Source: Candidatus Anderseniibacteriota bacterium
GTDB taxonomy: Bacteria > Patescibacteriota > JAUYIX01
Assembly (NCBI GenBank): GCA_046350855.1
Contig: JAXLZM010000005.1
Location: 9,331 to 73,330 of the forward strand
Direction of reading: 5' to 3'
Length of the DNA: 64,000 nucleotides
Position 1 is the first letter of the stretch. Each line of letters starts with the position of its first letter. This document shows positions 1 to 64,000 of this stretch, piece after piece. The notes under the pieces were generated by a model. The model made no database searches. It was not told the origin of the DNA and worked only from the letters and a program-made list of their open reading frames with translations. The translations under genes were made by a program, and so were the position numbers.

Positions 1-1
1 C

Positions 2-928
2 TTTGATCTGCCCCGGACCTCCGACGAAAAAGTCGAGGACATCATCCGCACCAACATCGTGGCGCTCAAGGCGCTGATCGGCATCATGATCGGCCGCCTC
101 ACCCCCGAGGAAGACGCCTTGCTCGATCGCGCCCTCTACGACACCTACGCCAAAAAAGACATCACTCCCAACACCCAGAGTTTAGTTGAGGTGGAATTTC
201 CACTCATGCAGGACTTGCAAGAAGTCTTGGCCTCGACCGAGGGGTCTGAGAGTCTTGCCACGCGTCTGGCCAAGTTTACCGAGGGTACCTTTGCGGGGTT
301 GTTCAACAAGCCGACTAATGTGCAGATCAAAAAGCAGCTCGTGACCTTTAACATCCGCGACTTGGAGGATGAACTCCGACCGATTGGTATGTTCCTGGTG
401 CTCAACTTTATGTGGAACACCGTCCGGGCTGAACTCAAAAAGCGCATCCTGGTAATTGATGAAGCCTGGTGGATGATGCAGTACGAGGACAGCGCGCGCT
501 TTTTGTTCTCGATCGCTAAGCGGGCACGTAAGTACTACTTGGGCGTGACGACTATCTCGCAAGACGTGGCCGACATGTTGGCCTCCGACTTTGGTCGCGC
601 GGTCGTGTCCAACTCCTCGATCCAGATGCTGTTGCGACAATCGCCCTCGACCATCGATCAAATTCAAGAAGTGTTCCACCTGACTGATGGCGAAAAATTC
701 TTGCTACTTGAGAGCGATGTTGGAGAGGGAATCTTTTTTGCTGGACTCAAGCACGTCGCCATCAAAGTGGTCGCCAGCTACAGCGAGGACCAGATCATCA
801 CCTCCGACCCCAAACAGATCCTCGAGATCGAAAAAGCGAAGCGTGACTTTGCTGCTGAGGAGGAGCAAGGGGGCGCGCAACAAGCAGAGCCACCGGTTGA
901 GCCAGCGGGCGGCCCAGGAGGTGCCTAG
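2..928 (+). CDS. VirB4/TrbE/CagE-family type IV secretion ATPase, C-terminal fragment (gene continues upstream of window)
   Basis: Reading frame is open from base 2 with no upstream stop. It contains ILVIDEAWWMM (the VirB4 DEAW Walker-B-region motif) followed by RKYYLGVTTISQ (RK..TQ motif) and a C-terminal fold pattern typical of VirB4. Confidence 0.75.
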   Translation, partial: FDLPRTSDEKVEDIIRTNIVALKALIGIMIGRLTPEEDALLDRALYDTYAKKDITPNTQSLVEVEFPLMQDLQEVLASTEGSESLATRLAKFTEGTFAGLFNKPTNVQIKKQLVTFNIRDLEDELRPIGMFLVLNFMWNTVRAELKKRILVIDEAWWMMQYEDSARFLFSIAKRARKYYLGVTTISQDVADMLASDFGRAVVSNSSIQMLLRQSPSTIDQIQEVFHLTDGEKFLLLESDVGEGIFFAGLKHVAIKVVASYSEDQIITSDPKQILEIEKAKRDFAAEEEQGGAQQAEPPVEPAGGPGGA

Positions 929-3009
929 TGCGCACGCGGGCGGTCGGAGTACCGGTTTTGTTAGCGATTTTGTTGAGCAGTTTGCTCACGCTCGGTTTGC
1001 CGTTGCGCTCCTCGGCCCAACTCGAAAAAGACAACGACAGCGATGCCTACGATCAAGAAACCTGTAACGGCGTCTCGGAGGACGAGATGGAGGCCACCAA
1101 AGATGGTGCGGTCGAAAATCCCTTTGGGCCGATCGATTTACCGGGCAGCTCCTCTCGTAACGGCGGTAACGATCCGGATGCCTTTAGTCCTTTTCCTAAT
1201 GGGAGCTTTCAGCTGCCCTTTGAATTAGACTTTGGTGGCCAACAGGGAGGTGGCGGCGGTGGAGGAGGGGGTGGCCAAGCTTTTTCGTTTGTTCCGACCT
1301 ACACCAGTGACGAGGATAAACGGGTCAACGCTTCCTTTTACCCAGAGCCACAAGTCTCGCTGCAATTGGCCGATCCGACCGCCGTCCAGGGCGAGGAGGT
1401 CACCGCGACCGTCCAATATGACAGTTTTGCCGATCAGAGTGTTCCGGGACAAAACTTTTACACGGTCGCCTTTGTGGACGGTGTGTTTCTTAACGGCCAC
1501 ATGGCGGGTGGTAGCGCAGAAGCCCTCCAAGAGCTCAGTGTCGGTGGCGGCGGAGCGCGCGGGGACTGCAGTACGGTGAGCCGCAAGACGCAGAGCGACT
1601 CCGATGGTGATGGGATGGACGACGATTGGGAGATTCGCTACGGCCTCAACCCCAACGACCCGGGGGATGCCGGACAAGATCCGGATAAGGATGGCTACCT
1701 AGCCAACAATTTTATTAATCTCGATGGCGAGGCGGTTCAGCCCGCACCTCCAATTGCCGGGGCAGAGCTCGGGGATGGCAGCTTTAGCAACTATGAGGAG
1801 TACGTCTTGGATACCGACCCGCGCAATCCGGATACGGATGGAGATGGCACGCCCGATGAGGCGGATGCGGTTGGTTTGGGTCAGAGCGTCATCAAGTTTC
1901 CGGCCACCAAAACGCTGGGAGAACCGGCCTACAACCTGCACGTCATCGTTGTGGGGCGCACCCAAAAGAAGAACGAGGACGGTGACACGTTGATCAAGAT
2001 TGATTCGGCCACGCGCCAAGTCCAGACCGGCACGCGCGAGAACCTCCAAGTGCAATTGCAGTTACTCTCGGCTGCCGCCCCTGGCCAGACTTTGGTCGTG
2101 ACCTCTGAGCCCACCGGCACCGATCAGCGTGATTTACTCAATACCTACCGCTGGTCGATCGCTGGGCAACTCAACACCCAATCCAGCGGCCAAGGTCGTC
2201 GGACCCTCGAGTACCCTATCGATCGGGGAGTAGCAGTCGGCACCAAACTCCCTATTACTCTCGAGCTGATTAACAGCAAGACTGGGCAACTTGCTAAGGG
2301 TGCTCTCGATGTAGTGGTCGGCGACACGGTCTTGCTCAACTACGATCCGCTTACGGTCGAACAAAACGGTACAGCTCAAATCCAAGCACTGCTAACCGCC
2401 GAGCAACCGCGCGACGATTTTTTGTTCAACTGGACGGTTAACGATCAGCTCGTGCCAACCGCCTCGCGAGTAGGCGCTGATACGTTTGATTTGCCCATAG
2501 CTGGTCGGGGTGGCCAAGAACAAACGGTCAGCGTGACGGTCTATCGCACCTCTGACAGTGCCTTGATCGGCCAGAGTATGACCACACTCACCGTGCTTGA
2601 ACCAAGCGTGCAACTGGTGCTTACACCCGAGCAGCCCCGTAGCGGCGATCACCCGGTCTTGGAGATCACGGCCCAACATTTTGGCTCTAATACGCTCCAG
2701 TACTCCGCAACCGTAGATGGCAAAAAGCTCGAGACGACCGGCCCCTTAGTCAGCTTGCCCGCGGTCACCCAAGGAGAACACCATTTGGCGGTGACCGTGC
2801 GTTCGACCGAGACACCCGCCAGCGTCGCTAACGCGGAGCTTGTCTTTAACGTCACCGGTGCAGTCGTGATTAGCGCCCGTTCACGTACACCCAACGTGCA
2901 AGCGAGCTTGGTCAGCACTCCAGTTTTGGGAGCTGCCTCAGCCATCGCAGTGGGAGTCATTATGCTGGTCTTGGTCTATAGCAACCGCACTAAAGCCCAT
3001 CCCGCATGA
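928..3009 (+). CDS. Tail-anchored secreted/surface protein with thrombospondin type-3-like Ca-binding repeats, paralog 1 of 3
   Basis: Has an N-terminal signal peptide, a CNGVSEDE motif, a Gly-rich tract, DSDGDGMDDDWEIRYGLNPNDPGDAGQDPDKDGY and DTDPRNPDTDGDGTPDE (DxDxDG-type repeats), and a C-terminal TM helix. Start overlaps the upstream stop; ATGA coupling to the next gene. Confidence 0.7.
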   Translation: MRTRAVGVPVLLAILLSSLLTLGLPLRSSAQLEKDNDSDAYDQETCNGVSEDEMEATKDGAVENPFGPIDLPGSSSRNGGNDPDAFSPFPNGSFQLPFELDFGGQQGGGGGGGGGGQAFSFVPTYTSDEDKRVNASFYPEPQVSLQLADPTAVQGEEVTATVQYDSFADQSVPGQNFYTVAFVDGVFLNGHMAGGSAEALQELSVGGGGARGDCSTVSRKTQSDSDGDGMDDDWEIRYGLNPNDPGDAGQDPDKDGYLANNFINLDGEAVQPAPPIAGAELGDGSFSNYEEYVLDTDPRNPDTDGDGTPDEADAVGLGQSVIKFPATKTLGEPAYNLHVIVVGRTQKKNEDGDTLIKIDSATRQVQTGTRENLQVQLQLLSAAAPGQTLVVTSEPTGTDQRDLLNTYRWSIAGQLNTQSSGQGRRTLEYPIDRGVAVGTKLPITLELINSKTGQLAKGALDVVVGDTVLLNYDPLTVEQNGTAQIQALLTAEQPRDDFLFNWTVNDQLVPTASRVGADTFDLPIAGRGGQEQTVSVTVYRTSDSALIGQSMTTLTVLEPSVQLVLTPEQPRSGDHPVLEITAQHFGSNTLQYSATVDGKKLETTGPLVSLPAVTQGEHHLAVTVRSTETPASVANAELVFNVTGAVVISARSRTPNVQASLVSTPVLGAASAIAVGVIMLVLVYSNRTKAHPA

Positions 3010-5036
3010 GTAAGCGTCTGACACAGTTTGCCGTCTTGCTGATCGTCCTCACCCTGGCGCTCGGAGTACCGCGTCTCTCGCGTGCGACCGACCAGGATGA
3101 TTTGAGCGACGCACACGGTCAGGGTCCCTATGATGAGGTCTCCTGTAACGGTGCCAGTGAGGATGAACTCGACACGGGGGACCCGGCCGAGGATTTCTTT
3201 CCGCCTTTTCAGTTTGATACCAATGAACAGCACAACGACGGAGGTGGTTCGTTTACGGGGCAATACACCTTTCCGTTTAGCGACCAAGAAGTCTTTCAGT
3301 TGTTCAATCGGCGCTCCGAGCAGGCCACCGAGCCGCACGTCAATGTCACGATCGCACCTACCGAGGTCGAACCCGGCCAACCCGTCAGTCTGATCGCAAG
3401 CCTGGCCGACTTTAAAGACAACGGCAGCGCGCAAAACCTACAGTACGCAGTGGGGTTCTCGGTCGATGAGATCAGTCTGCAGGGCATTATGGCCGGTGGT
3501 AAAAAATTGCCGGAGAGTCCGACCGGCTCAAGCTGTGGACTGGTGACCCGTACACCCCAGGTGGATGGCGATGGCGACGGCATGGATGACAACTGGGAGG
3601 CCGCACACGGCCTCAATCCGACCGACCCGAGTGATGCCTTTGCGGACCCTGACAACGACTCGGCTGCGCAGTTTTATACCAACGGGGATGACGAGGAGCT
3701 CCAGGTTACGCCCGAGACGGCCGGTGGCCCAACCGGCGTCATGAACAACCTGGCCGAATTTACCTTTGACACTGACCCTAATCGGGCCGATACGGATGGC
3801 GACAGCATTACCGACGGTATGGAGATTATCGGGTTTGGTGGGCCGGCCGTTACCTTTAGTATCGAGCGACCGGTTGGTTCTGCCGTACAGGTACGCGCCT
3901 TTGCGGTGGGGGTCTCGGCCAAGCAAGATGCCGAGCAAGAGTTTAAAAATATCGTCAAACTCGATTCTTCGACCCGCACCTTTTTTATCAGCAATGGGGA
4001 GCACCTCAAGGGCCAGACTAAGACCCTCGAAGCCTTTACCGCGCCGGGCCAGACCGCTGTGATCGAGGCCCAGTTTGTCGGTTCCGAGGCCGAGCCTGAC
4101 TCCTTTGCCTATAGCTACGAGGTAGACGGTCAAGAGATCACTAATCCATCGCCCGCGCGCCATCGTTTGGAGGTTGCGGTCGATCCGACTCGGACACCCG
4201 GCACGACCATTCCGTATCAGATCGAAGCGGTCAACCCGGCTACCGGACAACTCGCGACCATGCGGGGGGTGATCCAGGTAGGGGAGCACCTGACCCTTGA
4301 GACCGATCCGGTCGAACCCGTCGCAGGTGGGCCGGTCACGGTGCGGGCGGTGTTGGCCTCGGGCCAAGATCCATTGCACTACTTGTACGAGTGGTCGCTC
4401 AACGATCAATTGGATGAACAAGCCTCTGGTATTGGCCGTAACGCGATCGAATTGACCGCTCCGGCGGCAAGTGGTGACGCGGTCACGGTGAACCTACGTT
4501 TGTTTTTAGTCGACACCAGTCAGCTGGTGGGGCAGGCGGCGTTGGATCTAGCGGCCAGTACACCGAGCGTAGCGCTCGAGGTGATCCCCGAGTCTCCCAA
4601 GCCTGGCGAGACCGTCACGGTCTTTGCACGGCCTAAGAATTTTCCGGTCAACTTTGATAGTGACGGCAACGGTGACAACGATGCGACACTACTTCGCTAT
4701 AGCTGGAGTGTGGATGGGAGCGAGCAACCCGTGCAGGAGAGCGCGGCGGGGTTCTCGAGCATCACTCTACCGGCGGGTGACCTCAATCAACAGCACAGTC
4801 TGAGTGTCCAGGTGCGCTCTGTCGGGGCTCACAGTGAGACGGCCGGAGCCGAGGCGAGCTTTACGACCGGGGTGGGCGTGACCGCTATCTCCGCACGGGC
4901 CCGAGCTGCGGGAGAAACTCTCTTGGCCTCGCTGGGTTCGGCCTTTCCACGCTACGGTGCGGCGGTGATTGCAGCCCTTGGTGTTGTCTCGCTACTCGGT
5001 TTGGCCTACTGGGGTCGCACACGGAGGACCGCATGA
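3006..5036 (+). CDS. Tail-anchored secreted/surface protein with TSP3-like repeats, paralog 2 of 3
   Basis: Has a signal peptide and the shared motifs CNGASEDELD, FFPPFQFD, VDGDGDGMDDNWEAAHGLNPTDPSDA and DTDPNRADTDGDSITDG, plus a C-terminal TM helix and basic tail. ATGA overlaps at both ends. Confidence 0.7.
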   Translation: MSKRLTQFAVLLIVLTLALGVPRLSRATDQDDLSDAHGQGPYDEVSCNGASEDELDTGDPAEDFFPPFQFDTNEQHNDGGGSFTGQYTFPFSDQEVFQLFNRRSEQATEPHVNVTIAPTEVEPGQPVSLIASLADFKDNGSAQNLQYAVGFSVDEISLQGIMAGGKKLPESPTGSSCGLVTRTPQVDGDGDGMDDNWEAAHGLNPTDPSDAFADPDNDSAAQFYTNGDDEELQVTPETAGGPTGVMNNLAEFTFDTDPNRADTDGDSITDGMEIIGFGGPAVTFSIERPVGSAVQVRAFAVGVSAKQDAEQEFKNIVKLDSSTRTFFISNGEHLKGQTKTLEAFTAPGQTAVIEAQFVGSEAEPDSFAYSYEVDGQEITNPSPARHRLEVAVDPTRTPGTTIPYQIEAVNPATGQLATMRGVIQVGEHLTLETDPVEPVAGGPVTVRAVLASGQDPLHYLYEWSLNDQLDEQASGIGRNAIELTAPAASGDAVTVNLRLFLVDTSQLVGQAALDLAASTPSVALEVIPESPKPGETVTVFARPKNFPVNFDSDGNGDNDATLLRYSWSVDGSEQPVQESAAGFSSITLPAGDLNQQHSLSVQVRSVGAHSETAGAEASFTTGVGVTAISARARAAGETLLASLGSAFPRYGAAVIAALGVVSLLGLAYWGRTRRTA

Positions 5037-7078
5037 GACGGTTTGTGTTGAGTTTGCTCGTCGTGCTCGTTGCAGGATTTTCTACCCTTGGTGGCCTGCT
5101 CCCGCTCCTGGTGCCACAAAAAGCCCAGGCCGTGCAAGCCCCAGAAAACGACGATATTTTTGATGTGGAGGCGTACAACGGAGCTCGCGAGGACGAGTTG
5201 ACTACCCGCCCCTTGGGCGAGTTCTTTCCGCCTTTTGATTTTAACTTTAGCTACAACTTTGACGTGGATGTCTCGGGAGGGGGCTTGTTTGGAGGCGGCG
5301 CCAACGCTGACGTCAACACTGATTTGCAATCCATTTTGCAGCCGCTCTTTACACCGCAAGAACAGTTCCAAAAACAGAGCAGCCGCTTTGAACCACCCCG
5401 GGCCAACATCACCCTCTCCACGGCCGGGATCCAGCCCGGAACGCAGCTCTCCGCTACCGCGCAGCCGCAATCGTTTAAGCAACAGGGCAGCGGCGAGGAC
5501 TTATTTTACGCCTGGGCTTTGGATACCGTCTCGCTCTCGGGGGTCGCGGCCGGGGCTGATCCGCTCGATCTCCCGCAAGCGTCCTCGCCGCGGGCCACGC
5601 ACTCTCGTGCAACTAAAACGGACAGCGATGGCGACGGAATGGACGACGATTGGGAGGTTCGCTATGGACTCAATCCCAATGATCCAAGTGATGCGGGGCA
5701 AGATCCCGATAGCGACGGCTACACTAACGACGTCTATAAAAACGAGAGCGGCGAGGTTTTGATTGTCGAACCCGCCACCTCGGCAGGACCGGCAGGCGGA
5801 CCCCTCACCAACCTCAAGGAGTACATTTGGGGCACCGATCCCCGTAATCCCGACACCGATGGCGATGGCTTTAGCGACGGCCAGGACATTGCCGGCTTGG
5901 GCCAGACTCAGATTTCGTTGACGGTTCCACCGGATGCCTCGGTTAACGATGCGCCAGTTTTGCGACTCACGATCTTGGGTCACTCACTCCAGGCCTTTGA
6001 ACAAGACAAGCCGCTCGTCAAACTCGACTCCAACACGGTTACGCTGACCGTGCGCGATGCCGAAAAACTTGATGTGCGCCTCGAGGCCAACAACGACGCG
6101 CCCGTGCCAGGGCAGGACGTCACACTCACGGCCACGCTTGGTCGTACGGATTTTCAGCCGGGGATTTTGTCCTACACCTGGTTTGTTAACAACGTGCCGC
6201 AGCAGGACGCCTCGGGGGAGAGTAAGTTCACCTATACCTACACTGTGCCAGAGACGGCTCAGCCGGGTGACGTAGTGTTGTTTAGTGTCACGGCGGTTAA
6301 CTTTGAGACCCGCCAGCAAGCCGAGGCGGAGCTCGAGATCCGTGTGGGAGAACTCGTGCAGCTCCAGTACGATCCGCAAAAAGTGGAGAGCGGTAAGGAT
6401 CTGACCGTGACCGCCACGATGGTCAATAACGCCGACCCAACCGATCTGGTGTTTCACTGGTCATTGGATGACCATGAACTCGACGATCAATCCGGTCAGG
6501 GTAAAACCTCGTTGACCGTGCCCATCCCCAAAGGTACGGGAGAAAAACACACCGTGGGCGTGCGCGTCACAACCCCCGAGGACTCAGCCGCTTTTGCCGA
6601 TAGCCAGACGACCTTGGAGGTGGCCCAACCCGCCATCAGCCTGGTCGTGGATCCGACCGCGGTCGCGCTGGGTGGTACCGTCACGGCCGTGGCCGTGCCG
6701 GAGCACTTTGCCTCGAGCGATTTACAGTTTTCTTGGACCATCGACAGCCAGCCCCAGCAGACCCAACCGAGCGAGAGTTCAATCGTGATTACAGCCAGTG
6801 ACTCCGGGACCCATACCGTTGGGGTACGGGTCCAGTCGGTGGGGCAGGGGGCCGAGAGTGCCACGGCCAGCGCTAGTTTTACCGTGGCGACTACCGCAGA
6901 GACGGCCTTGTCGGCCCCGGCCGGGTCTGGTGGTACTACTGCACCAGCTACCACGGTCGCCTCGGTGCGCCAGGCTTTTTTTGGTCGTCCGCTCAGCCTG
7001 GGGATCTTTTTTGGAGCGTTCTTTGTAGTGCTTGGTATAGTTACTGCGTTACTCATTCGCCGCAATGCGCTTTCTTAG
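5033..7078 (+). CDS. Tail-anchored secreted/surface protein with TSP3-like repeats, paralog 3 of 3
   Basis: Has a signal peptide, YNGAREDELT, FFPPFDFN, KTDSDGDGMDDDWEVRYGLNPNDPSDAGQDPDSDGY and GTDPRNPDTDGDGFSDGQD, plus a C-terminal TM helix (GIFFGAFFVVLGIVTALLIRRNALS). Confidence 0.7.
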   Translation: MRRFVLSLLVVLVAGFSTLGGLLPLLVPQKAQAVQAPENDDIFDVEAYNGAREDELTTRPLGEFFPPFDFNFSYNFDVDVSGGGLFGGGANADVNTDLQSILQPLFTPQEQFQKQSSRFEPPRANITLSTAGIQPGTQLSATAQPQSFKQQGSGEDLFYAWALDTVSLSGVAAGADPLDLPQASSPRATHSRATKTDSDGDGMDDDWEVRYGLNPNDPSDAGQDPDSDGYTNDVYKNESGEVLIVEPATSAGPAGGPLTNLKEYIWGTDPRNPDTDGDGFSDGQDIAGLGQTQISLTVPPDASVNDAPVLRLTILGHSLQAFEQDKPLVKLDSNTVTLTVRDAEKLDVRLEANNDAPVPGQDVTLTATLGRTDFQPGILSYTWFVNNVPQQDASGESKFTYTYTVPETAQPGDVVLFSVTAVNFETRQQAEAELEIRVGELVQLQYDPQKVESGKDLTVTATMVNNADPTDLVFHWSLDDHELDDQSGQGKTSLTVPIPKGTGEKHTVGVRVTTPEDSAAFADSQTTLEVAQPAISLVVDPTAVALGGTVTAVAVPEHFASSDLQFSWTIDSQPQQTQPSESSIVITASDSGTHTVGVRVQSVGQGAESATASASFTVATTAETALSAPAGSGGTTAPATTVASVRQAFFGRPLSLGIFFGAFFVVLGIVTALLIRRNALS

Positions 7079-7481
7079 ACTTTCCACTATTAGTACAAGC
7101 GTCAGCCTGAGCGTAGGCCTGTTCTTGGGTGCGACTCCCTTGGTGACGCACGCCCAGCAGCAAACCGATGCTTTTTGCATCAATCAAGCTTTTTATGCGC
7201 GCATCAGCCAGTACTACAACCTGGCGGTAGCCTTTGCGATTTTGGCGGCCATTTTTATGATCGTCTATGGCGGCTATCGCTTGGTCGTCTCGATCGGTCG
7301 CCCCGGTCTCATCGAGCAGGGCAAAAAGATGATCCAAAATGCCCTCATTGGTCTAATCATTGCGATCGTCTCGGCCGTGATCTTAAACATCCTCAACCCG
7401 CGCATTCTCAACCAAAATGGTGAACAGTGCGGCGCCGCCCCCAGTGCACTACATATTCAGACGGAGGTACTCTCAGCATGA
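7065..7481 (+). CDS. Small pilin-like protein (VirB2/TrbC-like topology: signal peptide plus two hydrophobic helices)
   Basis: 138 aa. Signal peptide ends THA/QQ. The mature part has helix LAVAFAILAAIFMIVYGGY, a basic loop IGRPGLIEQGKKMIQ, and a second helix ALIGLIIAIVSAVILNIL. It lies directly after the VirB4-like/surface-protein cluster. Confidence 0.5.
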   Translation: MRFLRLSTISTSVSLSVGLFLGATPLVTHAQQQTDAFCINQAFYARISQYYNLAVAFAILAAIFMIVYGGYRLVVSIGRPGLIEQGKKMIQNALIGLIIAIVSAVILNILNPRILNQNGEQCGAAPSALHIQTEVLSA

Positions 7482-8785
7482 GACGCTCGTATTTTTTCTT
7501 GATCGTAATCGTGGGAGGTATTCTGGCCGTCTTGACCACGCTCTTTTTTGTCTTTGACAACCCCTATCGCCGTCTCAACCCTGAGCCAACTCCCGTCGTT
7601 ACGGCCCCAACCCTGGACGATCAGCTGCCACCCAGTGCGGGCGAGGCCACCGACACCGAGTTGATCACCGTCCTGGAGCTACCGACCATTGGGTTGACCA
7701 CAGGGGTGGATGGACTGCGCTTAGTATTTTACGACAAGGACTCCAGCAAGATCGAAGTGACCGAGTTTGACGGCACCGGCCTACAAGAACTCTCCGACAC
7801 ATTGCTCGGGGTCGAGGCCATGGAGTTGTCTCCCGCCAAAGACAAGGCCTGGATGCGCTTGACCGACCCAGAGACCAAAGACCTAATCACACTGGTCTAT
7901 GACTTTAGGGCTAAAGAGGCGGTTCGGCTAGAGAATGGGATCAAGGCGATTGACTGGTCACCGGACGGGAGTGAACTGCTCTACTACGTCGACCGCAGCG
8001 GTAGCGCCCCGGCCCTCAAGCGCGTCAAAGCTAACGGCGTCGAGCCGCGTACCGTGCGCCAGGGCTTTACCGTACAAAACCCGGTCTTGGCCTGGTATGC
8101 CGAGGATCAGCTGGCCTATTGGCTGAGTCCCTCCTCGACCCGTCCGTCCTCCATCATCACGATGAACCTCTCTGGTAACAATGCCGTCGAGTTGGCCGCC
8201 ACGGCCCCTGCCGCCCAAGCTCTTTTTTCACCCGACGGCACCTACGCTCTGCTCGCCCAAAACAACCCCACCACCGGTAAGCCGCAACTTGCTCTCAGCA
8301 CGACCGCCGACCGTACCACTAGTGCCTTGCCGTTGACCACCTGGCTCGATAAGTGCACCTGGATGAACGACAGCGCCCGCATCCTCTGTTTTGTCCCGCG
8401 CGATCTGCCCGGAAACTTTGTCTACCCTGAGAGTGACACTGGAGCCAACGCCTACCGTGACCAGCTCTGGGTTATCGATGCCGCTACCGCCAAACCACAA
8501 TTGATTTACGACGTGCCGGGCTCGATCACGGACGCGACCAAGCCCTTTGCCTCCACCAACGGTAGCCGGCTGAACTTTATCTCCCGTGCCAGTGGCACGG
8601 TTGTCAGTCTGGAACTCGCCGATAAATTAGTGGCGCCCACCACGCCCAACGCTTCCACCAACCTGATCACTCCCGCCGGTGCCACGACCGCTCCCGGTAC
8701 GAGCTCGAGCTCAGGCGGGAGCGGTTCTGGTACGGGCAGTCTGCCAACCGGCAGTAGCACCAGTGGCTCAGGCACGACTTATTAA
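7478..8785 (+). CDS. Membrane-anchored WD40-like (PD40/TolB-type) beta-propeller protein with Ser/Gly/Thr-rich C-terminal tail
   Basis: ATGA overlap with the upstream gene. Has an N-terminal TM anchor and repeated DWSPDGSELLYY / FSPDGTYALLAQ PD40-like motifs. Start chosen at MRRSYFF (7478) rather than the 7427 ORF start. Confidence 0.6.
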   Translation: MRRSYFFLIVIVGGILAVLTTLFFVFDNPYRRLNPEPTPVVTAPTLDDQLPPSAGEATDTELITVLELPTIGLTTGVDGLRLVFYDKDSSKIEVTEFDGTGLQELSDTLLGVEAMELSPAKDKAWMRLTDPETKDLITLVYDFRAKEAVRLENGIKAIDWSPDGSELLYYVDRSGSAPALKRVKANGVEPRTVRQGFTVQNPVLAWYAEDQLAYWLSPSSTRPSSIITMNLSGNNAVELAATAPAAQALFSPDGTYALLAQNNPTTGKPQLALSTTADRTTSALPLTTWLDKCTWMNDSARILCFVPRDLPGNFVYPESDTGANAYRDQLWVIDAATAKPQLIYDVPGSITDATKPFASTNGSRLNFISRASGTVVSLELADKLVAPTTPNASTNLITPAGATTAPGTSSSSGGSGSGTGSLPTGSSTSGSGTTY

Positions 8786-8802
8786 TTTTGAGTAAAAGAA
8801 AA

Positions 8803-8828
8803 GGGCCACAGGATGAATCCTGTGGCCC
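8803..8828. terminator. Hairpin between convergent genes (bidirectional terminator candidate)
   Basis: Hairpin gggccacagg-atgaat-cctgtggccc. A T-rich run follows on the minus-strand reading, and an A/T-rich tract precedes it on plus. Confidence 0.5.
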
Positions 8829-8854
8829 AGTAAATAGCGAGGTTCTCGCTTAGG

Positions 8855-9322
8855 TTATCTCAACTGACGAGCCAAGTTGTTGGCCTGGCGGGTCTGTCGA
8901 GCTTGATGTCGCTTGAGCTCCTCCTTGTTGTAGGTCTCACGCGTCAGCCGCGCAGCCTGTTGCCCTCTCGTGGTCATCCGGTGTTCCACCCGGTTGCCCA
9001 GGTTCTCCACCGGATCCGTTGCCGCGATCACACTGGAGGTGATCGCGTACAGTCCAGGGTGCTGGAGCAACAGCTTGGCAGCACGGTTGTCCTGCAGGAT
9101 GACCTTGTACCTCTCGGTGATCTCCTTGAAGTCCCGGTTGGCCTCCGCCGTATACGGCATGACGATGTGTCGCCGATACGGTGCAAGCCGGTGAAAGAGC
9201 TCCTCCGCGACCAAGAGTTGGTTCTCTCGTTTTTCTGCCAACTCTTTGAGTTGTAGCGGTGTTTTGAGACGCAGTTCACGCTTTGTGGGCGTGACCAGGT
9301 GCAGTGCACTTGAACCTTCCAT
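8855..9322 (-). CDS. Hypothetical protein
   Basis: 155-aa ORF bounded by the hairpin terminator. No recognisable domain. Confidence 0.45.
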   Translation of the reverse strand: MEGSSALHLVTPTKRELRLKTPLQLKELAEKRENQLLVAEELFHRLAPYRRHIVMPYTAEANRDFKEITERYKVILQDNRAAKLLLQHPGLYAITSSVIAATDPVENLGNRVEHRMTTRGQQAARLTRETYNKEELKRHQARQTRQANNLARQLR

Positions 9323-9389
9323 TGCTACCTCTAGTACCTAGCCGAACCTTGCCAACGTGTGGATTGCTCGATAGGGTCTCCTTTCCGGG

Positions 9390-9977
9390 TTACTTTTCGA
9401 CATGTAGATGGCAACGTTGTCGTGCCGGACCGTAGTGCTGGCACTCCGCGTCGTCAAAGACATGTCGTAGGATTTCGCTCTCACACACTTCGCACTTGTT
9501 GTGGCCGGCAGAACTGGCCAGCCAGATGAGCGCAGCGAGTCGGTCGAGACCGGGTTTTCCGGCGTGTGGCCATTCGACGAGTGACCAGGTCAGTGCCACG
9601 ATCCGATCAGTCTTGAGACAGCGTCGTTGTAGTTCATCCTGAACCAGATCGAGATCTGCAAAAGGACTGTCGGGGGCCGGCTCAAAGTGGGCAAACAAAT
9701 CGATCGGCAGGGTCTCACTCCAAAACGTGCTCTTGTCGATGCGGGGTCGATCGATCGTGTACGAATCCTCCTGTATGGAGAGGACTCCGACGATTTGCCC
9801 GGGCAGGTACTCAAAGCTGGAGTGTACCTTAGTAAGGTGCTCGACGATTTGGGGACTCTCGTTAACCTTTTTAAAGGTCGCGAGGCCAATGAGACGGTGA
9901 GGATAGTGAGGTGCCGTTTTTTGTTCGATAGTAGTGACACCGCCCGGAAGAACCCGGAGCGGTTTAGTGCTCAGCAT
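9390..9977 (-). CDS. Hypothetical protein with C-terminal Cys/His cluster (putative zinc-binding)
   Basis: ORF trimmed to the internal ATG (MLSTKPL) to avoid overlap with the recG 3' end. C-terminal HNKCEVCESEILRH...CQH...C pattern. Confidence 0.45.
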   Translation of the reverse strand: MLSTKPLRVLPGGVTTIEQKTAPHYPHRLIGLATFKKVNESPQIVEHLTKVHSSFEYLPGQIVGVLSIQEDSYTIDRPRIDKSTFWSETLPIDLFAHFEPAPDSPFADLDLVQDELQRRCLKTDRIVALTWSLVEWPHAGKPGLDRLAALIWLASSAGHNKCEVCESEILRHVFDDAECQHYGPARQRCHLHVEK

Positions 9978-10086
9978 GGTTGGTCTCCCTTGGGTTGGGT
10001 GCCTTGTGTGTATATGGGCTTGGTAAAGGGCGGCGGAACAGCGACCGGAGATTCTGCAACAGTTATTCGCGTAGGTCAAGTCTACT

Positions 10087-12177
10087 TTACTCGAGGTGCA
10101 ACTGCGTGGCAACGCGACCGACTCGCTGTTTGAGGAGCGGCCACTGACGTAGGCTCGGATCGGCCTGGAGTACGGCCACGGCGGCCTCTTTGGCCTGGGC
10201 TAAAATTCGTGAATCGAGGACCGTCGCAAACTTAAAACTGACCTGACCATGTTGGCGAGTACCAAACGGTTCACCCGGACCGCGTAGCTCGAGATCCGCC
10301 TCAGCTAGGCGAAACCCATCGTTGGTGGTGCAGAGGAGTTGCAGACGCTTGCGGGTCTCGGGGGTGGCGGCATCCGGTACCAGCAAACAGAGCGAGGCTT
10401 TACTGCCGCGGCCGACCCGACCGCGGATCTGGTGCAGCTGAGCCAGTCCAAAACGGTCCGCACTCAGGACAACCATCAGTGTGGCGTTAGGGATGTCGAT
10501 CCCGACCTCGATCACGGGGGTGGTAGCGAGCACCTGGTAACGGCCGGCCCTAAAGTCTCCGATCACTTGGTTTTTTTCTTGGTCGCTCATGCGACCGTGC
10601 AACAAGCCAACCCTGATTGGTTGAGGGGCGCTGCCGAGCTGTTTTTGTAATTCTGCGTACTCTGCTAAGACTGCCCGGGCTTGTAACTTGTCACTCGCCT
10701 CGATGAGCGGGAACATCACAAAAACCTGTTGGCCGCCCGCCACGGTTTTTTTAATCGTCTTGAGTAAGGTTGTGTGCGCTTTTTTTGGAACAATTTTGGT
10801 GGTGATTGGGGCGCGTCGCTTAGGTTTTTGATCGAGGACCGAGAGATCCAGATCACCGTAGAGGGTGAGAGCCAGGGAGCGGGGGATCGGTGTAGCGGTC
10901 ATGGAGAGCAAGTGTGGTAAATGATTGGGTAAACGCACTTTGGTCTTAAGGAGCTGCCGCTGTTTGACCCCAAAACGGTGCTGCTCATCTACAACGACGA
11001 GGTGTAATTGTTTAAAGGTAACGCGCGGCTGCAAAATGGCGTGCGTGCCGACCACCACCGAGAGCGTGCCAGCCGCGAGTTGTTTTTTGAGGGCTACGGT
11101 CTCGGCTGAACTACTCACCAGGAGCGCCACCGTGATGCCAAACGGTTTGAGGAGCGTCGTCAGGGTCGTGTAATGCTGCTCGGCCAAGATCACGGTTGGT
11201 GCTAAAACCGCCGCTTGACCACCACTGCGTGCCACCGCCAGTAAGGCCATAGCCGCGACTACGGTTTTCCCCGAGCCAACGTCGCCCTCAAGCAGGCGGT
11301 TCATGGGGTGAGGCTTGGCGAGGTCTTGCACGATTTGCCAGGCTGCTTTGCGCTGCGCGTCGGTCAGTGTATAGGGGAGCTTGGCGACAAACTCTTGTAG
11401 GAGCTCCGGTACGACCGGAGTAGGGCGCGCCTGCACCTGGATCAGGGAGGCCCGCTCGCGTAAGACAAAGAGAGAGAGCAAAAACAGCTCTTCAAAAGTC
11501 ATACGCAGGCGCGCCCGGTCCAAGGCCTCTGGGTTCGACCCCGGAAAATGCAATTGTGTGAGCGCCAGGCTACGGTCGAGCAGGTCGTACCGCTTGCGTA
11601 CACTCGGCGGTACCACATCGGGGGTGTGCTGGACCGTTTGCAAGGCCTGCTTGATCCAGTACCGCATTTGCTTAGTCGTGATCCGCCCGGTCAGGGGATA
11701 GATCGGCTGCAGCGCCCCCTTACCAAGGGCGATGGCCGGATCACGCACCACCTCCGGGCTCTCCAACGTCAGTCGACCCTTGTAGCGACTAATCTTGCCA
11801 CGTAAAAAAGCGATCTTGCCCGCGAGTGCCTCCACCAGGTACGGCTGGTTGAACCAGGTTACCGCGAGACTACCTGTCTCATCATTGAGCAACCCCTCTT
11901 GGATGGTTAGTCGTCGCCTAAAACTGCGTCGATTGGTAATCGAGACTACTTGCGCACAAATGAGAACCGGCTGTCCGTTAGCCCCGGTCGGTATACCGAT
12001 CGACCCAATCGAAACCGGTCGACCGTAGTGCTCGTGGCGGCGGGGGAGATGTTCGGCCAACTCTTGTACGGTCCGGATACCCAAGGTTTGTAACTCACGC
12101 ACCGCGGCGGGTCCCACACCGTGCAGACGTGAGACTGGGTCGCTGGGTACTACACGCTGAGTCAGGGTTACGGACAT
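10087..12177 (-). CDS. recG: ATP-dependent DNA helicase RecG
   Basis: GDVGSGKT Walker A, DEQHRFGV Walker B, wedge/OB N-domain and C-terminal RecG helicase motifs. Start trimmed to MSVTLTQ (12177) so it does not overlap the tRNA. Confidence 0.9.
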   Translation of the reverse strand: MSVTLTQRVVPSDPVSRLHGVGPAAVRELQTLGIRTVQELAEHLPRRHEHYGRPVSIGSIGIPTGANGQPVLICAQVVSITNRRSFRRRLTIQEGLLNDETGSLAVTWFNQPYLVEALAGKIAFLRGKISRYKGRLTLESPEVVRDPAIALGKGALQPIYPLTGRITTKQMRYWIKQALQTVQHTPDVVPPSVRKRYDLLDRSLALTQLHFPGSNPEALDRARLRMTFEELFLLSLFVLRERASLIQVQARPTPVVPELLQEFVAKLPYTLTDAQRKAAWQIVQDLAKPHPMNRLLEGDVGSGKTVVAAMALLAVARSGGQAAVLAPTVILAEQHYTTLTTLLKPFGITVALLVSSSAETVALKKQLAAGTLSVVVGTHAILQPRVTFKQLHLVVVDEQHRFGVKQRQLLKTKVRLPNHLPHLLSMTATPIPRSLALTLYGDLDLSVLDQKPKRRAPITTKIVPKKAHTTLLKTIKKTVAGGQQVFVMFPLIEASDKLQARAVLAEYAELQKQLGSAPQPIRVGLLHGRMSDQEKNQVIGDFRAGRYQVLATTPVIEVGIDIPNATLMVVLSADRFGLAQLHQIRGRVGRGSKASLCLLVPDAATPETRKRLQLLCTTNDGFRLAEADLELRGPGEPFGTRQHGQVSFKFATVLDSRILAQAKEAAVAVLQADPSLRQWPLLKQRVGRVATQLHLE

Positions 12178-12213
12178 AGGCAACAGTGTACACCGCACTA
12201 CTTGGTGCGGCAC

Positions 12214-12290
12214 TGGTGTGCCCGGGAGGATTCGAACCTCCGACCCCCAGCTCCGCAAGCTGATGCTCTAATCCACTGAGCTACGGGCAC
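12214..12290 (-). tRNA. tRNA-Arg (anticodon GCG read from loop TTGCGGA)
   Basis: Cloverleaf GTGCCCGTAGCTCAGTGGATTAGAGCATCAGCTTGCGGAGCTGGGGGTCGGAGGTTCGAATCCTCCCGGGCACACCA on the minus strand, with encoded CCA. Confidence 0.8.
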
Positions 12291-12324
12291 GAGATGTATG
12301 TGCGTGTGCTGGAAGTTCTGCCAA

Positions 12325-12564
12325 TTAGAGCTTAAACGTCCGCGCCACCAGATCCACGTGACTTTCTTCTTTACTGGGATCTTCGGGCAACAATGGTAAC
12401 AGGATGTCGCGGATTTTCAAGGGGTTCTCGTTGAGCAGCTCAATAGACAGCTCGTTGATCACCCGCGTGCGGCGTTGCAAGTGGAGTTGTTTGAGGGTGG
12501 GTGGTTCATACAAAATCCAAAATTTGGAGAACTCACGCCAGGGGTAGAACTGCTCGTTGAGCAT
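12325..12564 (-). CDS. Small hypothetical protein
   Basis: 79-aa ORF following the tRNA. No domain recognised. Confidence 0.3.
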   Translation of the reverse strand: MLNEQFYPWREFSKFWILYEPPTLKQLHLQRRTRVINELSIELLNENPLKIRDILLPLLPEDPSKEESHVDLVARTFKL

Positions 12565-12656
12565 GAGTCCCAGACTAAAAAGCGTACGCGCAGACGTTTG
12601 TTTTTACGGTGACACTGGTAAAAAGGACCAAGGCGAGGTGAGCCAAGACGGCAGCA

Positions 12657-14422
12657 CTAAGGTAGAGACGCAGGACGATCGTGAGGGCCACCAGACCGGC
12701 AAAGACGCCGACAATATATTGATAAACCAACCGCGTAGCGCGCCGCGGTTGAGTGAACTCTCACCTGTAAATGGGAACACCCCGCTGGGCCGCGGACTGC
12801 GTATCGCCGTTTTTGGCCCTTTCGATCAGACGACCGCCTTCCGTCGATGACGGGTTGCCCGCTACCGTCTCGCTCATGGCGCGATTGGGCGCTCCAGGAG
12901 TGATGGTTTGGGCGTTGACCTGCTTGGTAAGATTGGCCGTGCCTTGCCCGGTGGCGGCAGCGGCTCAGGCTTTTTTTTACGATTAAAATGAGGCCCATGG
13001 CGCGTTTGGTTTAGCATGGCTTAGCGCCGACTTGCCGAGACCGCAGTGCCGCCCGCGACGATAGTGGTATGGTTGACCCTGCTCGGGGCTCGTAGAGCGC
13101 GTTTGGGTAACTCGGGCACAATCGTGAACTGGTAAGGATTTCAGCGAAACTGACCTGTTCGATCGCGTCTAACTCTTTGCGCTGGTCTGGGGTCGTCGCA
13201 ACGAGATGGCATGACCACCCGCCCCGGTCGGGCGCAGGGTTCGCTGGGTGCGGCACGTAGTCCCTTAGGTGTTAGTGGGTAACCAAAGCCGAGCACGAGC
13301 TCGAACCCGGTCACGTCGATGCCGCGCGAGGCGATGTCCTCACGGCGACCAAGACTCGGTACTTACCATCAGCGCCCGCCAGCGCGTCGCGGCGTTGTCC
13401 GAGGGAGCGGTTGGCGTAACTCGGCTGCGGTGTGGCCGAGATCACGGATCTTACGGGTCAGTTTTTTGGCACCGTACAATTTCAGGTGTGTAAAGATCAG
13501 CGTTGTGCCGCGGTACTTCGTATATTTGGCTGCGAGATCCAACTTAGACTCTTTTAAACATAAAGATTTCTTGGGTAACGCGCTCGGCGGTGAGCCTGCG
13601 GGGCTACCTCGATACGGATCGGTAGCCGCATGTAGCGCTTGGCCATACGCATGATTTGTCCGGCACGGTGGCCGAGAACAGTACAGAAGGTCTGTCGCTC
13701 GTAGGCTGCTCAGAAAACTGTTCGATCTGCGGGCAAACCCCATATCGAGCATACGATCAGCCTTACTCAACACGACGATCCGCGTGGCGTCTAAGCACCG
13801 TTCTTTGTTGTAGGTGATCGTTGAGCTGACCGCGTTGTTGAGGATCACGACGTGCGGATTTTTGCAGGCAGCGCACCGTTAGTGTCCGCATCGAGGCGCC
13901 TCCGATTAGACCGCCGTGCGCAGCCAAAATCCGGCGCCGACTGTACGTGGAGCGCCTCGTCCACTTGCAGAGCGAGTTCCCGAGCTGGCAGGATGATCAA
14001 CCTGGACCGCGCGCACTTTATCGAGCTGCAGCAGCGGGATCCCGGGTGCGCCAAGGTTCAACGGTGCTGTCGGCAATGCCGTCTACATCTTTACCTTCGA
14101 TCGCCACGGGAATAGCCTGCCGCGTTGACGGGCGTGGGGGTGGCGTAGTTGAGTTGTGCGAGTTTACCGAGGAGGGTTTTGCGCGATGCCGAGTCCCGAA
14201 AATCCAGAAATGGCAAGGGCTGATACTGCACTAGCTGACGATACTGGTACTGGTTGAACAAAGTTCGAAGAAAAGAGAGCTACCGATGTTCCGGTAGCTC
14301 AGGTCGTGTTGTGGGTCTGACTTAGGCGGCGTAGGCGCGTCGCCGTCGCCGCAGCAGGGCGAGCGGCTCGCGAGTGGCGAGAGAAAGAGCTCCAGTGCCT
14401 CCTGGTCGTTGTGCCTGACCAC
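12657..14422 (-). pseudogene. Degraded DEAD-box RNA helicase (frameshifted, catalytic motifs mutated)
   Basis: Consecutive minus-strand ORF fragments carry, in order, AHPGSRCC (motif I GSGKT ruined), LIILPARELALQV (motif Ia), VVLSKADRMLDMGF (motif II DEAD changed to SKAD), LVATTPDQRKELD (motif V remnant) and CRHRARHGQ (motif VI remnant). They are split over at least five frames. Confidence 0.6.
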
Positions 14423-14445
14423 GTGTCGGGTCTGACCGATTGCCC

Positions 14446-15402
14446 TTACGTTTTTCCTGGATCAAGACACTGGCGGCTTGCAGGAGACCGACACGATAAC
14501 GAGCGAGCGCCTGCCGTGGTCCAGGCGTTCGATGGCGCGCATGGCCGTGTCAGGGTTATTCGAGCAGATACGCGGATATATTCGCCCTGCGCCAACATTC
14601 TCGGGCGCATGGGGAGCGTTTCGCACGCTGCGAACGGTCGCGCCCGGTCAAAGTCGATCATGACCAGCGAGGTTCCGCGCATGCGTGCACTTGAGCAACA
14701 CACTGGCGTTGCAGTTGTTGGCGAGGCGGGCAGCGTGTTCCAGTAGCCGACCGGGTAGCTGGTCAAAGGCCTCCCGGTTGATCTGCAGTCTGATCTTTCT
14801 CGTGAGGGTCGCGTGATACCATCGATAAGGTGCAACATGGTGTGCTGCACACTCCTGGTACCGTACCCAGGTTCCCAACGTTCCTGATCGTAAAGGCGCG
14901 CACGGCGTCTTGAAAACCGCGCGTCTCCTTAATCCGTATTTGCATGGCGTTCTTCCTCGCTTTTAAATGAGCATCAAAACTAGGCGCTACCCTACCCGAT
15001 CTTGGCGCACGACGCAATCTTTGGCAGCATGACCCAATGGTCGTACGCAATTGGTGGCACCTGGTTCAATACACAGGGCGTACCGGCCTTCGGAGCCGGC
15101 GTTGCGCTGGCGGTTACCACAGCAGTCCTCAATCTCTGAACCATCCCTCGGCTGATACTTCGTATGCCAGCCCACGTGGTCGAGCGCGGCTTTTGCCTAA
15201 CCAGGTTTGGTACTTTGCATTTGGGCCGGATTTGCAATACCGTAGCTAATTTTGTGACCTCGCTCACGCCGATTGTGGTAAGTACTGACAGGAACTGTTC
15301 CATCCCCGTCATTACGCCCACGGTGTCGCTCGGTGATGACGGTCTCGCCTCGTCGAGCCAGGTAGTGCTGCGTCGAATCAATCGTTCAAAATCGTAGATC
15401 AA
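14446..15402 (-). pseudogene. Unidentified degraded gene (overlapping frameshifted minus-strand ORF fragments)
   Basis: Four overlapping minus-strand ORFs of 76-136 aa in different frames form one ~1 kb fragmented reading unit. No confident family assignment. Confidence 0.3.
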
Positions 15403-16048
15403 GCCCAGCTACCAAAGGTGTTTATCTTGTGCTGCTCGTAACCATTTCAGATGTTAGTCGGCAGAGTCCCCTTTATCGGCATCCAGCTTCGGTGGCGGCC
15501 GTCTCCTGCTCACGCCCTGTTCTGGCTTCAACTCGGTGGATCGCCGGACGCGAGCCCTGGAATGCCGCCCGGCATTACCGGCTGATCAGCGCTTCGCCTT
15601 CGTAGCGACGGGACGACCGTGGCGAGATGGTGCCGATGGTCACGAGTACACCCGGCGGACGAGTGCGCCGGTGTATCGACGGTTCAAACGATGGGTGGAT
15701 TTAAGGCGAAATCGCTTTGCTCGTCGATCTCAGGAAAGAGCGTCGCGGCGACCGTATTCCCGGTGTACCTGGTCGCCGAGCTTCGTCCAGCGGCAAAGAG
15801 CCTACTGCACAGAAAGGCGTTATGCATTGGGTTTTTTTTTTTTTATTAGGGGGATCTGTCGCAGGGAGCCTGAGTCACGCGGACAGGCAAACACGCATAC
15901 TGTTTGCTCACGTGCCAGGTGCCACACATTACTTCCCGCGCGCCGAAAGAGCACTTGGCAAAATTGTTTGGATCTATTCCCGCCTTCGGATGTTTGGGCT
16001 GGGCTTGTGCACGGGATTGGATACCCTCCCGGGTCTGTTGCCGCGGTG

Positions 16049-16519
16049 ATGACCCCCGGAGCTGGCACACGGCCGGGTCGCACGGTCAACACCTATACCA
16101 TTGTGTTGGTCCTCTCAATTTTTGGAGTGTTGGTCCATCTGGCTTGGTATGTGCTCCACCGCCTCAAGCACTACGCGCAGCTCCCGCACAATACGCAAAC
16201 GATTCTGCGTACTTTTTGGCTGCGACCGATCTGGCTCGTCGGTTGTCTACTTGCGCTTGGTTGGGTACTCGCTAGTCCCAAGTCACATATCGGTCTGGCC
16301 TGGCGTAATGTGCTCTCTGGGAGCGCCATACACTATGACCGACAACTGCTCGATCGCTACGCACACATTAAAAATAGTTCCGAGCAGGACGTGTTGGTCC
16401 CGGCCCTAACTGATGTGCCGACCACGCTCTTTTTTGATGACATCACCAGCGATCCGCTCGATTGGCGTAATACCAGCTACGCACGTTTTTTTGGCAAACG
16501 AACTATCATCCGTCGCTAG
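16049..16519 (+). CDS. Hypothetical membrane protein (two predicted TM helices)
   Basis: C-terminal 156 aa of a long Arg-rich spurious-looking ORF. This part has a plausible hydrophobic profile (IVLVLSIFGVLVHLAWYVL; IWLVGCLLALGWVLA). Confidence 0.3.
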   Translation: MTPGAGTRPGRTVNTYTIVLVLSIFGVLVHLAWYVLHRLKHYAQLPHNTQTILRTFWLRPIWLVGCLLALGWVLASPKSHIGLAWRNVLSGSAIHYDRQLLDRYAHIKNSSEQDVLVPALTDVPTTLFFDDITSDPLDWRNTSYARFFGKRTIIRR

Positions 16520-17174
16520 CCGCAGCGCGTACCGCCGCAACAAAGGCAGCAACTTTTTTTAAATCTTTGCGCGTCCCATCCGGTGCATCGGTTTTACTTT
16601 TGCAATCGACGCCCGCTGGATGGCTGGTCGCAATCGCAGCCGCGACGTTATCGGGTCCTAGGCCACCCGCAATAACCACCGGGATCTTGACGCTCTCGAC
16701 GATTTGCCGATCGAGGTTCCAGTCGTGGGTTTTGCCGGTGGCGCCGATGATGGTCCCTTTAGGTAGCACGGTATCGGTCAACAAAAAATCAGCGATGCCA
16801 TCATAGCGCTTGGCTTCCTCAATGCTCTCGGGTCCGGTCACGGGGATCACGCGCATTAGCTGGACCGTGGGACACTCTTTTTTGAGCCAACCTGCATCCT
16901 CCGGCGAGAACTGGTCCGGAAACGTCCCAATCTGCACGATGTCCGGCTTAAGTTGTTTGAGAATCTCCGCCATGTAGTGTCGATCGTGCGACAAAAATAG
17001 TGCCACCCTTTTTGCCGGAGGCCTCACCGTTGCAAAAATCTCCTGTGCCTCGGTGCTCGATTTTTCTCGGGGGAATTTTCCTTCACCAACTAATACTCCA
17101 ATGTGATCCACCCCAGCCTTGACCAGGGCGCGGGCTTCTGTGGCGGATTGGGTTTCGTAGATCTGGATAAGCAT
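16506..17174 (-). CDS. trpF: Phosphoribosylanthranilate isomerase
   Basis: MLIQIYETQSATEARALVKAGVDHIGVL and a C-terminal GGLGPDNV...GVDCKSKTD...KD..K match the PRAI TIM-barrel pattern. Start set at the internal ATG. Confidence 0.75.
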   Translation of the reverse strand: MLIQIYETQSATEARALVKAGVDHIGVLVGEGKFPREKSSTEAQEIFATVRPPAKRVALFLSHDRHYMAEILKQLKPDIVQIGTFPDQFSPEDAGWLKKECPTVQLMRVIPVTGPESIEEAKRYDGIADFLLTDTVLPKGTIIGATGKTHDWNLDRQIVESVKIPVVIAGGLGPDNVAAAIATSHPAGVDCKSKTDAPDGTRKDLKKVAAFVAAVRAAASDG

Positions 17175-17199
17175 TGTCTTAGCGTACACTAATCGCCAG

Positions 17200-17574
17200 C
17201 TACTTTTTGTGGTAGGCACCCGCCCGGTTTTCTTTGAGGCGTAGGGTGACGACTTTTTTGATCAGGGCGACTGGCAACGGTCTGTCGTGAGCAAACTGTA
17301 AGGTACCAACCGAGGTTTTGTAGGGTTTGAGTTCCGCCCTGAGTTTTTTATGCATCCCGGTCGAACCACCCGGAAACAAACTGCAATGTTTTTTAAACGC
17401 CCCAAAAGCTATCAACATGCCGTTGTATTTGTAGTAGGGGATTTGGTAGCTAATACCTTCGCTGGCCTTAGGTGCGACCGCCCGAATCACTGTGCGCAGC
17501 TGCCTGAGGTGCGCTTGAGCCTCTTTGGGCGCGGCCGCGATGTAAGCCGTCACGGTTTTGGGAGCTTTGTGCAT
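17200..17574 (-). CDS. DUF1801-family (YdhG-like) protein
   Basis: 124 aa with the pattern typical of DUF1801 proteins (AYIAAAPKEAQ...ISYQIPYYKYNGMLIAF...). Confidence 0.5.
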   Translation of the reverse strand: MHKAPKTVTAYIAAAPKEAQAHLRQLRTVIRAVAPKASEGISYQIPYYKYNGMLIAFGAFKKHCSLFPGGSTGMHKKLRAELKPYKTSVGTLQFAHDRPLPVALIKKVVTLRLKENRAGAYHKK

Positions 17575-17577
17575 GCC

Positions 17578-18624
17578 CTAAGTGTACCGCACCAGCCGTT
17601 GCACGATTGCTCGCGCGTCCCGGCCAACGCCACTGAGTAACCCCGAGCTTACGGTCGCTTGAAATTTAAGTCCCACAAAATAGAGTCCCGGTATGGTCGA
17701 ACTACCCGTGCGGTGTACGGGTAGTTTGTCCGGATCCAGCCCCGGGATTTTGATCCAAGAGTAGTTGGGCACAAATCCCGTCGCCCAAATAATACTAGTA
17801 AAATGCTCTTTGGTTTGGTCGGCAAAAAGGAGTGCATCCCCAGAGACCCCCACGACGGCTGGCTTTAGGTGCACTTTTTTATTTTTGAGCAGATCGCGTA
17901 GTTCTGTGCCGATAATCGGCTCAGGTCGACGAGCTAGGGCAGAACCCGGCCAATGGCTGACCGAAGCTCTGAGGAGTCCAAGTCTTTTGAGCCAAACCAT
18001 CCAACTCTTCCCCAAAATAATTTGCCGGATAAAACGAGGTTGCGTACGAGAGGCAACCGTGACCGGATGGGTCGGGGCGAGTTCCACCGCAATTTGCGCT
18101 CCCGAGTTACCGAGGCCAACTACGAGCACGCTGCCTTTTGGAATCTGTCTGGGGGTACGGTAATTCGCGGTATGTATTTTAAAAACCCGTGCGCTGAGTG
18201 AGGCAGCAAAGGGCGGAACGTACGGTTTTTGGAACGGCCCGGTCGCAACAATTACATTTTTTGCCTCGTAGGTGCCCTGGGTTGTGTCTATGACAAAGTG
18301 GTCTGCCTGTTTTTGTAGGGTGCGGACCTGGGCCTGCAACTGGATCGGTAGCGCAAACCGCTTGGCGTACGATTGTAGGTAGGCCGCGACTTGATCTTTA
18401 CTTGGGTACTCATCTGGGCGACCAGGAAAAGCGAGTCCCGGTAACGCGTTAAAGGCGTTGGGCGAAAATAGTCGTAAGCTGTCGTAGCGTTGCCTCCAAC
18501 TCTGTCCGAGCGCGCTAGCTTGGTCCAAAAGCAAAAAAGACAACTTAGTTTGTCGTAGGTAATATCCCGTTGTGAGACCTGCTTGCCCTGCCCCGATAAC
18601 GATCACGTCGTACTGAGTCGACAT
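17578..18624 (-). CDS. FAD-dependent monooxygenase / NAD(P)-binding oxidoreductase (FMO/CzcO-like)
   Basis: N-terminal DVIVIGAGQAGL Rossmann motif and a second GLGNSG dinucleotide motif. 348 aa. Confidence 0.7.
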   Translation of the reverse strand: MSTQYDVIVIGAGQAGLTTGYYLRQTKLSFLLLDQASALGQSWRQRYDSLRLFSPNAFNALPGLAFPGRPDEYPSKDQVAAYLQSYAKRFALPIQLQAQVRTLQKQADHFVIDTTQGTYEAKNVIVATGPFQKPYVPPFAASLSARVFKIHTANYRTPRQIPKGSVLVVGLGNSGAQIAVELAPTHPVTVASRTQPRFIRQIILGKSWMVWLKRLGLLRASVSHWPGSALARRPEPIIGTELRDLLKNKKVHLKPAVVGVSGDALLFADQTKEHFTSIIWATGFVPNYSWIKIPGLDPDKLPVHRTGSSTIPGLYFVGLKFQATVSSGLLSGVGRDARAIVQRLVRYT

Positions 18625-18628
18625 GGCT

Positions 18629-18940
18629 TTAGGATTTTGTACTTCGTTTTGCTAGCACTCCTCTAACAGAAGGACTGAGCGCTTTATCTTTGCGGTGAAT
18701 ACAGCCGATCCAACAGCACGGTCGTCGCATGCCCTCTTTGAGCTCGCTGATCGTGCGTCGCACGTGGTCAGCGCGTGTCGCGTCCTGCTTGACAAAGGTG
18801 ACCCAGCAAATCCACTCGTTGCGGGCGAGTGGCGTGAGACTTTTCCATTCTGTCAGTGCTTCTCGATCGGCTGACAAAGCTTTTTTTAAATCCGTCGGGA
18901 GCGCATGAACCGTACCGCCCGCGACACTTTTTGTGCTCAT
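18629..18940 (-). CDS. YdeI/OmpD-associated family protein (short)
   Basis: LPTDLKKALSADREALTEWKSLTPLARNEWICWV pattern. Start trimmed to MSTKS to clear the tRNA-Ser. Confidence 0.45.
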   Translation of the reverse strand: MSTKSVAGGTVHALPTDLKKALSADREALTEWKSLTPLARNEWICWVTFVKQDATRADHVRRTISELKEGMRRPCCWIGCIHRKDKALSPSVRGVLAKRSTKS

Positions 18941-19002
18941 GAGAGTACTGTACCAAATTAAGACGATACTGTTTGTTCGTATTGTACCTAGCAGCCATGT
19001 GG

Positions 19003-19092
19003 TGGCGGAGAGGGTGGGATTCGAACCCACGAGACCCGTAAAGGTCTAACAGTTTTCAAGACTGCCGCCTTCAACCGCTCAGCCACCTCTCC
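19003..19092 (-). tRNA. tRNA-Ser (anticodon TGA), long variable arm
   Basis: GGAGAGGTGGCTGAGCGGTTGAAGGCGGCAGTCTTGAAAACTG...GGGTTCGAATCCCACCCTCTCCGCCA on the minus strand. Confidence 0.85.
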
Positions 19093-19204
19093 GTGCGATG
19101 ATCTTGCCGTAGTCCGTTCATCTTGACAATGCTGGTTTGGCACGTTACTTTAGCCCGTTGCTCTTTAATACAAGGGCACACTATCTCAGCCAAGGAGGTA
19201 ACAG

Positions 19205-19726
19205 ATGAACCCCGAAGAACGTGCCGAACACTGGCGACTTGCGCGCAAAGTGGCGCAACGCGAGATACGGCTTGAGAGAAATCAGAGACTGGCCAAAAAA
19301 GATCGGATGATGCGTGCGGTTGTCAGGGAAGACAAGCGGCTCTTGAACGATGCGCTCGTCGCACTCACCGTACAGGCACGGGCAATGCTCGACGCCGCTC
19401 GATCGGTCGAACAAATACTCCAAGATCGCAGTGACGCCTTGGATGCTTCTTTGTTAGGAAGTTTCTTGGAGGCGGCCCAGGACTGGGCACATCGACTGAA
19501 TGCTGATTTGTTGGATGATCCGGCGGGTGATGAGCAATACTTCGCCGATCGGCAGGATTCCGAGAATGCCGAGCGTTGGGCACAGTTCAAGCTGGACGTC
19601 GAAGCCGGTAAAGTAGAAAAGATAGCAGAGAAGCTCTTCTTGATCTTTGCCAGTATCCGTCAAGACTTGCACGGCGAGCTAGAGCTCCCACCGTTCCCCA
19701 AACTCGATCCGCCTACCCTAGAGTAG
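19205..19726 (+). CDS. Hypothetical protein
   Basis: 173-aa ORF followed by a strong intrinsic terminator. Confidence 0.5.
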   Translation: MNPEERAEHWRLARKVAQREIRLERNQRLAKKDRMMRAVVREDKRLLNDALVALTVQARAMLDAARSVEQILQDRSDALDASLLGSFLEAAQDWAHRLNADLLDDPAGDEQYFADRQDSENAERWAQFKLDVEAGKVEKIAEKLFLIFASIRQDLHGELELPPFPKLDPPTLE

Positions 19727-19744
19727 TGTTTGGTCAGACAGTCC

Positions 19745-19775
19745 GACGAACGGCACACCGTTCGTCTTTTTTTAT
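19745..19775 (+). terminator. Rho-independent terminator
   Basis: gacgaacgg-cacac-cgttcgtc hairpin followed by T7. Confidence 0.75.
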
Positions 19776-19795
19776 CTCAAAAAGAAAACCGCAGG

Positions 19796-20140
19796 TCAGG
19801 TTTTTGTTTGTTTGAGGGCCGTGAGACCTGCCTTGGTCATTTTGCCTTGCGTGATCAGGCGTTTAACACGCGCTTGGTTTGATTTAGAAAAGTTTCCTCC
19901 AGGTTTTCTCGGGGAGAACCGCTGAGCATATCGCTCTGCATCGATGCCCTTATCTTGTCCATCAATCCAGCCATAGCAAAGGGCTTCCTCCACGGCAGCG
20001 TCATACTCGATCGTAGGTTTGCCGGTTGCTTTTTTATAATAGATCAACCAAATCTCTTTGCTTGTTTTGTGATGCTTGGACAGCCACTTGCGCCAAGCGG
20101 TTCGGCTAGTAAGGTACAGTGTTTTGCCTACTTCCATCAA
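19796..20140 (-). CDS. YdeI/OmpD-associated family protein
   Basis: WRKWLSKHH...IWLIYYKK...AVEEALCYGWIDG...RFSPRKPGGNFSK matches the YdeI-family pattern. Confidence 0.6.
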   Translation of the reverse strand: MMEVGKTLYLTSRTAWRKWLSKHHKTSKEIWLIYYKKATGKPTIEYDAAVEEALCYGWIDGQDKGIDAERYAQRFSPRKPGGNFSKSNQARVKRLITQGKMTKAGLTALKQTKT

Positions 20141-20144
20141 AATA

Positions 20145-20600
20145 TTATTTAGACCCAGCTTCTTTTTTAAACAAGCCTTGTTTTTCGTTCCATTCCGTAA
20201 AGGTTTTTTTGAGCACTGCTCTCGCCATGCGGCCGATGTTCTGCGTATCCCATCCCGCGATTCTAGTCCAGGCGATTGCTTCTTTTTCGTTTACCAGTTC
20301 GAGGGCATTACTATAAAAGCGCACCAAGGCTGTTCCAAAAGTATCCTGAGCTTCTTTGGGTGAACTCGGTTGTAAATCAAAATGGTCAATCTTGCCGGTC
20401 ACTCGATCAACAAATGCCAAAGCACCCCAGGCTGGGTAGGAGCCTTCGTCAGTTTGTATATTGCCTGCATTGCCACCCCATGATTCATTCGCACCTAGTT
20501 TTTCGATTACCTCCTGGATCAAGGCGTGATTAGATTGAACTATCTCGCGTGAAGAAAAGCCTTGACGAGACTCTTGCTGAGCTGGTTGTTCTGGGTTCAT
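20145..20600 (-). CDS. Hypothetical protein
   Basis: ORF with start placed at MNPEQP. No domain recognised. Confidence 0.4.
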   Translation of the reverse strand: MNPEQPAQQESRQGFSSREIVQSNHALIQEVIEKLGANESWGGNAGNIQTDEGSYPAWGALAFVDRVTGKIDHFDLQPSSPKEAQDTFGTALVRFYSNALELVNEKEAIAWTRIAGWDTQNIGRMARAVLKKTFTEWNEKQGLFKKEAGSK

Positions 20601-20642
20601 GCAATTAGTGTACAAGAAAAGGCCACTAGTTGGAGCTAGTGG

Positions 20643-21065
20643 CTAGGCAATGACGATCTCTCGCTTGATCAGATCCGGCAGGATCTTGTTGCGGATGATG
20701 GGGGAGACGTTCTCGTTGTTGAGATCTTTGGCGCCGATCCAGTGCAATTTCTTGATCTCGTTGGAAGGTTTAGGTTCTCCAGCGAGCGTTCCCTCGTAGA
20801 GCTGGATGGAAACGTCGCGATCCGGTTGTCCAGCCGCGACATCGGTGTAGGTTCCGATGGGCTTGAGCGACTTGGCGTCGACGATGGTCGAAAGTTCTTC
20901 CTCGATCTCACGTACGATGGTCTGTTCGGCCGACTCACCAGCCTCGATACTGCCGCCCGGCATGATGAACTGTGCAGTCACATCGTCCGGGGACTTTTGA
21001 CAGACCAGGAATGAGCGACGATCACTTGAAAGAACCAGTAATCCTGCTTTGTTGTAGTAGGCCAT
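20643..21065 (-). CDS. NUDIX hydrolase
   Basis: Nudix box GGSIEAGESAEQTIVREIEEELS. Confidence 0.75.
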   Translation of the reverse strand: MAYYNKAGLLVLSSDRRSFLVCQKSPDDVTAQFIMPGGSIEAGESAEQTIVREIEEELSTIVDAKSLKPIGTYTDVAAGQPDRDVSIQLYEGTLAGEPKPSNEIKKLHWIGAKDLNNENVSPIIRNKILPDLIKREIVIA

Positions 21066-21161
21066 GGATACTCCTGCAAAGAGCCTGCGCTTTGGTGCGG
21101 AGACTGTCAATCTAAAAAATCATCTGAGAAATAGAGGCCTTTTGCTTAGTATTTAATTTTC

Positions 21162-21257
21162 TGGCGGTGAGGGAGGGATTCGAACCCTCGCGGCGCAGTG
21201 AAACTACGCCCTACAGGTTTAGCAAACCCGCCTCTTCAACCACTTGAGTACCTCACC
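21162..21257 (-). tRNA. tRNA-Ser (anticodon GCT), long variable arm
   Basis: GGTGAGGTACTCAAGTGGTTGAAGAGGCGGGTTTGCTAAACCTG...GAGGGTTCGAATCCCTCCCTCACCGCCA on the minus strand. Confidence 0.75.
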
Positions 21258-21276
21258 CGGGTCGACCATGAGCGTA

Positions 21277-22023
21277 CTATCCAATGGCGGCATGGGCAAG
21301 TGTAGCGGCCCTAATGCTCGCAATGCCGGCGGCTTGCAAGGTCATGGCGCAGGTCTCGAGTGTCGCTAAGCTGGTGGCCACATCATCGATAAGTAAAACG
21401 CCACGTCGCTTTGCGTCGACGAGGTCTTGTTTTTTTGAGATGCCATACACCCCCTTGAGACTCTTACGGCGTGCCAAAATGCCTAATTCTTTTTGGCTGG
21501 CAGAACGAGTTCGTCCTCGAGTGAGCAATGGCTGGTAATCGAGTTTGAGTTTGTGGGAGACGTACCGCGCGAGTAGTTCTGCCTGATCAAAACCGCGTAT
21601 GCGCTTACGCTTAGTGCTGCAGGGGATTGGTACGACGATGGGCCGCACATTCTTTGGAAGATTTGCTTGCAGTGCGCCGCACAACCGTGTGCCAAGTAGC
21701 CGCGAGAGGTCTCGTCGGCCACGCTCTTTGTAGCCTGCTAAAACTCGGTGAAAGACACGCGACTCATAGCTACAAGCGCAGATGAGTTGCGCGAGCGGCA
21801 CGCAAAGCTCGGTGCAATTGCTGCAGCGCAGGCCGTGCTCGCTCGGTTGTAGGCAGCTTGGACAAACCAGTTCTTGAGCAGGTGCGAGTTCTAAGTTGCA
21901 GCTTCTACAGAGACCAACTGCATCGCGACCGCAGCCAATGCAGATAGGTGGACTGATGTATTCGGTGCAATAGCGGAGTGCTTCTTTGGCGTTTGTGCGA
22001 GCGATCGCGAAGAGGCGGTTCAC
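21277..22023 (-). CDS. comFC: ComF-family protein (double zinc ribbon plus phosphoribosyltransferase domain)
   Basis: N-terminal CxxC..CxxC pairs and a C-terminal PRTase motif VLLIDDVATSLATLETCA. Confidence 0.75.
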   Translation of the reverse strand: MNRLFAIARTNAKEALRYCTEYISPPICIGCGRDAVGLCRSCNLELAPAQELVCPSCLQPSEHGLRCSNCTELCVPLAQLICACSYESRVFHRVLAGYKERGRRDLSRLLGTRLCGALQANLPKNVRPIVVPIPCSTKRKRIRGFDQAELLARYVSHKLKLDYQPLLTRGRTRSASQKELGILARRKSLKGVYGISKKQDLVDAKRRGVLLIDDVATSLATLETCAMTLQAAGIASIRAATLAHAAIG

Positions 22024-22066
22024 CCAGGCGCTATAGCAGAGTCAGCTTAAGAAAAGCTTAAATCAA

Positions 22067-24553
22067 TTAGACGATGGAGACGACGGTTTTTTGCCCCTGG
22101 AGGTCGACCACAAAGTACAGGGCCTTTGGCTGAGCGACACGCAGACGGGCGAGTTGGGGCTCGATGTGATCTTGGATAAAGGTCCGGATGAACCGGGCAC
22201 CCGTGTCTTTGTTGCGCTCGAACAGGGCTTTTTTGAGGAGCGTTGATTTGATCTCGATGCGGGTACCCTTAGGCAGGCGCGCGCGGAGTTTATCCATCTC
22301 GAGCTTAAAGATTTTGGCGAGTTCACTCTCGGTAAGGGGATGGAAGGCGATGACTTTGTCGATGCGACCGAGGAGCTCTGGTCTAAAGTGATCTTGGAGT
22401 GAGCGTTTGAGGTCGAGTTCTTGGCGGCGAGTCTGGGTTGCCGGAGCGCGGTCGCCGTTGAAGCCGATCAGTTCACCCCGACCCATGTAGCGGTTGCCAA
22501 TGTTGCTGGTCATGATGCAAATCGTGTTGCGAAAGTCGACGGTGCGGCCGCTGGCATCGGTCAGGCGACCATCCTCAAAGAGCTGCAGCAAAATATGGAG
22601 CACATCGGGGTGCGCTTTTTCGACTTCGTCAAAGAGGACCACACTGTAGGGTGCGCGCCGGACCGCCTCGGTCAACCGACCGCCCTCGCCGTAGCCGATG
22701 TAGCCAGGAGGGGAGCCGAGCAGGCGCGAGACCATATGGCGTTCGCCAAACTCGGACATGTCGATGCGGATAAAGGCCTCGGGGCGCCCGTAAAAAAGTC
22801 GCGCCAGAGCGCGCGCCAGCTCGGTTTTGCCGACACCCGAGGGGCCCATAAACAAAAAGGTACCGAGCGGTCGGTTGGGATCAGAGATCCCGGCGCGGGC
22901 GCGCAGCAACGTGTCGACCACGGCGGTAATGGCGTGGCGCTGACCGATTAAGCGTTGACCCAATTGACGCTCCAGTGCGGTGAGGCGCTCGGTGTCGGTA
23001 TGCAGAATTTGCTCGAGCGGAATCCCGGTCATCCGTGCAACCACCACGGCGATGTCTGAGCGTTCGATCCTGAGAGCTGGTTCCGCGAGTGCTACATCCA
23101 GTTTGCCGTGAGTTTTGACCGACTCACCCGCATTGCCGCTCGGCGAAGCACGCAAGCGTAGTCGCGCAATCCGACGTTGGCTGCGTAACGCCTCGGCGTA
23201 GTGTTCTTGCCCAATCAAGCGCTCGGTCTCGCTCTCAAGGTGGGCCAGTTGCTGTTCTGCCAAAACTTTGCCTGACTTAACGGTCTTGAGTTGCAGCACT
23301 TTTTTGTGTGACATGGCCTCGTCGACCAAATCGAGGGCCTTGTCCGGCAAAAAGCGCTCAGGCAAATAGCGCACGGATAACTCGACGGCAGACTCGAGGG
23401 CAGAACGCGAAACCTGCACCCCATGAAATTGCTCGTACAACTTTTGTAGCCCGGTCAAAATTTGGGTGGCCTGTTTGGGCGAAACCTCGCGCACGGTCAC
23501 GACTTGAAAACGTCGTTCCAGCGCCGGGTCGCGCTCAATATATTGCTTGAACTCCTGCGGTGTGGTCGCACCGATCATGCGGATTTCACCGCGCGCCAAG
23601 GCCGACTTGAGCATGTTAGCGGTATCGAGTGATCCACCCACGCTCCCGGTCCCGACGATCGTATGCACCTCGTCGATAAACAAAATAACGTTGCCGACTT
23701 GTTCTACCTCGGCAAGGAGGCCGCGTAGACGCTCTTCAAAATCACCCCGGTAGGAGGTGCCCGCCAGCAAACTAGTTAGGTCGAGCTGGATCACACGTTT
23801 GTCGGCCAGAGGCTTACCCACTAATCCATGCACGATGTTGTGTGCCAGGCCTTCGACGATGGCGGTTTTGCCGACACCGGGTTCACCCACCAAGAGCGCA
23901 TTGTTTTTAGTGCGACGCTCGAGTACATCGACCAAACGGGCGAGTTCGTCCGAGCGACCGATGACGGGGTCAACCTTATGTGCCGAGGCGCGGGCGTTGA
24001 GGTCGATACCGTACTCGTCGAGTAACGGCGTGTGTGTTTTGCTGGCAGAACTCGGCGGGGCCACACGCAGGTGCAAGGTCTCGGTGATATCTGGAAAATG
24101 CGTCGTGCCATGCAGCACCAACTTGAGCTGCTGGCGAATGGCGGCAAGATCAACTTTGAGTTCGGTCAGCACTTTGCGAGCCTGGCTCTCGCGCTGCAAC
24201 AACAAAGCTGCCAAAAGGTGCTCGGTCCCTACAAAGTGATGGCCGTACTGACCCGCAGTCCAGGTTGCCTTGATGACGGCCCGTTTGGTTTGTCCGGTGT
24301 AGAGCGGTCGACGAGCCGTGCCGCTGGTCCGCACGGCATGATTTTTTTGCACCGCCGCGCGCAAAGCCTCAACCGTAATTTTACCCGACTTTAAAATCTC
24401 CGCGGCGACCGACCCTTGATACAAACGCAAGGCAAATAACATGTGATCGGTATCGACCACGCTGTGGCCCAAAGATTCGGCAGTTTCTTCGGCCGTGGCT
24501 AAGACCTGCTTAAGTCGGGTTGAGAATTTGGCTGTAATCGAGCTCTCCTGCAT
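22067..24553 (-). CDS. clpC: AAA+ ATPase chaperone ClpC/ClpB family
   Basis: Two Clp_N repeats. NBD1 has GEPGVGKTAIVEGLA, and NBD2 has GPSGVGKTELARALA plus the sensor regions. A short middle domain and 828 aa favour ClpC. Confidence 0.85.
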   Translation of the reverse strand: MQESSITAKFSTRLKQVLATAEETAESLGHSVVDTDHMLFALRLYQGSVAAEILKSGKITVEALRAAVQKNHAVRTSGTARRPLYTGQTKRAVIKATWTAGQYGHHFVGTEHLLAALLLQRESQARKVLTELKVDLAAIRQQLKLVLHGTTHFPDITETLHLRVAPPSSASKTHTPLLDEYGIDLNARASAHKVDPVIGRSDELARLVDVLERRTKNNALLVGEPGVGKTAIVEGLAHNIVHGLVGKPLADKRVIQLDLTSLLAGTSYRGDFEERLRGLLAEVEQVGNVILFIDEVHTIVGTGSVGGSLDTANMLKSALARGEIRMIGATTPQEFKQYIERDPALERRFQVVTVREVSPKQATQILTGLQKLYEQFHGVQVSRSALESAVELSVRYLPERFLPDKALDLVDEAMSHKKVLQLKTVKSGKVLAEQQLAHLESETERLIGQEHYAEALRSQRRIARLRLRASPSGNAGESVKTHGKLDVALAEPALRIERSDIAVVVARMTGIPLEQILHTDTERLTALERQLGQRLIGQRHAITAVVDTLLRARAGISDPNRPLGTFLFMGPSGVGKTELARALARLFYGRPEAFIRIDMSEFGERHMVSRLLGSPPGYIGYGEGGRLTEAVRRAPYSVVLFDEVEKAHPDVLHILLQLFEDGRLTDASGRTVDFRNTICIMTSNIGNRYMGRGELIGFNGDRAPATQTRRQELDLKRSLQDHFRPELLGRIDKVIAFHPLTESELAKIFKLEMDKLRARLPKGTRIEIKSTLLKKALFERNKDTGARFIRTFIQDHIEPQLARLRVAQPKALYFVVDLQGQKTVVSIV

Positions 24554-24619
24554 AGACGTGCAATGCTAACACCATACTGGATGAACGTGAAAGACCTATG
24601 GAACTGCTAGTATAGTTGT

Positions 24620-25087
24620 ATGAACGACACCGCCTACGAGGCCGCTCTGCGGATCTTGGTGCGTCGGCCCCATGCCGAGGGAGAACTCGCAGCTAAACTG
24701 CGTAAAAAGGAGTTCCCCCCAGAAGAAATCGCTGTGACGCTCGCACAACTCCGCACGGAAAAACAACTCAACGATCCCAAATTGGCCCGTGAGTACGTAC
24801 AGTGGCACCTCGACTACAAACCCATGGGTCGGCGGGGGATCGTGCAGCGGTTGCGGCTGCGTAAGTTTAAAGAGCCCGATATCGAGGCGGCGGTTGGTGA
24901 GTTGGTCACCCCAGAGGCAGAGCGTGCGGGTGCTCTGCGACTGCTCGAGTCACGTTTGCAGCACTCAGATCTCGCAAAGCTCCCACCCGCAAAAAAGCGT
25001 GATCGATTGGCACGCTACTTACTCGCACGGGGCTTTGATACCGAGCTCGTATTGTCCCTGCTCGATTCTACGCCAGCGGTGACTTGA
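24620..25087 (+). CDS. recX: Recombination regulator RecX
   Basis: 155 aa with three-helix repeat pattern (ALRILVRRPHAEGELAAKLRKK...). Confidence 0.65.
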   Translation: MNDTAYEAALRILVRRPHAEGELAAKLRKKEFPPEEIAVTLAQLRTEKQLNDPKLAREYVQWHLDYKPMGRRGIVQRLRLRKFKEPDIEAAVGELVTPEAERAGALRLLESRLQHSDLAKLPPAKKRDRLARYLLARGFDTELVLSLLDSTPAVT

Positions 25088-25988
25088 GCCCCGCCATCTC
25101 ATAGAGTGCTTTGACGCGTTCTTCGACCGGGGGGTGATCGGCCAAAATACGACTGAGGTACGAGCTACCCTGGAGTTTGGAGACGTCCGCAAAATAGAGC
25201 GGTGAGGTTGCCGCGTTAGCAAAGCGTGCGGGCTGATCGTACTTAGAGATTTTAATCAGCGCATCGGCGAGTTTTTCGGGCTGGCGCGTAATCTCGGCCC
25301 CCTTAGCATCAGCCAACGCCTCACGCTTGCGCGAGATAGCTAGCCGCGTCAATGTCGCTGCGATCGGCGCCACGATTGCAACCGCAAGTCCGATCACAAA
25401 AAAGAGCGCGCCCGCGTTGTTGTCACGACTGCGTCGTCGGCCGCCACCATACCAGCTAAAGCGCAAAAAGAACTCCGACATCAGCACAATCAAGCCGGAC
25501 ATCACGGCCACGATGGTCATAAAGCGTGTGTCGTAGTCGCCGACATGAGCGAGTTCGTGGGCGATAACACCCTCTAGTTCTTGCTTGTTGAGCCGGCTGA
25601 GCAACCCGCTCGTGAGCGCGATAGAAGCCTTGCGTGGTTCACGTCCCGTCGCAAAAGCATTGGGCGCATCGTCGGGGATGATGTAAATCTTGGGCGTGGG
25701 CAGTCCCGCCGTAATGCAGACGTTCTCGACCGTGTTGTAGAGCTCACGGTTGGTTTCGAGTTCAACCTGGTGCGCTCCATTGACCGCCAGGGCAATTTTG
25801 TCGCCCGCAAAGTAGCCGATCAAGGTCGACGGCACACCCACCAGTGCAGCAACCACGATAGCGGCCACGCCGTAATCCGCTGCGTAAGCAAAAATCGCCC
25901 CGATCCCCAGTACAAACAAAAATGTCAGGAGCACCATGACGATACTCTTAAACTTGTTCGACCGAATGTGCGTATAAACGGTGGCCAT
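25068..25988 (-). CDS. htpX: Zinc metalloprotease HtpX
   Basis: HELAHV HExxH motif, N-terminal TM helices and M48 peptidase topology. Confidence 0.8.
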   Translation of the reverse strand: MATVYTHIRSNKFKSIVMVLLTFLFVLGIGAIFAYAADYGVAAIVVAALVGVPSTLIGYFAGDKIALAVNGAHQVELETNRELYNTVENVCITAGLPTPKIYIIPDDAPNAFATGREPRKASIALTSGLLSRLNKQELEGVIAHELAHVGDYDTRFMTIVAVMSGLIVLMSEFFLRFSWYGGGRRRSRDNNAGALFFVIGLAVAIVAPIAATLTRLAISRKREALADAKGAEITRQPEKLADALIKISKYDQPARFANAATSPLYFADVSKLQGSSYLSRILADHPPVEERVKALYEMAGLKSPLA

Positions 25989-26066
25989 GCTTGACGTTGC
26001 TGAAGGCTAAGCCTAGTGTGCAGGATCCTTCTTGGCAAGAGAAGGTCGATCTTTTGTGGGAGGAAC

Positions 26067-26342
26067 ACCATGGCAGAGACAACGACCGCGCTCAAGCTCG
26101 TCAAACTGTCGAACTTTCCTCGCAAGCGGCAACTTGCGCCGGGAGACGCCATCATCTACGACCCGAGCCGACCCTCACTCTTGATCCTGCAAGGTGCGGG
26201 ATCAACGTTTTGCAAGCAGGAGGTGGAACTCTCGGTTGCCCTGCCCGTAGGCGATCTGGCCAAGATCATTCGTGCTCTCGGCCTCCAGGTTCATCAGCGC
26301 AAAGGCGACCACTTGGGCAAAAAATACTTCAGGGTCTTTTGA
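26067..26342 (+). CDS. Hypothetical small protein
   Basis: GGAGG 7 nt upstream of the ATG. 91 aa. Confidence 0.4.
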   Translation, partial: TMAETTTALKLVKLSNFPRKRQLAPGDAIIYDPSRPSLLILQGAGSTFCKQEVELSVALPVGDLAKIIRALGLQVHQRKGDHLGKKYFRVF

Positions 26343-26429
26343 CACCCTTCTCCATCCAAGTTAAAACGCGGCCCCCTCGGGACCGCGTTCTTCTTTATGT
26401 ATAGAGTAAGAGGAGCCCCTTAGTTCTGC

Positions 26430-26999
26430 CTAGAACTTAACCTCAGGAACATCGCGCTCTTTGGCGACTTCCTCGGGGGTGCCTTCGATCTGGAAGAACT
26501 CTTCTTTCTTAAAGCCAAACATGCCAGCCAGCATGTTGTTTGGGAACACCTCGAGTTTGGTGTTGTAATCACGCACGGTGCCGTTGTAAAAGCGGCGAGC
26601 AGCTTGGATTTTGTCCTCGGTCATGGAGAGTTCATGCTGTAAGTCCAAAAAGTTTTGATTGGACTTGAGATCAGGATAGGCCTCGGCCACCGCAAACAAG
26701 CTCTTGAGGGCATCGGTCAGCATGTTCTCAGCTTTGCCGTGTTCGGCCGGAGTTTTGGCATTGATGGCCATGGCACGGGCTTTGGTGACGTTCTCGAGCA
26801 CACTCGACTCTTGTTTAGCGTAGCCCTTAACGGTCTCCATCATGTTGGGGATGAGGTTGTAGCGGCGCTTGAGCTGGACATCGATCCCACTCCAGGCATC
26901 ACGCACCTGATTACGCAGCGAGATCAGTCGGTTGTAGACCGCGATCACAAAAATCGCCAAGACAATGAGGATACCGAGGATAATCCAAAGGATAAGCAT
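26430..26999 (-). CDS. lemA: LemA family protein
   Basis: N-terminal TM helix, then NRLISLRNQVRDAWSGIDVQLKRRYNLIPNMMETVKGYA (the LemA signature). Start set at the internal ATG. Confidence 0.8.
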   Translation of the reverse strand: MLILWIILGILIVLAIFVIAVYNRLISLRNQVRDAWSGIDVQLKRRYNLIPNMMETVKGYAKQESSVLENVTKARAMAINAKTPAEHGKAENMLTDALKSLFAVAEAYPDLKSNQNFLDLQHELSMTEDKIQAARRFYNGTVRDYNTKLEVFPNNMLAGMFGFKKEEFFQIEGTPEEVAKERDVPEVKF

Positions 27000-27101
27000 G
27001 AGAGAGGGGTTACTAGTAGGTTGGGTACAGAATAGCGCTGGGGACTCTGGCGTCAAGGCTGGTGGCAAAACCACCCACGTGGCACAATAGCGGCACTTTC
27101 T

Positions 27102-28043
27102 ATGCCCAGGGCACACAAGGCTACGCGCCATGCTTCGCGCCGGTTACTCGGCCTCGATTTTGGGGCGCACTCACTCAAACTTGCCGAGGTAGAACACGGA
27201 CCGCTCGGTCCGGTGATCAAGACTTTTGGGGTGGCACCCTACGAGACGGACGGATCCGGTCGAGCTGATTTGGTTAAAACGCTCGAGGACCTCTTGCGCT
27301 CGGCACGTGTCACGACGCGGGAGGCCATCTTGACCGTGCCCGAGACGGACGCCTGCATCATCGATACCGGACACACACCCGATCAACTGCGCAGCAAGCT
27401 TGACCCGCGCCTTGCCGCGGTAGCGGTCTGCTGGCCGGTTGGGGAGCGTCTACTGACCTTGCCACGCTGGATCTATGATTTTTATGAGTCGATCATTACA
27501 ACTGCCGGGCTGTCATTGGGTGGTGTACAACATGTTTCTTCTGTGCTCGGTCGCAGTGTGACGGACCGGGGCCGAGCTGCCGTGCTCGACCTAGGGGCCG
27601 AATCCACCGGCTGGTACGTCTATGATCATGGGCAGCTGGTCCAGCGCGCGACGCTGCCGTACGGCGGCGAGGCTCTGACCAACGCTCTGGCTCTCGCCCA
27701 CGGTTGGACCCGTGAGCACGCCGAGCAACACAAGCGTAAACTGAGCGGTGACCCGCACCTCTGGCCCGATGAGACTCGCCTGGTCTTGCAAACCTTTTTG
27801 GAGCGTTGGTGGTCCGATCTGCATCAGTATCTGGCAGAACAACCGGCCCACCTCACCCAGGTTACACTCGTGGGTGGGGGAGCGCGATCGGCGCCACTAC
27901 GAGAGTTTGTGTTCGGCCAGCTCGGTTTGTTACCGCAAGAGTGGCAACTACCCGTGAGTGCGCACGTGGCGGAGCCGTTGCGTCCCTATCTGGACCCGAG
28001 TTTGCACCTGTTGGCCAATAGCTTGTCGCACCTGGTATACTAG
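27102..28043 (+). CDS. Actin-like ATPase domain protein, PilM/FtsA-like
   Basis: N-terminal LLGLDFGAHSLKLAEV phosphate-1 motif of the ASKHA superfamily. Size and pattern resemble type IV pilus PilM. Confidence 0.45.
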   Translation: MPRAHKATRHASRRLLGLDFGAHSLKLAEVEHGPLGPVIKTFGVAPYETDGSGRADLVKTLEDLLRSARVTTREAILTVPETDACIIDTGHTPDQLRSKLDPRLAAVAVCWPVGERLLTLPRWIYDFYESIITTAGLSLGGVQHVSSVLGRSVTDRGRAAVLDLGAESTGWYVYDHGQLVQRATLPYGGEALTNALALAHGWTREHAEQHKRKLSGDPHLWPDETRLVLQTFLERWWSDLHQYLAEQPAHLTQVTLVGGGARSAPLREFVFGQLGLLPQEWQLPVSAHVAEPLRPYLDPSLHLLANSLSHLVY

Positions 28044-28068
28044 CGGCGTTACCGTTTAACGCATCCCC

Positions 28069-28458
28069 ATGGCCGACGCTAAAAAAACTATCTTTTTGGT
28101 CGAAGACGATCTGTTTTTGTCCGACATGTACCGCACCAAGTTTGAACTCTCGGGCTACGCTATGCCACACGTCGAGGATGGCGAGTCCGCGGTGCGCATG
28201 ATTAAGGATACTAAACCGGATTTGATCTTGTTGGATATCGTCTTGCCCAAAAAGAGTGGTTTTGATGTCCTCAAGGAGCTCAAGGCTGATCCCGAGTTGG
28301 CCAAAATCCCCGTGATCTTGCTGACCAACCTCTCACAAAAGGATGATGTTGATCGGGGCTTTAAGCTCGGGGCCAACGACTACATCATCAAGGCGCACTT
28401 TACGCCGGCCGAGGTCGTGGCTAAGGTCGAAAAAGCGCTCGGCGCTGCCGTCAAATAA
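28069..28458 (+). CDS. Single-domain response regulator (CheY-like receiver)
   Basis: IFLVEDD...LILLDIVLP...GANDYIIK receiver motifs. Confidence 0.8.
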   Translation: MADAKKTIFLVEDDLFLSDMYRTKFELSGYAMPHVEDGESAVRMIKDTKPDLILLDIVLPKKSGFDVLKELKADPELAKIPVILLTNLSQKDDVDRGFKLGANDYIIKAHFTPAEVVAKVEKALGAAVK

Positions 28459-28572
28459 CTAGTCGACCCCTGACGCATCGTAGTTTTTGGGGCTTTACTT
28501 TTGCCCGCAAAGCTTGACAAGAGCGGTTTTTGCTGGTATAGTGGGTAGTTACAAACTTCCCAAAACAAAAGG

Positions 28573-29607
28573 ATGAAAAACAACCCACGTCTTAAAGTAG
28601 CGGCAAGCATTTTAGCCCTTTTGACCATTCTGGTTGGTTCAGGTCTTGTGTATGTCGGTCTACAACAAAACGGCACGCCGCTTCCGACGACTTCGGTCGG
28701 AACGGTTACAACGACGCAAGTGGCAAAGAGTGCTCCGGTCGAGACAAACCCGGGTAACGCTGCGGTTACACAGACAAATCAAAATGGGGCACAACCTGCG
28801 TCAACGGTAGCAGTGAGTCAGATAGCCGACGAGATGAAGGTTCTGCCAGCCGTAACGACGATAGGAGCAGCTAGTACACTGAGCCTTCGGGCGTTGCTGG
28901 GCGAAGGGCTTCAATTGGCCACGCCCAATCACACCTATGCAGTTAGTGCGGGAGAACTTGGCTCGTGGATTAATCCGGATGGTCTAACTTGGAATGACGC
29001 GATGATCCAAAAAAAGATTCGCGGGATCGCGCGTGAGCAAGATCGTGCCGCCATGCCCACAAAGGTCATCGGCAATACCGACGAGATCGTTGAACAGGGA
29101 ACGACCGGTCTCAAAGTTGATCAAGACGCTGCCTATGAGATCGTCGTTAAAGCGCTTTTGACTGGACTGACCAATCGCAACCTCACGATCCCAACCGCCA
29201 TAACGCAACCCGAGCGTGTAGCAGTTTCTTCGAGCGCTGCGCCGACCATTACGACCGGCAAGCAAATCGTTGTCGTTTTGGCCGAACAACGTCTGTATGC
29301 TTGGAATAATGGTCATCTCGACAAAAGTTATCTGATCTCGTCTGGATTGACCGGGCCAACGCCACTCGGAGATTTTGCCATCCAGACTCGTTACCCCGTT
29401 GGCTGTATGTCGGGGCCGGGCTACAACCTCTGCAATATTCACTGGATCCAATACTTTACCTCGGCCGGCCACTCGTTTCATGAAAAATGGTGGAACGAGA
29501 TTTACGGTCGACCCTCGAGCCACGGGTGCATCAACATGACTTACGAGGCCTCACACTGGCTCTGGGATTGGGCGACCTACGGGACTCCCGTGCACATCGT
29601 CAATTAG
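28573..29607 (+). CDS. L,D-transpeptidase (YkuD domain) with N-terminal TM anchor
   Basis: Catalytic SSHGCINM motif in the C-terminal domain. Confidence 0.75.
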   Translation: MKNNPRLKVAASILALLTILVGSGLVYVGLQQNGTPLPTTSVGTVTTTQVAKSAPVETNPGNAAVTQTNQNGAQPASTVAVSQIADEMKVLPAVTTIGAASTLSLRALLGEGLQLATPNHTYAVSAGELGSWINPDGLTWNDAMIQKKIRGIAREQDRAAMPTKVIGNTDEIVEQGTTGLKVDQDAAYEIVVKALLTGLTNRNLTIPTAITQPERVAVSSSAAPTITTGKQIVVVLAEQRLYAWNNGHLDKSYLISSGLTGPTPLGDFAIQTRYPVGCMSGPGYNLCNIHWIQYFTSAGHSFHEKWWNEIYGRPSSHGCINMTYEASHWLWDWATYGTPVHIVN

Positions 29608-29683
29608 TTGGCGGAACCAATCCGCTGGCAAAAATCCGAGTGACCAGGTAGGGTGCGCCTGGATCTTTTAGAGGAGAATCGCC

Positions 29684-30124
29684 ATGTCTGGGTATCCAAC
29701 CAACCTCGTGCGTCACGCACACTTTGCTTCCGTGGCAGGCTATTTAACGGAGGACAACTTTCCGGTGGTTCTGCCACTGGAAGAACATCCCGACTACCGT
29801 CTCATCAACCCGGGCGCCGTGTCTACTGCCGCGATCTTGGAGCAGATGCAGGCAGAACGGCAACGCGCGCCTTCGCTGTACGAGCTGATCACCTGGGCCG
29901 TCGAGCATCCCGAGGCTGGACTCAAGCAGTGGGTGATCGCTTTGGGTCAGTCTATCCCTGGCGAAAATAAGAATCGCGGCTACCCGTGCGCGCGACCCGA
30001 TCGGCGCGGCATGCGTGATCTGGCCTGCGCGTGGGAGCGTCCCATTGGCCGACCGTGGGGCGCGGAGGATCTGTTCTTGGTTGTGCAGGAGCCGCCTCCC
30101 GGATTCAAACTCACCTTTGCGTGA
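29684..30124 (+). CDS. Paralog of the DGR target protein (no TR-matching VR)
   Basis: RAPSLYELITWAVEHPEAGLKQWVIALGQS aligns with the target's RPATLYELLVWAAKNPLEGTQYWVVALEQY. Its C-terminal region has no DNA match to the TR. Confidence 0.55.
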   Translation: MSGYPTNLVRHAHFASVAGYLTEDNFPVVLPLEEHPDYRLINPGAVSTAAILEQMQAERQRAPSLYELITWAVEHPEAGLKQWVIALGQSIPGENKNRGYPCARPDRRGMRDLACAWERPIGRPWGAEDLFLVVQEPPPGFKLTFA

Positions 30125-30299
30125 GAGTTGTAGTGCTACTAGTGGGCTCGATCTCTGATCGAGCCCCTCTTTTTGTGCAAGTTGACAAAAGAGCCTTTTT
30201 AGTGTAAGGTGTGTGTTTGCTCTTTAACTGGTACGTCTAGAACCCGTGGCATGGTGCTGTGGGTTGTCGGACAAGCCAAGTACCAAGGAGAACACTCAA

Positions 30300-30971
30300 A
30301 TGGCAAAGGCCAAGACCGCAAAGAAGAAGTCGGAGACGGCTTCTGCGATCGGTGTGTACGCCAAGATCTGGATCGCGATCGAGGCAGCCGTGCTCGCCAA
30401 GGGCGGCACGTACAACGACCTTTACTCGCTCAGCGAGACCAAGGACGCCACCCTGATCAACAAGTTCGCGGAACTCGTGGTCACCTCCAAGAATGGCGCC
30501 AAGAAGGTTGCCGATAAGGTCGTCGACGTGATGGCCGGTTACCTCCAGCGCCTGACCGTTGCCTGCAACTTCTCGTACGTGTGGGACGGCATCACGGAGG
30601 CTCGCTTCCCGATGCCGACCAAGCCCGTGAGTGAGAAGCTCGAGTACGTGGTCTACTCCATCAAGCAGGCCATGAACCGCGCTGAAATCATCGCTGCCAT
30701 GGCTGCCGAGGGACTGCGGCCCGCCACCCTGTACGAACTGCTGGTCTGGGCTGCCAAGAACCCGCTCGAAGGCACTCAGTACTGGGTGGTTGCTCTTGAG
30801 CAGTACTTCACGGATTCCGGCGGCAGCCTCGACTTCGCCTACATCAACCCCTATGGCTACGGCAGGCGCGAGCTCGACTACGGCTGGATCAACCGCCTCA
30901 GCGATCGGTGGAGCGCCGACGGTCGTTTTCTCGCCGTCCGCAAGTCGAGCGACGAGCCCTTGGCCACTTAG
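30300..30971 (+). CDS. DGR target (variable) protein with C-terminal VR
   Basis: AAGGAG 8 nt upstream of the ATG at 30300. The C-terminal 144 nt equal the TR except at TR adenines. Confidence 0.8.
   Translation: MAKAKTAKKKSETASAIGVYAKIWIAIEAAVLAKGGTYNDLYSLSETKDATLINKFAELVVTSKNGAKKVADKVVDVMAGYLQRLTVACNFSYVWDGITEARFPMPTKPVSEKLEYVVYSIKQAMNRAEIIAAMAAEGLRPATLYELLVWAAKNPLEGTQYWVVALEQYFTDSGGSLDFAYINPYGYGRRELDYGWINRLSDRWSADGRFLAVRKSSDEPLAT
30804..30947 (+). repeat. DGR variable repeat (VR)
   Basis: 144-nt match to 31278..31421 with 21 differences, every one at a TR adenine. Confidence 0.85.
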
Positions 30972-31277
30972 TTCCTTGGAACTCATAGAGACCACCTGGT
31001 CTCTTGGTTCCCGCCCTCGGAAGACACATGTCTTCCGAGGGTATTTTTTATCTGCTACTATTTTTTGGGATCGCGACTAGTCAGGCTACAGCTTGACCAA
31101 TCAAAATCTCGGTTCATTCTAGGCCAGGATCCCGTCGGTCAAGACTTACGGGAGCGTGCTTGCAGTGAGCCAAATAAAACATGACTTGGTGTAGTTAGTT
31201 GGAGAGCTTGCAGCTCCAAACATAGATTCAGTCGGGAGATATTCAACCGACGGTGACACGGATGGCTTTCTACACAC

Positions 31278-31421
31278 AACTTCACGGATTCCGACGGCAA
31301 CCTCAACTTCGCCTACATCAACCCCAATGGCAACGGCAGGCGCAAGCTCAACTACAACTGGATCAACCACCTCAGCAATCAGTGGAACACCGACAATCGT
31401 TTTCTCGCCGTCCGCAAGAAA
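31278..31421 (+). repeat. DGR template repeat (TR)
   Basis: Invariant A-rich copy (AAC codons) of the VR. Lies between the target gene and avd/RT. Confidence 0.85.
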
Positions 31422-31432
31422 TGTTTTATCTA

Positions 31433-31852
31433 CTATGAGGGCCCGTAACCAAACGTTGCGGGCTTTTTAGTAGCCGATTTTTGCCATCCGCCCAGCATGC
31501 GTCCTACTTCAGCAAGCGGCGTACTGATATGTGCATATTTTTTGTGATCAATCAATTTGAGTTCCCACGCAATTTGTAAAAAGAATTTGAGTGTATCAAG
31601 TGTGCTGCTTGCTGCGCGTATAAGGTCTGCTTTACGCTTTGGGCTGGCAAAACAGGCCTGCAATAATCGAGTAATTAAATCTAAAAAAAGAGTCTCGATC
31701 CGTCCGCCAATTCCTTGGTGTGCTAGCCGTGGTAAGTTTGGCAGCGTTCCATACCAGGTTTTATATGCTAATGATGCACGTTGTAGAATTGGCGCATCTG
31801 GAGATGGCTGGGGGGGGGTATTCCAAGCACTATGAAACGGTTGCTGAACCAT
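31433..31852 (-). CDS. avd: Avd-like accessory variability determinant (four-helix-bundle protein)
   Basis: ASSTLDTLKFFLQIAWELKLIDHKKYAHISTPLAEVGRMLGGWQKS matches the four-helix-bundle / 23S-rRNA-IVS protein family used as DGR Avd. It is on the opposite strand to the TR and RT. Confidence 0.6.
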   Translation of the reverse strand: MVQQPFHSAWNTPPQPSPDAPILQRASLAYKTWYGTLPNLPRLAHQGIGGRIETLFLDLITRLLQACFASPKRKADLIRAASSTLDTLKFFLQIAWELKLIDHKKYAHISTPLAEVGRMLGGWQKSATKKPATFGYGPS

Positions 31853-32830
31853 ACGTTTGAGCAGGCTATATCACTTGAGAATTTACTGCTAGCTTGGCAG
31901 GAGTTTGCTACTGAAAAGCGTTATAAGCTGGACGTGGCCCATTTTAGTTTGAGGTTATTTGAAAATGTTCAGCAGTTGCAAAAGGAGCTTGAGGATGCCT
32001 CGTATCAGCACGGTGGGTATTATCGGTTCCGAGTGTGCGATCCAAAACCACGTGTAATTCATAAAGCAACTGTGCGCGATCGACTGTTACATCACGCATT
32101 GTATCGCGTGCTCTATCCATTTTTTGAGGATACGTTTTGCAGCGACGTGTTTTCTTCTCTCAAAAATAGGGGCGCTCATGCGGCACTCTCTCGTTTTGCG
32201 CATTTATACAATAGGGTAAGTCATAATAGTACGCGGACTTGCTGGGTCCTAAAATGCGATATCGCAAAGTTTTTTGACACAATTGATCACGAGATTCTTA
32301 AAAAACTACTCGAGGCTAGAGTCGAGGACAAAAAGCTACGTGTGCTCTTAAGCACGGTTATTGATAGTTTTTCGGTCCTACCTGGTAAAGGTCTACCGCT
32401 CGGCAACTTAACTTCACAATTGTTCTGCAATATTTATTTAAGTCACTTCGACAACTTTGTTAAACATTCGGTGCGTGCAAAGACCTATATTCGTTACGCA
32501 GACGATTTTGTAGTTATGTCGGATCGACGTGATTTTTTAGAGACACTTATTCCAAAGTTTGCAGATTTTCTGCAAAAAGAACTTAGACTCTCGCTGCATC
32601 CGCGCAAAGTGTCAATCAGCACAGTCGCATCAGGTGTCGACTTTTTGGGGTGGGTGCATTTTCCACATCACCGAGTCTTAAGGACCAAGACAAAAAATCG
32701 TCTACTGCGTCATGTCGCGATCTCTCCTCATACACCAACGATTGCATCATATCGAGGCTTACTAAAGCATGGTCATGCTAGACGCATTGAGCAAAAGCTT
32801 GCCTCGATTGAACTCTTTGGCAGGCTGTAA
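31832..32830 (+). CDS. DGR reverse transcriptase
   Basis: RT motifs VLKCDIAKFFDTIDH, LPLGNLTSQLFCNIYL (the DGR-specific SQ..N motif), YIRYADDFVV (YxDD) and GVDFLGW. Confidence 0.9.
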   Translation: MKRLLNHTFEQAISLENLLLAWQEFATEKRYKLDVAHFSLRLFENVQQLQKELEDASYQHGGYYRFRVCDPKPRVIHKATVRDRLLHHALYRVLYPFFEDTFCSDVFSSLKNRGAHAALSRFAHLYNRVSHNSTRTCWVLKCDIAKFFDTIDHEILKKLLEARVEDKKLRVLLSTVIDSFSVLPGKGLPLGNLTSQLFCNIYLSHFDNFVKHSVRAKTYIRYADDFVVMSDRRDFLETLIPKFADFLQKELRLSLHPRKVSISTVASGVDFLGWVHFPHHRVLRTKTKNRLLRHVAISPHTPTIASYRGLLKHGHARRIEQKLASIELFGRL

Positions 32831-32869
32831 AAAACAATTGAAAAAACCGCTCAAAACGGCTAGCATCGG

Positions 32870-34978
32870 TTGGTTATGAGCCGTGTGGTTCTGCCAAAAA
32901 ATCAGGCTAAAACGCGGGTTACAAAGCTGCATGAACTGATCAACAAAGAGCGCTACAACGTGCACGTGCTCGATCGCTCGACCATGTCCGAGGCGGCCCT
33001 CGACTCGCTTAAAAAAGAGCTGTTTAATTTGGAGCAGGCCTATCCGGATCTCGTGACGCCCGACTCGCCGACCCAGCGCGTGGCGGGTAAACCCTTGCCA
33101 GCGTTTACTAAGGTTCGGCAGCCGGTGCGGATACTCTCACTCAACGACGCGTTTAGTTTAGAGGATCTGCAGGAGTGGGAGACCCGTCTTAAAAAGGTAG
33201 AACCGCGCGGAGACTACTCGTATTTTTGTGAACTCAAAATCGACGGGCTCGACATCGTGCTCAAGTACGAGGACGGCATGTTTGTGCAGGGTGCCACGCG
33301 CGGGGATGGACAAGTGGGAGAGGATGTCACCCAAAACTTACGAACCATCGATGCGATTCCGCTGCGACTTGATGTAGAAGCCTTCGAGAAAAAGTTCAAA
33401 CGTAAGTTACCGCGTACAGTCTACGTGCAAGGTGAGATTTATTTGCCGATCAAAGAGTTTGAACGCATCAACGCGGAGCAAAAAGCCAAGGGCGGTACGC
33501 TCTATGCCAACCCGCGCAACACCGCCGCGGGGTCGATTCGGCAACTGGATGCCAAATTGGTGGCTGACCGTCGACTCTCTATTTTTATTTTCAATATTTT
33601 GACGGACTTGGGTCAGCGTACGCACGAGGAGCTGCACGAGATGGCGTTTACCCTGGGTTTGCCGGTGGAACCGCACAGCAAACTGTTTAAATCGATCGAG
33701 GCGGTGGATGCGTATCTCAAAGAGTGGGACAAAAAGCGCAAGGGCTTGCGCTACCAAACGGATGGGGCGGTGGTGCAAGTAAATGATGCGCGTTTGTTTG
33801 CCACACTGGGCGTGGTTGGTAAGGCGCCACGTGGCGCTATGGCCTACAAATTTGCTGCAGAAGAAGCGACCACAAAAGTGCGCGAGATTATGATCTCTGT
33901 TGGTCGTACCGGTGCCCTCACCCCGATCGCGGTCATGGATCCGGTGCTCGTGGCAGGTACGACGGTCTCGCGCGCCTCGATGCACAACGAGGACGAAGTG
34001 CGCCGCCTCGACGTGCGGGTCGGTGACACGGTCATCATCCGTAAAGCGGGGGATATTATTCCGGAAGTGGTGCGCGTGCTCAAAGAGTTGCGACCGGCCA
34101 ACGTCAAAGGTGACAAAAAACAATTTACGATGCCCAAGACCTGTCCAATGTGCGGGGGCAAGGTGGTCAGGCGTACGGGCGAGGCGGCGCACTACTGCGC
34201 CAATCCAAAATGCTTTGCGATCGACCGTGAGCGCGTGATCCATATGATTTACGCCTTTGATATTTATTTTGTCGGGCCCAAGCTGATCGACAAATTGTTT
34301 GATGCAGAACTGATCCGCGATGCCGGCGACATCTTTAGCCTCAAAGTGGGTGATTATGAAGGCTTGCCAAACTTTGGCGAAGTATCCGCGCGCCGTGCGT
34401 ATGACGCAGTCGCCGCAAAAAAGAAAATCGAACTCGCTCGCTTGCTCTGGGGGCTCGGTATCAGACACGTGGGCGGGGAGACCGCGACCGACCTAGCTCG
34501 TCTGATCGTTGCGATGTGGCACAAGCGCGCAAACGGTAAAACCAAAAGCGGTTCTGCCGGACCAATGCTCTCCGACCTGATCGACTTTTTGCCTTCGGTC
34601 ACGCTCGAGGGCTGGATGAACACCGAAGGCATCGGCGATGTGGTCGCCAAAAGCTTGCAGGCGTATTTTGCCAACAAAGAGAATCTCAAATTCCTCAAAA
34701 AACTGCAGGCGGCGGGGGTTGCGATTGTTCTGCCAAAGCGTCAAAAAACAAAGCTGGCGGGCAAGACCTTTGTACTGACCGGTACGCTCGAAAAATTCTC
34801 GCGCGAGGTGGCCAAGCAAAAGATCGAAGACTTGGGCGGCTCGGTAGCCAGCAGCGTTTCGAGCCACACGGACTATGTAGTGGTTGGGGCAGAGCCGGGT
34901 TCAAAAGCTAAAAAGGCTAAAGAATTGGGCGTCAAAACTCTCACGGAAGCGCAATTTGTTACCATGCTCGGGTCATGA
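32870..34978 (+). CDS. ligA: NAD-dependent DNA ligase
   Basis: KxDG adenylation motif (ELKIDGLDIV), Zn finger CPMCGGKVVR...C, HhH and C-terminal BRCT. 702 aa. Confidence 0.9.
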   Translation: MVMSRVVLPKNQAKTRVTKLHELINKERYNVHVLDRSTMSEAALDSLKKELFNLEQAYPDLVTPDSPTQRVAGKPLPAFTKVRQPVRILSLNDAFSLEDLQEWETRLKKVEPRGDYSYFCELKIDGLDIVLKYEDGMFVQGATRGDGQVGEDVTQNLRTIDAIPLRLDVEAFEKKFKRKLPRTVYVQGEIYLPIKEFERINAEQKAKGGTLYANPRNTAAGSIRQLDAKLVADRRLSIFIFNILTDLGQRTHEELHEMAFTLGLPVEPHSKLFKSIEAVDAYLKEWDKKRKGLRYQTDGAVVQVNDARLFATLGVVGKAPRGAMAYKFAAEEATTKVREIMISVGRTGALTPIAVMDPVLVAGTTVSRASMHNEDEVRRLDVRVGDTVIIRKAGDIIPEVVRVLKELRPANVKGDKKQFTMPKTCPMCGGKVVRRTGEAAHYCANPKCFAIDRERVIHMIYAFDIYFVGPKLIDKLFDAELIRDAGDIFSLKVGDYEGLPNFGEVSARRAYDAVAAKKKIELARLLWGLGIRHVGGETATDLARLIVAMWHKRANGKTKSGSAGPMLSDLIDFLPSVTLEGWMNTEGIGDVVAKSLQAYFANKENLKFLKKLQAAGVAIVLPKRQKTKLAGKTFVLTGTLEKFSREVAKQKIEDLGGSVASSVSSHTDYVVVGAEPGSKAKKAKELGVKTLTEAQFVTMLGS

Positions 34979-35658
34979 TTGGGGAACTAATCGCACGCAT
35001 CGCAGAGTGGGTCACGCACGTCATCAGCGTCACTGGATACGCCGGCGTGTTTGGGTTGCTCTTTATAGACGCCATGAACATCCCGCTCCCGTCCGAGATC
35101 TCATTGGGATTTGCGGGGTACTTAGTCTCGACCGGACGCTTTACGTTTGTACTGGCCGTTTTGGTTGGTACGCTCGGTTACACCGCGGGCGCCGCGCTCT
35201 CGTATTGGATCGGACTCAAAGGTGGACGCCGCGTGGTCGAGCGCTACGGCCGCTTTTTACTCATCTCAAAGCGCGACCTGGCCCGGGCGGACAAACTCTT
35301 TAAAAAATACGGCAACGCCATCGCGTTTTTCTCGCGCATGTTGCCGGTTCTGCGCACCTTTATCTCGCTGCCAGCCGGCGTGTTTAAAGTGCCCTTTGGT
35401 CGCTACATTAGCTATACGTTTGTGGGTTCACTCTTGTGGTCGATTGTATTTGTCTACTTAGGTCAATTGGTCGGGGAGAACTACGAGATTCTGGCCGAAA
35501 AAATGCACGGGGTGGAATACGTGGTGGTCGGCGTGCTATTGCTGGGTGCGATCTACTGGGTCTACCACTTTATTAAGGAGCAGCGCGAGATTAAGCGAGA
35601 GTTGGCGACGGGTACGGCGGTTCAGCCAGCGGATGACAAGTCTGGTAGGACCCGCTAG
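34975..35658 (+). CDS. dedA: DedA/VTT-family membrane protein
   Basis: ATGA coupling to ligA. Typical DedA N-terminus and multi-TM profile. Confidence 0.75.
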   Translation: MIGELIARIAEWVTHVISVTGYAGVFGLLFIDAMNIPLPSEISLGFAGYLVSTGRFTFVLAVLVGTLGYTAGAALSYWIGLKGGRRVVERYGRFLLISKRDLARADKLFKKYGNAIAFFSRMLPVLRTFISLPAGVFKVPFGRYISYTFVGSLLWSIVFVYLGQLVGENYEILAEKMHGVEYVVVGVLLLGAIYWVYHFIKEQREIKRELATGTAVQPADDKSGRTR

Positions 35659-35667
35659 GATCTGCAC

Positions 35668-35958
35668 ATGGCAATTACCCCGCAGCAGGTAGAACACGTG
35701 GCGACCCTGGCGCGTATTGGACTGACCCCGGAGCAAGTCAAACACTACACCGAGGAATTACGTAAGATTTTGGCCTTTGTGGAACAGCTCAAAGAAGTCG
35801 ACACTACCGATGTGCCGGAGACCTCGCACGTGACGGGACTGAATAACGTCACGCGTCCCGATGCGACGTTGCCACCCCTCGATCGCGAGACGTTTTTGGA
35901 TGGGGCACCCGCGCACCAAGATGGACAGCTAAAAGTTAAGGGAGTCTTTAGCGCATGA
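35668..35958 (+). CDS. gatC: Asp/Glu-tRNA amidotransferase subunit C
   Basis: 96 aa, ITPQQVEHVATLARIGLTPEQV... Confidence 0.8.
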   Translation: MAITPQQVEHVATLARIGLTPEQVKHYTEELRKILAFVEQLKEVDTTDVPETSHVTGLNNVTRPDATLPPLDRETFLDGAPAHQDGQLKVKGVFSA

Positions 35959-37436
35959 GCGGGGATTTGACGCGTCTGGGGGTGTTGGAGAGTGCGACCG
36001 GGCTTGAGCGGGGTCAGTTTTCTAGTGTCGAGTTGTTACAGGCCTATCAAAAGCGGCGTGCCGAGCTCGATCCCAAAGTCGCAGCTTTTTTACAGACTTT
36101 GGATGAACCAGCCCTCGAGCAGGCCAAGCACGTGGACCAACGCCGCGCCAAAGGGGATCGCTTACCCTTGTTGGCCGGAGTACCGATCGCGGTTAAAGAC
36201 AACTTTAATGTGCTTGGCTCCGAGACGACCTGCGGTAGCAAGATTCTTAAGGGCTACGTCTCGCCCTACGACGCCACCGCCGTTGCTAAACTCAAGCAAG
36301 CCGGTGCGATTATCGTAGGCAAAACCAATTTGGATGAATTTGCCATGGGTTCCTCGACCGAGAACTCAGCCTTTAAACCCACCAAAAATCCCTGGGACCT
36401 GACGCGGGTGCCGGGTGGTTCATCCGGTGGAAGTGCCGCGGCGGTAGCGGCTGATTTGTGTGCGGCCGCTTTGGGCTCCGACACGGGCGGCTCGGTGCGC
36501 CAGCCAGCGGCTCTGACCGGAACGGTCGGACTCAAGCCCACCTACGGACGGATCAGTCGCTACGGGCTCTTATCGTTGGCCTCGAGCTTAGACGTCGTTG
36601 GCACACTGACCAAAACGGTCGGCGATGCGGCGCTCTTACTCCAAACTATAGCCGGCGAGGATCCACATGACGCCACCTGCCACCGAGAGTATCCGCCCGA
36701 GTATCTCAACCTTTTAACCGCCGCCTCGGTCAAGGGACTGCGCATCGGGCTACCTAAAGAGTATTTTTCACAAGGGCTCGATCCGGCGGTCGAGGAGCAG
36801 GTCCGGTCGGCGGCCAAGGTACTCGAGCAGGCCGGGGCAAAACTTGTCGAAGTCTCTTTGCCGCACTCCAAATACGCTCTCGCTACCTACTACATTATTT
36901 TGCCCTGCGAGGCTTCCTCCAACTTGGCCCGCTACGATGGTATCCGCTACGGCGCCTCGGCTATGCGCGAGGGTGGTTCTGCCAAGGACTTGGTACAGGT
37001 GTATATGCAGTCTCGTGCGCGTGGTTTTGGGGCAGAACCAATCCGCCGCATCATGCTCGGCACCTACGCGCTCTCATCCGGGTACTACGACGCGTACTAC
37101 CGCCGTGCGCAAAAAGTCCGCACCCTGGTCCGCCGCGACTTTTTGCAAGCCTTTAAAAAAGTGGATCTGCTCCTGACCCCGACCGCGCCAACTACCGCCT
37201 TTAGGCTTGGCGAAAAAAAGCACGACCCCTTAGCCATGTACCTCAACGATATTTTAACGGTGGCGGTTAATGTGGCCGGTGTGCCCGCTCTCTCACTGCC
37301 CTGTGGCTTTGCGGGGGGCTTGCCGGTCGGCCTGCAGTTGATCGCCCCAGACCTCAACGAGGAGGCTCTCTTTAAAGCTGGTCACGTCTACCAGAGCCAG
37401 ACCAATTGGCATACTAAAAAACCCGCTCTACACTAA
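35955..37436 (+). CDS. gatA: Asp/Glu-tRNA amidotransferase subunit A
   Basis: Amidase signature GGSSGGSAAAVA. ATGA-coupled to gatC. Confidence 0.9.
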   Translation: MSGDLTRLGVLESATGLERGQFSSVELLQAYQKRRAELDPKVAAFLQTLDEPALEQAKHVDQRRAKGDRLPLLAGVPIAVKDNFNVLGSETTCGSKILKGYVSPYDATAVAKLKQAGAIIVGKTNLDEFAMGSSTENSAFKPTKNPWDLTRVPGGSSGGSAAAVAADLCAAALGSDTGGSVRQPAALTGTVGLKPTYGRISRYGLLSLASSLDVVGTLTKTVGDAALLLQTIAGEDPHDATCHREYPPEYLNLLTAASVKGLRIGLPKEYFSQGLDPAVEEQVRSAAKVLEQAGAKLVEVSLPHSKYALATYYIILPCEASSNLARYDGIRYGASAMREGGSAKDLVQVYMQSRARGFGAEPIRRIMLGTYALSSGYYDAYYRRAQKVRTLVRRDFLQAFKKVDLLLTPTAPTTAFRLGEKKHDPLAMYLNDILTVAVNVAGVPALSLPCGFAGGLPVGLQLIAPDLNEEALFKAGHVYQSQTNWHTKKPALH

Positions 37437-37463
37437 TTGGCAGAACCACTAACCGCGTAGCAT

Positions 37464-38249
37464 ATGGGTCGAGAACGACAAGCGCGCCTCGAGCGCAAAG
37501 AAATTCGGCAAGAACTCCTCGCACAACAGCGGGCGCGTCGGCGTAACTTTTGGCCATTGCTCCTGTTATTAGTGATCGGCATTGGTGGGGGAACGGCACT
37601 GGGCTATCACTACCGCTCACAGTCCACAACTCCGGCTCAACAAACTAACGGTTCAGCCGCTACCAAAAATACGGCGCCTACAGAAAATAAAACCGCACAA
37701 CCTACTCAATCAACTAACGCAAAAACTATGACCGCAGTTATTAAAACCGACAAAGGCGACATCACCCTGGAGCTCGACCGCAAGGCCGCGCCTAAGACCG
37801 TCGACAACTTTGTAAAACTCGCCAAAGAAAAGCTGTATGACGGCACAACGTTCCACCGGGTAATTGCAGACTTTATGATCCAAGGTGGTGATCCGCTGAG
37901 CAAAGACGCTGACCCCAGCAACGACGGAACGGGCGGTCCAGGCTACACCTTTGCGGATGAGATCAACCCACGCTCACTCGGTGTGGCCGAGGATCTGATT
38001 AAGCAGTACGAGGCGCAGGGCTATACCTACAACTATGATTTGCAATCGATTAAGATCGATCCGGGCGTAATCGCTATGGCCAACTCCGGCCCCAACACCA
38101 ACGGTAGTCAATTTTTTATCGTGACCACGCAACCGCAGGCGCACCTCTATGGCAAGCACACCGGTTTTGGCAAAGTCACGGCCGGTATGGACGTGGTGCT
38201 CAAAATCGCGCAAGGCGATAAGATCAACACCATCGAAATCGTCGAGTAA
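37464..38249 (+). CDS. ppiB: Cyclophilin-type peptidyl-prolyl isomerase with N-terminal TM anchor
   Basis: FHRVIADFMIQGGDP and the cyclophilin core. Confidence 0.85.
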   Translation: MGRERQARLERKEIRQELLAQQRARRRNFWPLLLLLVIGIGGGTALGYHYRSQSTTPAQQTNGSAATKNTAPTENKTAQPTQSTNAKTMTAVIKTDKGDITLELDRKAAPKTVDNFVKLAKEKLYDGTTFHRVIADFMIQGGDPLSKDADPSNDGTGGPGYTFADEINPRSLGVAEDLIKQYEAQGYTYNYDLQSIKIDPGVIAMANSGPNTNGSQFFIVTTQPQAHLYGKHTGFGKVTAGMDVVLKIAQGDKINTIEIVE

Positions 38250-38305
38250 CACTAGAGTTGAGGCAAGTTGCACGGGCAGCCACTTACGGCTAGACTCGTG
38301 GGCCG

Positions 38306-39196
38306 ATGGTACAGTCGCATTCTAAGACACCGCAAATCTGGTTTTTAGCTGCCGTGGCGCTGCTCGTGGTTTTTGTATTGGGATTTGTGGTGCGGGTCGC
38401 CGCTAAAGGTCAACTGGGAGAACTTGCGCAATTTTTGATCGATCGACGAGAGGGTGCCGGTCAAACGCAGCCCGACCGCGGAGCAACCTGTCTCTATGAT
38501 TTGGACGGACAAACGCTCGTTGTCCAACGCAAGGCACATGGCGAGACCGAGACGCACCGTCTGGAACTTGCTGATCGTCCACTCTCAGCGCACTTTGCGG
38601 GGCAGCAGGCTTTGGTCGAGACGGCCCGCAGCGCTGATACCTACAACTGCATCAACGCTGAGTTTTTGTCTCATGCCATTAGCGGGGACCCAGCTGATCC
38701 AATCCGGGTGGTTTTGTTGAGTTCAACCGGTCGCAACGCGGCGATCGTCGTACAGGGCGATGCTGGGGAGCAGGTCGAGGTTTTTAGCTTTAAAGCCAAC
38801 CCAGGAGAGTCAACCTGGAACGCCAACCTCAAACCTATCCAGCAAGACCCGGACCAGGCGCAGCCGATCTTGGCACAACTGGTGGGAGAGTCGTTGCTGG
38901 TGGCCGTCCAGGTTGGGGACGAGGTCGAGATCCACACCTACAATTTTAGAGCGAGTCACAAAAAGCGCCCCTGGAATGAGTTCAGCCTGGAGCAAACCCC
39001 CCTGAGGCTCAGTGGGCTCAGGGGAGCGCCGGTCTTTAGTGACCGCGGTAAAAAAGTTGCGCTCACCACGACAGAACCCGTCGGGACGGTGCACTACTCG
39101 TTTGAGTTTACCTGTCAGCAAAACCCTAAGCCCAACGATCCCAAGGCTAAGCCCTGCGTCTGGCAGCGCGAGGTTAGTCCTGCACAGGTGCAGTAA
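38306..39196 (+). CDS. Hypothetical membrane-anchored protein
   Basis: N-terminal TM helix. 296 aa with no domain recognised. Confidence 0.5.
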   Translation: MVQSHSKTPQIWFLAAVALLVVFVLGFVVRVAAKGQLGELAQFLIDRREGAGQTQPDRGATCLYDLDGQTLVVQRKAHGETETHRLELADRPLSAHFAGQQALVETARSADTYNCINAEFLSHAISGDPADPIRVVLLSSTGRNAAIVVQGDAGEQVEVFSFKANPGESTWNANLKPIQQDPDQAQPILAQLVGESLLVAVQVGDEVEIHTYNFRASHKKRPWNEFSLEQTPLRLSGLRGAPVFSDRGKKVALTTTEPVGTVHYSFEFTCQQNPKPNDPKAKPCVWQREVSPAQVQ

Positions 39197-39223
39197 CCAC
39201 AGACCCTATGGTAGAATTCTGCC

Positions 39224-39871
39224 ATGGCTGAGGTCACCCTGATCGAGAATCGCCACAAGCGTGCCAAAAACTTTTGGACCGGCTTTGTGATTGGTGTCGT
39301 TTTTATGCTGATTGGTGTTGCCGTTTTTTGGTTTTTGGGTTTGATCGACATTTTTCCGGCGCCTAAGGCCGCCGAGCCAACCCGCAACAACGCCATCGTC
39401 ACTAACGAGACCTCTACTGAGAGCAACACCCAAAACAACCTGACCAACTCGACCAACAACACCGACACAACCGAGAACAACACGGCCAACGAGGCTAACA
39501 CTACGGACAACAACACTACTAAAACTACCAACACAACTGGCAGCTCCAGTGCTGGCGTAACTTTGACGGTTGCTAAAAATGTGGATGATTCTGCCAAGCC
39601 GGTTGATCCTACCGACCAGTTTAGCGCGGATGATGATCGTTTTTACGTGATTGTCGAGTTTGATAGCACGATCGACCTCGGTAAAGACGCGACCGTCTCG
39701 GTCGAGTGGTTTAAAAACGACGCCCACCTCTCGGATTTTGACTATGACTTACCCGAGAACCAAACCCGCGTGTACTTCTACCAAAACAATGCGGGCGTGG
39801 GCGACTATGAGGTCGCCATCTCACTCAACGGTAAAGAAATCGGTCGCGAAGCCTTTACGGTTGGCAACTAG
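39224..39871 (+). CDS. Hypothetical membrane-anchored protein with Asn/Thr-rich low-complexity linker
   Basis: TM helix followed by an NTxN-rich tract and a folded C-terminal domain. Confidence 0.5.
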   Translation: MAEVTLIENRHKRAKNFWTGFVIGVVFMLIGVAVFWFLGLIDIFPAPKAAEPTRNNAIVTNETSTESNTQNNLTNSTNNTDTTENNTANEANTTDNNTTKTTNTTGSSSAGVTLTVAKNVDDSAKPVDPTDQFSADDDRFYVIVEFDSTIDLGKDATVSVEWFKNDAHLSDFDYDLPENQTRVYFYQNNAGVGDYEVAISLNGKEIGREAFTVGN

Positions 39872-39883
39872 TAGGCTAGGCGA

Positions 39884-40120
39884 CTAGGGTTGCGGGGCAG
39901 GTAGGTACGGAAAAACCGTTTCTAGATTGGCGTCTTTGGGCAGCTCCAGTCGTTTGGCCGTGTCGATGTGTTGGGCAGGGCTACGCTCGAGTTGTGTATA
40001 GATCGTTTTGTCGACCGTAAAGCGGTGCGCCAGTGTGATCAAGACCAGTACGACGAACGCTGAGATCGTCCACCAAAAATACTTCATCAGCGTGACTCCT
40101 GTTGGTAGGCGCTTACCCAA
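39884..40120 (-). CDS. Small hypothetical membrane protein
   Basis: 78 aa with one TM helix. Confidence 0.3.
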   Translation of the reverse strand: MGKRLPTGVTLMKYFWWTISAFVVLVLITLAHRFTVDKTIYTQLERSPAQHIDTAKRLELPKDANLETVFPYLPAPQP

Positions 40121-40611
40121 ATATCCAAGTCCGATTTGTGTTCGGCCAGGATCGCGGAGAGGGGAAGATCAAGTACCAGAGCTTGGAGCGTTCCATCGGC
40201 ACGGGGGTTTTTACGTAAGCCCACAAAGGCTCGGATTGATTTGCCACGTTCGGACAACACAATTGGACTAGCATGGGTTGAGACCGCTCCGTTCACTCGA
40301 TCCGCTTTGACCGCTTGGATCGTAGTACCCGTGCGCTCGGGAATGCTCGGCACACTCACGCTAGCCTCAAGTTGTGCATCTCCGTGCAGCGTAACTTGCA
40401 CCACGCGATCCTCGATCCCGTCTCGATTTGTATCAAAATTAAATTGGTAGAGCGTAGCGGGATCCAGAGTGGTCAGAGTTGCTGCCACGATCAGACGTTG
40501 TTCGTCCTCGGGGTTAGTAAACACTAAGACATCCGTAATCTGCGGAGAAGATGCTAAGGCCAGGCTAGGCTGAAAACTAAGCAGACTCAAAAGTAATACA
40601 AGTAGGGTCAT
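40087..40611 (-). CDS. Hypothetical secreted protein
   Basis: Signal peptide MTLLVLLLSLLSFQPSLALA. Confidence 0.5.
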   Translation of the reverse strand: MTLLVLLLSLLSFQPSLALASSPQITDVLVFTNPEDEQRLIVAATLTTLDPATLYQFNFDTNRDGIEDRVVQVTLHGDAQLEASVSVPSIPERTGTTIQAVKADRVNGAVSTHASPIVLSERGKSIRAFVGLRKNPRADGTLQALVLDLPLSAILAEHKSDLDIWVSAYQQESR

Positions 40612-40620
40612 AGAAATCGC

Positions 40621-40697
40621 TGGCGGGGCAGACGGGATTCGAACCCGCGGTCTCCTCCGTGACAGGGAGGCGCGTTAGGCCACTGCGCTACTGCCCC
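40621..40697 (-). tRNA. tRNA-Asp (anticodon GTC)
   Basis: GGGGCAGTAGCGCAGTGGCCTAACGCGCCTCCCTGTCACGGAGGAGACCGCGGGTTCGAATCCCGTCTGCCCCGCCA on the minus strand. Confidence 0.85.
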
Positions 40698-40775
40698 AAG
40701 CCGTTTTAGCTATTTTGCTGCCCGCACAATCTAACGCAAGTTGCCCGTAAACAAAAGGGTGGGCGGTTTTGGCCA

Positions 40776-40820
40776 CACGGAAAATAGAAAAACCGTCCGC
40801 AGCACAAGCCACGGACGGTT
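40776..40820 (-). terminator. Rho-independent terminator (minus strand)
   Basis: 9-bp stem aaccgtccg/cggacggtt followed by a T-rich run on the minus-strand reading. Confidence 0.55.
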
Positions 40821-40831
40821 GAAGAGTGGAG

Positions 40832-41053
40832 CTAGACGACGAGAGCGAGCTGCATGAGCCCGATCAGCAGCAGTGAGCGCCGTGCCGCCCGCGGAGTCAT
40901 CCGCAGCGGCTGTCGCGCCTCGCGCAAGAGCAGGGGACCAGCAACAAAGGGCTGATAGCTCCCATTGGCCAGCGCAAAATTGACGCGCGAGCCGGGGGCG
41001 TTGTGTGATCGAAAGGTGCGACGCGAGACACGACGGGTGAACCGGTGGGTCAA
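40832..41053 (-). CDS. Small Arg-rich basic protein (weak N-terminal resemblance to ribosomal protein L34)
   Basis: 73-aa ORF. RRTFRSH...ALANGS loosely recalls L34 KRTF..HG..ATKNGR. It is followed by its own terminator. Confidence 0.3.
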   Translation of the reverse strand: MTHRFTRRVSRRTFRSHNAPGSRVNFALANGSYQPFVAGPLLLREARQPLRMTPRAARRSLLLIGLMQLALVV

Positions 41054-41164
41054 ATCGTTCTCCTCCTCGAGAAGTATCCGACTATCGCTAGCCTAGCGCG
41101 CGATCTTGGGAGTGGCAAGTTACAGAGTTTTTTGGCATGCTACGCGCGGTTCCTTAGGAGGCCC

Positions 41165-41353
41165 ATGAAAAGTAGACAGGCCAAACAGACGCTTAAGTTC
41201 ATCAAGTTGGCTGTGCAGATCTGGATAGACAAGCAGGGTCACGACCGCTGCTGGTACTACCCCGAGATCTTTGCGGTCATCGTCGACGCGCTCGGTATCA
41301 AGGCCCAACTGCAACCCGCCCTCCCGCCGCTCCCAGAATTCAAGGGGGGCTGA
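41165..41353 (+). CDS. Small hypothetical protein (62 aa)
   Basis: AGGAGG 5 nt upstream of the ATG. Followed by the terminator at 41445. Confidence 0.4.
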   Translation: MKSRQAKQTLKFIKLAVQIWIDKQGHDRCWYYPEIFAVIVDALGIKAQLQPALPPLPEFKGG

Positions 41354-41444
41354 ACCCGCTACCAAGAAGACCAGTATGGTCTCAAGCGGTGTCGCAAAAA
41401 AGCCAAGTGCAAACAGTCGCGCAAAAAGTCAGTCAAACACTAAC

Positions 41445-41477
41445 CCGCCCATGGAACTTCCGTGGGCCTCTTTTTTA
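41445..41477 (+). terminator. Rho-independent terminator (plus strand)
   Basis: gcccatgg-aacttc-cgtgggc followed by T6. Confidence 0.6.
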
Positions 41478-41505
41478 GATACAAAAACAGCCGCCCTCAG
41501 GCGGC
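41475..41505 (-). terminator. Rho-independent terminator (minus strand) after the tRNA pair
   Basis: gccgcc-ctca-ggcggc hairpin with a T-rich run on the minus-strand reading. Confidence 0.5.
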
Positions 41506-41516
41506 GGCCTTACTAT

Positions 41517-41591
41517 TGGTTGCGGGGGCGGGACTTGAACCCGCGACCTCCAGGTTATGAGCCTGGCGAGCTGCCACTGCTCCACCCCGCG
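41517..41591 (-). tRNA. Initiator tRNA-fMet (anticodon CAT)
   Basis: CGCGGGGTGGAGCAGTGGCAGCTCGCCAGGCTCATAACCTGGAGGTCGCGGGTTCAAGTCCCGCCCCCGCAACCA. C1:A72 mispair, typical of bacterial initiators. Confidence 0.75.
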
Positions 41592-41618
41592 TCGACCAAT
41601 TTTTTATCCTTTCCCCGA

Positions 41619-41693
41619 TGGTAGCGGGGCCGGGGATCGAACCCGGGACCTTGGGCTTATGAGTCCCACGCTCTACCAACTGAGCTACCCCGC
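41619..41693 (-). tRNA. tRNA with CAT anticodon (elongator Met or Ile2)
   Basis: GGCGGGGTAGCTCAGTTGGTAGAGCGTGGGACTCATAAGCCCAAGGTCCCGGGTTCGATCCCCGGCCCCGCTACCA. Confidence 0.75.
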
Positions 41694-41825
41694 CACAAAT
41701 CCCGGACGCGAGGACTCTAGCATTATTGGCCTGACAAAGCAATAAAAACGGCTTTACTGCTTTGCCACTCGCTTGACGGGGTGGTTCATCCGGCGTAGCC
41801 ATACGGATACGTCGCTCTTTGGGAG

Positions 41826-42467
41826 GTGCATATGAAGTCTCTGGTGGCCTTGATCGCCTCACTGGTGCTCGGTGCAACGGGTCGCGCTGCCGAAAAATCG
41901 GAGTCGCCGTTGCCCAAGCACGGACCAGTCATGGTGCAGCTGCAGCAGTTTACGATGCTCGAGGGTGTGACGACGACCCTCATCGTTATCACGATTCGTG
42001 ATGCCGAAAAGCTCTCGGACGATGAGTACAACCGGATCTTCGATTTTTATGCGCACCGTCACATCGCCAAGTGGCACGAGGACAATCCCGGTCACGACCA
42101 GTGCGCGGCTAAAGCGATTCTGGGGTCGCGTCGAGTAGTGCATGGTAAAGAGGAAGGGTTCTTTGATGCACCGATCGGCATCTTGCTGCAATGTCGGACT
42201 CCTGAGTCGGCAGAACCGACCACGCCCCCGCCGTCTCCGCAACACGAGCCAAATCCAACGTTCAATCTAGAACCACTGCCCGCGACCTCTGCGTCCGCGG
42301 GCTTTTTTTGTTCAACGGTTCAGCCAAAGAAAAACGCTCGACTCCCAAAAGGAAATCGAGCGTTGCGGTCTAGCAGTCATCCTGAGTCTCGAGCTCGCTT
42401 GCGATCCAGGCGTTATCGAAAGCCCGGATATAGAGATACGTGCGGTTGGCTGATCGCGCCAACGTGA
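41826..42467 (+). CDS. Hypothetical secreted protein (3' end uncertain)
   Basis: Signal peptide MKSLVALIASLVLGATGRAAE. An intrinsic-terminator-like hairpin plus T7 sits inside the last ~180 nt of the ORF, and the tail is Arg-rich and non-protein-like. Confidence 0.45.
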   Translation: MHMKSLVALIASLVLGATGRAAEKSESPLPKHGPVMVQLQQFTMLEGVTTTLIVITIRDAEKLSDDEYNRIFDFYAHRHIAKWHEDNPGHDQCAAKAILGSRRVVHGKEEGFFDAPIGILLQCRTPESAEPTTPPPSPQHEPNPTFNLEPLPATSASAGFFCSTVQPKKNARLPKGNRALRSSSHPESRARLRSRRYRKPGYRDTCGWLIAPT

Positions 42468-42990
42468 GGAGCAGGCCATGCAAGCGGTACGAGGTCTCGT
42501 GATTACAATGCGCCCAGTCGACTTCGTAGCGCGCCACAAGTGCGGCCATGCTACAGAGTAAGTTTCTCGACGCGTCGATATCTGCCATGGGCATGTCTTG
42601 GGTTTTATCGTCGTAGGTGGGTAGACAAGCATCCGCAGGTGCCGTGTCGCTCTTGCCCTGGATAAACTCGAGCCAGATCCAGGCTCGCTCTTGGTCGAGC
42701 GCGACCTTCCAGCCAGCCTGAGCTACCGCTACGTTGAGGTACGTGCACCAGCCTTTCTTGAGTTCGTTGAGGCGTTCCTCCAGCTCGGCGCGGTGTTCTT
42801 CTGTAGCGTACTTGGAGTCAATAAAGCGGTAGCAAATCCCGCAGCGATCGCAGTAAAAACCGTCAACGACCGTGTCAGCGTGACTTCGCGAACCTGGGCC
42901 GATAGGGATCGGTCCATGGCGGCGAGGCACGACACGTCGCTCTACGATGTTGCCATCACACACTCTGCAGCGGCCGACTTTTTTGGGCAT
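42370..42990 (-). CDS. Hypothetical protein with N-terminal zinc-ribbon-like CxxC pairs
   Basis: AGGAGG upstream of the internal ATG (MPKKVGRCRVCDG...). 206 aa. Confidence 0.45.
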   Translation of the reverse strand: MPKKVGRCRVCDGNIVERRVVPRRHGPIPIGPGSRSHADTVVDGFYCDRCGICYRFIDSKYATEEHRAELEERLNELKKGWCTYLNVAVAQAGWKVALDQERAWIWLEFIQGKSDTAPADACLPTYDDKTQDMPMADIDASRNLLCSMAALVARYEVDWAHCNHETSYRLHGLLLTLARSANRTYLYIRAFDNAWIASELETQDDC

Positions 42991-43055
42991 CGGGCCTCCT
43001 GTTTGAGATAAAAGGATCCGCCGTCGTTCTAGCAAATACGGACTCACTTGGCCAG

Positions 43056-44285
43056 GTGTGCTATCGTATCTCTCTTATGAACCTCCTCGTTGCCTCGATC
43101 ATCGCTGTTGCGATCGTGCTTGCTGCCGGGATTTTTGCCTGGTCCCGGCGTCGGCCAGGTGTCTCTGCCAATGGAGAAACTACGGAGATGGTAGCTGCTC
43201 AAGCGGCCCAACAAGCGCACGTCGCCCAGCAAATGTTGCAGGCCATGCAGACCACCCAGGCCGAACTTGCCCGTCAGCGCGACAGCTTGCAGCAAGCCTT
43301 AGCTCATCAGCGTGAGACTACGACCGCTGACCAAGCACGTTTGCGCGAGGAATTGCGAAAGTCGCTCGGTGATAACCAACAGGTCTTGCAGCAGCGTTTG
43401 TCCGAGGCTAACCAGACCATCAACGTGCGCCTCGGCCAGGCTGCCAAGATGTTTAATGAGATCAACCGCGGACTGGGAACGGTCTCGGAGTTCTCCAAGC
43501 AGCTCACCAACTTGCGCGATGTGTTTCAATCGCCCAAATTGCGCGGCAATATTGGTGAGGAGATTCTCAAGCAGTTGCTCGAACAGGTTCTGCCGACCAG
43601 CCATTTTGCCATGCAGTTTAAGTTTAGGGAGGGGCAAGTGGTGGATGCCATCGTCAAAACCAAGCAGGGATTGATCCCGATCGACAGTAAGTTTCCGCTC
43701 GAGAATTATCGGGCGCTGCAGCAGCGCGAGGTGGATGAACCCACGGCACGCCGGGCTTTTGTGCGCGACGTCAAAAAGCATATCGACGCCATCCGCACTA
43801 AATATATTTTGCCGGAGCAGGGGACGGTGGATTTTGCCGTGATGTACGTCCCGAGCGAGGCGATTTACTACGAGATCGTACAAAATTCGCAGGAGCTACT
43901 GGATCACGCCAGCGAACACAAAGTCTATTTAGTCTCGCCCAACACGTTTTATTATTTCTTAAAGGTGATTTTGATCGGGCTTGAGGGTGCGCGTATGGAA
44001 GAGCTCTCTCGGCAGGTGCTCTCGTTGCTGCGGACGGTGCAAAAAGATGCCGGTGCCTTTGGTGAGGAGTTGAGTGTCATGACACGTCATATTACCAACG
44101 CTAAAAATGCGAGTGATCGCGTGACCGGTAAGTTTGAACGCCTTGCCGGTACACTTGATAATGTTCGGTTGTTGGATACACCTGGTGCAAAACCGCCGGT
44201 GGTCGAGGCGCAGGCAGCCCAGGCCAAGCCGAGCGTTGATGCTACGCAGCAAGAGCTGATCGTCGACTTGCCGGACAATGGCTAA
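43056..44285 (+). CDS. rmuC: DNA recombination protein RmuC
   Basis: N-terminal TM helix, long coiled coil, and a C-terminal RmuC nuclease-like domain (VDFAVMYVPSEAIYYEI). Confidence 0.75.
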   Translation: MCYRISLMNLLVASIIAVAIVLAAGIFAWSRRRPGVSANGETTEMVAAQAAQQAHVAQQMLQAMQTTQAELARQRDSLQQALAHQRETTTADQARLREELRKSLGDNQQVLQQRLSEANQTINVRLGQAAKMFNEINRGLGTVSEFSKQLTNLRDVFQSPKLRGNIGEEILKQLLEQVLPTSHFAMQFKFREGQVVDAIVKTKQGLIPIDSKFPLENYRALQQREVDEPTARRAFVRDVKKHIDAIRTKYILPEQGTVDFAVMYVPSEAIYYEIVQNSQELLDHASEHKVYLVSPNTFYYFLKVILIGLEGARMEELSRQVLSLLRTVQKDAGAFGEELSVMTRHITNAKNASDRVTGKFERLAGTLDNVRLLDTPGAKPPVVEAQAAQAKPSVDATQQELIVDLPDNG

Positions 44286-47200
44286 GACGACCGCGGTTCA
44301 GCAAGCGATCGAGCTGCCGCAGGTCGTTGATGCCAAATCGACACAAGATCTAACGCCGGCGCAGAGTAGTGCGGTCACACACGGAGCTGGGCCATTGCTG
44401 ATTATTGCTGGGGCAGGCAGCGGCAAAACCATGGTCATCACGCGGCGACTGGGGTATCTCCTTACCGTCGGGCTCAAAAATCCCAAGGGTTCAACCGAAA
44501 AATTGACCGGCGACCAGATTTTAGCCGTGACCTTTAGCAACAAGGCTACTGAGGAGATGGAAGAACGCCTCGACAAGCTCATGCCGGTTGGGTTTGACGA
44601 GCCCTGGATCAATACCTTTCATGCTTTTGGTGAGCGGGTGTTGCGTGAGAACGCGCTGGCCCTCGGCCTCGATCCGGGCTTTACCGTGCTGACTCCGGCG
44701 CAGCAGCATGTCTTGCTCCGTCGTAACCTCGATCAGTTTGAACTGGACTTTTACCGGCCCTCTGGTAACCCGACCAAGTTTATTAGCGCGCTGATTCAGC
44801 ATTTTAGCCGAGCCAAAGATGAGGCGGTCTCACCGGCCGAGTACGTCAAGTGGGCCGAAGGTGCCGTCGAGCGGGCGGCTAAAGCGCCGGGTTCTGCCGA
44901 TGAGAGAGCCGCAGCACAGGAGGAGGCAGCCAGACAACTCGAAGTCGCCAAGGCCTACCAAGCCTACGAAAAAGTCCTGGTGCAGGAAGGTGTCTTAGAT
45001 GTTGCGGACTTAATCACTAAGACGCTCGAACTTTTTACCCGTCGGCCATCCGTCCTGGCCAAGTATCGTAGGCAATTTAAGGCGATCTTGGTGGATGAGT
45101 TTCAGGACACTAACACTGCCCAGTACGAGTTAATCAAATTGTTGGCGCATCCGGGCAATAATCTTGTCGTGGTTGCCGATGATGATCAGGCCATCTATCG
45201 CTGGCGCGGGGCCTCGGTCGCAAACGTGCTGCAGTTTATGTCTGATTTTCCTAAGGCCAAACAGGTCGCCTTGATCGATAACTTTCGCTCGCGCCAGCCA
45301 ATACTCGATGCGGCGTATCGCGTAGTTCAGCATAACAATCCGGATCGCCTGGAGCACAAACTCAAAATCAATAAAAAACTGACGGCCGTCCGCGGAGGAG
45401 GGGACGCCGGTAACGCACGCTCAAGCATTCCGGTGCACTACCAATCGCAAACCCTCGAGCACGAGGTCATGCATCTCACGCAGTTGCTGATCGAGCGTAA
45501 CCAAGCCGGCTTGTCGTGGTCTGAGATGGCTGTGCTTGTACGCTCCAATGCGGCCGCCGAGCCGCTCATTGCCGGTTTGGCGCAAGCCCACGTGCCCTTC
45601 TCCTTTATGGCGAGCAAAGGCCTGTTTGCCCGACCGGAGATTTTAGATTTGCTGGCTTGGCTCCGTGTTGTTGCCGACTACCACGACTCAACCTCGCTCT
45701 ATCGTTTGCTCTCCTCTGACATTTGGCGCATTCCGTCCCTCGAACTCATCGCCCTGATGCATTATGCAAGGCGCTACAGCCAAACGTTGTTTGAGGCGGT
45801 TCGGGCGGCTGCTCAAAACACTACTACTGCTCCGGATGAACAAGACGCTCAACCCACCCCAGTGATCGATCCGGGCACACGCGCGCGGTTACTCAAATTT
45901 CTCAAAGTGCACGAGCAGCAGGTCCAACTCAGCAGCACCAAGAGCGCCGGCGCCATGTTGCTAGCCTATCTCTCCGCGACCAAATTGCTCGACGTCTTAG
46001 AAAAACGCCAAACCGCGGACGACACCGACAAGATTCTCAACATCAATCAGCTGCTTAAGCTCATTCTCGACTTTGAGCGCGATGCCAAGGACAAATCTGC
46101 CCGAGCTTTTTTGGAATTTTACGAACTCCTGCTCGCGGCGGGGGAGAGCCCAGCGCCCGCAGACATCGAGGCGCATCCCGATGCCGTGCGCATTTTGACC
46201 GTGCACGCTTCTAAAGGCTTGGAGTTCTCACTGGTTGCGCTCTTCCACGCAGTTGAACAGCAATTTCCCTCCCGCGCGCGACGTGACCCGATCGCTTTAC
46301 CGCTAGAGCTAGTTGAGCGCCACGAGCACCTCGGTCTCCCCGACGAAAAAACCGCGCATCTCGCAGAAGAACGCCGACTCTTTTATGTTGCCTGTACCCG
46401 TGCACGTGATGAGCTGATCGTCACGACCTCGCTCGACGACGGCGGGGTACGCAAACGTAAGCCTTCGCGCTTTATCGCCGAGGCCGGCATCGCAACCCAA
46501 GCTACACCCGAGCAAGCCTTGATCAGGTTAGTTCAGCCAAAGACGGAAGCGGAGAGCGACCCGAGTACAAAACGCAAAATAAAATTACCGCTGCCCAAAC
46601 GGTTTAGCTACACGCAGCTGACCGTGTTTGATACCTGCCCACTCCAGTACAAGTACGCCCACATCTATAAGATTCCGTCGCTCGGGAGCCACGTGTTCTC
46701 ATATGGTAAGAGTCTGCATGAGACCATGGCCGCTTTTTATCGTGAGCTCGGTACGGCTGAACCCACGGTAAAAAGTAATCCTGGTTGCGACCGCCTCTTG
46801 GAGCTACTCGACCACTACTGGATCAACGAGTGGTACCAGTCGCCGGCCCATGAGCGGCGTCGCAAGACCGAGGCTCAGGTGGCTCTCAAAAAGTGGTTTG
46901 AGACAGAGGGCCAGTCCGCCGTACCCGCCTTTTGGGTTGAACAAGATTTTACGCTCAAAATCGGGCAATACTCGCTGCATGGTCGCATCGACCGGGCCGA
47001 CAAACTTCCAGATGGCACACTTGAGATCATCGACTATAAAACCGGCCAACTCAAAAAAGAAGCCACCAAAAAAGAGCGGGAAAAACGCGAAAACCAACTA
47101 GGCATCTACGCCCTGGCCGCGCAAAAAACCTTTAAGCTTAAAGCGAGCAAGTTGACCTGGATCTACCTCGACGCTGGACAAAAAGTTTCTACAATGTTCC

Positions 47201-47352
47201 CGCCCGAGCGTTTGGCCGCTCTTGAGCAAGAGATCGATACACGCATCAAAAGTATTTTGGGCAGTGAGTTCATCCCGACACCAGGGTTCCACTGCAAGTT
47301 TTGTGACTTTAAGAACATCTGCGAAGTCGGCCAAGCCAGCGGCTACGTCTAA
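44278..47352 (+). CDS. UvrD/PcrA-family helicase fused to a C-terminal PD-(D/E)xK nuclease with Cys cluster (AddA/Cas4-like)
   Basis: GAGSGKT Walker A, UvrD motifs (TFHAFGERVL, VDEFQDTN, a TVHASKGLEF-type motif VI), and a C-terminal nuclease with CKFCDFKNIC. 1024 aa. Confidence 0.8.
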   Translation: MAKTTAVQQAIELPQVVDAKSTQDLTPAQSSAVTHGAGPLLIIAGAGSGKTMVITRRLGYLLTVGLKNPKGSTEKLTGDQILAVTFSNKATEEMEERLDKLMPVGFDEPWINTFHAFGERVLRENALALGLDPGFTVLTPAQQHVLLRRNLDQFELDFYRPSGNPTKFISALIQHFSRAKDEAVSPAEYVKWAEGAVERAAKAPGSADERAAAQEEAARQLEVAKAYQAYEKVLVQEGVLDVADLITKTLELFTRRPSVLAKYRRQFKAILVDEFQDTNTAQYELIKLLAHPGNNLVVVADDDQAIYRWRGASVANVLQFMSDFPKAKQVALIDNFRSRQPILDAAYRVVQHNNPDRLEHKLKINKKLTAVRGGGDAGNARSSIPVHYQSQTLEHEVMHLTQLLIERNQAGLSWSEMAVLVRSNAAAEPLIAGLAQAHVPFSFMASKGLFARPEILDLLAWLRVVADYHDSTSLYRLLSSDIWRIPSLELIALMHYARRYSQTLFEAVRAAAQNTTTAPDEQDAQPTPVIDPGTRARLLKFLKVHEQQVQLSSTKSAGAMLLAYLSATKLLDVLEKRQTADDTDKILNINQLLKLILDFERDAKDKSARAFLEFYELLLAAGESPAPADIEAHPDAVRILTVHASKGLEFSLVALFHAVEQQFPSRARRDPIALPLELVERHEHLGLPDEKTAHLAEERRLFYVACTRARDELIVTTSLDDGGVRKRKPSRFIAEAGIATQATPEQALIRLVQPKTEAESDPSTKRKIKLPLPKRFSYTQLTVFDTCPLQYKYAHIYKIPSLGSHVFSYGKSLHETMAAFYRELGTAEPTVKSNPGCDRLLELLDHYWINEWYQSPAHERRRKTEAQVALKKWFETEGQSAVPAFWVEQDFTLKIGQYSLHGRIDRADKLPDGTLEIIDYKTGQLKKEATKKEREKRENQLGIYALAAQKTFKLKASKLTWIYLDAGQKVSTMFPPERLAALEQEIDTRIKSILGSEFIPTPGFHCKFCDFKNICEVGQASGYV

Positions 47353-47355
47353 TCT

Positions 47356-47790
47356 ATGCCTATGAAGCCTTTTAAATTTTCCGTAGCACTGGTGGTGAAG
47401 AATGCCGCAGGAGAGATTTTGGCCGTAAAAAGACCTCCTCATGACGAGAGCTTGCCTACTGTCTGGGGTTTGCCCGCAGTCACAATAAAACCGGGTGAAC
47501 TTCCAGAAGATGCTGCCCGGCGGGTCTGCACGGAGAAACTTGCCTGCACGGCTAAGCTCATAGATTTTGTCGGTATTAAGTCAGCAGACCAAGGGGTATA
47601 TCGGTTGATCCTAATGGACATCGAAGCACGTGTTGCGTCTGGTTCACCCAATGTCGACGGCGCACAAACGACTGGAACTAAGTATGTCGAACAAAAATGG
47701 ACAAGCGACCTTTCAATCTTTGCTGATGCCGCTAGAAAAGGTTCTCTTTGCTCGCAAGTCCTGTTGGATGTTGCAGGCATTGCGTATTAG
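47356..47790 (+). CDS. NUDIX-like hydrolase domain protein (degenerate Nudix box)
   Basis: GLPAVTIKPGELPEDAARRVCTEKLAC approximates Gx5Ex7REUxEExGU. Confidence 0.35.
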   Translation: MPMKPFKFSVALVVKNAAGEILAVKRPPHDESLPTVWGLPAVTIKPGELPEDAARRVCTEKLACTAKLIDFVGIKSADQGVYRLILMDIEARVASGSPNVDGAQTTGTKYVEQKWTSDLSIFADAARKGSLCSQVLLDVAGIAY

Positions 47791-47839
47791 TTCCCCATGC
47801 CAGCTCTGAGTAAACTAATCGTGCTAAAGTAAAAACCGC

Positions 47840-48040
47840 ATGGAGTTGCTCAAAGAGTACCGCTGCAACAGTTGCCGTAAGCTGCTTTTTAAGGGCGTCT
47901 TGATCGACAGTGCCGTCGAGATCAAGTGCAAAAACTGCAAAATGGTGACCGCTTTTACGGGCGAACCCGCCAGTAAGTACGTCTGCCTGGTCTATCCGTG
48001 TCAAAATCGTGTCACAGCTCTTGCGTCGCAAAAAAAGTAA
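47840..48040 (+). CDS. Com-like zinc-ribbon small protein
   Basis: MELLKEYRCNSCRKLLFKG...VEIKCKNCK resembles the Mu Com family (CxxC...CxxC). Confidence 0.45.
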   Translation: MELLKEYRCNSCRKLLFKGVLIDSAVEIKCKNCKMVTAFTGEPASKYVCLVYPCQNRVTALASQKK

Positions 48041-48122
48041 GCTATACTGGTAATCACTAGAAGCTCTTGAAGCTCGAGGCCAATAACGGCCGCGGGCAAT
48101 TTTTTTATTAACTTCCACCTTC

Positions 48123-49391
48123 ATGACGACCAGTACAGTCTCAACTAAGACCATAAAGCAGCCGACCGTCATTAAGCGGGACGGTTCGGCCGTGCCTTTT
48201 AACAAGGAACGTATCGCAAATGCTATCGCTAAAGCGGGTGCTGCAACCGGAGAAATTGGCAGGGCTGAAGCTTCAAAACTAGCCGAACGTATCACACATT
48301 TTATCGTTCGCTCGTACTCTGCGGGTCAACATAAAATAAAACCGGTGCAGGCCAGGGTTACGGTCGAACAGATTCAGGACATCGTCGAGTTCGCCCTAGC
48401 CAACGCCGGGCACTTTAAGACCGCACGGGCCTACATCGTCTACCGCGAAAAACGTGCCCAAGCCCGCTCGGTCGGAGGCGTCGCCGTCGAGGTAGAAAAA
48501 ACCATTGGCGAGTACGTTGATAAGCAAGACTGGCGCGTCAATGCCAACGCCAACCAAGGCTATTCACTAGGCGGCCTGATCCTCAACGTCTCTGGCAAAC
48601 TTATCGCCAATTACTGGCTGAACTTTGTCTACACCAAAGCCATTCGTGATGCACATGTCGACGGAGATATGCATATTCATGATCTGGATATGTTCTCGGG
48701 CTACTGCGCCGGCTGGAGCTTACGACAACTGCTAGAAGAAGGTTTTAACGGGGTCCCGGGTAAATGTGAGTCCGCTCCGCCTAAACACCTCGAGACGGCC
48801 GTCGGACAAATGGTTAATTTTTTGGGCACCCTCCAAAACGAGTGGGCTGGGGCACAAGCTTTTTCGTCCTTTGATACGTATTTAGCCCCATTTGTAAAAA
48901 TAGACAAGCTCGATTTTGAGCGGGTTAAACAGTGTGTCCAGCAGTTTGTCTTTAACCTCAATGTGCCCTCACGCTGGGGCACCCAAACGCCCTTTACCAA
49001 CATCACCCTCGACTGGACCGTGCCCGAGGATTTAGCATCCAAGCATCCGGTTATCGCCGGCGTCACACAAAAATTTACCTATGCCGATTGCCAAGCCGAG
49101 ATGGATTTGCTCAATCGTGCTTTTATCGAGGTCATGACCGAGGGCGACTCCAAGGGTCGGATTTTTACCTTTCCGATTCCGACCTATAATCTCACCAAGG
49201 ATTTTGATTGGGAGAGTGACAACGCCAAAGTACTGTTTGAAATGACGGCTAAGTTTGGCATCCCGTACTTTCAAAACTTTATCAACTCCTCGCTCAAACC
49301 TCAGATGTGCGTAGCATGTGCCGCCGACTGCAACTCGATTTGCGAGAACTCCGCAGTCGGGGCGGGGGACTGTTTGGTTCGGCCGAAATGA
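48123..49391 (+). CDS. nrdD: Anaerobic ribonucleoside-triphosphate reductase NrdD, N-terminal ORF segment (gene interrupted by frameshift)
   Basis: ATP-cone and class III RNR core. Conserved sequence runs to ...FINSSLKPQMC, then the frame is lost. Confidence 0.8.
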   Translation: MTTSTVSTKTIKQPTVIKRDGSAVPFNKERIANAIAKAGAATGEIGRAEASKLAERITHFIVRSYSAGQHKIKPVQARVTVEQIQDIVEFALANAGHFKTARAYIVYREKRAQARSVGGVAVEVEKTIGEYVDKQDWRVNANANQGYSLGGLILNVSGKLIANYWLNFVYTKAIRDAHVDGDMHIHDLDMFSGYCAGWSLRQLLEEGFNGVPGKCESAPPKHLETAVGQMVNFLGTLQNEWAGAQAFSSFDTYLAPFVKIDKLDFERVKQCVQQFVFNLNVPSRWGTQTPFTNITLDWTVPEDLASKHPVIAGVTQKFTYADCQAEMDLLNRAFIEVMTEGDSKGRIFTFPIPTYNLTKDFDWESDNAKVLFEMTAKFGIPYFQNFINSSLKPQMCVACAADCNSICENSAVGAGDCLVRPK

Positions 49392-50275
49392 CCGGCAGTA
49401 TCGGGGTGGTTACGCTCAACTTAGCGCGCATCGGGTACTTAGCTAAGAGCAAGGAGGACTTTTTTGCTCGAGTGGGACGACTGATGGATCTGGCCAAAGA
49501 CTCGCTCGAACTCAAACGCAAAGTGGTGGCCGAGAACATCGAGCGGGGCCTCTTGCCCTTTACCAAACGCTACTTACCGAGTCTGCACAACCACTTTGCC
49601 ACCATCGGGATCAACGGTGCCAATGAGGCCTGCCTCAACTTTTTGGGTAAAAACCTTGCAGACCCTGAGTCGACAGCACTCATCACCGAGCTCCTCGGCT
49701 ACATGCGCACGCGACTCGCGGATTACCAAGAAAAAACCGGTAACCTGTACAACTTAGAAGCCACGCCGGCCGAGGGCACAACCTATCGCTTTGCCAAAGA
49801 GGATCAAAAGCGTTTTCCGGGGATCGTGCAGGCGGGTACCGATATGGCGCCCTACTACACCAATTCAACACATCTCCCGGTCGACTTTACCGACGATCCA
49901 CTCGGCGCACTCGATCATCAGGATCCACTCCAGACTAAGTACACGGGCGGTACGGTTCTCCATCTCTTTTTGGGTGAACGTGTTCACGATTGGCAAACCT
50001 GCCGCGCTTTTGTGCGCAAGGTGGCCGAACATTACAAACTGCCCTACTTTACGATCACGCCTACCTTTAGCATTTGTCCGACGCATGGTTACTTGTCCGG
50101 CGAACAGTCGCACTGTTCGATCTGTAATGCAACCTGTGAGATCTGGTCACGGATTGTGGGCTACTTTAGACCGGTCGAACAATGGAATAAAGGCAAAAAA
50201 AGTGAGTATGTGGATCGCCTCGAGTACTCCGCTCAAAAAGCGACCGCGCAAAAAACGACAGAGGTTGCTCGATGA
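49307..50275 (+). CDS. nrdD: NrdD C-terminal ORF segment (continues the conserved sequence in another frame)
   Basis: MCRRLQLDLRELRSRGGGLFG...SIGVVTLNLARIG, then a zinc ribbon C...CxxC and the glycyl-radical motif RIVGYF. Confidence 0.8.
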   Translation: MRSMCRRLQLDLRELRSRGGGLFGSAEMTGSIGVVTLNLARIGYLAKSKEDFFARVGRLMDLAKDSLELKRKVVAENIERGLLPFTKRYLPSLHNHFATIGINGANEACLNFLGKNLADPESTALITELLGYMRTRLADYQEKTGNLYNLEATPAEGTTYRFAKEDQKRFPGIVQAGTDMAPYYTNSTHLPVDFTDDPLGALDHQDPLQTKYTGGTVLHLFLGERVHDWQTCRAFVRKVAEHYKLPYFTITPTFSICPTHGYLSGEQSHCSICNATCEIWSRIVGYFRPVEQWNKGKKSEYVDRLEYSAQKATAQKTTEVAR

Positions 50276-50961
50276 TCATTGGGGGGTTACAAAAGTTGAG
50301 CCTCGTTGATTACCCAGGCAAGGTTTGCTCGATCGTCTTTACGCAGGGTTGCACCTTTAGATGTAGCTACTGTCACAATCCGGCTCTCGTAGTTGGCCCG
50401 GCCCCAAAAGCTTTGAGCATGAAGCGTGTGCTGGACTATCTAAAAAAACACGCCGACATGCTTGATGCGGTGTGTGTCACGGGTGGTGAGCCGACCCTAC
50501 ACCGCGACCTGGATATGTTTTTGCGCCAGATTAAAAAGAGTGGGCTCAAGGTCAAGCTTGATACCAATGGCCTCAATCCCGAGACGATCCAGCGTTTTAT
50601 CCAGGAGGGCTTAGTCGACTATTTTGCCATGGATATCAAGGCGCCCTGGCGCAAGTACGGCACCGTGATGCAAACGTCTCAGACCATCGGGATCGAGCGC
50701 TGTAAAAAAACCTTTGCCGTGATCCAAAACTCCGGAGTTGCCCATGAGTTTCGTACCACCGTCTTTCCTAGCGTACACACCGAACCAGATTTTATGGAGA
50801 TGGTGAGCTACCTCAAGCCGGGAGAACACTACTACCTCCAAAACGTTCGCTATGCGGTTACCTTGGATCCAAAAATTGATCGCACGATCCACTTGGATGT
50901 GCCGGCCATCGCCCAAACATTGCGTCAGCGTTACCCTGAGATCATAATCATCGAGCGATGA
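50272..50961 (+). CDS. nrdG: Anaerobic RNR activating protein (radical SAM)
   Basis: CTFRCSYCHNP CxxxCxxC motif. ATGA-coupled to nrdD. Confidence 0.85.
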   Translation: MIIGGLQKLSLVDYPGKVCSIVFTQGCTFRCSYCHNPALVVGPAPKALSMKRVLDYLKKHADMLDAVCVTGGEPTLHRDLDMFLRQIKKSGLKVKLDTNGLNPETIQRFIQEGLVDYFAMDIKAPWRKYGTVMQTSQTIGIERCKKTFAVIQNSGVAHEFRTTVFPSVHTEPDFMEMVSYLKPGEHYYLQNVRYAVTLDPKIDRTIHLDVPAIAQTLRQRYPEIIIIER

Positions 50962-51425
50962 ACAGCAAAGCTGCAAAAATCACTCTGTTAGTGCTGCGTC
51001 TGGTACTGGGTTGGCTCTTTCTGTATTCGGCCGTAACCAAACTTGCAGATCCCAGCTGGACGTCGGCGGCGTATCTTGAAAGTGCTAACACATTTACCCC
51101 GTTTTACCATTGGCTGGCGAGTTCATCTGTTATACCGCTCGTAGATGCTCTCAATGTATGGGGGCAGTTGCTACTCGGGATTTCGTTGGTACTCGGGGTA
51201 GGGGTGCGGATTAGCGCGACGCTGGGGGCCCTGCTCATGCTGCTTTATTACTTTCCGATCTTGCAGTTTCCGTATCCGGACGCGCACTCCTACCTGGTGG
51301 ACGAACACATTATCATCGCCGCCGTCTTGGTCTTTTTTGTCGCGGTCCGCGCGGGCCGCTATTGGGGTATCGATGCGCTCCTCGCAAAAAAGTTAGACAG
51401 CCGTTTTGTACGTACACTTGTTTAG
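50958..51425 (+). CDS. DoxX family membrane protein
   Basis: LRLVLGWLFLYSAVTKL and four TM helices. Confidence 0.65.
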   Translation: MNSKAAKITLLVLRLVLGWLFLYSAVTKLADPSWTSAAYLESANTFTPFYHWLASSSVIPLVDALNVWGQLLLGISLVLGVGVRISATLGALLMLLYYFPILQFPYPDAHSYLVDEHIIIAAVLVFFVAVRAGRYWGIDALLAKKLDSRFVRTLV

Positions 51426-51442
51426 CTGTGCTTGCTTGATCG

Positions 51443-52159
51443 GTGGCCCGCGGGGCTACCCGAGCGTATGCTAAAATCCTGGCAATGAAACGCTACGTCG
51501 TCGGTTTGGTCGTGGCCGCCGTAACTTCCGGTGCCGCGCTGGCCGTGGTACTCGTCTTTCTTAATCCGTACAGCGCCGGTTGGCTCGGCGTGACGTTGCT
51601 TTTGGTCAGCGTCTTTTTTATGGCGGCCAGTGTGTTCACCCTGATTGGGTTTACTTTGCGGGTCCTACGGAGTCGCAAAGAAATCGTCTACGCGCATCTC
51701 ACGACGGCCTTTAGGCAGGGCTTGCTGCTGGCGGTTCTGGTCGACGGCATGCTCTTGTTGCAGGTCTACCGTATCTTTAATATATGGAGTGCGTTACTGT
51801 TTGTGGCAGCGGTGGTGCTGATAGAATTGGCTTTTGCGAGCCATACCAGCAGTCTCGAGCGCCGCGAGCGCGGTCCGCTGCACCCCCTCAATCCCAACCA
51901 TCCCAACCGCAAATTAAACGATATCAACGCTAAGTCACCCACGCCTCAGGCTGAACCATGGAAAACCCGCTTCCTCACAAAAAAACAAGAAAGTCCAAAA
52001 CTAGCCGAGCCGGCCAAGCTGGAGCCCCCAACCTCGGAGCCAAAGTTGGACCAACCGGTGGAGCCAGTGCCAGTGGAGATCAAGCCCAAAGTAAAGGTGC
52101 GGCGGATCCCGGTCCGGTCCCTGGACGGGCCACACCCTCCCTCGACGTCCAAAAATTAA
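51443..52159 (+). CDS. Hypothetical membrane protein with Pro/Glu/Lys-rich C-terminal tail (3' end overlaps the pheS ORF)
   Basis: Four TM helices in the first ~135 aa. The tail overlaps the pheS 5' extension by about 200 nt in a different frame, so one of the two is over-called. Confidence 0.45.
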   Translation: MARGATRAYAKILAMKRYVVGLVVAAVTSGAALAVVLVFLNPYSAGWLGVTLLLVSVFFMAASVFTLIGFTLRVLRSRKEIVYAHLTTAFRQGLLLAVLVDGMLLLQVYRIFNIWSALLFVAAVVLIELAFASHTSSLERRERGPLHPLNPNHPNRKLNDINAKSPTPQAEPWKTRFLTKKQESPKLAEPAKLEPPTSEPKLDQPVEPVPVEIKPKVKVRRIPVRSLDGPHPPSTSKN

Positions 52160-53196
52160 TTAGCGACGCTCAGGCAAAGATTGCTGCGGCCACATCGACC
52201 GATCAACTCGAGTCGGTGCGTTTGTCATTGGTCGGACGCAAGGGCGTTCTGCCGTTGGCCTTACGCGACCTCAAAGATCGTACAGTAGAAGAAAAGCGCG
52301 CACTTGGTCCCGCGCTCAACAAAGCACGTCAACAAGTAGAGGACTCGATTCAAGCTCGCAGTCGACAACTCTCCAGCAAATCCTACGAGGCATTGATCGA
52401 CCAAGAAAAAATTGACGTCACCGAGCCGCTACCGCACCAAAAACTTGGACATATTCATCCGACCGAGCAAGTCCGGCGCGAGGTAGAGGATATTTTTCGC
52501 TCGATGGGGTTCGAGGTTGTACGCGGCCAAGAGATCGACGATGAGGAGAACAACTTTGATCTGCTCAACATCCCCGCTAGTCACCCGGCGCGTGATCTGT
52601 GGGATACCTTTTGGCTTAAAAAACCGGAAAGCTTTAAAGAGAGCTCGGTTCAACCGACAAACAACCAACTCCTCCTGCGTACACACACCTCCAACATGCA
52701 GGTGCGCGTAATGCGTGAGCGCAAACCACCCTTACGAATCGTCAACATCGGCCGCGTCTACCGCTACGAAGCCACCGACAAAACGCATGAGTCGACCTTT
52801 AGCCAGATCGAAGGCTTTATCGTGGACGAGAGCACGACCATGGGTGATTTGCGTGGCATCCTCCACACACTCTTTGAGACGATCTTTGGCCAAAAACTCA
52901 CCACTCGTCTGCGCCCCTCGTATTTTCCGTTTACCGAGCCTTCGGTCGAACTCGATATGTCCTGTCTCTTTTGCAAAGGCAAGGGCTGCTCGGTCTGCAA
53001 AAAAACGGGCTGGCTTGAGATCGGCGGAGCCGGCATGATCCACCCCAATGTGCTCAAAAATGGCGGCTTCAACCCTAATAAGTATCAGGGGTTTGCCTTT
53101 GGGATGGGACTGGATCGGATCACGATGCTCAAATATGGGATCAATGACATCCGCTGGTTGCTCTCGGGCGATCTGCGTTTTTTGGAGCAATTTTAA
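51958..53196 (+). CDS. pheS: Phenylalanine--tRNA ligase alpha subunit (start uncertain)
   Basis: The class II aaRS core and the FRPSYFPFTEPS motif are present. Homology to PheS begins near 52140 (LDVQKLISDAQAKIAAA), but there is no ATG/GTG/TTG there. The ORF's ATG at 51958 adds a ~60-aa low-complexity extension. Confidence 0.8.
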   Translation: MENPLPHKKTRKSKTSRAGQAGAPNLGAKVGPTGGASASGDQAQSKGAADPGPVPGRATPSLDVQKLISDAQAKIAAATSTDQLESVRLSLVGRKGVLPLALRDLKDRTVEEKRALGPALNKARQQVEDSIQARSRQLSSKSYEALIDQEKIDVTEPLPHQKLGHIHPTEQVRREVEDIFRSMGFEVVRGQEIDDEENNFDLLNIPASHPARDLWDTFWLKKPESFKESSVQPTNNQLLLRTHTSNMQVRVMRERKPPLRIVNIGRVYRYEATDKTHESTFSQIEGFIVDESTTMGDLRGILHTLFETIFGQKLTTRLRPSYFPFTEPSVELDMSCLFCKGKGCSVCKKTGWLEIGGAGMIHPNVLKNGGFNPNKYQGFAFGMGLDRITMLKYGINDIRWLLSGDLRFLEQF

Positions 53197-53226
53197 CCGG
53201 ATGAACAGCACCTGCGAGGTTCAACC

Positions 53227-54918
53227 ATGAAATTAAGCTACAACTGGCTCCAAGAATTTGTCCCGCTTGACGTAACGCCCCAAAAATTGGCGGATTTATT
53301 GACCATGAAGGCCGCCGAAGTTGAGGGCGTCGAGATTTTGGGGCAAGACATTACTAAGGTCATCGTCGGTGAGATCCTCGAGATCCGGCCACACCCCAAG
53401 GCTGACAAATTGCAGCTCACCAAGGTCTCGATCGGCAAAGATATCTTAGAGATCGTGTGTGGGGCCAAGAATATTCGGGTCGGGCAAAAGGTGCCGACCG
53501 CCATCAATGGCGCGACATTACCGGGTGGCGTACAGATTGTGGCTAAGGAGTTACGCGGAGCTAAGTCGGAGGGCATGTTGTGTTCGGCCGATGAGTTGGG
53601 CTTGCCAGGCGTTGGCCCTGACGGAATCTTGATCCTCGATCCACAGTCGCCGGTGGGGGAGGACGTGCGTAAGGTCTTGGGGCTCGAGGAGGCCATACTT
53701 GACATCAAAGTCTTGCCGGACCGCTCGTACTTGCTCTCGCATGTGGGTGCGGCGCGCGACATTTCTGCGATGCGGGCAAAGACCCTCATGCTCGACAGCT
53801 ACGGCAAGACCGGGGCCGAGGCGATTACACATAGCCAAATTCCCAACGGCGGTTCGGTCAAGATTTTGGATCAGGTGCACTGCCCCCGCTACTCGATGAT
53901 TATGCTCTCCAACTTGCGTATCACCGCGAGTCCAGCCTGGCTCTCGACGCGGCTCAAACAGCTGGGTGTCAGACCGGTCAATAACCTGGTCGACCTCACC
54001 AATTACGTTATGCTCGAGCTGGGTCAGCCCCTGCATGCTTTTGACTCGGCTAAATTGCAGGGTCGTAAGGTAACGGTGCGGCGTGCTAAGGCGGATGAAC
54101 AGCTCACCACTCTAGACGGCGTCGCGCGTAAACTTGATCCGGAGGCCTTGGTCATTGCGGATGGCTCAAAACCAATCGCGCTCGCCGGAATCATGGGCGG
54201 TAAAGAGTCTGAGATCGGTAATCTGACCTCAGGTGCGTTGATCGAGTCCGCCAACTTTGAACCAAAAGGGATTCGCGCTACGGCCCAGCGGCTCAAACTG
54301 CGCACCGACGCCAGCATGCGCTATGAGCGGGGAGTGGACCCTAACTTGACCGCCGTCGCACTCGCTCGTCTGGTCGAGCTACTCCCGCGTGCTGGTCTGA
54401 TAGAGGCGCAATCAAGTCAAATCATCGACGACTACCCGGCCCCGCTCGTGCGCCAACCCGTGCGCTATAAACCGACCGAAGTCATGCGTCTGACCGGCAT
54501 CGATGTACCCCTCTCCGAGCAAATTCGCTTGCTGCAAGGTCTGGGGATGGCCATTGATGATCGCAACTTTGCCATTGAGCACGAGTTGTTCATCACGCCG
54601 CCCTCATTTAGACAAGATGTCACGACCAGCGCGGACATCGTAGAAGAAATCGTGCGTCTCTGGGGCTACGAGCGCATCCCGCTCACCCTCCCCTCCGCCA
54701 AGCTCCTCCCACAACCCTATGACGTCGATCGCCACTGGTCGCGCCGCGCCAAAAATATTTTGCGTGGGGCCCGCTTTAGCGAGGTTGAGACCTATAGTTT
54801 TGTCAGCAAGCAGCTACTCCAAACACTCCATTTTGATCCGCGCGAGCACATCGCCCTCGCTAACCCATGTCACCTGAGCAAGCCTACTTGCGCTCGAGTT
54901 TGGTCCCAAACCTCCTGA
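53227..54918 (+). CDS. pheT: Phenylalanine--tRNA ligase beta subunit, N-terminal ORF segment (frameshifted gene)
   Basis: tRNA-binding domain, B3/4 and B5 domains. The frame is lost after ...ALANP. Confidence 0.85.
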   Translation: MKLSYNWLQEFVPLDVTPQKLADLLTMKAAEVEGVEILGQDITKVIVGEILEIRPHPKADKLQLTKVSIGKDILEIVCGAKNIRVGQKVPTAINGATLPGGVQIVAKELRGAKSEGMLCSADELGLPGVGPDGILILDPQSPVGEDVRKVLGLEEAILDIKVLPDRSYLLSHVGAARDISAMRAKTLMLDSYGKTGAEAITHSQIPNGGSVKILDQVHCPRYSMIMLSNLRITASPAWLSTRLKQLGVRPVNNLVDLTNYVMLELGQPLHAFDSAKLQGRKVTVRRAKADEQLTTLDGVARKLDPEALVIADGSKPIALAGIMGGKESEIGNLTSGALIESANFEPKGIRATAQRLKLRTDASMRYERGVDPNLTAVALARLVELLPRAGLIEAQSSQIIDDYPAPLVRQPVRYKPTEVMRLTGIDVPLSEQIRLLQGLGMAIDDRNFAIEHELFITPPSFRQDVTTSADIVEEIVRLWGYERIPLTLPSAKLLPQPYDVDRHWSRRAKNILRGARFSEVETYSFVSKQLLQTLHFDPREHIALANPCHLSKPTCARVWSQTS

Positions 54919-54955
54919 GTGTGGTCAAAAAAATATCGCCACGGGCCAAGGCGCC

Positions 54956-55660
54956 ATGTCCATCTACGAGCTCGGCCGGACCTTTAGCTATATCCGTAAT
55001 AAGCCCTACCCGCACGAGCCACTCATGTTGACCCTCGCCACCGTCTCGGCTGAGCCCCGCCCCGCCAAAGCGCGCCTCCAATCCGCTGCCACTCCGGCAG
55101 AACGTACGCAGCTCGCCGTAGTACTTGAGGATCTTCTGTTCCACTTTGGGCTCGATCCCAAAGTACTCGTGCGCAAACCCTTTACGGCCAATCCGGCTGA
55201 TTTTCATCCTGGCCGCACCGCGCTTCTCGAAATCAAGGGCGAGGACATCGGCTATTTGGCGGAGGTGCATCCGGCGGTGCTGTCTGCGCTCGATATCAAT
55301 AGGACCGTAGCAATCCTCGATCTTGAGTTTGCTAAACTAATTACGCTGGCCAAGGACGAACGCACCTTTAATGAGATCCCAAAGTATCCAGCCGTCCGTC
55401 GCGATCTGTCGCTCGTGGCCTCGCTTGAGCTCCCCGCGGCCGATCTGATCGAGACCATCACGACCGCAGGCGGGGAGTTACTCACCGATGTTGAGTTGTT
55501 CGACCGCTACCAAGGCGGCAAAGTCGGTGCGGGCAAAAAGAGCTACGCTTTCCATCTGACTTTTCGCTCGGACAAGCAGAGCCTGACCGACTCCGAGGTT
55601 GAACCACTCCTCAAAAAAATCTCGAGCGCGCTATCAAATAAGTCCGTTTTGGTTCGTTAG
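54956..55660 (+). CDS. pheT: PheT C-terminal ORF segment (FDX-ACB domain)
   Basis: The conserved motif continues as SIYELGRTF... in the third frame. C-terminal ...VELFDRYQG...SYAFHLTFRS. Confidence 0.85.
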   Translation: MSIYELGRTFSYIRNKPYPHEPLMLTLATVSAEPRPAKARLQSAATPAERTQLAVVLEDLLFHFGLDPKVLVRKPFTANPADFHPGRTALLEIKGEDIGYLAEVHPAVLSALDINRTVAILDLEFAKLITLAKDERTFNEIPKYPAVRRDLSLVASLELPAADLIETITTAGGELLTDVELFDRYQGGKVGAGKKSYAFHLTFRSDKQSLTDSEVEPLLKKISSALSNKSVLVR

Positions 55661-55698
55661 TTTCGAATCCATCCTGTGGATTAGTCTACACGTTCTCT

Positions 55699-55733
55699 GC
55701 TTGCATAAGGGGGGGGGTCTATATACTAGTTAT
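55699..55733 (+). promoter_or_regulatory. Putative promoter with a G9 homopolymer in the -35/-10 spacer; leaderless start
   Basis: TTGCAT, then a 15-nt spacer containing GGGGGGGGG, then TATACT, then 6 nt, then ATG at 55734. Confidence 0.35.
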
Positions 55734-56882
55734 ATGAAAAAATTACTTTCTAGCCTATTGTTCGCTGTCGTTACGACTGTCTTTTTTAACAACAGTAACC
55801 AAGCCCAAGCCGCCTTTAATGGCATCAAGCGCCTAGAAGGCGCAGATCGCTTTTTGACCGCTGTGGAGATTTCTAAGGAGGCATTTTCTGCGGACGGTTC
55901 TGCGGCCGTGGTCTATCTATACAACTCAGACAACCCAATAGATGCGTTATCTGCAGTTCCTCTGACTCAATTCGATAAAACCCAAGATCCAGCCTTTGGC
56001 GTTTCATACCAAGGCCCACTCTTGCCAGTAGAACATGGGACTACCATAACCACTGAAATTGCTGCAGAAATTAGTCGAGTTTCATCCCTGAGTGCTGGTA
56101 ATAGAGTAACAATTTTGGGAGGACCAAACGCGGTCTCTTCGATGGTTGAATCACAGTTAACCAGTCAAGGACACGTTGTTAATCGCATTGCTGGACTCAA
56201 TCGTTATGGTACGGCGGCCGAAATTGCATCTATGATTAAAAGTTTGGTTGCACCTAATGTTCCGGATATTTTTGTCGTCAACGGCGAATCCATTGCCGAT
56301 GCACTCGCCGTCTCGCCTCTCGCTGCTTCGTTAACATATACTACTGATCCTTCTTTCAATAACTATGGCGATGTAATCCTATTGACTTATAAAGATGCTG
56401 TTCCCAACGAGTCCAAGGTCTACATTAACAGCCAAAGCGGGGGCACCTTGACGATGGTCGGTGGCACGAGCGTCATTAGTAAGCCAGTTGCAGAGCAACT
56501 GGCCGAACGTCACTGGGGGGACCCAAGTAACTATTCCCGCTTTGATGGAAAAGATCGTTTCCACACTGCGCGGATAATCGGAGATAGATTTACCGATAGT
56601 GGTAGCTCCAATATGGCTTTTGGTGTTGGGCTCGCCAATGGACTCACAATGGCCGATGCACTACCCGCGGGCGTTTTGCTTGCGCAACAGTATATGCCTT
56701 TACTTCTAACCTCGGGCGAAAACATTAACTGTGATACCGCTCGTTATGTTGAGCGGTACGAATTACTTTTTGACCGCGGCTACGTGTTTGGCGGTTCTGC
56801 TGCAGTCTCGGTTACAGCTGAGGATCAGTTACAATCTCTTACGAACGGCGATACTAATGCCGCTAATCTCGGCTGTGTCTAA
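55734..56882 (+). CDS. Cell-wall-binding repeat (CW_binding_2-like) surface protein with signal peptide
   Basis: Three R..G.DR(F/Y).TA..I repeats (RLEGADRFLTAVEI, RIAGLNRYGTAAEI, RFDGKDRFHTARII). Signal peptide MKKLLSSLLFAVVTTVFF. Local GC is visibly lower than its surroundings. Confidence 0.65.
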   Translation: MKKLLSSLLFAVVTTVFFNNSNQAQAAFNGIKRLEGADRFLTAVEISKEAFSADGSAAVVYLYNSDNPIDALSAVPLTQFDKTQDPAFGVSYQGPLLPVEHGTTITTEIAAEISRVSSLSAGNRVTILGGPNAVSSMVESQLTSQGHVVNRIAGLNRYGTAAEIASMIKSLVAPNVPDIFVVNGESIADALAVSPLAASLTYTTDPSFNNYGDVILLTYKDAVPNESKVYINSQSGGTLTMVGGTSVISKPVAEQLAERHWGDPSNYSRFDGKDRFHTARIIGDRFTDSGSSNMAFGVGLANGLTMADALPAGVLLAQQYMPLLLTSGENINCDTARYVERYELLFDRGYVFGGSAAVSVTAEDQLQSLTNGDTNAANLGCV

Positions 56883-56901
56883 AGTGGAGACCACTTAGAT
56901 C

Positions 56902-58293
56902 ATGACACCGCACACCAAAGGTCGCCTCCTGGGATCTCTTGCAATCGCTGGAGGGCTCGGTCTCGGAGTTGTGTTTGGTTTTCTACTTTTTCGTTCCGGA
57001 ACGAATTCGAGCACCGCGCTCTTTGGTGGCCCAATACCACGTCATGGATTCTATACTGCAAGTGGAGCAATGGGCCTCGATCCAATCTTGAGCAAATCGA
57101 ATCTTGAAGATAGAAATCCATCCATTGCTCTCGATAAAAATAATCATCCTTACGTGGTTTGGTCTGTTTTAGCGAGTCCAACGGCAGATACAGCTGACAT
57201 CTTTTTTACTCGATGGAATGGGAGCAACTGGGTTGGAATGTCTGGTAGTTCTGCCGATAATTTGAGTAGTCCTCAAGGTGCACTGGACATCACAAAAGAT
57301 ATTGCGCCACAAATTAAACTAGATAACTCTGGTAATCCCTATGTGCTCTGGACATTGGAAACTGGATCTGGAAAAAAGTTTTTACTATCACATTACGATG
57401 GTACTAAGTGGACCGGCTTAATCGATCAAACCGGCAAACCTGATACAGTTACTACGGTCGGTAATTCGCTCATAAAAGACTTTGCTGTTGACGGTCAAGG
57501 CAGGCCCGCAGTGGTTTTTGATGAACAAAACGGAAACTCGAGCGACGTGTATCTTGTACGGTTTGATGGTAGTAAATACTCTGGATACATTGATCCTACG
57601 AGGGACCTTTTGACTTTTGGGACGCACGAAGATTTTGTCTCCGCACCTACCGTCCGATTTGCAAGTGGACCAAATGTTTCAAACCAGTCAGCTATTATCC
57701 TCTTTAAGGACGAGATACAGTCCTCGCCCGAGACCGGTACGATTTATTTACGTATGTGGGATCCGACTACCCGGAGCTATAAAGGCTTGAAAGATCAACA
57801 AGGTGATCGAGTATTAACCAGCGACTTTTTGCAAGACCTAGTGCTGTCTCTGGATGCCTCGGGTGGACCTCAGATCGCCTATAGCGTTGCTGACATGTAC
57901 AATTTTTCTATTCCTGCGGCAGCAAAATTTGTGCACTGGAACGGCTCGGGCTATGTCGGCAATCTGGGCCCAAACCCCGATATAATTCGTGAAGAGCGCC
58001 GTACGACTCGAGTAGTTAATCTTGGAGCACTCAATAGCAATAGATCAGATAAACCGTATTTTCTATTGCTTTCTCATGACCTAACACCGCCCAGTGGCTT
58101 TCAGGTGCTGATTATGCGCTGGGATGGGACACAGTACGTCGGCTTGGATTCAAACAGTCCTACGGTGGTTCCGATTCCGACGATGCCCGTCGATTTGGGA
58201 ATGGAGCTCGACACGTTAAATCGACCCAATATTACTGGTATGCAGTTTGGGTCTAATTATTTTGGAGATGTGTTTTTTACCCATTGGCTTTAG
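56902..58293 (+). CDS. Membrane-anchored repeat (beta-propeller-like) surface protein
   Basis: N-terminal TM helix and five (R/H)(W/F/Y)(N/D)G(S/T).(W/Y).G repeats. Lies in the lower-GC islet. Confidence 0.55.
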   Translation: MTPHTKGRLLGSLAIAGGLGLGVVFGFLLFRSGTNSSTALFGGPIPRHGFYTASGAMGLDPILSKSNLEDRNPSIALDKNNHPYVVWSVLASPTADTADIFFTRWNGSNWVGMSGSSADNLSSPQGALDITKDIAPQIKLDNSGNPYVLWTLETGSGKKFLLSHYDGTKWTGLIDQTGKPDTVTTVGNSLIKDFAVDGQGRPAVVFDEQNGNSSDVYLVRFDGSKYSGYIDPTRDLLTFGTHEDFVSAPTVRFASGPNVSNQSAIILFKDEIQSSPETGTIYLRMWDPTTRSYKGLKDQQGDRVLTSDFLQDLVLSLDASGGPQIAYSVADMYNFSIPAAAKFVHWNGSGYVGNLGPNPDIIREERRTTRVVNLGALNSNRSDKPYFLLLSHDLTPPSGFQVLIMRWDGTQYVGLDSNSPTVVPIPTMPVDLGMELDTLNRPNITGMQFGSNYFGDVFFTHWL

Positions 58294-58359
58294 AGATCCG
58301 TAGGTAACTCAAAACACAACTTATCTTTCGCATTTTTCAGAATAGTTTTTTCTTGCTAG

Positions 58360-60555
<2,196 letters not shown>

Positions 60556-60581
60556 GTAATTTTGTGCTACGTTCGTAACCT

Positions 60582-60932
60582 ATGGGACTGCGAGACCGTT
60601 TAGAAGAATTACGTAAGGGGCCTGGTGCGACGAGCAACGGAGCAGCTGCTCCAAAAGAAAAACGGGAGCGCGTAGGGCCGCTCCGCTATTTGCGCGAGGT
60701 GCGCGACGAGCTCGTTAAAGTGAGCTGGCCCAAGCGCAGACAGGTCGTGCGTGGCACCGTGCAAGTACTGGTCGTTTCGCTTATTTTTGTGGTTGTGCTG
60801 GGTGGCTTAGATTTGGCTTTTCAACTTGGGCTTAAGGAGTTGCTCAAGAAAGATCTGCCGGCCACGCCACCTACGGCGACAACTACGTCAGCACCCGCTA
60901 CCGACTCAACACCCGCTGCAACTGCTCAGTAG
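60582..60932 (+). CDS. secE: Preprotein translocase subunit SecE
   Basis: LRYLREVRDELVKVSWPKRRQVVRGTVQVLVVSLIFVVVLGGLD and a single TM helix, with an N-terminal extension. Confidence 0.7.
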   Translation: MGLRDRLEELRKGPGATSNGAAAPKEKRERVGPLRYLREVRDELVKVSWPKRRQVVRGTVQVLVVSLIFVVVLGGLDLAFQLGLKELLKKDLPATPPTATTTSAPATDSTPAATAQ

Positions 60933-61147
60933 GTGCCTATGCAGCCCACGCCCACTCCAGCAGCCTCTGCGACCACGAGTGCTCCGCGGCGTAAGCGCCT
61001 GCCTTGGCCCCGCCGCACGCCGGCCCGCTCAACGCCATTAAAGTAATTGGCGGAACCGCGGCCGTCTCTGACGCCGTGGCACAAGAAGCGCTCCAACGGA
61101 TCCAGTAGCGCTCGCGCAAAAGCGTGGGGCGTAGAGCCCACTCTCAT

Positions 61148-61185
61148 CCGCCGGCGGGCAGACCCCGCCGGCGGAATTGTTTGTG
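61148..61185 (+). terminator. Perfect palindromic GC hairpin (candidate terminator or regulatory structure)
   Basis: ccgccggcgg-gcagacc-ccgccggcgg (10-bp self-complementary arms) followed by aattgtttgtg. Confidence 0.35.
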
Positions 61186-61271
61186 CCTCCGTGCTAGAGT
61201 AGGGGCATGGTGTAGCCCAGTTCTCAATAGGTTTAGTTCGTTCTTACCAACTAACTCATTAGGGAACTGTC

Positions 61272-61622
61272 ATGGATACAATTTACGTCAACAACCTCGA
61301 ACTATTTGCTACCCACGGGGTCTATAAAAAAGAGCACGATGCCCCACAGCGCTTTAAGGTGAGTGTGCGTGTCTGCGTGGCGCCGCCCCTCCGTCGTCAC
61401 GACCAAATTGGGGGAACCCTCGACTACCGCTTTTTGCGACAGGCGGTTTTGCAGGTCATGCATGGGCCGCACGTGCAGCTGATCGAGGTGCTGGCCGAGC
61501 ATATCGCCGCCCTCCTCTTTACCGACAAGCGCGTTTTGAGCTGCGAGGTTGAAATCCAAAAGCTAGATCTCTGGACCAACGGACAGCCAGGCGTGCGGAT
61601 CCAACGAGTACGTGCGGAGTAA
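61272..61622 (+). CDS. folB: Dihydroneopterin aldolase
   Basis: 116 aa with the FolB pattern (IYVNNLELFATHGVYKKEHDAPQRF...LDYRFL...QLIEVLAEHIA). Confidence 0.7.
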   Translation: MDTIYVNNLELFATHGVYKKEHDAPQRFKVSVRVCVAPPLRRHDQIGGTLDYRFLRQAVLQVMHGPHVQLIEVLAEHIAALLFTDKRVLSCEVEIQKLDLWTNGQPGVRIQRVRAE

Positions 61623-61661
61623 GCGCCCCTGATTGAACAAAAAGAAAGAGACCGACTATGT

Positions 61662-62267
61662 TCAATCGGTCTCGGATTGCTTGCAGCACATCGTGCAAAC
61701 CAGGCGCTCTTCGGTGATGTTCTCCACAAAGTGGTAGGGGCGATAGTTTCTGCCAAAGAGTCCAGGAGCTCGCAGCAAGATCAGATCACCCGGCTTGGGC
61801 TCAAAAGTCCGTAGGTTGGTGCGATCCGTGTCATCGCAGACTCCGACGGTCGCGCTACCCTTGAGCATAAAGATGGCGATGAGATTGCGGAGGTTGGATG
61901 GATCTTTGTGTGGCTCGATCCCGATCTCGCCGGGTGGATAGCGTTGAAGACGGACGGTATTCAAGACAAAGGGCTGTTCAAACGGCTCTTGTGGGCGGGC
62001 CGCAGCGAAGGCTTGCAGCCAAGCCTCAAACTGGGCATGCAGTTCCCAAAAAAAACTTTTTTGGGGGAGCCGGGCTACCGCCGCCATGCGTTGCTTTACA
62101 CGACGAAGCCCCATTTCTGGCGCGGCCCACGTGTAGTGGTACGTCTCGGCCTCGATCGCTAAGAGTTCACGAGCCTCTGGTCGCAGCACCGGCGTAACAA
62201 GCACGCCCTCCTGACTGAGTGACTTAAAGAGCTGGTCGGCGGTGAGGGTGGATTGTAAAAAGTTCAT
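61662..62267 (-). CDS. Hypothetical protein (possible Fe(II)/2OG-dioxygenase-like cupin)
   Basis: 201 aa. HKD...H spacing suggestive only. Confidence 0.4.
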   Translation of the reverse strand: MNFLQSTLTADQLFKSLSQEGVLVTPVLRPEARELLAIEAETYHYTWAAPEMGLRRVKQRMAAVARLPQKSFFWELHAQFEAWLQAFAAARPQEPFEQPFVLNTVRLQRYPPGEIGIEPHKDPSNLRNLIAIFMLKGSATVGVCDDTDRTNLRTFEPKPGDLILLRAPGLFGRNYRPYHFVENITEERLVCTMCCKQSETD

Positions 62268-62446
62268 TTCGTAACCTCCAAAACCGGGTATCGCTAGCGT
62301 AGGAGGCTAGCCAGCCCGGGTCAACTAGGTTTGCTACTTGCACGATTTACCGTGGCGTGGTACAAACCAGGCGTGCCCCGGGAGGGGTATTTTTAAAACC
62401 GCTAATTCCTTGATAGACCAAAGCGGTTAATGCATAACACACGCAC

Positions 62447-62992
62447 ATGGCACGACAATTAGGCAAAAAAGAGCGCAACTGGTACGTCCTCCACACCTAC
62501 AGTGGCTACGAGGAGAACGTGACTCGAAACCTCAAACAGCGTATCGAATCCCTCGATATGGCCGATAAGATTTTTACCGTGCTCGTGCCTAAAGAGAAGA
62601 AAATCAAGATCAAGGGCGGTAAGCGCGTCACTGTAGAAGAGAAGATTTTTCCGGGCTACGTCTTTGTGGAGATGATCGTGACGGATGACTCTTGGTACGT
62701 CGTGCGCAACACGCCGAGCGTGACCGGCTTTGTGGGTAGTGGTACCATCCCGACCCCCGTGGACCGAGAGACGGTCGACAAGCTGCAGAAGCGCATGGGT
62801 GTGGCCGAGCCTAAGTACAAGATCGACGTCAAAGCAGGGGATGCGGTCAAGATTACCGATGGTCCCTTTAAGGACTTTGATGGCAAGGTCAGTAATGTTA
62901 ACGAAGAAAAAGGCCAAGTTAAGGTCTTGGTTAACATGTTTGGTCGCGAGACACCGGTTGAACTGGACTTCTTGCAGATTCGCAAAATCTAA
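62447..62992 (+). CDS. nusG: Transcription termination/antitermination factor NusG
   Basis: NGN domain WYVLHTYSGYEENV and a C-terminal KOW (GDAVKITDGPFKDFDGKV). Confidence 0.9.
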   Translation: MARQLGKKERNWYVLHTYSGYEENVTRNLKQRIESLDMADKIFTVLVPKEKKIKIKGGKRVTVEEKIFPGYVFVEMIVTDDSWYVVRNTPSVTGFVGSGTIPTPVDRETVDKLQKRMGVAEPKYKIDVKAGDAVKITDGPFKDFDGKVSNVNEEKGQVKVLVNMFGRETPVELDFLQIRKI

Positions 62993-63016
62993 CGTAGCCT
63001 ACGAACCTCACTAGCC

Positions 63017-63436
63017 ATGGCAAAAAAGATCAAAGTACAAGTTAAATTACAGCTCGCCGCGGGCAAAGCCACGCCGGCTCCTCCCGTCGCAACGGCCCTT
63101 GGACCCCACGGTATTAACTTGCCGCAATTTACTAAGGATTTTAACGATAAAACTAAGGGTCAAAACACTACGATCCCAGTGGTCGTGACGATTTACGAGG
63201 ATCGCTCGTTTACGTTTATTCTCAAGACTCCGCCCGCTGCTGATTTGCTCAAAAAAGCTGCCAAGATCGAGAAGGGCTCGGGTGAACCCAACAAAACTAA
63301 AGTTGGCACCGTGAGCAAAGCGGATGTTAAGAAAATCGCTGAGCTCAAGATGAAGGATCTCAACGCCAACGATATCGAGGCTGCCATGAAGATCATCGAG
63401 GGTAGCGCGCGCAGTATGGGACTCAACGTTAAATAG
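63017..63436 (+). CDS. rplK: 50S ribosomal protein L11
   Basis: [34 protein letters not shown]... Confidence 0.9.
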
Positions 63437-63447
63437 TTCATCTGGAT

Positions 63448-64000
63448 ATGCCGCACAGCAAACGCTACAAAGCACTCGTCACTCAAGCCCCCAAAGAAAA
63501 AGTCTCGATCAGCGAGGCCTTGACCTTTATTAAAGAAAAGTCGACGGAGAAATTTGACGCGACGGTTGAGTTACATGTGCGCTTGGGGATCGATCCCAAG
63601 CAGTCGGATCAGACGGTGCGTGGCTCGGTCGCCCTGCCAGCCGGCACCGGTAAAACCATGCGTGTTGCGGCCGTGGTCTCGAGCAACAAAGAAAAAGAAG
63701 CTAAAGAAGCCGGCGCGGATTTGATTGGCGAGAGCATTATCGATCAGATCAAGGCCAATAAAATGGATTTTGATGTGTTGGTGGCAACGCCCGATATGAT
63801 GTCAAAGCTTGGTCGCGTGGCCAAAGTGCTCGGACCTCGTGGTCTCATGCCAAACCCCAAGACCGAGACGGTTGGTCCGGACGTAGCTCGCATGATCAAG
63901 TCTATTAAGGCCGGTAAAGCTAACTTTAAAAACGACGAGTACGGGATCGTACACATGGGTGTTGGTAAAAAGTCGTTCAAACTAGAAGACTTGGTCAAAA
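63448..64000 (+). CDS. rplA: 50S ribosomal protein L1 (partial, runs off window end)
   Basis: Manual translation from the ATG at 63448: MPHSKRYKALVTQAPKEKVSISEALTFIKE...DPKQSDQTVRGSVALPAGTGKTMRVAAV. No stop before the window end. Confidence 0.85.
   Translation, partial: MPHSKRYKALVTQAPKEKVSISEALTFIKEKSTEKFDATVELHVRLGIDPKQSDQTVRGSVALPAGTGKTMRVAAVVSSNKEKEAKEAGADLIGESIIDQIKANKMDFDVLVATPDMMSKLGRVAKVLGPRGLMPNPKTETVGPDVARMIKSIKAGKANFKNDEYGIVHMGVGKKSFKLEDLVK

Follow-up and report, generated by a model that had tools for sequence, protein, structure and literature searches.

Diversity-generating retroelements (DGRs) in a large group of uncultured bacteria carry a slippage-prone repeat at one exact site, the 5′ end of the avd gene, and the G9/C9 tract described here is one example of it. 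The repeat is conserved and site-specific, occurs as several types at the one site, is polymorphic in length within populations and, as read from the sequence, changes the frame of Avd. We consider it fairly probable that the repeat acts as a slipped-strand contingency switch on Avd translation and hence on DGR mutagenesis. The new part is the conserved tract at the avd 5′ end; the inverted orientation of avd is already known (architecture B3).

Results

A DGR with an inverted avd gene

The tract lies in a stretch of 64 kb (64,000 nucleotides, the window) that contains the following DGR features.

30246-30971, + strand: DGR target gene, a listed ORF of 241 aa with the variable region at its 3′ end
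30805-30944, + strand: variable region (VR) within the target gene, a 140-nt direct repeat of the template repeat with 89% identity
31013-31042, + strand: GC-rich hairpin of 13 bp followed by a T run, 3′ of the VR and target gene (terminator-like scan match)
31279-31418, + strand: template repeat (TR), from repeat comparison with the VR
31430-31473, + strand: stem-loop of ~19 bp followed by T5, −25.5 kcal/mol (RNA fold z-score −2.9)
31433-31852, − strand: avd, 139 aa with an ATG start, opposite in strand to TR and RT (PF22296 match)
31760-31789, + strand: sigma-70-like promoter match TTTATA-18-TAGAAT (consensus scan), inside the avd 5′ coding region and 20 nt upstream of the tract
31810-31818, both strands: homopolymer, G9 on the RT strand and C9 on the avd strand; tracts of 8-12 nt at the homologous site in relatives
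31824-31830, − strand: putative alternative avd starts, one in each remaining frame and each open into the tract
31832-32830, + strand: DGR reverse transcriptase (RT), 332 aa (PF00078, 88.7 bits)
31850-31852, − strand: avd ATG start, in frame with the core at C9; reverse complement of the RT His7 codon CAT

The locus is a genuine DGR, because VR and TR differ at 16 positions and 16 of 16 are TR adenines (alignment of 30805-30944 with 31279-31418). An independent contig, L165, differs from the window at 14 positions in 2927 nt, of which 12 lie in the VR and 2 elsewhere. The 12 VR differences fall within 30810-30922, 11 of them at TR adenines. The VR of the window was recently diversified, as in a DGR whose diversification is ongoing. 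Profile searches of the target-gene ORF yielded no match to a Pfam or NCBIfam family. The RT protein search returned 7840 relatives at E≤1e−60, mostly from Patescibacteria, and an exact protein look-up found 0 sequences identical to the RT of the window. We classed this RT as DGR type through its closest relatives, which are Patescibacteria RTs whose fetched loci carry avd adjoining the RT gene.

The original prediction had called the ORF at 31433-31852 Avd-like, and profile searches confirmed it as a member of the Avd family by Pfam (PF22296 bAvd: 49.5 bits against a cut-off of 40). The NCBIfam model NF033474 (DivGenRetAVD) matched residues 21-125 with 65.3 bits (E 5e−18), which is below the cut-off of 80 for this equivalog model. 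A PDB profile search with Avd matched only two entries, 4DWL and 8UB7, both of the Bordetella phage Avd, and as these matches were weak (E 0.07 and 0.3), we base family membership on Pfam. The same protein sequence occurs in a Candidatus Andersenbacteria MAG under the name 'four helix bundle protein'. Avd comprises a variable leader (residues 1-12), the tract-encoded T-P-P-Q and a conserved core from about residue 20; the N-terminal peptide predicted in this organism is, for example, MVQQPFHSAWNTPPQPSPDAPILQR.

The coordinates agree with the earlier placement of avd, inverted between TR and RT and overlapping the RT start by about 20 nt: the first 21 nt of avd overlap RT codons 1-7 (31832-31852). 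This orientation had been considered unusual, a view that we can no longer uphold. With TR, reverse-strand avd, RT and no further accessory gene, the locus fits architecture B3, TR-(avd)-RT, which makes up 90% of the CPR DGR set in the survey by Wu et al. (2018, NAR 46:11, PMC5758913). The same layout was present in every fetched locus of a CPR relative with an Avd match.

The hairpin at 31013-31042 could be a terminator, a DGR target-site hairpin or both. The stem-loop at 31430-31473 starts 12 nt past the TR and overlaps the avd stop codon; it is a candidate for the Avd-binding stem-loop of the DGR RNA, for a terminator common to the TR transcript and avd, or for both. Of 278 DGRs examined by Handa et al. 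(bioRxiv 10.1101/2023.10.23.563531), 207 had a putative Avd-binding stem-loop immediately 3′ of the TR. The promoter match at 31760-31789 is a possible RT promoter and would put the G run in the RT 5′ UTR, but the regional count of sigma-70 consensus matches was not above that of shuffles, making promoter assignments weak. We rejected the G run as a part of the DGR RNA spacer, as it lies ~390 nt beyond the TR, whereas known functional spacer elements are within ~100 nt.

A homopolymer tract conserved at the 5′ end of avd

The original prediction had located a G9 run inside the 5′ coding region of avd. Both the run and its location stood, with coordinates corrected by one position (31810-31818 instead of 31809-31817), and the distance to the RT ATG (31832) is 13 nt rather than the 15 nt given before. 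In the avd direction the codons at the tract are ACC CCC CCC CAG (T-P-P-Q), with C9 at avd codons 12-15.

Taken by itself, the G9 run of the window is not significant. At 55% GC, 64 kb should contain ~0.8 G/C runs of at least 9 nt by chance, and the observed count of G8 matches was reached by 22 of 100 shuffles. Another G9 of the window lies at 55709-55717. The earlier caution that a G9 may occur by chance in GC-rich DNA holds for the window as a whole. The local DNA is not GC-rich (~45% GC), and the number of runs expected in the 1.4-kb avd-RT core is 0.003. Chance is ruled out by the relatives, because nearly all of them carry the tract at the corresponding place, and nowhere else in their loci. 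We also rejected a two-colour Illumina poly-G artefact: the run is mid-contig, its flanks are conserved, and it is present in dozens of independent assemblies.

Across 29 CPR-type RT loci (161,878 nt) we counted 20 G/C runs of at least 8 nt. All 20 were located at most 110 nt upstream of the RT match, with no such run elsewhere in these loci. The 130 non-CPR DGR RT loci (502,637 nt) contained 2 such runs, neither of them near the RT. Tracts at the homologous site in CPR relatives were 8-12 nt long. As CPR lineages share only ~50% RT identity, a pure homopolymer would be lost without selection. No tract is present in contigs L204-L207 (RT P0138), whose layout differs; L089 lost its tract and kept a leader of the same kind, with its ATG in frame as read from the sequence.

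A comparison of tract length in related genomes, proposed with the original prediction, showed that it is not uniform. The window strain is represented by only two sequences, the window and L165, both with G9 and with Avd in frame, and the nearest relatives have G11 (L166) and G10 (L001). Length also varied within populations that share an identical RT protein.

Other repeat units at the tract site

In L021 the tract site is occupied by a perfect (CTGG)10.2 repeat, (CCAG)10 on the avd strand, which is in frame in an Avd of 149 aa. Avd relatives of L021 have the repeat peptides SQPASQPA, TNQPTNQ, NQSINQSI, THTHT, SHQPSAI (two copies), TINHQPS (two copies) and SNQQSAI (three or four copies) at this site. 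Each peptide fits a single unit size: 4 nt for SQPASQPA, TNQPTNQ and NQSINQSI, 2 nt for THTHT and 7 nt for SHQPSAI, TINHQPS and SNQQSAI. Only 8.8e−6 of all 7-aa peptides can be encoded by a 7-nt unit. The repeat units are 1, 2, 4 and 7 nt long, none a multiple of 3; among the non-homopolymers (CTGG)n of L021 was observed in DNA, and the 2-, 7- and other 4-nt units were deduced from proteins. A scan of viral contigs for (AGCAATC)3 hit seven unrelated contigs, none with Avd.

Length polymorphism within populations

Ten contigs from ten samples encode an identical RT protein (P0026). Their tract lengths, which were taken from assemblies so that differences could include homopolymer consensus errors, were G10 in seven and G9 in three. 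C9 yields a full-length Avd from the ATG, and C10 leads to a stop after 34 aa. Both lengths were found with both alleles of a linked SNP, an indirect hint that switching may be reversible. Among the contigs of a second identical RT protein (P0114), read in the same way from assemblies, we found G10 three times, G11 twice and G12 once. C12 alone is in frame in this population; C10 and C11 are without any in-frame start. Over 3.9 kb in seven P0114 contigs, the tract and the VR were the only variable sites.

The tract was uniform in 13 contigs of four other populations, which argues against a high assembly error rate at tracts. We left out P0049 (L177-L186), because its RT gene call spans the tract and an exact protein match therefore fixes one length. 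In single Avd clusters at 90% identity, the leader switches between two reading frames of one DNA sequence; the repeats differ by 3 nt (homopolymer) or by 3 units. L016 (C8) and its sister lineage L018 (C9) have the same flanks and the same ATG at −16, which is in frame only with C9. The site has two of the properties of SSR contingency loci: a unit that is not a multiple of 3 in the 5′ coding region and, as shown in related populations, length polymorphism.

Start codons and reading frame

Slippage at the tract had been expected to frameshift avd, and the length differences that we observed do move the avd frame relative to upstream starts. In the window, starts open into the tract in all three frames: the ATG is in frame at C9, a GTG (31828-31830) at C10 and a TTG (31824-31826) at C8 or C11. 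The counterpart of the TTG is the in-frame start in L001 and L166. With starts in three frames, a change in tract length may shift the level of Avd in this organism instead of abolishing it. The on/off switch suggested for this site is partly supported, in that the varying lengths change the frame; it may not be a simple one in the window.

The stretch from tract to conserved core is free of in-frame ATG, GTG and TTG codons in L001, L010, L166, the P0114 population and the window, so that the core would need an upstream start in these sequences. The upstream ATG lies antisense to a His codon that is conserved in the N-terminal part of the RT; being partly forced by this codon, it is not independent evidence for a start. 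Where the Avd frame of a lineage consensus is known, an in-frame upstream start is present in 10 and missing from 16, and 2 lineages are polymorphic. The in-frame share of about one-third equals the random-frame expectation, and an excess might be expected if an upstream start were required. In ten of these 16 'off' lineages, a TTG, GTG or ATG that could serve as a start is in frame at most ~35 nt downstream of the tract.

The original prediction had also suggested that the tract may alter RT translation initiation. We found no evidence for this, and (CTGG)10 at the site in L021 argues against a G-specific role for the RT.

Discussion

We propose that selection keeps an SSR at the avd 5′ end in the CPR/Patescibacteria lineage of TR-(avd)-RT DGRs. 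Translation of avd would begin upstream of the repeat, in the window at the ATG at 31852, within the overlap with the RT start of the opposite strand. It would run through a short leader that is not conserved and then through the repeat before entering the conserved Avd core. Slipped-strand mispairing at replication would alter the repeat by at least one unit, and because units of 1, 2, 4 and 7 nt are not multiples of three, the core would be shifted into or out of frame with the starts. In the Bordetella phage DGR, Avd and RT are both required for cDNA synthesis (Handa et al. 2018, PMC6182149; Handa et al. 2024 preprint). If the RT studied here likewise needs Avd, the repeat would be a heritable, reversible switch on mutagenic retrohoming, or a level control where other frames also carry start codons. 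A lineage could fix a useful variant of its target protein and restart diversification later. We infer that the upstream codons are the real avd starts; out-of-frame tract lengths would then abolish Avd, and the frame of the tract would control DGR activity. The window is in the in-frame state (C9 with the ATG), and its VR was recently diversified.

Transcriptional slippage could make the genomic frame irrelevant. RNA polymerase would stutter on C8-C12, and a fixed in-frame minority of the mRNA would provide a low, constant dose of Avd. This would agree with an in-frame share of about one-third, as with an unconstrained genomic frame, and would explain the intact Avd core in L016, L087 and L194, all of which lack any in-frame start. 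Slippage was reportedly described by Baranov and co-workers in 2005 for A/T runs of a length range that includes tracts of at least 8 nt, and dnaX and IS elements are known cases. However, 2-, 4- and 7-nt repeats occupy the tract site, and we know of no polymerase stuttering on such units. Moreover, tract length is polymorphic in DNA, and alleles within clusters differ by exactly three units or 3 nt, which points to selection on the DNA frame. We consider this mechanism unlikely. A programmed transcriptional slippage site was rejected, as the genomic length varies, many genomes are in frame and non-homopolymers occur at the site; some slippage in RNA may nevertheless take place.

It is quite improbable, in our estimation, that avd starts downstream of the repeat, which would then lie in an untranslated or promoter region shared by the 5′ ends of the divergent avd and RT genes, its length tuning transcription or translation instead of frame. 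Promoter spacing, a pyrimidine-rich avd leader and a G-rich Shine-Dalgarno-like element for the RT are conceivable routes. In ~11 lineages TA follows the G run and the RT ATG lies at a near-constant 13 nt (range 11-17), several of these lineages having no other Shine-Dalgarno-like sequence; in other lineages, however, the distance from tract to RT ATG is 23 to 56 nt, and (CTGG)10 and other units in place of the G run rule out a G-specific element. The window, L001, L002 and L005 each have a promoter-like −10 element 20-30 nt upstream of the tract. The ten 'off' lineages with in-frame start codons after the tract and an in-frame fraction not above chance would also fit a downstream start. The five cases named above (the window, L001, L166, L010 and P0114) contradict it by having no in-frame start between tract and core, and most downstream starts would drop the conserved [LIV]-P-[LIV]-[LIV] directly after the repeat. 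The lack of 3- or 6-nt units would be left unexplained if frame were irrelevant.

Very improbable is the explanation that the tract is a protein feature (polyproline or a flexible linker at the Avd N-terminus) or a chance run, with length differences due to assembly errors. A C run encodes proline in any frame, PPP occurs in many Avd N-termini, and one G9 per 64 kb at 55% GC is statistically ordinary. Against this, pure CCC codons are maintained despite ~50% RT identity between lineages, several lineages have in-frame stop codons 3-14 nt upstream of the tract, and unrelated repeat peptides replace it, with units that are never a multiple of 3. The 162 kb of the same loci are free of other G/C runs of at least 8 nt, and the uniformity of 13 contigs in four populations stands against variation in two populations. 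The distribution of runs in the loci and the unit sizes of the repeat peptides largely refute both chance and polyproline as a selected feature. The slipped-strand switch on Avd translation is the reading that we retain.

DGRs of CPR and DPANN were reportedly described by Paul and colleagues in Nature Microbiology in 2017. The B3 DGRs surveyed by Wu et al. (2018) resemble the locus studied here in having a target gene with a 3′ VR, TR, reverse avd and RT, in occurring in Patescibacteria and in their adenine-specific TR/VR differences. The part of that survey cited here mentions no repeat tract in avd, and the conserved SSR at the avd 5′ end is an added feature. In a literature search, we found no link of DGRs or avd to homopolymers, SSRs, slipped-strand mispairing or phase variation of the element, although a prior description may exist.

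The DGR of Bordetella phage BPP-1 (avd-TR-brt; Avd structure 4DWL, RT-Avd-RNA complex 8UB7) has the same families of parts, with a four-helix-bundle Avd, a DGR RT and TR/VR. A stem-loop follows directly after the TR in the window, comparable with the Avd-binding stem-loop of the phage DGR RNA. In contrast, avd of BPP-1 is co-oriented, lies upstream of the TR and has no homopolymer, whereas avd of the window is antisense to the TR-RT strand and starts with an SSR. In BPP-1, part of the avd coding RNA is also functional in the DGR RNA. The two Avd proteins resemble each other only weakly in sequence (profile search E 0.07-0.3).

In Neisseria, Haemophilus, Campylobacter and Helicobacter, contingency loci carry poly-G/C tracts or tetranucleotide repeats, for example (CAAT)n, close to the 5′ ends of ORFs. 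As in avd, these repeats come soon after the start codon, their units are not divisible by three, and G/C runs are 8-12 nt long. Near-identical strains are likewise polymorphic, on and off frames alternate, and various repeat types occur at one site in related genes. The classical loci, however, control surface structures, restriction-modification and receptors in host-associated pathogens, whereas the gene controlled here would be a hypermutation accessory factor in free-living or episymbiotic uncultured bacteria. A mutator switch in mismatch repair is known from Salmonella and E. coli, where a 6-bp tandem repeat in mutL reversibly toggles mutation supply. The mutL switch affects the genome-wide mutation rate through an in-frame change in copy number; the avd switch would gate a single variable region by frameshift.

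To our knowledge, CPR/Patescibacteria are the largest known reservoir of DGRs, and they are not genetically tractable. Gene callers shorten or miss avd in many of these genomes owing to the tract, and DGR surveys may thus undercount intact Avd genes. Unchecked diversification of a working protein is costly. A conserved slippage-prone repeat in avd would provide a specific regulatory mechanism visible in the sequence itself. Metagenomic reads would show the setting of such a switch, for comparison with VR heterogeneity in each sample, which makes the proposal testable with existing time series. We regard it as an evenly balanced possibility that the system is a two-tier evolvability device, in which an SSR, conserved over much of the DGR radiation of Patescibacteria and rebuilt from different units in different lineages, would reversibly switch Avd and thereby gate the entire targeted hypermutation, with populations always mixing 'diversifying' and 'locked' cells. 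If this is true, one localized hypermutation mechanism would govern another.

Architecture of the DGR

The 30246-32830 region, in a Candidatus Andersenbacteria (Patescibacteria/CPR) MAG contig, is a complete DGR with the following parts.

30246-30971, target ORF, which holds the VR
30805-30944, VR, inside the target ORF
31279-31418, TR, from the comparison of TR with VR
31430-31473, strongly folding stem-loop followed by T5, directly after the TR and overlapping the avd stop codon
31433-31852, minus strand (opposite to RT), avd, between TR and RT (PF22296, NF033474)
31832-32830, RT (PF00078)

The repeat alignment placed all 16 TR/VR mismatches at template adenines. The original prediction of an Avd-like ORF was borne out by PF22296 (bAvd; 49.5 bits, cut-off 40), which makes the gene a Pfam-level member of the Avd family; NF033474 gave 65 bits (E 5e-18), under that model's cut-off of 80. 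The 139-aa product is 100% identical to a Candidatus Andersenbacteria protein named 'four helix bundle protein' by NCBI, and a PDB profile search with it returned only the Bordetella phage Avd entries 4DWL and 8UB7, as weak matches. For most Avd-containing DGRs, Handa et al. (bioRxiv 10.1101/2023.10.23.563531) describe an Avd-binding stem-loop just 3' of the TR, and the stem-loop here fits this description; instead or in addition, it could act as the TR transcript terminator.

Inversion of avd had been presented as an oddity, but it is a known arrangement: the element belongs to architecture B3, TR-(avd)-RT, which makes up 90% of the CPR set of Wu et al. 2018 (PMC5758913). In every CPR relative with a detectable Avd, avd lay directly upstream of RT on the opposite strand, and in the few non-CPR matches with Avd it was co-oriented with RT.

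Some further features were seen around the element. Immediately before the target gene, a 146-aa ORF (29684-30124) is a paralogue of the target C-terminal domain (31% identity, E 3e-15), including the part corresponding to the VR; as nothing in it matches the TR, it is apparently a copy that is not diversified. A 15-nt direct repeat lies at 31043-31057 (ATTTTTTATCTGCTA), after the post-VR hairpin, and at 31421-31435 (ATGTTTTATCTACTA), after the TR end, so that the VR and TR sides share sequence again past an insertion of ~100 nt on the VR side. The avd-RT core (31400-32800) is lower in GC (39-47%) than the window (~55%) and the flanking genes (55-62%), as would fit a cassette acquired horizontally.

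The G tract and its surroundings

The predicted nine-G run is present at 31810-31818, one base to the right of its first placement, and ends 13 nt rather than 15 nt before the RT ATG at 31832. On the avd strand it reads ACC CCC CCC CAG. With its ATG at 31852, avd extends over the first seven codons of RT (21 nt), in agreement with the ~20 nt expected. About 0.8 G/C runs of at least 9 are expected by chance in 64 kb, so that a single G9, judged within the window alone, is not remarkable; this caution was justified, but not its premise of GC-rich DNA, as the local DNA has 45% GC. The window has no G or C run of length 7 or 8 and only two of length 9.

The second G9 (55709-55717), the only other G/C run of at least 7, sits 16 nt before the ATG (55734) of a 382-aa ORF ending at 56882, whose N-terminus is signal-peptide-like (MKKLLSSLLFAVVTTVFF...). 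This may be another phase-variable locus of the genome, with a secreted or surface protein under its control. The longest homopolymer is T13 at 15832-15844, with GGG before and ATTAGGGGG after it.

Read on the RT strand, the avd ATG (31850-31852) is the CAT codon of RT His7, the conserved His of the RT N-terminal motif H-x-[FY]-E, and the Avd leader peptide (e.g. MVQQPFH) is the antisense of the first RT codons. Many lineages have an ATG 34-40 nt before the tract because it is the antisense of this His codon. In the window, a start codon is open into the tract in all three frames (ATG for C9, GTG for C10, TTG for C8/C11), and after a length change Avd may therefore still be made, from a weak start in place of a strong one. 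Further into the gene, the antisense of the conserved Avd I-L-Q codons, at 31782-31789 in the window and at the equivalent sites of the relatives' loci L001, L002 and L005 (TGTAGAAT / TGTAAAAT / TGTATAAT), resembles, on the RT strand, an extended -10 element located 20-30 nt before the tract. Judging by this match, the Avd N-terminal motif may double as an RT promoter.

Conservation and replacement of the repeat

Relatives were gathered by exact protein look-ups, a one-genome-per-species scan, a metagenome scan and protein searches. In 29 CPR-type RT loci (161,878 nt) we found 20 G/C runs of at least 8, every one of them in the 110 nt that precede the RT match; the 130 non-CPR DGR RT loci (502,637 nt) held two such runs, neither near RT. 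The tract is thus a conserved, site-specific feature. The RTs carrying it are only ~50% identical to that of the window, and at this distance neutral descent cannot account for an unbroken homopolymer at a fixed position. As anticipated, its length was not uniform, with 8, 9, 10, 11 and 12 represented across lineages and variation within two populations.

The Saccharibacteria locus L021 is without a G run and has a perfect (CTGG)x10.2 at the homologous point; the repeat lies within the 5' end of the gene for a 149-aa in-frame Avd and is translated as PASQPASQPASQP. A protein search with this Avd yielded 1380 relatives, in which a leader of the type MLENNFGH is followed by a repeat and the conserved core motif ILPVL..K.K..Y..W. 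The repeats at this junction were PPP or PPPP, SQPASQPA, TNQPTNQ, NQSINQSI, THTHT, SHQPSAI x2, TINHQPS x2 and SNQQSAI x3 or x4. Each repeat peptide allows one possible short DNA unit (CCAG/AGCC, ACCA, AATC, AC, AGCCATC, ACCATCA, AGCAATC), which gives deduced unit sizes of 1, 2, 4 and 7, never 3 or 6; for the non-homopolymer repeats the DNA was seen for L021 and the other units were derived from proteins. Only 8.8e-6 of all 7-residue peptides can be encoded by a 7-nt unit read in three frames. What is conserved is the site, not its sequence, and frame-shifting repeats just after the start, rebuilt from unrelated units in related genes, are the signature of a contingency locus. Neither a protein linker nor a sequence-specific nucleic-acid element would be expected to show this pattern.

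Length polymorphism and reading frame

We call an allele in frame if an upstream start codon is in register with the conserved Avd core through the tract. Populations were near-identical contigs from different samples, found by exact RT protein (exact Avd for P0003).

Table. Tract length within populations, named by query protein
P0026: 10 contigs; G10 x7, G9 x3; C9 gives full-length Avd from ATG (MSQLNFHNDNQLKPPPAGNLLIINKLVSAYKLW...), C10 a stop after 34 codons
P0114: 7 contigs; G10 x3, G11 x2, G12 x1, one contig broken inside the tract; only C12 frames the ATG at -16
P0003 (identical Avd): 3 contigs; C9; uniform, in frame
P0028: 4 contigs; G9; uniform, out of frame
P0120: 3 contigs; G11; uniform, out of frame
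P0083: 3 contigs; G9; uniform, in frame

Since four populations (13 contigs) each showed a single length, assembly errors at such tracts are unlikely to be frequent. Both P0026 lengths occurred on each allele of a linked A/G SNP. Across 3.9 kb of P0114, only the tract and seven VR positions varied, six of the latter at TR adenines, and for C10 and C11 no start codon on either side of the tract is in frame. L016 (C8) and L018 (C9), two sister lineages, have the ATG at -16 and flanks in common, and only C9 is in frame. Within single 90%-identity Avd clusters, the leader alternates between two reading frames of the same DNA, and the repeats are 3 nt (homopolymer) or three units apart in length; one cluster has MNELDAGHIIEASPPPRLL, MRAISLKRPPPRLL and MRAISLKRPPPPRLL, and a second has MLKNNFGHKDNTSQPASQPGK, MLKNNFGHKDNTSQPGK and MGIKIAPASQPASQPGK.

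In P0114, the VR of the only in-frame contig (L188, G12) is unlike the VR common to two G10 contigs; in L187-L189 the VR differences lie at TR-adenine positions (539-571) and the tract at 1475, and with one in-frame contig no correlation is claimed. The P0026 contigs (L167-L176; L167 coordinates) have a 71-nt indel between target gene and avd at about position 936, present in four of the ten, and a group of linked substitutions (194-228, before the target gene) that resembles a hairpin in two alternative forms. In P0114, contig L191 breaks exactly at the tract (its position 1). The avd gene was uncalled in L168-L173 and L175, including the in-frame C9 contigs L172, L173 and L175, and many database Avd proteins (P0176, P0180 and others) were called at 103-124 aa, with the N-terminus cut off; intact avd genes of this clade are therefore under-reported by standard annotation.

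The window and L165, an independent Logan contig with a 99% identical RT, both have G9 and an in-frame ATG at -34. Among more distant relatives, L166 (RT 82% identical) has G11 and L001 (66%) C10 plus a 1-nt indel downstream, each with an in-frame TTG at -8. Window and L165 differed at 14 of 2927 nt, without indels; 12 differences were in the VR and 11 of these at TR adenines. This DGR has therefore been active in the recent past, and its avd is in frame.

Interpretation of the repeat

The conserved, replaced and polymorphic repeat and its effects on frame are most likely best explained by a slipped-strand frame switch on avd that would gate DGR mutagenesis. Three rival explanations are alive: transcriptional slippage, which would make the genomic frame irrelevant, a location of the repeat in a shared untranslated or promoter region, or a secondary role of the G run for RT. 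Among lineages with a known Avd frame, ten had an in-frame upstream start, 16 had none (nine need one C fewer, seven one more) and two were polymorphic, an in-frame share no better than random, as each rival would allow. Likewise in their favour, the upstream ATG is dictated in part by the RT codons of the opposite strand, and ten of the 16 off lineages have a possible in-frame start shortly downstream of the tract. A role for RT gains further from the near-constant 13 nt between tract and RT ATG in ~11 lineages. However, non-homopolymer repeats at the site, in-frame alleles differing by three units and lineages without any other possible start make all three less likely.

Under the frame switch, translation of avd would start upstream of the repeat, within the antisense of the first RT codons, and the ribosome would pass an unconserved leader and the repeat into the core, which opens with [LIV]-P-[LIV]-[LIV]. 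Slipped-strand mispairing would alter the repeat and move the core relative to the start codons, with loss of Avd predicted in off frames.

Outside the principal paper on CPR DGRs (Paul et al. 2017), our literature search found no description of such a repeat in DGRs. In its behaviour the avd repeat resembles the contingency repeats (poly-G and tetranucleotide) of Neisseria, Haemophilus and Campylobacter, but here the controlled gene would be an accessory factor of a hypermutation system. Since cDNA synthesis in the phage system that has been studied (PMC6182149) depends on Avd as well as RT, the repeat would gate mutagenic retrohoming, heritably and reversibly.

Follow-up and report, generated by a model that had tools for sequence, protein, structure and literature searches.

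A short clade-specific DNA word spread through a Candidatus Andersenbacteria genome and its possible role in DNA uptake

A string flagged just past the gatA stop codon in a Candidatus Andersenbacteria MAG (Patescibacteria) is one copy of a genome-wide, clade-specific, DNA-level word, GGNNGAAC, that occurs about once per 370–430 bp on both strands. We hold this description, taken as a whole, with very high confidence. The mechanism behind it is put forward tentatively: GGNNGAAC would most likely be a self-recognition tag (DNA-uptake sequence) for natural transformation.

The word and its distribution

The window, i.e. the whole 64-kb stretch of DNA that was analyzed, contains 150 copies of GGNNGAAC, compared with 40.3 ± 6.1 (maximum 58) in dinucleotide-preserving shuffles and an expectation of 19.8 from a second-order Markov model. 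An unbiased gapped 6-base scan of the window ranked GGNNGAAC first (z = 21). GGNNGAAC is the true unit behind the flagged string: a degenerate, asymmetric word with six sharply specified bases and a free 2-nt spacer, which differs from its own reverse complement and is not palindromic.

1..64000, both strands (83 plus, 67 minus): field of GGNNGAAC copies, about 1 per 427 nt, 26 of them GGCAGAAC

The commonest of the 16 versions of the word, GGCAGAAC, is found in these 26 copies versus 1.2–2.9 expected in the window (Markov orders 0–4), and CA, AT, and CT are preferred at the free positions. Enrichment is 4–8-fold for GGNNGAAC and 10–20-fold for GGCAGAAC. Single-substitution variants of GGNNGAAC occur at expectation, indicating that each specified position is sharp, and GAAC by itself is not enriched (458 versus 490 expected); the enrichment is limited to the full word. 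Outside the 8-mer, the flanks carry at most 0.65 bit per position in every set and at most 0.2 bit in the window and the related genome L004 pooled, and composition tables place the sequence beside the copies near background.

The over-representation reported in the initial annotation is borne out. The 9-mer GGCAGAACC has copies on both strands, compared with 0.69 ± 0.80 (maximum 4) in dinucleotide-preserving shuffles; their number is 12 rather than about 9, and the coordinates given for them were off by 1–6 nt. The longer string TTGGCRGAACC is present five times versus 0.08 expected, and the second shared extension, GAACCAATCCGC, twice (29614 and 37035) versus 0.01 expected. Neither the 9-mer nor its bias toward stop codons fell to background in the 64-kb window; both are above chance. 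A small dispersed repeat, also suggested there, is not supported, because the information is confined to 8 positions and the flanks are at background. An RNA element was likewise rejected, as only six tRNAs reach the gathering score in an Rfam scan of the window, which returned no match for the word. REP, BIME, and MITE repeats share with GGNNGAAC the many copies per genome and the presence of some copies between genes, whereas GGNNGAAC lacks a conserved unit longer than 8 nt, an inverted-repeat structure, and flank similarity, and 91% of its copies are intragenic.

Most copies in the window (136 of 150, 91%) are intragenic, in either orientation, and 14 lie outside genes. Four of the six frame and orientation classes are enriched 3.6–5.4-fold and a fifth 1.8-fold; the sixth shows no enrichment. 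Shuffling synonymous codons in the coding sequence yields 34.5 ± 5.2 copies versus 128 observed in the window (z = 18), and in the related genome termed relative B (L004, L005, and L010) 15.2 ± 3.4 versus 51 for L004 and 14.5 ± 3.3 versus 53 for L010 (z about 11–12). Because the shuffles fall far below the observed counts, the signal resides in the DNA and not in protein sequence or codon usage. The word is kept through synonymous codon choice and through the first free bases 3′ of genes.

Copies are divided nearly equally between the strands, with counts of 83/67 (window) and 56/53 (41 kb of relative B). No skew in any 4-kb bin of the window or in relative B and no regional switch were found in these stretches, which are not placed relative to origin or terminus. 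A polarity of the Chi, KOPS, or AIMS type was rejected on this ground. The gyrB neighborhood is not an origin, since its neighbors are pheST and a gene for a cell-wall-binding protein instead of dnaA/dnaN. Within genes, the window copies show no bias toward the termini (flat deciles). Adjacent pairs no more than 60 nt apart are rare in the window, only four being convergent and three divergent. Neighboring copies alternate in orientation above chance (88/149 in the window; 69/108 in relative B, p = 0.005), a modest effect that was spotted post hoc, and in all four tests each strand alone is spaced more evenly than expected from label permutation. Regardless of strand, even spacing is significant in L004 alone (CV 0.68, 0 of 2000 simulations) and is not significant in the merged 41 kb of relative B (CV 0.88, p = 0.12) or in the window (CV 1.02), where the value is inflated by motif-poor gaps.

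29859..32887, no strand: longest motif-free gap, 3037 nt between site starts, about 7 copies expected at mean density
12551..17330, no strand: motif-poor stretch, 2 copies in 4.8 kb, mostly small ORFs without Pfam match

The longest gap coincides with a diversity-generating retroelement (DGR) cassette, which has no copy of the word in about 3 kb. A synteny comparison shows that the cassette, a recent insertion, is missing from the corresponding loci of relatives. The second stretch may be foreign DNA. A further motif-poor stretch spans 55.6–58.3 kb. In the related genome L012, a restriction-modification island holds two copies in 4 kb.

Copies at stop codons

37434..37447, plus strand: flagged copy TAAttGGCAGAACC; gatA stop TAA, tt, then GGCAGAAC(C)
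29605..29618, plus strand: copy TAGttGGCGGAACC of the YkuD (L,D-transpeptidase) gene; stop TAG, tt, then GGCGGAAC(C)
12315..12327, minus strand: copy TAAttGGCAGAAC of a 79-codon ORF; stop TAA, tt, GGCAGAAC; 24 nt upstream of a tRNA gene
53194..53226 (copy at 53199), both strands: pheS copy TAAccGGATGAAC; stop TAA, cc, then GGATGAAC
61044..61057, plus strand: copy TAAttGGCGGAACC past a doubtful ORF of about 35 codons; its TAA breaks a frame otherwise open for about 87 codons
26423..26432, minus strand: lemA copy TAGGCAGAAC; stop TAG overlaps the first G of GGCAGAAC

Four of the 14 non-genic copies stand at offset +3, exactly 2 nt past the stop codon, in sense orientation. The probability of this by chance is 8.7e-7 for a pre-set offset and about 3.5e-5 after Bonferroni multiplication over 40 possible offsets. 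A fifth copy follows the doubtful ORF, and a sixth overlaps the lemA stop. The placement just past stops is therefore significantly non-random, and it concerns a minor subset of 4–6 genes. The copies described earlier for gatA, the YkuD gene, and lemA are found as listed; the one assigned to an ORF after secE is present at 61044–61057 instead of 61039. The copies at 12315 (minus strand) and 53199 (after pheS) had been missed. Three of the post-stop copies have the 13-mer TAATTGGCRGAAC in common. Beyond the pheS copy GGATGAAC, an inverted copy, GTTCAACC, follows at a distance of 12 nt, just before the pheT start, and by inspection the two arms would pair at 7/8 positions. No terminator-like hairpin with a T-run on the sense strand was found to include any post-stop copy.

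Relatives do not keep this placement. In relative B and others, the corresponding gene ends are without the word although the protein C termini are identical, and it is present at none of 24 gene ends in L004 and none of 12 in L007. Likewise, the C terminus of LemA is conserved in relatives, and the same place there is without the motif. The gatA 3′ spacer measures 27 nt in the window, compared with 4–10 nt in four of the seven relatives shown (L004, L006, L002, and L003) and 7 nt in L009. The copy behind the YkuD gene arose via point changes, as the orthologous spacer of L004 reads TAAttgaaaaaacc. Truncated C termini were ruled out as the origin of the post-stop copies, because relatives retain the protein ends, the word having arisen in the spacer. 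Under the uptake reading given below, the post-stop copies would simply occupy the closest bases free of constraint, spacers in this genome being very short, and would not be a termination signal.

Occurrence in related genomes

The conservation that the initial annotation proposed to examine holds for close relatives and ends there. GGNNGAAC is far above background and ranks as the top gapped 6-base pattern in all four closer relatives tested (GyrB 87–89% or GatA 74–78% identical to the window), and it is the top-scoring pattern in three of these. Relative B carries 109 copies in 41 kb, or 2.66 per kb (unbiased scan, z = 13.6–13.8), and the other enriched relatives are L006 (6 copies versus 1.4 expected), L007 (20 versus 4.4), and L012 (23 versus 5.9). 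In contrast, the word is at background in all five slightly more distant relatives (L002, L003, L008, L009, and L013), although their genes are in the same order. The enrichment starts abruptly among close relatives, between 87 and 83% GyrB identity. It is seen again in assemblies of five independent origins (the window MAG, Logan, JGI, ENA, and two other NCBI MAGs).

When the window is aligned with L004, 18 of 38 sites are common to both (47%), compared with 22% for all other words of the form xxNNxxxx. Possible "dialects" in sister lineages (CAAGAT and ACGAAC in L009; GGTNNNACC, GTTAAC, and TATCGA in L013) were rejected. They reach z values of only about 2–5 against synonymous shuffles, and GGTNNNACC and CAAGAT also score in motif-rich genomes, so we treat them as codon-context noise. 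Among further searches, a metagenome search with a lineage-specific protein gave one locus, identical to L004; a genome-contig search with LigA gave only an unrelated Psychroflexus locus, and an exact-protein look-up of GatA gave no match.

Possible functions of the word

A DNA-uptake-like sequence and a protein-binding site had both been listed as possible meanings of the string, and each is compatible with everything measured. Three genes of the window bear on the choice.

21277..22023, minus strand: ComF-family (ComFC-like) competence protein; double zinc ribbon and phosphoribosyltransferase fold; Pfam match weak, NCBIfam comF E = 9e-23, below the curated cut-off
27102..28043, plus strand: PilM/FtsA-like ATPase, possible type IV pilus assembly component; weak match, PilM_2 on orthologues
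44278..47352, plus strand: PcrA/UvrD-like helicase fused to a Cas4-like PD-(D/E)XK nuclease; upstream gene rmuC

If GGNNGAAC serves self-recognition, a receptor belonging to the competence or pilus apparatus would bind word-bearing DNA fragments, and the DNA of relatives would then be taken up and recombined preferentially. Such a bias would spread the word through the core genome and not into newly arrived elements. Over-representation, retention at the DNA level, strand symmetry, clade specificity, conservation of sites, absence from the mobile insertion, and the ComF/PilM context all speak for this reading. The ComF-family and PilM-like genes are the only ones of their kind visible in the 64-kb window, where no comEC, dprA, comEA, or pilin genes were seen and no receptor candidate was identified. 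In another Patescibacteria phylum, experiments have demonstrated natural transformation that depends on comEC, and conservation of com genes throughout the radiation is reported (PMC10633639).

GGNNGAAC resembles the uptake sequences known from Neisseriaceae (DUS; GCCGTCTGAA with its dialects) and Pasteurellaceae (USS; AAGTGCGGT core) in several respects. Like them, it is a short word found about once per 0.4–1 kb, equally on both strands, in coding and non-coding DNA and in several frames. It is clade-specific and rare in recently acquired DNA, related genomes share part of its sites, a competence gene is encoded close by, and some copies are located right past genes. Strand symmetry, clade specificity, occurrence in all frames, depletion in islands, and even spacing are also features of DUS and USS. 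Unlike these sequences, which measure 9–12 nt and are enriched more than 100-fold, GGNNGAAC specifies six bases split by a free dinucleotide and is enriched 4–20-fold; in contrast to DUS, its copies are not concentrated in inverted pairs or terminator hairpins. It further differs in its patescibacterial host. Discrimination against foreign DNA would be weak because only six bases are specified and the enrichment is 4–8-fold. Also against this reading, copies within genes show no preference for the termini, and the exact +3 offset past stops is not explained by the uptake model. Alternating orientation of neighbors is not known from uptake sequences; it would fit a signal recognized on single strands. 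For Pasteurellaceae, uptake sequences are described as biased toward gene termini (PMC2346458), and the establishment of DUS has been linked to recombination (PMC2397512).

The word could instead be recognized by a clade-specific protein that binds or modifies DNA, such as a methyltransferase (orphan or restriction-linked) or a nucleoid protein, with biased repair or selection raising the density of its sites, as proposed for the HIP1 octamer of cyanobacteria (GCGATCGC). The asymmetric arrangement of six sharp positions around a free 2-nt spacer has the format of a recognition site, the enrichment concerns the full word and not GAAC itself, and its abrupt onset between 87 and 83% GyrB identity is as expected after the gain of one gene; moreover, genes for a Type ISP-like and an N6/N4 methyltransferase adjoin gyrB in a close relative. 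The window genes scanned include no DNA methyltransferase, however, and genomes normally avoid restriction targets instead of accumulating them. A signature of Vsr-like conversion was rejected, as selective depletion affects no single near-cognate variant, and the alternative motifs that seemed to occur in motif-poor relatives did not hold up. HIP1 is similarly an octamer found about once per kb or more densely, spread by point substitution over all frames and lineage-specific, whereas GGNNGAAC is non-palindromic, has a degenerate center, and belongs to a different phylum. On balance, we judge a protein target of this kind unlikely. Less probable still is a Chi-like signal, i.e. a single-strand word at which an end-resecting helicase-nuclease would switch from degradation to RecA loading, so that self DNA would be protected and motif-poor foreign DNA degraded. 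Chi (E. coli GCTGGTGG, read by RecBCD; B. subtilis AGCGG, read by AddAB) is also an over-represented, asymmetric word of 5–8 nt in the core genome, and its enrichment in E. coli is similar to the roughly 7-fold value of the 8-mer described here. A UvrD/PcrA-type helicase with a PD-(D/E)XK nuclease is encoded in the window, as are RmuC, RecG, and RecX; the word is missing from the mobile DGR cassette, and a word read on a single strand, on whichever side of a two-ended break, would favor the alternation and the hint of regular spacing per strand, the former of which is modest and was noticed after the fact. Against this stands the lack of replication-linked skew in 105 kb of two genomes (the 64-kb window and 41 kb of relative B), whereas every characterized Chi that we know of is co-oriented with replication at about 60–75%. 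Furthermore, the window's sole candidate for reading Chi, the helicase-nuclease at 44278–47352, falls far short of the cut-offs for AddA (178 versus 708 bits) and RecB, is PcrA/UvrD-like with a Cas4-type nuclease, and has no adjoining addB, and no recognizable AddB or RecC, the Chi-reading subunits, was found.

A signal at gene 3′ ends, acting in transcription termination, RNA processing, or as a translation termination context, accounts for the sense copies exactly 2 nt past stops and the 13-mer common to three of them. The non-random placement suspected in the initial annotation is real for these 4–6 copies, but a general role in 3′-end processing or termination is very improbable: 136 of the 150 copies, on either strand, are inside genes, no hairpin with a T-run or Rfam match includes the post-stop copies, and their placement is not conserved in relatives. 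An origin of the word as a by-product of amino acid composition, codon usage, base composition, or assembly artefact is already refuted. Its commonest frame, xxG GNN GAA Cxx, is also the one most favored by codon structure (13.6 of 34.2 shuffle copies over the six classes), but the counts exceed both the synonymous-codon and the dinucleotide shuffles, orthologous genes in five relatives are not enriched, and the enrichment recurs across independent assembly sources.

Natural competence was recently shown to be active in Patescibacteria and is the sole route to their genetics (PMC10633639). A clade-specific, strand-symmetric word at about 2.5 copies per kb provides a concrete uptake hypothesis for these organisms. 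In the literature searched, descriptions of uptake sequences are limited to Neisseriaceae and Pasteurellaceae, no paper links them with Patescibacteria, and a search for the string itself returned only primers. It is possible, and in our view somewhat doubtful, that GGNNGAAC represents the first sequence-specific signal for DNA uptake or self-recognition outside the Proteobacteria, acting via a new receptor in an uncultured clade of Patescibacteria. If the word is indeed an uptake sequence, these ultra-small episymbionts would favor their own kind in DNA exchange, and adding the word to constructs could render the clade transformable. Motif-rich and motif-poor sister genomes offer a handle on the responsible protein through gene-content profiling, and the word is a marker for binning the clade and for separating core from acquired DNA. 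Should it instead prove Chi-like or linked to modification, the Patescibacteria radiation would still gain its first defined genome-wide signal of that sort.

A degenerate word maintained at the DNA level

Both strands of the window together carry 12 copies of the 9-mer GGCAGAACC, compared with 0.69 ± 0.80 (maximum 4) in dinucleotide-preserving shuffles, which bears out the over-representation claimed in the initial annotation. TTGGCRGAACC is present in 5 copies versus 0.08 expected. The core is the 8-mer GGCAGAAC (26 copies, 11 on the plus and 15 on the minus strand), whose flanks carry nearly no information; GGATGAAC, GGCTGAAC, GGGTGAAC, and GGCCGAAC are further enriched 8-mers when the window is ranked against a Markov model. 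The true unit is the degenerate word GGNNGAAC, with six specified bases and a free 2-nt centre. Summed over its 16 versions, it reaches 150 copies in the window. The expectation is 19.8 under an order-2 Markov model and 31–37 when based on word or base composition; dinucleotide shuffles give 40.3 ± 6.1 (maximum 58). All six specified positions are sharp, and any single change brings the count to about expectation. GAAC by itself is not enriched in the window (458 versus 490 expected), and one GAAC site in three is preceded by GG at a distance of four bases. An unbiased scan of the window for all 6-base patterns with gaps of 0–6 ranked GTTCNNCC/GGNNGAAC first (z = 21), followed by A/T runs. The favoured centres are CA (26), AT (18), and CT, CC, and TC (13 each), with weak flank preferences for C at −2, C or T at −1, and C at +1.

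The initial annotation had also seen a second extension shared by two sites. Indeed, the 12-mer GAACCAATCCGC (0.01 expected) identically extends two motif copies, at 29614–29625 in the spacer after the L,D-transpeptidase gene ykuD and at 37035–37046 inside gatA; no similarity between these sites was seen beyond it.

Most copies (136 of 150) are internal to ORFs, and 14 are not wholly within them. When synonymous codons were shuffled per gene, preserving protein sequence and codon usage, coding sequence of the window retained 34.5 ± 5.2 copies of GGNNGAAC (maximum 48) versus 128 observed, and 2.0 ± 1.4 of GGCAGAAC versus 23. In relative B, a genome represented by four syntenic loci, the same shuffling leaves 15.2 ± 3.4 copies of GGNNGAAC versus 51 observed and 14.5 ± 3.3 versus 53 observed. 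Of the six orientation/frame classes, four are enriched 3.6–5.4-fold and a fifth 1.8-fold; the sole class without enrichment is the one needing an NGA codon. The distribution is flat by decile along genes and even across the window (4–14 copies per 4 kb). The signal lies at the DNA level. A-run words are also over-represented in the window (CAAAAAAG, 27 copies; the 12-mer CAAAAAAGAGCG, 5 copies) and likewise exceed synonymous shuffles (CAAAAA, 150 versus 82).

Neither the window nor relative B shows strand skew of the word in any bin. Neither dnaA nor dnaN was found beside gyrB in the window, so that no origin is evident there. Copies in L004, one locus of relative B, are more regularly spaced than chance predicts (CV 0.68, 0 of 2000 simulations); evenness is non-significant over all 41 merged kb of relative B (CV 0.88, p = 0.12) and in the window (CV 1.02). 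Adjacent copies switch orientation above chance in the window (88 of 149, p = 0.02) and in relative B (69 of 108, p = 0.005; L004, L005, and L011 merged), and single-strand spacing is more even than under label permutation in four of four tests (p 0.01–0.19). This alternation is modest and was spotted post hoc.

Distribution among relatives and in acquired DNA

The comparison set consists of syntenic loci of nine other genomes. L004, L005, L010, and L011, whose overlaps are 100% identical, belong to relative B (868-kb contig; GyrB 87% and GatA 77% identical to the window). Its merged 41 kb contain 109 copies (56 plus, 53 minus; 2.66 per kb), 32 GGCAGAAC among them. The word is likewise enriched in L007 (GatA 74% identical; 20 versus 4.4 expected) and L012 (GyrB 89% identical; 23 versus 5.9), and it is the top-scoring pattern in these two and in relative B, the three relatives large enough for ranking. 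The 3 kb of L006 (GatA 78% identical) hold 6 copies versus 1.4 expected, and CTCGAG outscores the word there. Five loci of the same gene order (L002, L003, L008, L009, and L013; GatA 67–74% or GyrB 81–83% identical) are at background. Enrichment is a trait of one subclade, and because it extends across assemblies of several independent sources, the signal is not an artefact.

The DNA of the window and L004 is ∼72–75% identical. In aligned blocks, 18 of 38 copies (47%) are kept at the same position and orientation, compared with 22% for all other xxNNxxxx words. The longest gap without the word (29851 to 32888, 3037 nt) coincides with an inserted diversity-generating retroelement (DGR), whose two repeats differ at 16 positions, each of them an A in the template.

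Components of the DGR
30246–32830: complete DGR, inserted between ykuD and ligA; missing from the relatives' syntenic loci
30805–30944: variable repeat, at the 3' end of ORF 30246–30971 (+)
31279–31418: template repeat, 89% identical to the variable repeat
31433–31852 (−): bAvd-like gene
31832–32830 (+): reverse transcriptase

A second poor stretch (12.5–17.3 kb, 2 copies) carries small ORFs without assigned function, and the restriction-modification island of L012 has 2 copies in 4 kb. Resident core DNA thus gains and keeps the word, and new arrivals come without it. In L012, the closest relative by GyrB, the neighbors of gyrB (262–4279, 5617–8253, 10340–13643) are pieces resembling a Type ISP restriction enzyme (ResIII helicase and Type_ISP_C), a PD-(D/E)XK protein together with an N6/N4 DNA methyltransferase, and a heliorhodopsin; the L012 GyrB contains an intein.

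Other features of the window
59–8785: type IV secretion system (T4SS)-like cluster, comprising a T4SS pilin, three ∼680-residue proteins that carry bacterial TSP3 repeats, and, cut by the window edge, part of a TraG/VirB4-type P-loop ATPase
12217–12290, 19006–19092, 21165–21257, 40624–40697, 41520–41694 (−): six tRNA genes
48123–50275: NrdD, divided between two ORFs that overlap (covering positions 1–262 and 260–562 of the Pfam model)
53227–55660: PheT, divided between two ORFs that lie 37 nt apart

Patescibacteria type IV secretion systems of this sort are described as homologous to monoderm conjugation machinery (preprint 10.1101/2025.01.22.634366). The greedy ORF list overlaps some tRNA genes (e.g. 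10087–12258, 41497–41877), and those ORF ends are therefore over-extended. PheT is intact in relative B and L013 (804–811 residues); the NrdD and PheT splits are frameshifts, pseudogenes, or assembly indels.

Copies at stop codons

The flagged site, ...CACTAAttGGCAGAACCactaacc, lies immediately 3' of the stop of the GatA amidase gene (35955–37436). Of the 14 copies not wholly within ORFs, four in sense orientation start exactly 2 nt past a stop, at 12315 (−), 29610 (+), 37439 (+), and 53199 (+). A fifth post-stop copy (61049) stands behind a doubtful ORF, and a sixth stop-associated copy (26423, −) overlaps the lemA TAG. Four copies at one pre-set offset have a chance of 8.7e-7, or ∼3.5e-5 after multiplying by ∼40 possible offsets, in agreement with the bias toward stop codons noted initially. 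The copies cited at that stage all exist, with coordinates slightly off: the stops of YkuD and lemA lie at 29605 and 26430–26432 (−), and the copy after secE is at 61044–61057 rather than 61039, with the doubtful ORF measuring ∼35 codons. Within 60939–61200, a TAA at 61044, just before the GGCGGAAC copy, breaks a frame otherwise open for ∼87 codons; a counterpart of the 149-residue protein after secE in relative B was not detected in the window.

In the relatives, the C termini are conserved and the spacers lack the word; the YkuD spacer reads TAAttgaaaaaacc in L004 and TAGttggcggaacc in the window. Substitutions at the first free positions beyond the gene thus gave rise to the post-stop copies. 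The post-stop word shares its phase with the commonest coding class (TAA NNG GNN GAA C). Our working view is that the 2-nt offset may mark the nearest unconstrained position in a genome whose spacers are very short. No hairpin with a T-run on the sense strand includes the post-stop copies, and this placement is found at 0 of 24 gene ends in L004 and 0 of 12 in L007.

Known signals and possible roles

The word is a hyper-abundant genomic signature word. A REP or MITE was rejected because the GGCAGAAC flanks are without information, an Rfam RNA because the word has no match, a HIP1-type repeat (the cyanobacterial iterated palindrome) because it is not palindromic, and a Chi site proper by its lack of strand skew in the window and relative B. 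Nearest in working are the DNA uptake sequences of Neisseriaceae (DUS) and Pasteurellaceae (USS), from which the word differs in length, enrichment level, and terminator pairs. Because of these differences, and because the link to uptake is one of resemblance, we leave it outside both families. In the literature searched, uptake sequences are described in these two proteobacterial families only and are never linked to Patescibacteria.

The word is strand-symmetric, present in nearly all frames, maintained at the DNA level, clade-specific, partly conserved in its sites, and missing from a mobile insertion. The same set of properties is known for the uptake sequences of Neisseriaceae and Pasteurellaceae. 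Together with the competence-related context of the window (a ComF-family and a PilM-like gene), this leads us to favor, tentatively and short of calling it probable, that the word may serve as a self-recognition tag for natural transformation. In Saccharibacteria, comEC-dependent natural transformation was demonstrated, and com genes are reported to be conserved throughout the Patescibacteria radiation; uptake specificity is not mentioned there (PMC10633639). One study ties DUS establishment to recombination (PMC2397512), and Pasteurellaceae uptake sequences are reported to be biased to gene termini (PMC2346458). The uptake reading is weakened by only six specified bases, modest enrichment, and the lack of terminator pairs.

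A possible, if somewhat unlikely, alternative is that a DNA-binding or -modifying protein particular to the clade recognizes the word, and that biased repair or selection raises its density, an idea put forward for HIP1. The recognition-site format and abrupt phylogenetic onset of the word would fit, but restriction targets are normally avoided, near-cognate depletion is not seen, and no DNA methyltransferase was found among the window genes scanned. A signal for a helicase-nuclease in the manner of Chi, with which word size and alternation on each strand agree, is unlikely: all known Chi sites show the strand skew missing here from the window and relative B, and the local helicase-nuclease, a PcrA/UvrD-like protein with a Cas4-type nuclease, scores far under AddA cut-offs and has no recognizable AddB or RecC beside it. 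A 3'-end signal, as suggested initially for the stop-associated copies, is very improbable given their lack of hairpins with T-runs and the gene ends of L004 and L007, and is disfavored as a general meaning by the 136 of 150 intragenic copies. The excess over synonymous shuffles leaves a composition artefact practically no chance. The favored uptake hypothesis is directly testable and is relevant to the genetics of an uncultured radiation.

Follow-up and report, generated by a model that had tools for sequence, protein, structure and literature searches.

Results

The CWB2 gene and its genomic neighborhood

The locus described here comes from a MAG of Candidatus Andersenbacteria (Parcubacteria/CPR), an uncultivated, ultra-small bacterium. 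Within the window, by which we mean the whole 64-kb stretch of DNA that was analyzed, a gene for a cell-wall-binding CWB2 protein is flanked by pheT and by a gene for a hypothetical protein, with gyrB following the latter downstream.

53227..55660 (stop codon 55658-60), plus strand: pheT, phenylalanyl-tRNA synthetase beta; Pfam matches; broken by two 1-nt deletions
55661..55733, plus strand: pheT-CWB2 intergenic region, 73 nt, without a terminator, a stable fold or an Rfam match
55734..56882, plus strand: CWB2 cell-wall-binding protein gene; identified by Pfam; NCBI MFO0705116.1
56902..58293, plus strand: gene for a 463-aa hypothetical protein; weak, sub-threshold BNR_4 match

The CWB2 product is 382 aa long and contains three PF04122 repeats (Pfam, E=3e-37), together with an N terminus, MKKLLSSLLFAVVTTVFFNNSNQAQA, that on inspection is a typical Sec signal peptide, and a conserved C-terminal NLGC. 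Three tandem CWB2 repeats and a secretion signal are what define this protein family, and both are present; the NCBI name of MFO0705116.1 is "cell wall-binding repeat-containing protein." The assignment of the gene as one for a cell-wall-binding surface protein, made in the original prediction, is thus borne out by the PF04122 repeats and the signal peptide. The start of the 463-aa gene lies 19 nt beyond the CWB2 stop codon, and the two genes are probably co-transcribed.

To place the CWB2 protein in an evolutionary context, we compared the locus with orthologous loci from relatives. In the relative designated L003, identity to the window is about 50% for CWB2, 82% for pheT, and 93% for gyrB, and across the five loci L002-L005 and L095 the corresponding values are ≈50%, 67-82%, and 87-93%. 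Moreover, L002 encodes two tandem CWB2 paralogs, whereas the window has one CWB2 gene and the 463-aa BNR-like gene. Given this paralog difference, and given that CWB2 is so much less conserved than pheT and gyrB, the surface protein appears to turn over rapidly, and such a fast-evolving target raises the prior for phase variation. On the other hand, the gene order pheS-pheT-CWB2-gyrB is common to most of the orthologous loci, which marks CWB2 as a core-like rather than an accessory gene and counts against phase variation.

Anatomy of the CWB2 promoter region

The sequence immediately upstream of the CWB2 gene was read directly, with the −10 hexamer assigned from the sequence together with the comparison of orthologs described below.

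55701-55706, plus strand: −35-like hexamer TTGCAT
55707-08, plus strand: AA between TTGCAT and the G9 tract
55709-55717, plus strand: G9 homopolymer, about −25 to −17 from the ATG
55718-21, plus strand: TCTA between the G9 tract and the −10 hexamer
55722-55727, plus strand: −10 hexamer TATACT, 6 nt upstream of the ATG
55728-33, plus strand: AGTTAT between TATACT and the ATG
55734-36, plus strand: ATG start codon of the CWB2 gene

Direct reading gives a distance of 15 nt between TTGCAT and TATACT, and the layout of TTGCAT, G9, TATACT, agttat, and ATG is as originally described. Homopolymers of about 8 nt or more are long enough to slip, and the G9 at 55709-17 is of this kind. The proposal that the tract forms the spacer between a −35 and a −10 element finds partial support: its position relative to the ATG is that of a spacer, but TTGCAT agrees with the consensus TTGACA at only three of six positions, all of them in the TTG, and from base composition we estimate by hand that a TTG would fall in a usable position by chance about 10% of the time. 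It is the sole TTG of this promoter, placed at 15 nt, and TATACT carries no TGn extension. Inspection of the 6 nt that separate TATACT from the ATG revealed no purine-rich SD, in agreement with the original prediction. A TANNNT that ends about 6-7 nt before a start codon lacking an SD is the arrangement expected of a leaderless transcript, and TATACT-agttat-ATG displays it.

The G run might instead act at the level of RNA, with the CWB2 gene translated from mRNA that reads through from pheST and the run serving as an SD-like or standby site or as a structural element. Such a role would be compatible with the result of a terminator scan, which found no terminator between pheT and the CWB2 gene, with the GGAGG-type SDs that precede other genes in the window, and with the GGGAGGG that occupies the equivalent place in L002. 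However, 16 nt separate the 3′ end of the run from the ATG, more than a functional SD spacing; the RNA fold of 55661-55733 is no better than that of shuffled sequence (z = +1.2); an Rfam search of the intergenic region at E<=1 returned zero matches; and the conserved −10 at 6 nt favors a leaderless transcript that would exclude the run altogether. We consider this role highly improbable. The terminator scan, the fold z score, and the Rfam search also rule out the G9 as a terminator or a structured RNA. An alternative start codon, for which the G run could serve as an SD, was considered as well and rejected, since none of ATG, GTG, and TTG occurs in frame from the tract up to 55734.

Leaderless-type promoter geometry in orthologs and across the window

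We retrieved seven orthologous genes, all with ≈50% protein identity to the window CWB2 gene, and anchored their promoters on the ATG. TAnnnT precedes the ATG in all seven, at 6 nt in six of them and at 9 nt in the remaining one, as in the following promoters.

L003: TTGTTC-17-TATACT-6-ATG
L095: TGgTATATT-6-ATG
L002, gene 1: TGcTACAAT-9-ATG
L002, gene 2: terminator hairpin, then TGgTATACT-6-ATG
L004: TACCCT-6-ATG
L005: TGgTAAAAT-6-ATG

The spacers are G-rich in some orthologs (GGGAGGG in L002, GGGCCC in L003), and a G tract or homopolymer is absent from all orthologous promoters examined. Comparison of the promoters thus ran counter to the expectation of a shared, variable tract, no ortholog carrying it. 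Because the closest relatives are only ≈50% identical and do not have the tract, the orthologs cannot date or polarize the G9.

The same geometry recurs across the window. TANNNT is found 6 or 9 nt upstream of 8 of the 34 curated starts, where chance would give 0.3 in each distance bin (Poisson P about 2e-7), and an exact-pattern scan identified further starts with the 6-nt geometry at 35668, 20600, and 18940. The leaderless-type starts, and those promoters with a −35 hexamer at 17 nt, are as follows.

TANNNT with a 6-nt gap, starts at: 17574 (minus strand), 18940 (minus strand), 20600 (minus strand), 24620, 35668, 39224
TANNNT with a 9-nt gap, starts at: 24553 (minus strand), 32876, 34975, 38306
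Start 32876, −35 at 17 nt: TTGAAA-17-TAGCAT
Start 38306, −35 at 17 nt: TTGCAC-17-TAGACT
Start 35668, −35 at 17 nt: ATGACA-17-TAGGAT

The geometry conserved in seven orthologs and its enrichment at the window starts together make it well supported that TATACT is a real −10 hexamer and that the transcript is leaderless or has a very short leader, with its predicted start at or adjoining the A of the ATG; the original prediction of such a transcript is therefore upheld on sequence grounds. The predicted leaderless geometry is common in this Andersenbacteria genome, and since GGAGG-type SDs occur in the same window as these promoters, the organism would use both modes of initiation. In Mycobacterium tuberculosis, Cortes et al. 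(2013; a study cited in PMC12641261) are said to have described leaderless genes with TANNNT ≈6-7 nt upstream of the start, no SD, and transcripts that begin with the start codon itself. The geometry of these actinobacterial promoters is the same as that in the window, but the lineage here is CPR/Parcubacteria, and the literature searched contained no account of leaderless initiation being widespread in CPR.

These promoters also bear on the standing of the −35 hexamer. A TTG-type −35 at exactly 17 nt does occur in this clade, both in the same gene of L003 and in the window at 32876 and 38306. By analogy to L003 and 38306, TTGCAT is a plausible −35, although its presence is possibly due to chance. 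TGn extensions are frequent among the leaderless-type window promoters, and most of the other orthologs carry one whereas the window CWB2 promoter does not, an argument for the importance of a −35 in this case. Of 16 candidate window promoters, however, about 4 (17574, 24620, 20600, and 17174) have neither a −35 nor a TGn; it may thus be enough to have the −10 by itself, or some unknown factor, in which case spacer length would be irrelevant.

Tract length at the CWB2 locus and accuracy of the assembly

An exact-protein look-up identified one Logan contig (L001, run SRR26348421) that covers the locus in addition to the window, for two assemblies in all; when GTDB genomes and JGI metagenomes were scanned with gapped patterns of the flanks, no further copy was recovered. 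This second assembly also has G9, from reads that are possibly not independent of those of the MAG. The two sequences are identical over 3.3 kb but for one 3-bp in-frame indel (GAT) at 55198-55200 in pheT, so the window and L001 are not the same consensus; another contig of this Logan run, L082, likewise departs from the window, in the VR of the DGR described below. The length polymorphism that phase variation would entail was thus sought among assemblies and did not appear, both (n=2) having G9, in what is a very weak test.

How far this length can be trusted depends on the assembly, which has three or more 1-nt deletions in conserved genes of the window.

54864-66, plus strand: pheT, 1-nt deletion in CCC, repaired by adding one C
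54927-33, plus strand: pheT, 1-nt deletion in A7, repaired by adding one A
Near 49296-49306: nrdD, 1-nt deletion that splits the gene into 48123-49391 and 49307-50275

Adding the one C and the one A yields a continuous pheT that matches its orthologs, and the truncated 563-aa pheT product is recorded from the NCBI MAG only. The deletions are most likely residual (long-read) assembly errors. Each of the three indel errors detectable in the window removes 1 nt, and two of them fall in homopolymers; errors of this type make homopolymer lengths here unreliable by 1-2 nt, such that the CWB2 tract could be G10-11. The 15-nt spacing might then be an assembly artifact, the true sequence being an ordinary TTGCAT-16/17-TATACT promoter with a tract of G10-G11 that would still be mutable. 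In keeping with this, the spacing in L003, the closest relative, is exactly 17 nt. Against it, the Logan contigs of SRR26348421, a run that is possibly not independent, give G9 both at the CWB2 promoter and at a second tract, in the DGR described below. A miscount of this kind seems to us quite unlikely.

Rarity of long G and C runs

We next asked how unusual such a tract is in its surroundings. The GC content of the window is 54.9%. It contains seven G runs of length 6, none of length 7 or 8, and two of length 9, and its longest C run is 6 nt, so that just two G/C runs in the 64 kb reach a length of 7, at 55709-17 and at 31810-18. Markov simulations of order 1-5 gave 0.1-0.4 expected G/C runs of at least 9 and a probability of 0.005-0.045 for two or more. 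Metagenome loci related to CWB2, 403 kb in total, are free of G/C runs of at least 8, and none of 78 loci has a poly-G/C close to other CWB2 genes. The G9 of the CWB2 promoter exceeds chance and is a rare object in such DNA. The longest homopolymer run of any kind in the window is a T13 at 15832-15844, whose surroundings (≈4 kb, roughly 12300-16500) contain no Pfam-recognizable genes and give no Rfam match.

These counts weigh on the possibility that the tract is neutral, with the gene expressed from a constitutive, −10-driven leaderless promoter, the G9 being a lineage-specific expansion of a G-rich spacer and its slippage mere noise. The tractless orthologous promoters, the several window promoters that have no −35 at all, the equal length in both assemblies, and the conserved core-gene neighborhood would all fit a neutral tract. 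Yet with G/C runs of at least 8 absent from the 403 kb and runs of 7-8 absent from the window, it is unlikely that such a run would land by chance in the spacer of a surface-protein gene, and the window promoter also lacks the TGn found in most of the orthologs that have no −35. We regard neutrality as doubtful but as a serious possibility.

A second G9 tract at the avd/RT junction of a DGR

The other G9 of the window lies within a complete DGR with the following components.

30246-32830: DGR, complete
Ending at 30971: target gene, protein of about 223-241 aa, no Pfam match
30805-30944: VR
31279-31418: TR
31433-31852, minus strand: bAvd, PF22296, E=6.5e-13
31810-31818, plus strand: second G9 tract, avd/RT junction
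31832-32830, plus strand: RT, RVT_1 match, LPLGNLTSQ motif

All of the features by which a DGR is recognized are present, namely an RT with LGNxxSQ, a bAvd, and adenine-specific TR/VR differences, the TR/VR pair differing only at TR adenines. When the window is compared with Logan contig L082 (run SRR26348421), 12 of the 14 differences fall in the VR, which marks the DGR as active.

The tract is 13 nt upstream of the ATG of the RT (31832) and inside the 5′ end of the bAvd ORF, at about codons 12-14. Among relatives with RTs that are 49-99% identical, wherever the tract is found it sits at the avd/RT junction, and it varies in length.

Window (reference RT): G9
L082, RT 99% identical to the window: G9
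L083, RT 82%: G11
L084, RT 66%: G10
L085-L094, RT 59%: G10 or G9
L100 (38% GC), RT 49%: G11

The tract is absent at L097-L099, which are three of the four closest IMG/VR loci. Within L085-L094, a set of 10 contigs with identical RT, the length is G10 in seven and G9 in three. The 590 nt upstream of the RT start contain a single SNP besides, and both of its alleles are represented among the G9 contigs, a distribution that indicates recurrent slippage at this tract. Judged from these contigs, slippage of poly-G in CPR populations is fast enough to be observed, and at the avd/RT junction such a tract has been conserved; the DGR poly-G is a candidate phase-variable switch of DGR activity. As a conserved and length-polymorphic element, it is both better supported and more novel than the CWB2 tract; we found no report of a conserved, length-variable poly-G at a DGR avd/RT junction in the literature searched.

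The two tracts are alike in being G9, on the same strand, and upstream of an ATG. They differ in that the DGR tract is conserved in position with lengths of 9, 10, and 11, whereas the CWB2 tract is lineage-specific and is G9 in both assemblies. Homology between them is ruled out because their flanks share nothing. We also considered whether the CWB2 G9 could itself be part of a DGR (an IMH or TR end) and rejected this, given that the TR/VR pair ends ≈390 nt before the other tract.

Discussion

Taken together, these features make the CWB2 promoter a plausible candidate contingency promoter of the known porA/tp0126 class. The interpretation that we tentatively prefer, while holding it to be somewhat short of an even bet, is that phase variation at this promoter provides a mutable dial on expression, specific to this lineage and of the kind seen in porA or tp0126. 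A sigma-70-type promoter would in this case direct a leaderless mRNA (or one with a leader of 0-3 nt) for the secreted, wall-anchored CWB2 protein, and the same transcript would probably include the 463-aa gene. TATACT would cause transcription to begin with the A of the ATG, and the G9 would fill the spacer. TTGCAT, the one −35 candidate of the TTG type, would thereby be kept at an unfavorable spacing of 15 nt for which no TGn extension would make up, so that the promoter would be weak on paper. Replication slippage at the G9 would yield length variants, among which G10 and G11 would restore a spacing of 16-17 nt and increase transcription, whereas G8 would decrease it. We infer the use of the −35, the slippage at the CWB2 tract, and the effect of its length on expression; the dial would act on a fast-evolving surface protein. 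To our knowledge, nine-G runs slip during replication in all bacteria studied, and the length variation of poly-G at the DGR tract in related CPR supports, without proving, the same behavior at the CWB2 promoter.

The closest parallels come from two pathogens. In Neisseria meningitidis, a poly-G between the −35 and −10 of porA tunes expression (PMC3639595; PMC7864442). In both promoters a poly-G (about 9-11 Gs in porA) precedes the −10 of a surface protein gene and follows a −35, which for CWB2 is a candidate one, and in porA the number of Gs determines the spacer length and gives graded expression, not a strict ON/OFF state. However, the length variation of porA and its effect on expression were demonstrated experimentally, whereas both assemblies here have G9; the porA mRNA has a leader and an RBS, while the CWB2 transcript is predicted to be leaderless with a weak −35; and the porA host is a host-adapted pathogen rather than a CPR bacterium.

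In Treponema pallidum, the tp0126 promoter likewise has a poly-G between the −35 and −10, with the best transcription at a 17-nt spacing (PMC7864442). As with tp0126 and the tpr genes, the tract here is a promoter poly-G on a putative surface protein in a small-genome organism, but the treponemal variation was established by fragment-length analysis and reporter assays and affects several paralogous genes with tracts, as opposed to a single gene known here from assemblies alone. In T. pallidum populations, one length dominates (e.g., about 81% G9) alongside minority variants (PMC7864442). Since such populations still switch, an identical consensus of G9 does not exclude switching at the CWB2 promoter.

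CPR cells depend on surface contact with their hosts and also encounter phages. For such cells a mutable promoter on a fast-evolving, wall-bound protein, if real, would offer a cheap means of surface variation in a genome of ≈1 Mb. Host-adapted pathogens account for nearly all known cases of homopolymer-driven phase variation, and the literature searched yielded none from Candidate Phyla Radiation bacteria; if the dial is real, the porA/tp0126 class would gain a member in a phylum for which no such report was found. Should the CWB2 tract prove invariant, the locus would still illustrate cleanly how a leaderless promoter is built in Parcubacteria.

It is also conceivable, although in our estimation unlikely, that both G9 tracts are genuine contingency loci, the one grading CWB2 transcription and the other switching DGR hypermutation on and off. 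Simple-sequence phase variation would then operate in free-living or episymbiotic CPR, and the activity of a DGR would be under stochastic, heritable control. The DGR tract makes this on/off switching directly testable with existing read data.
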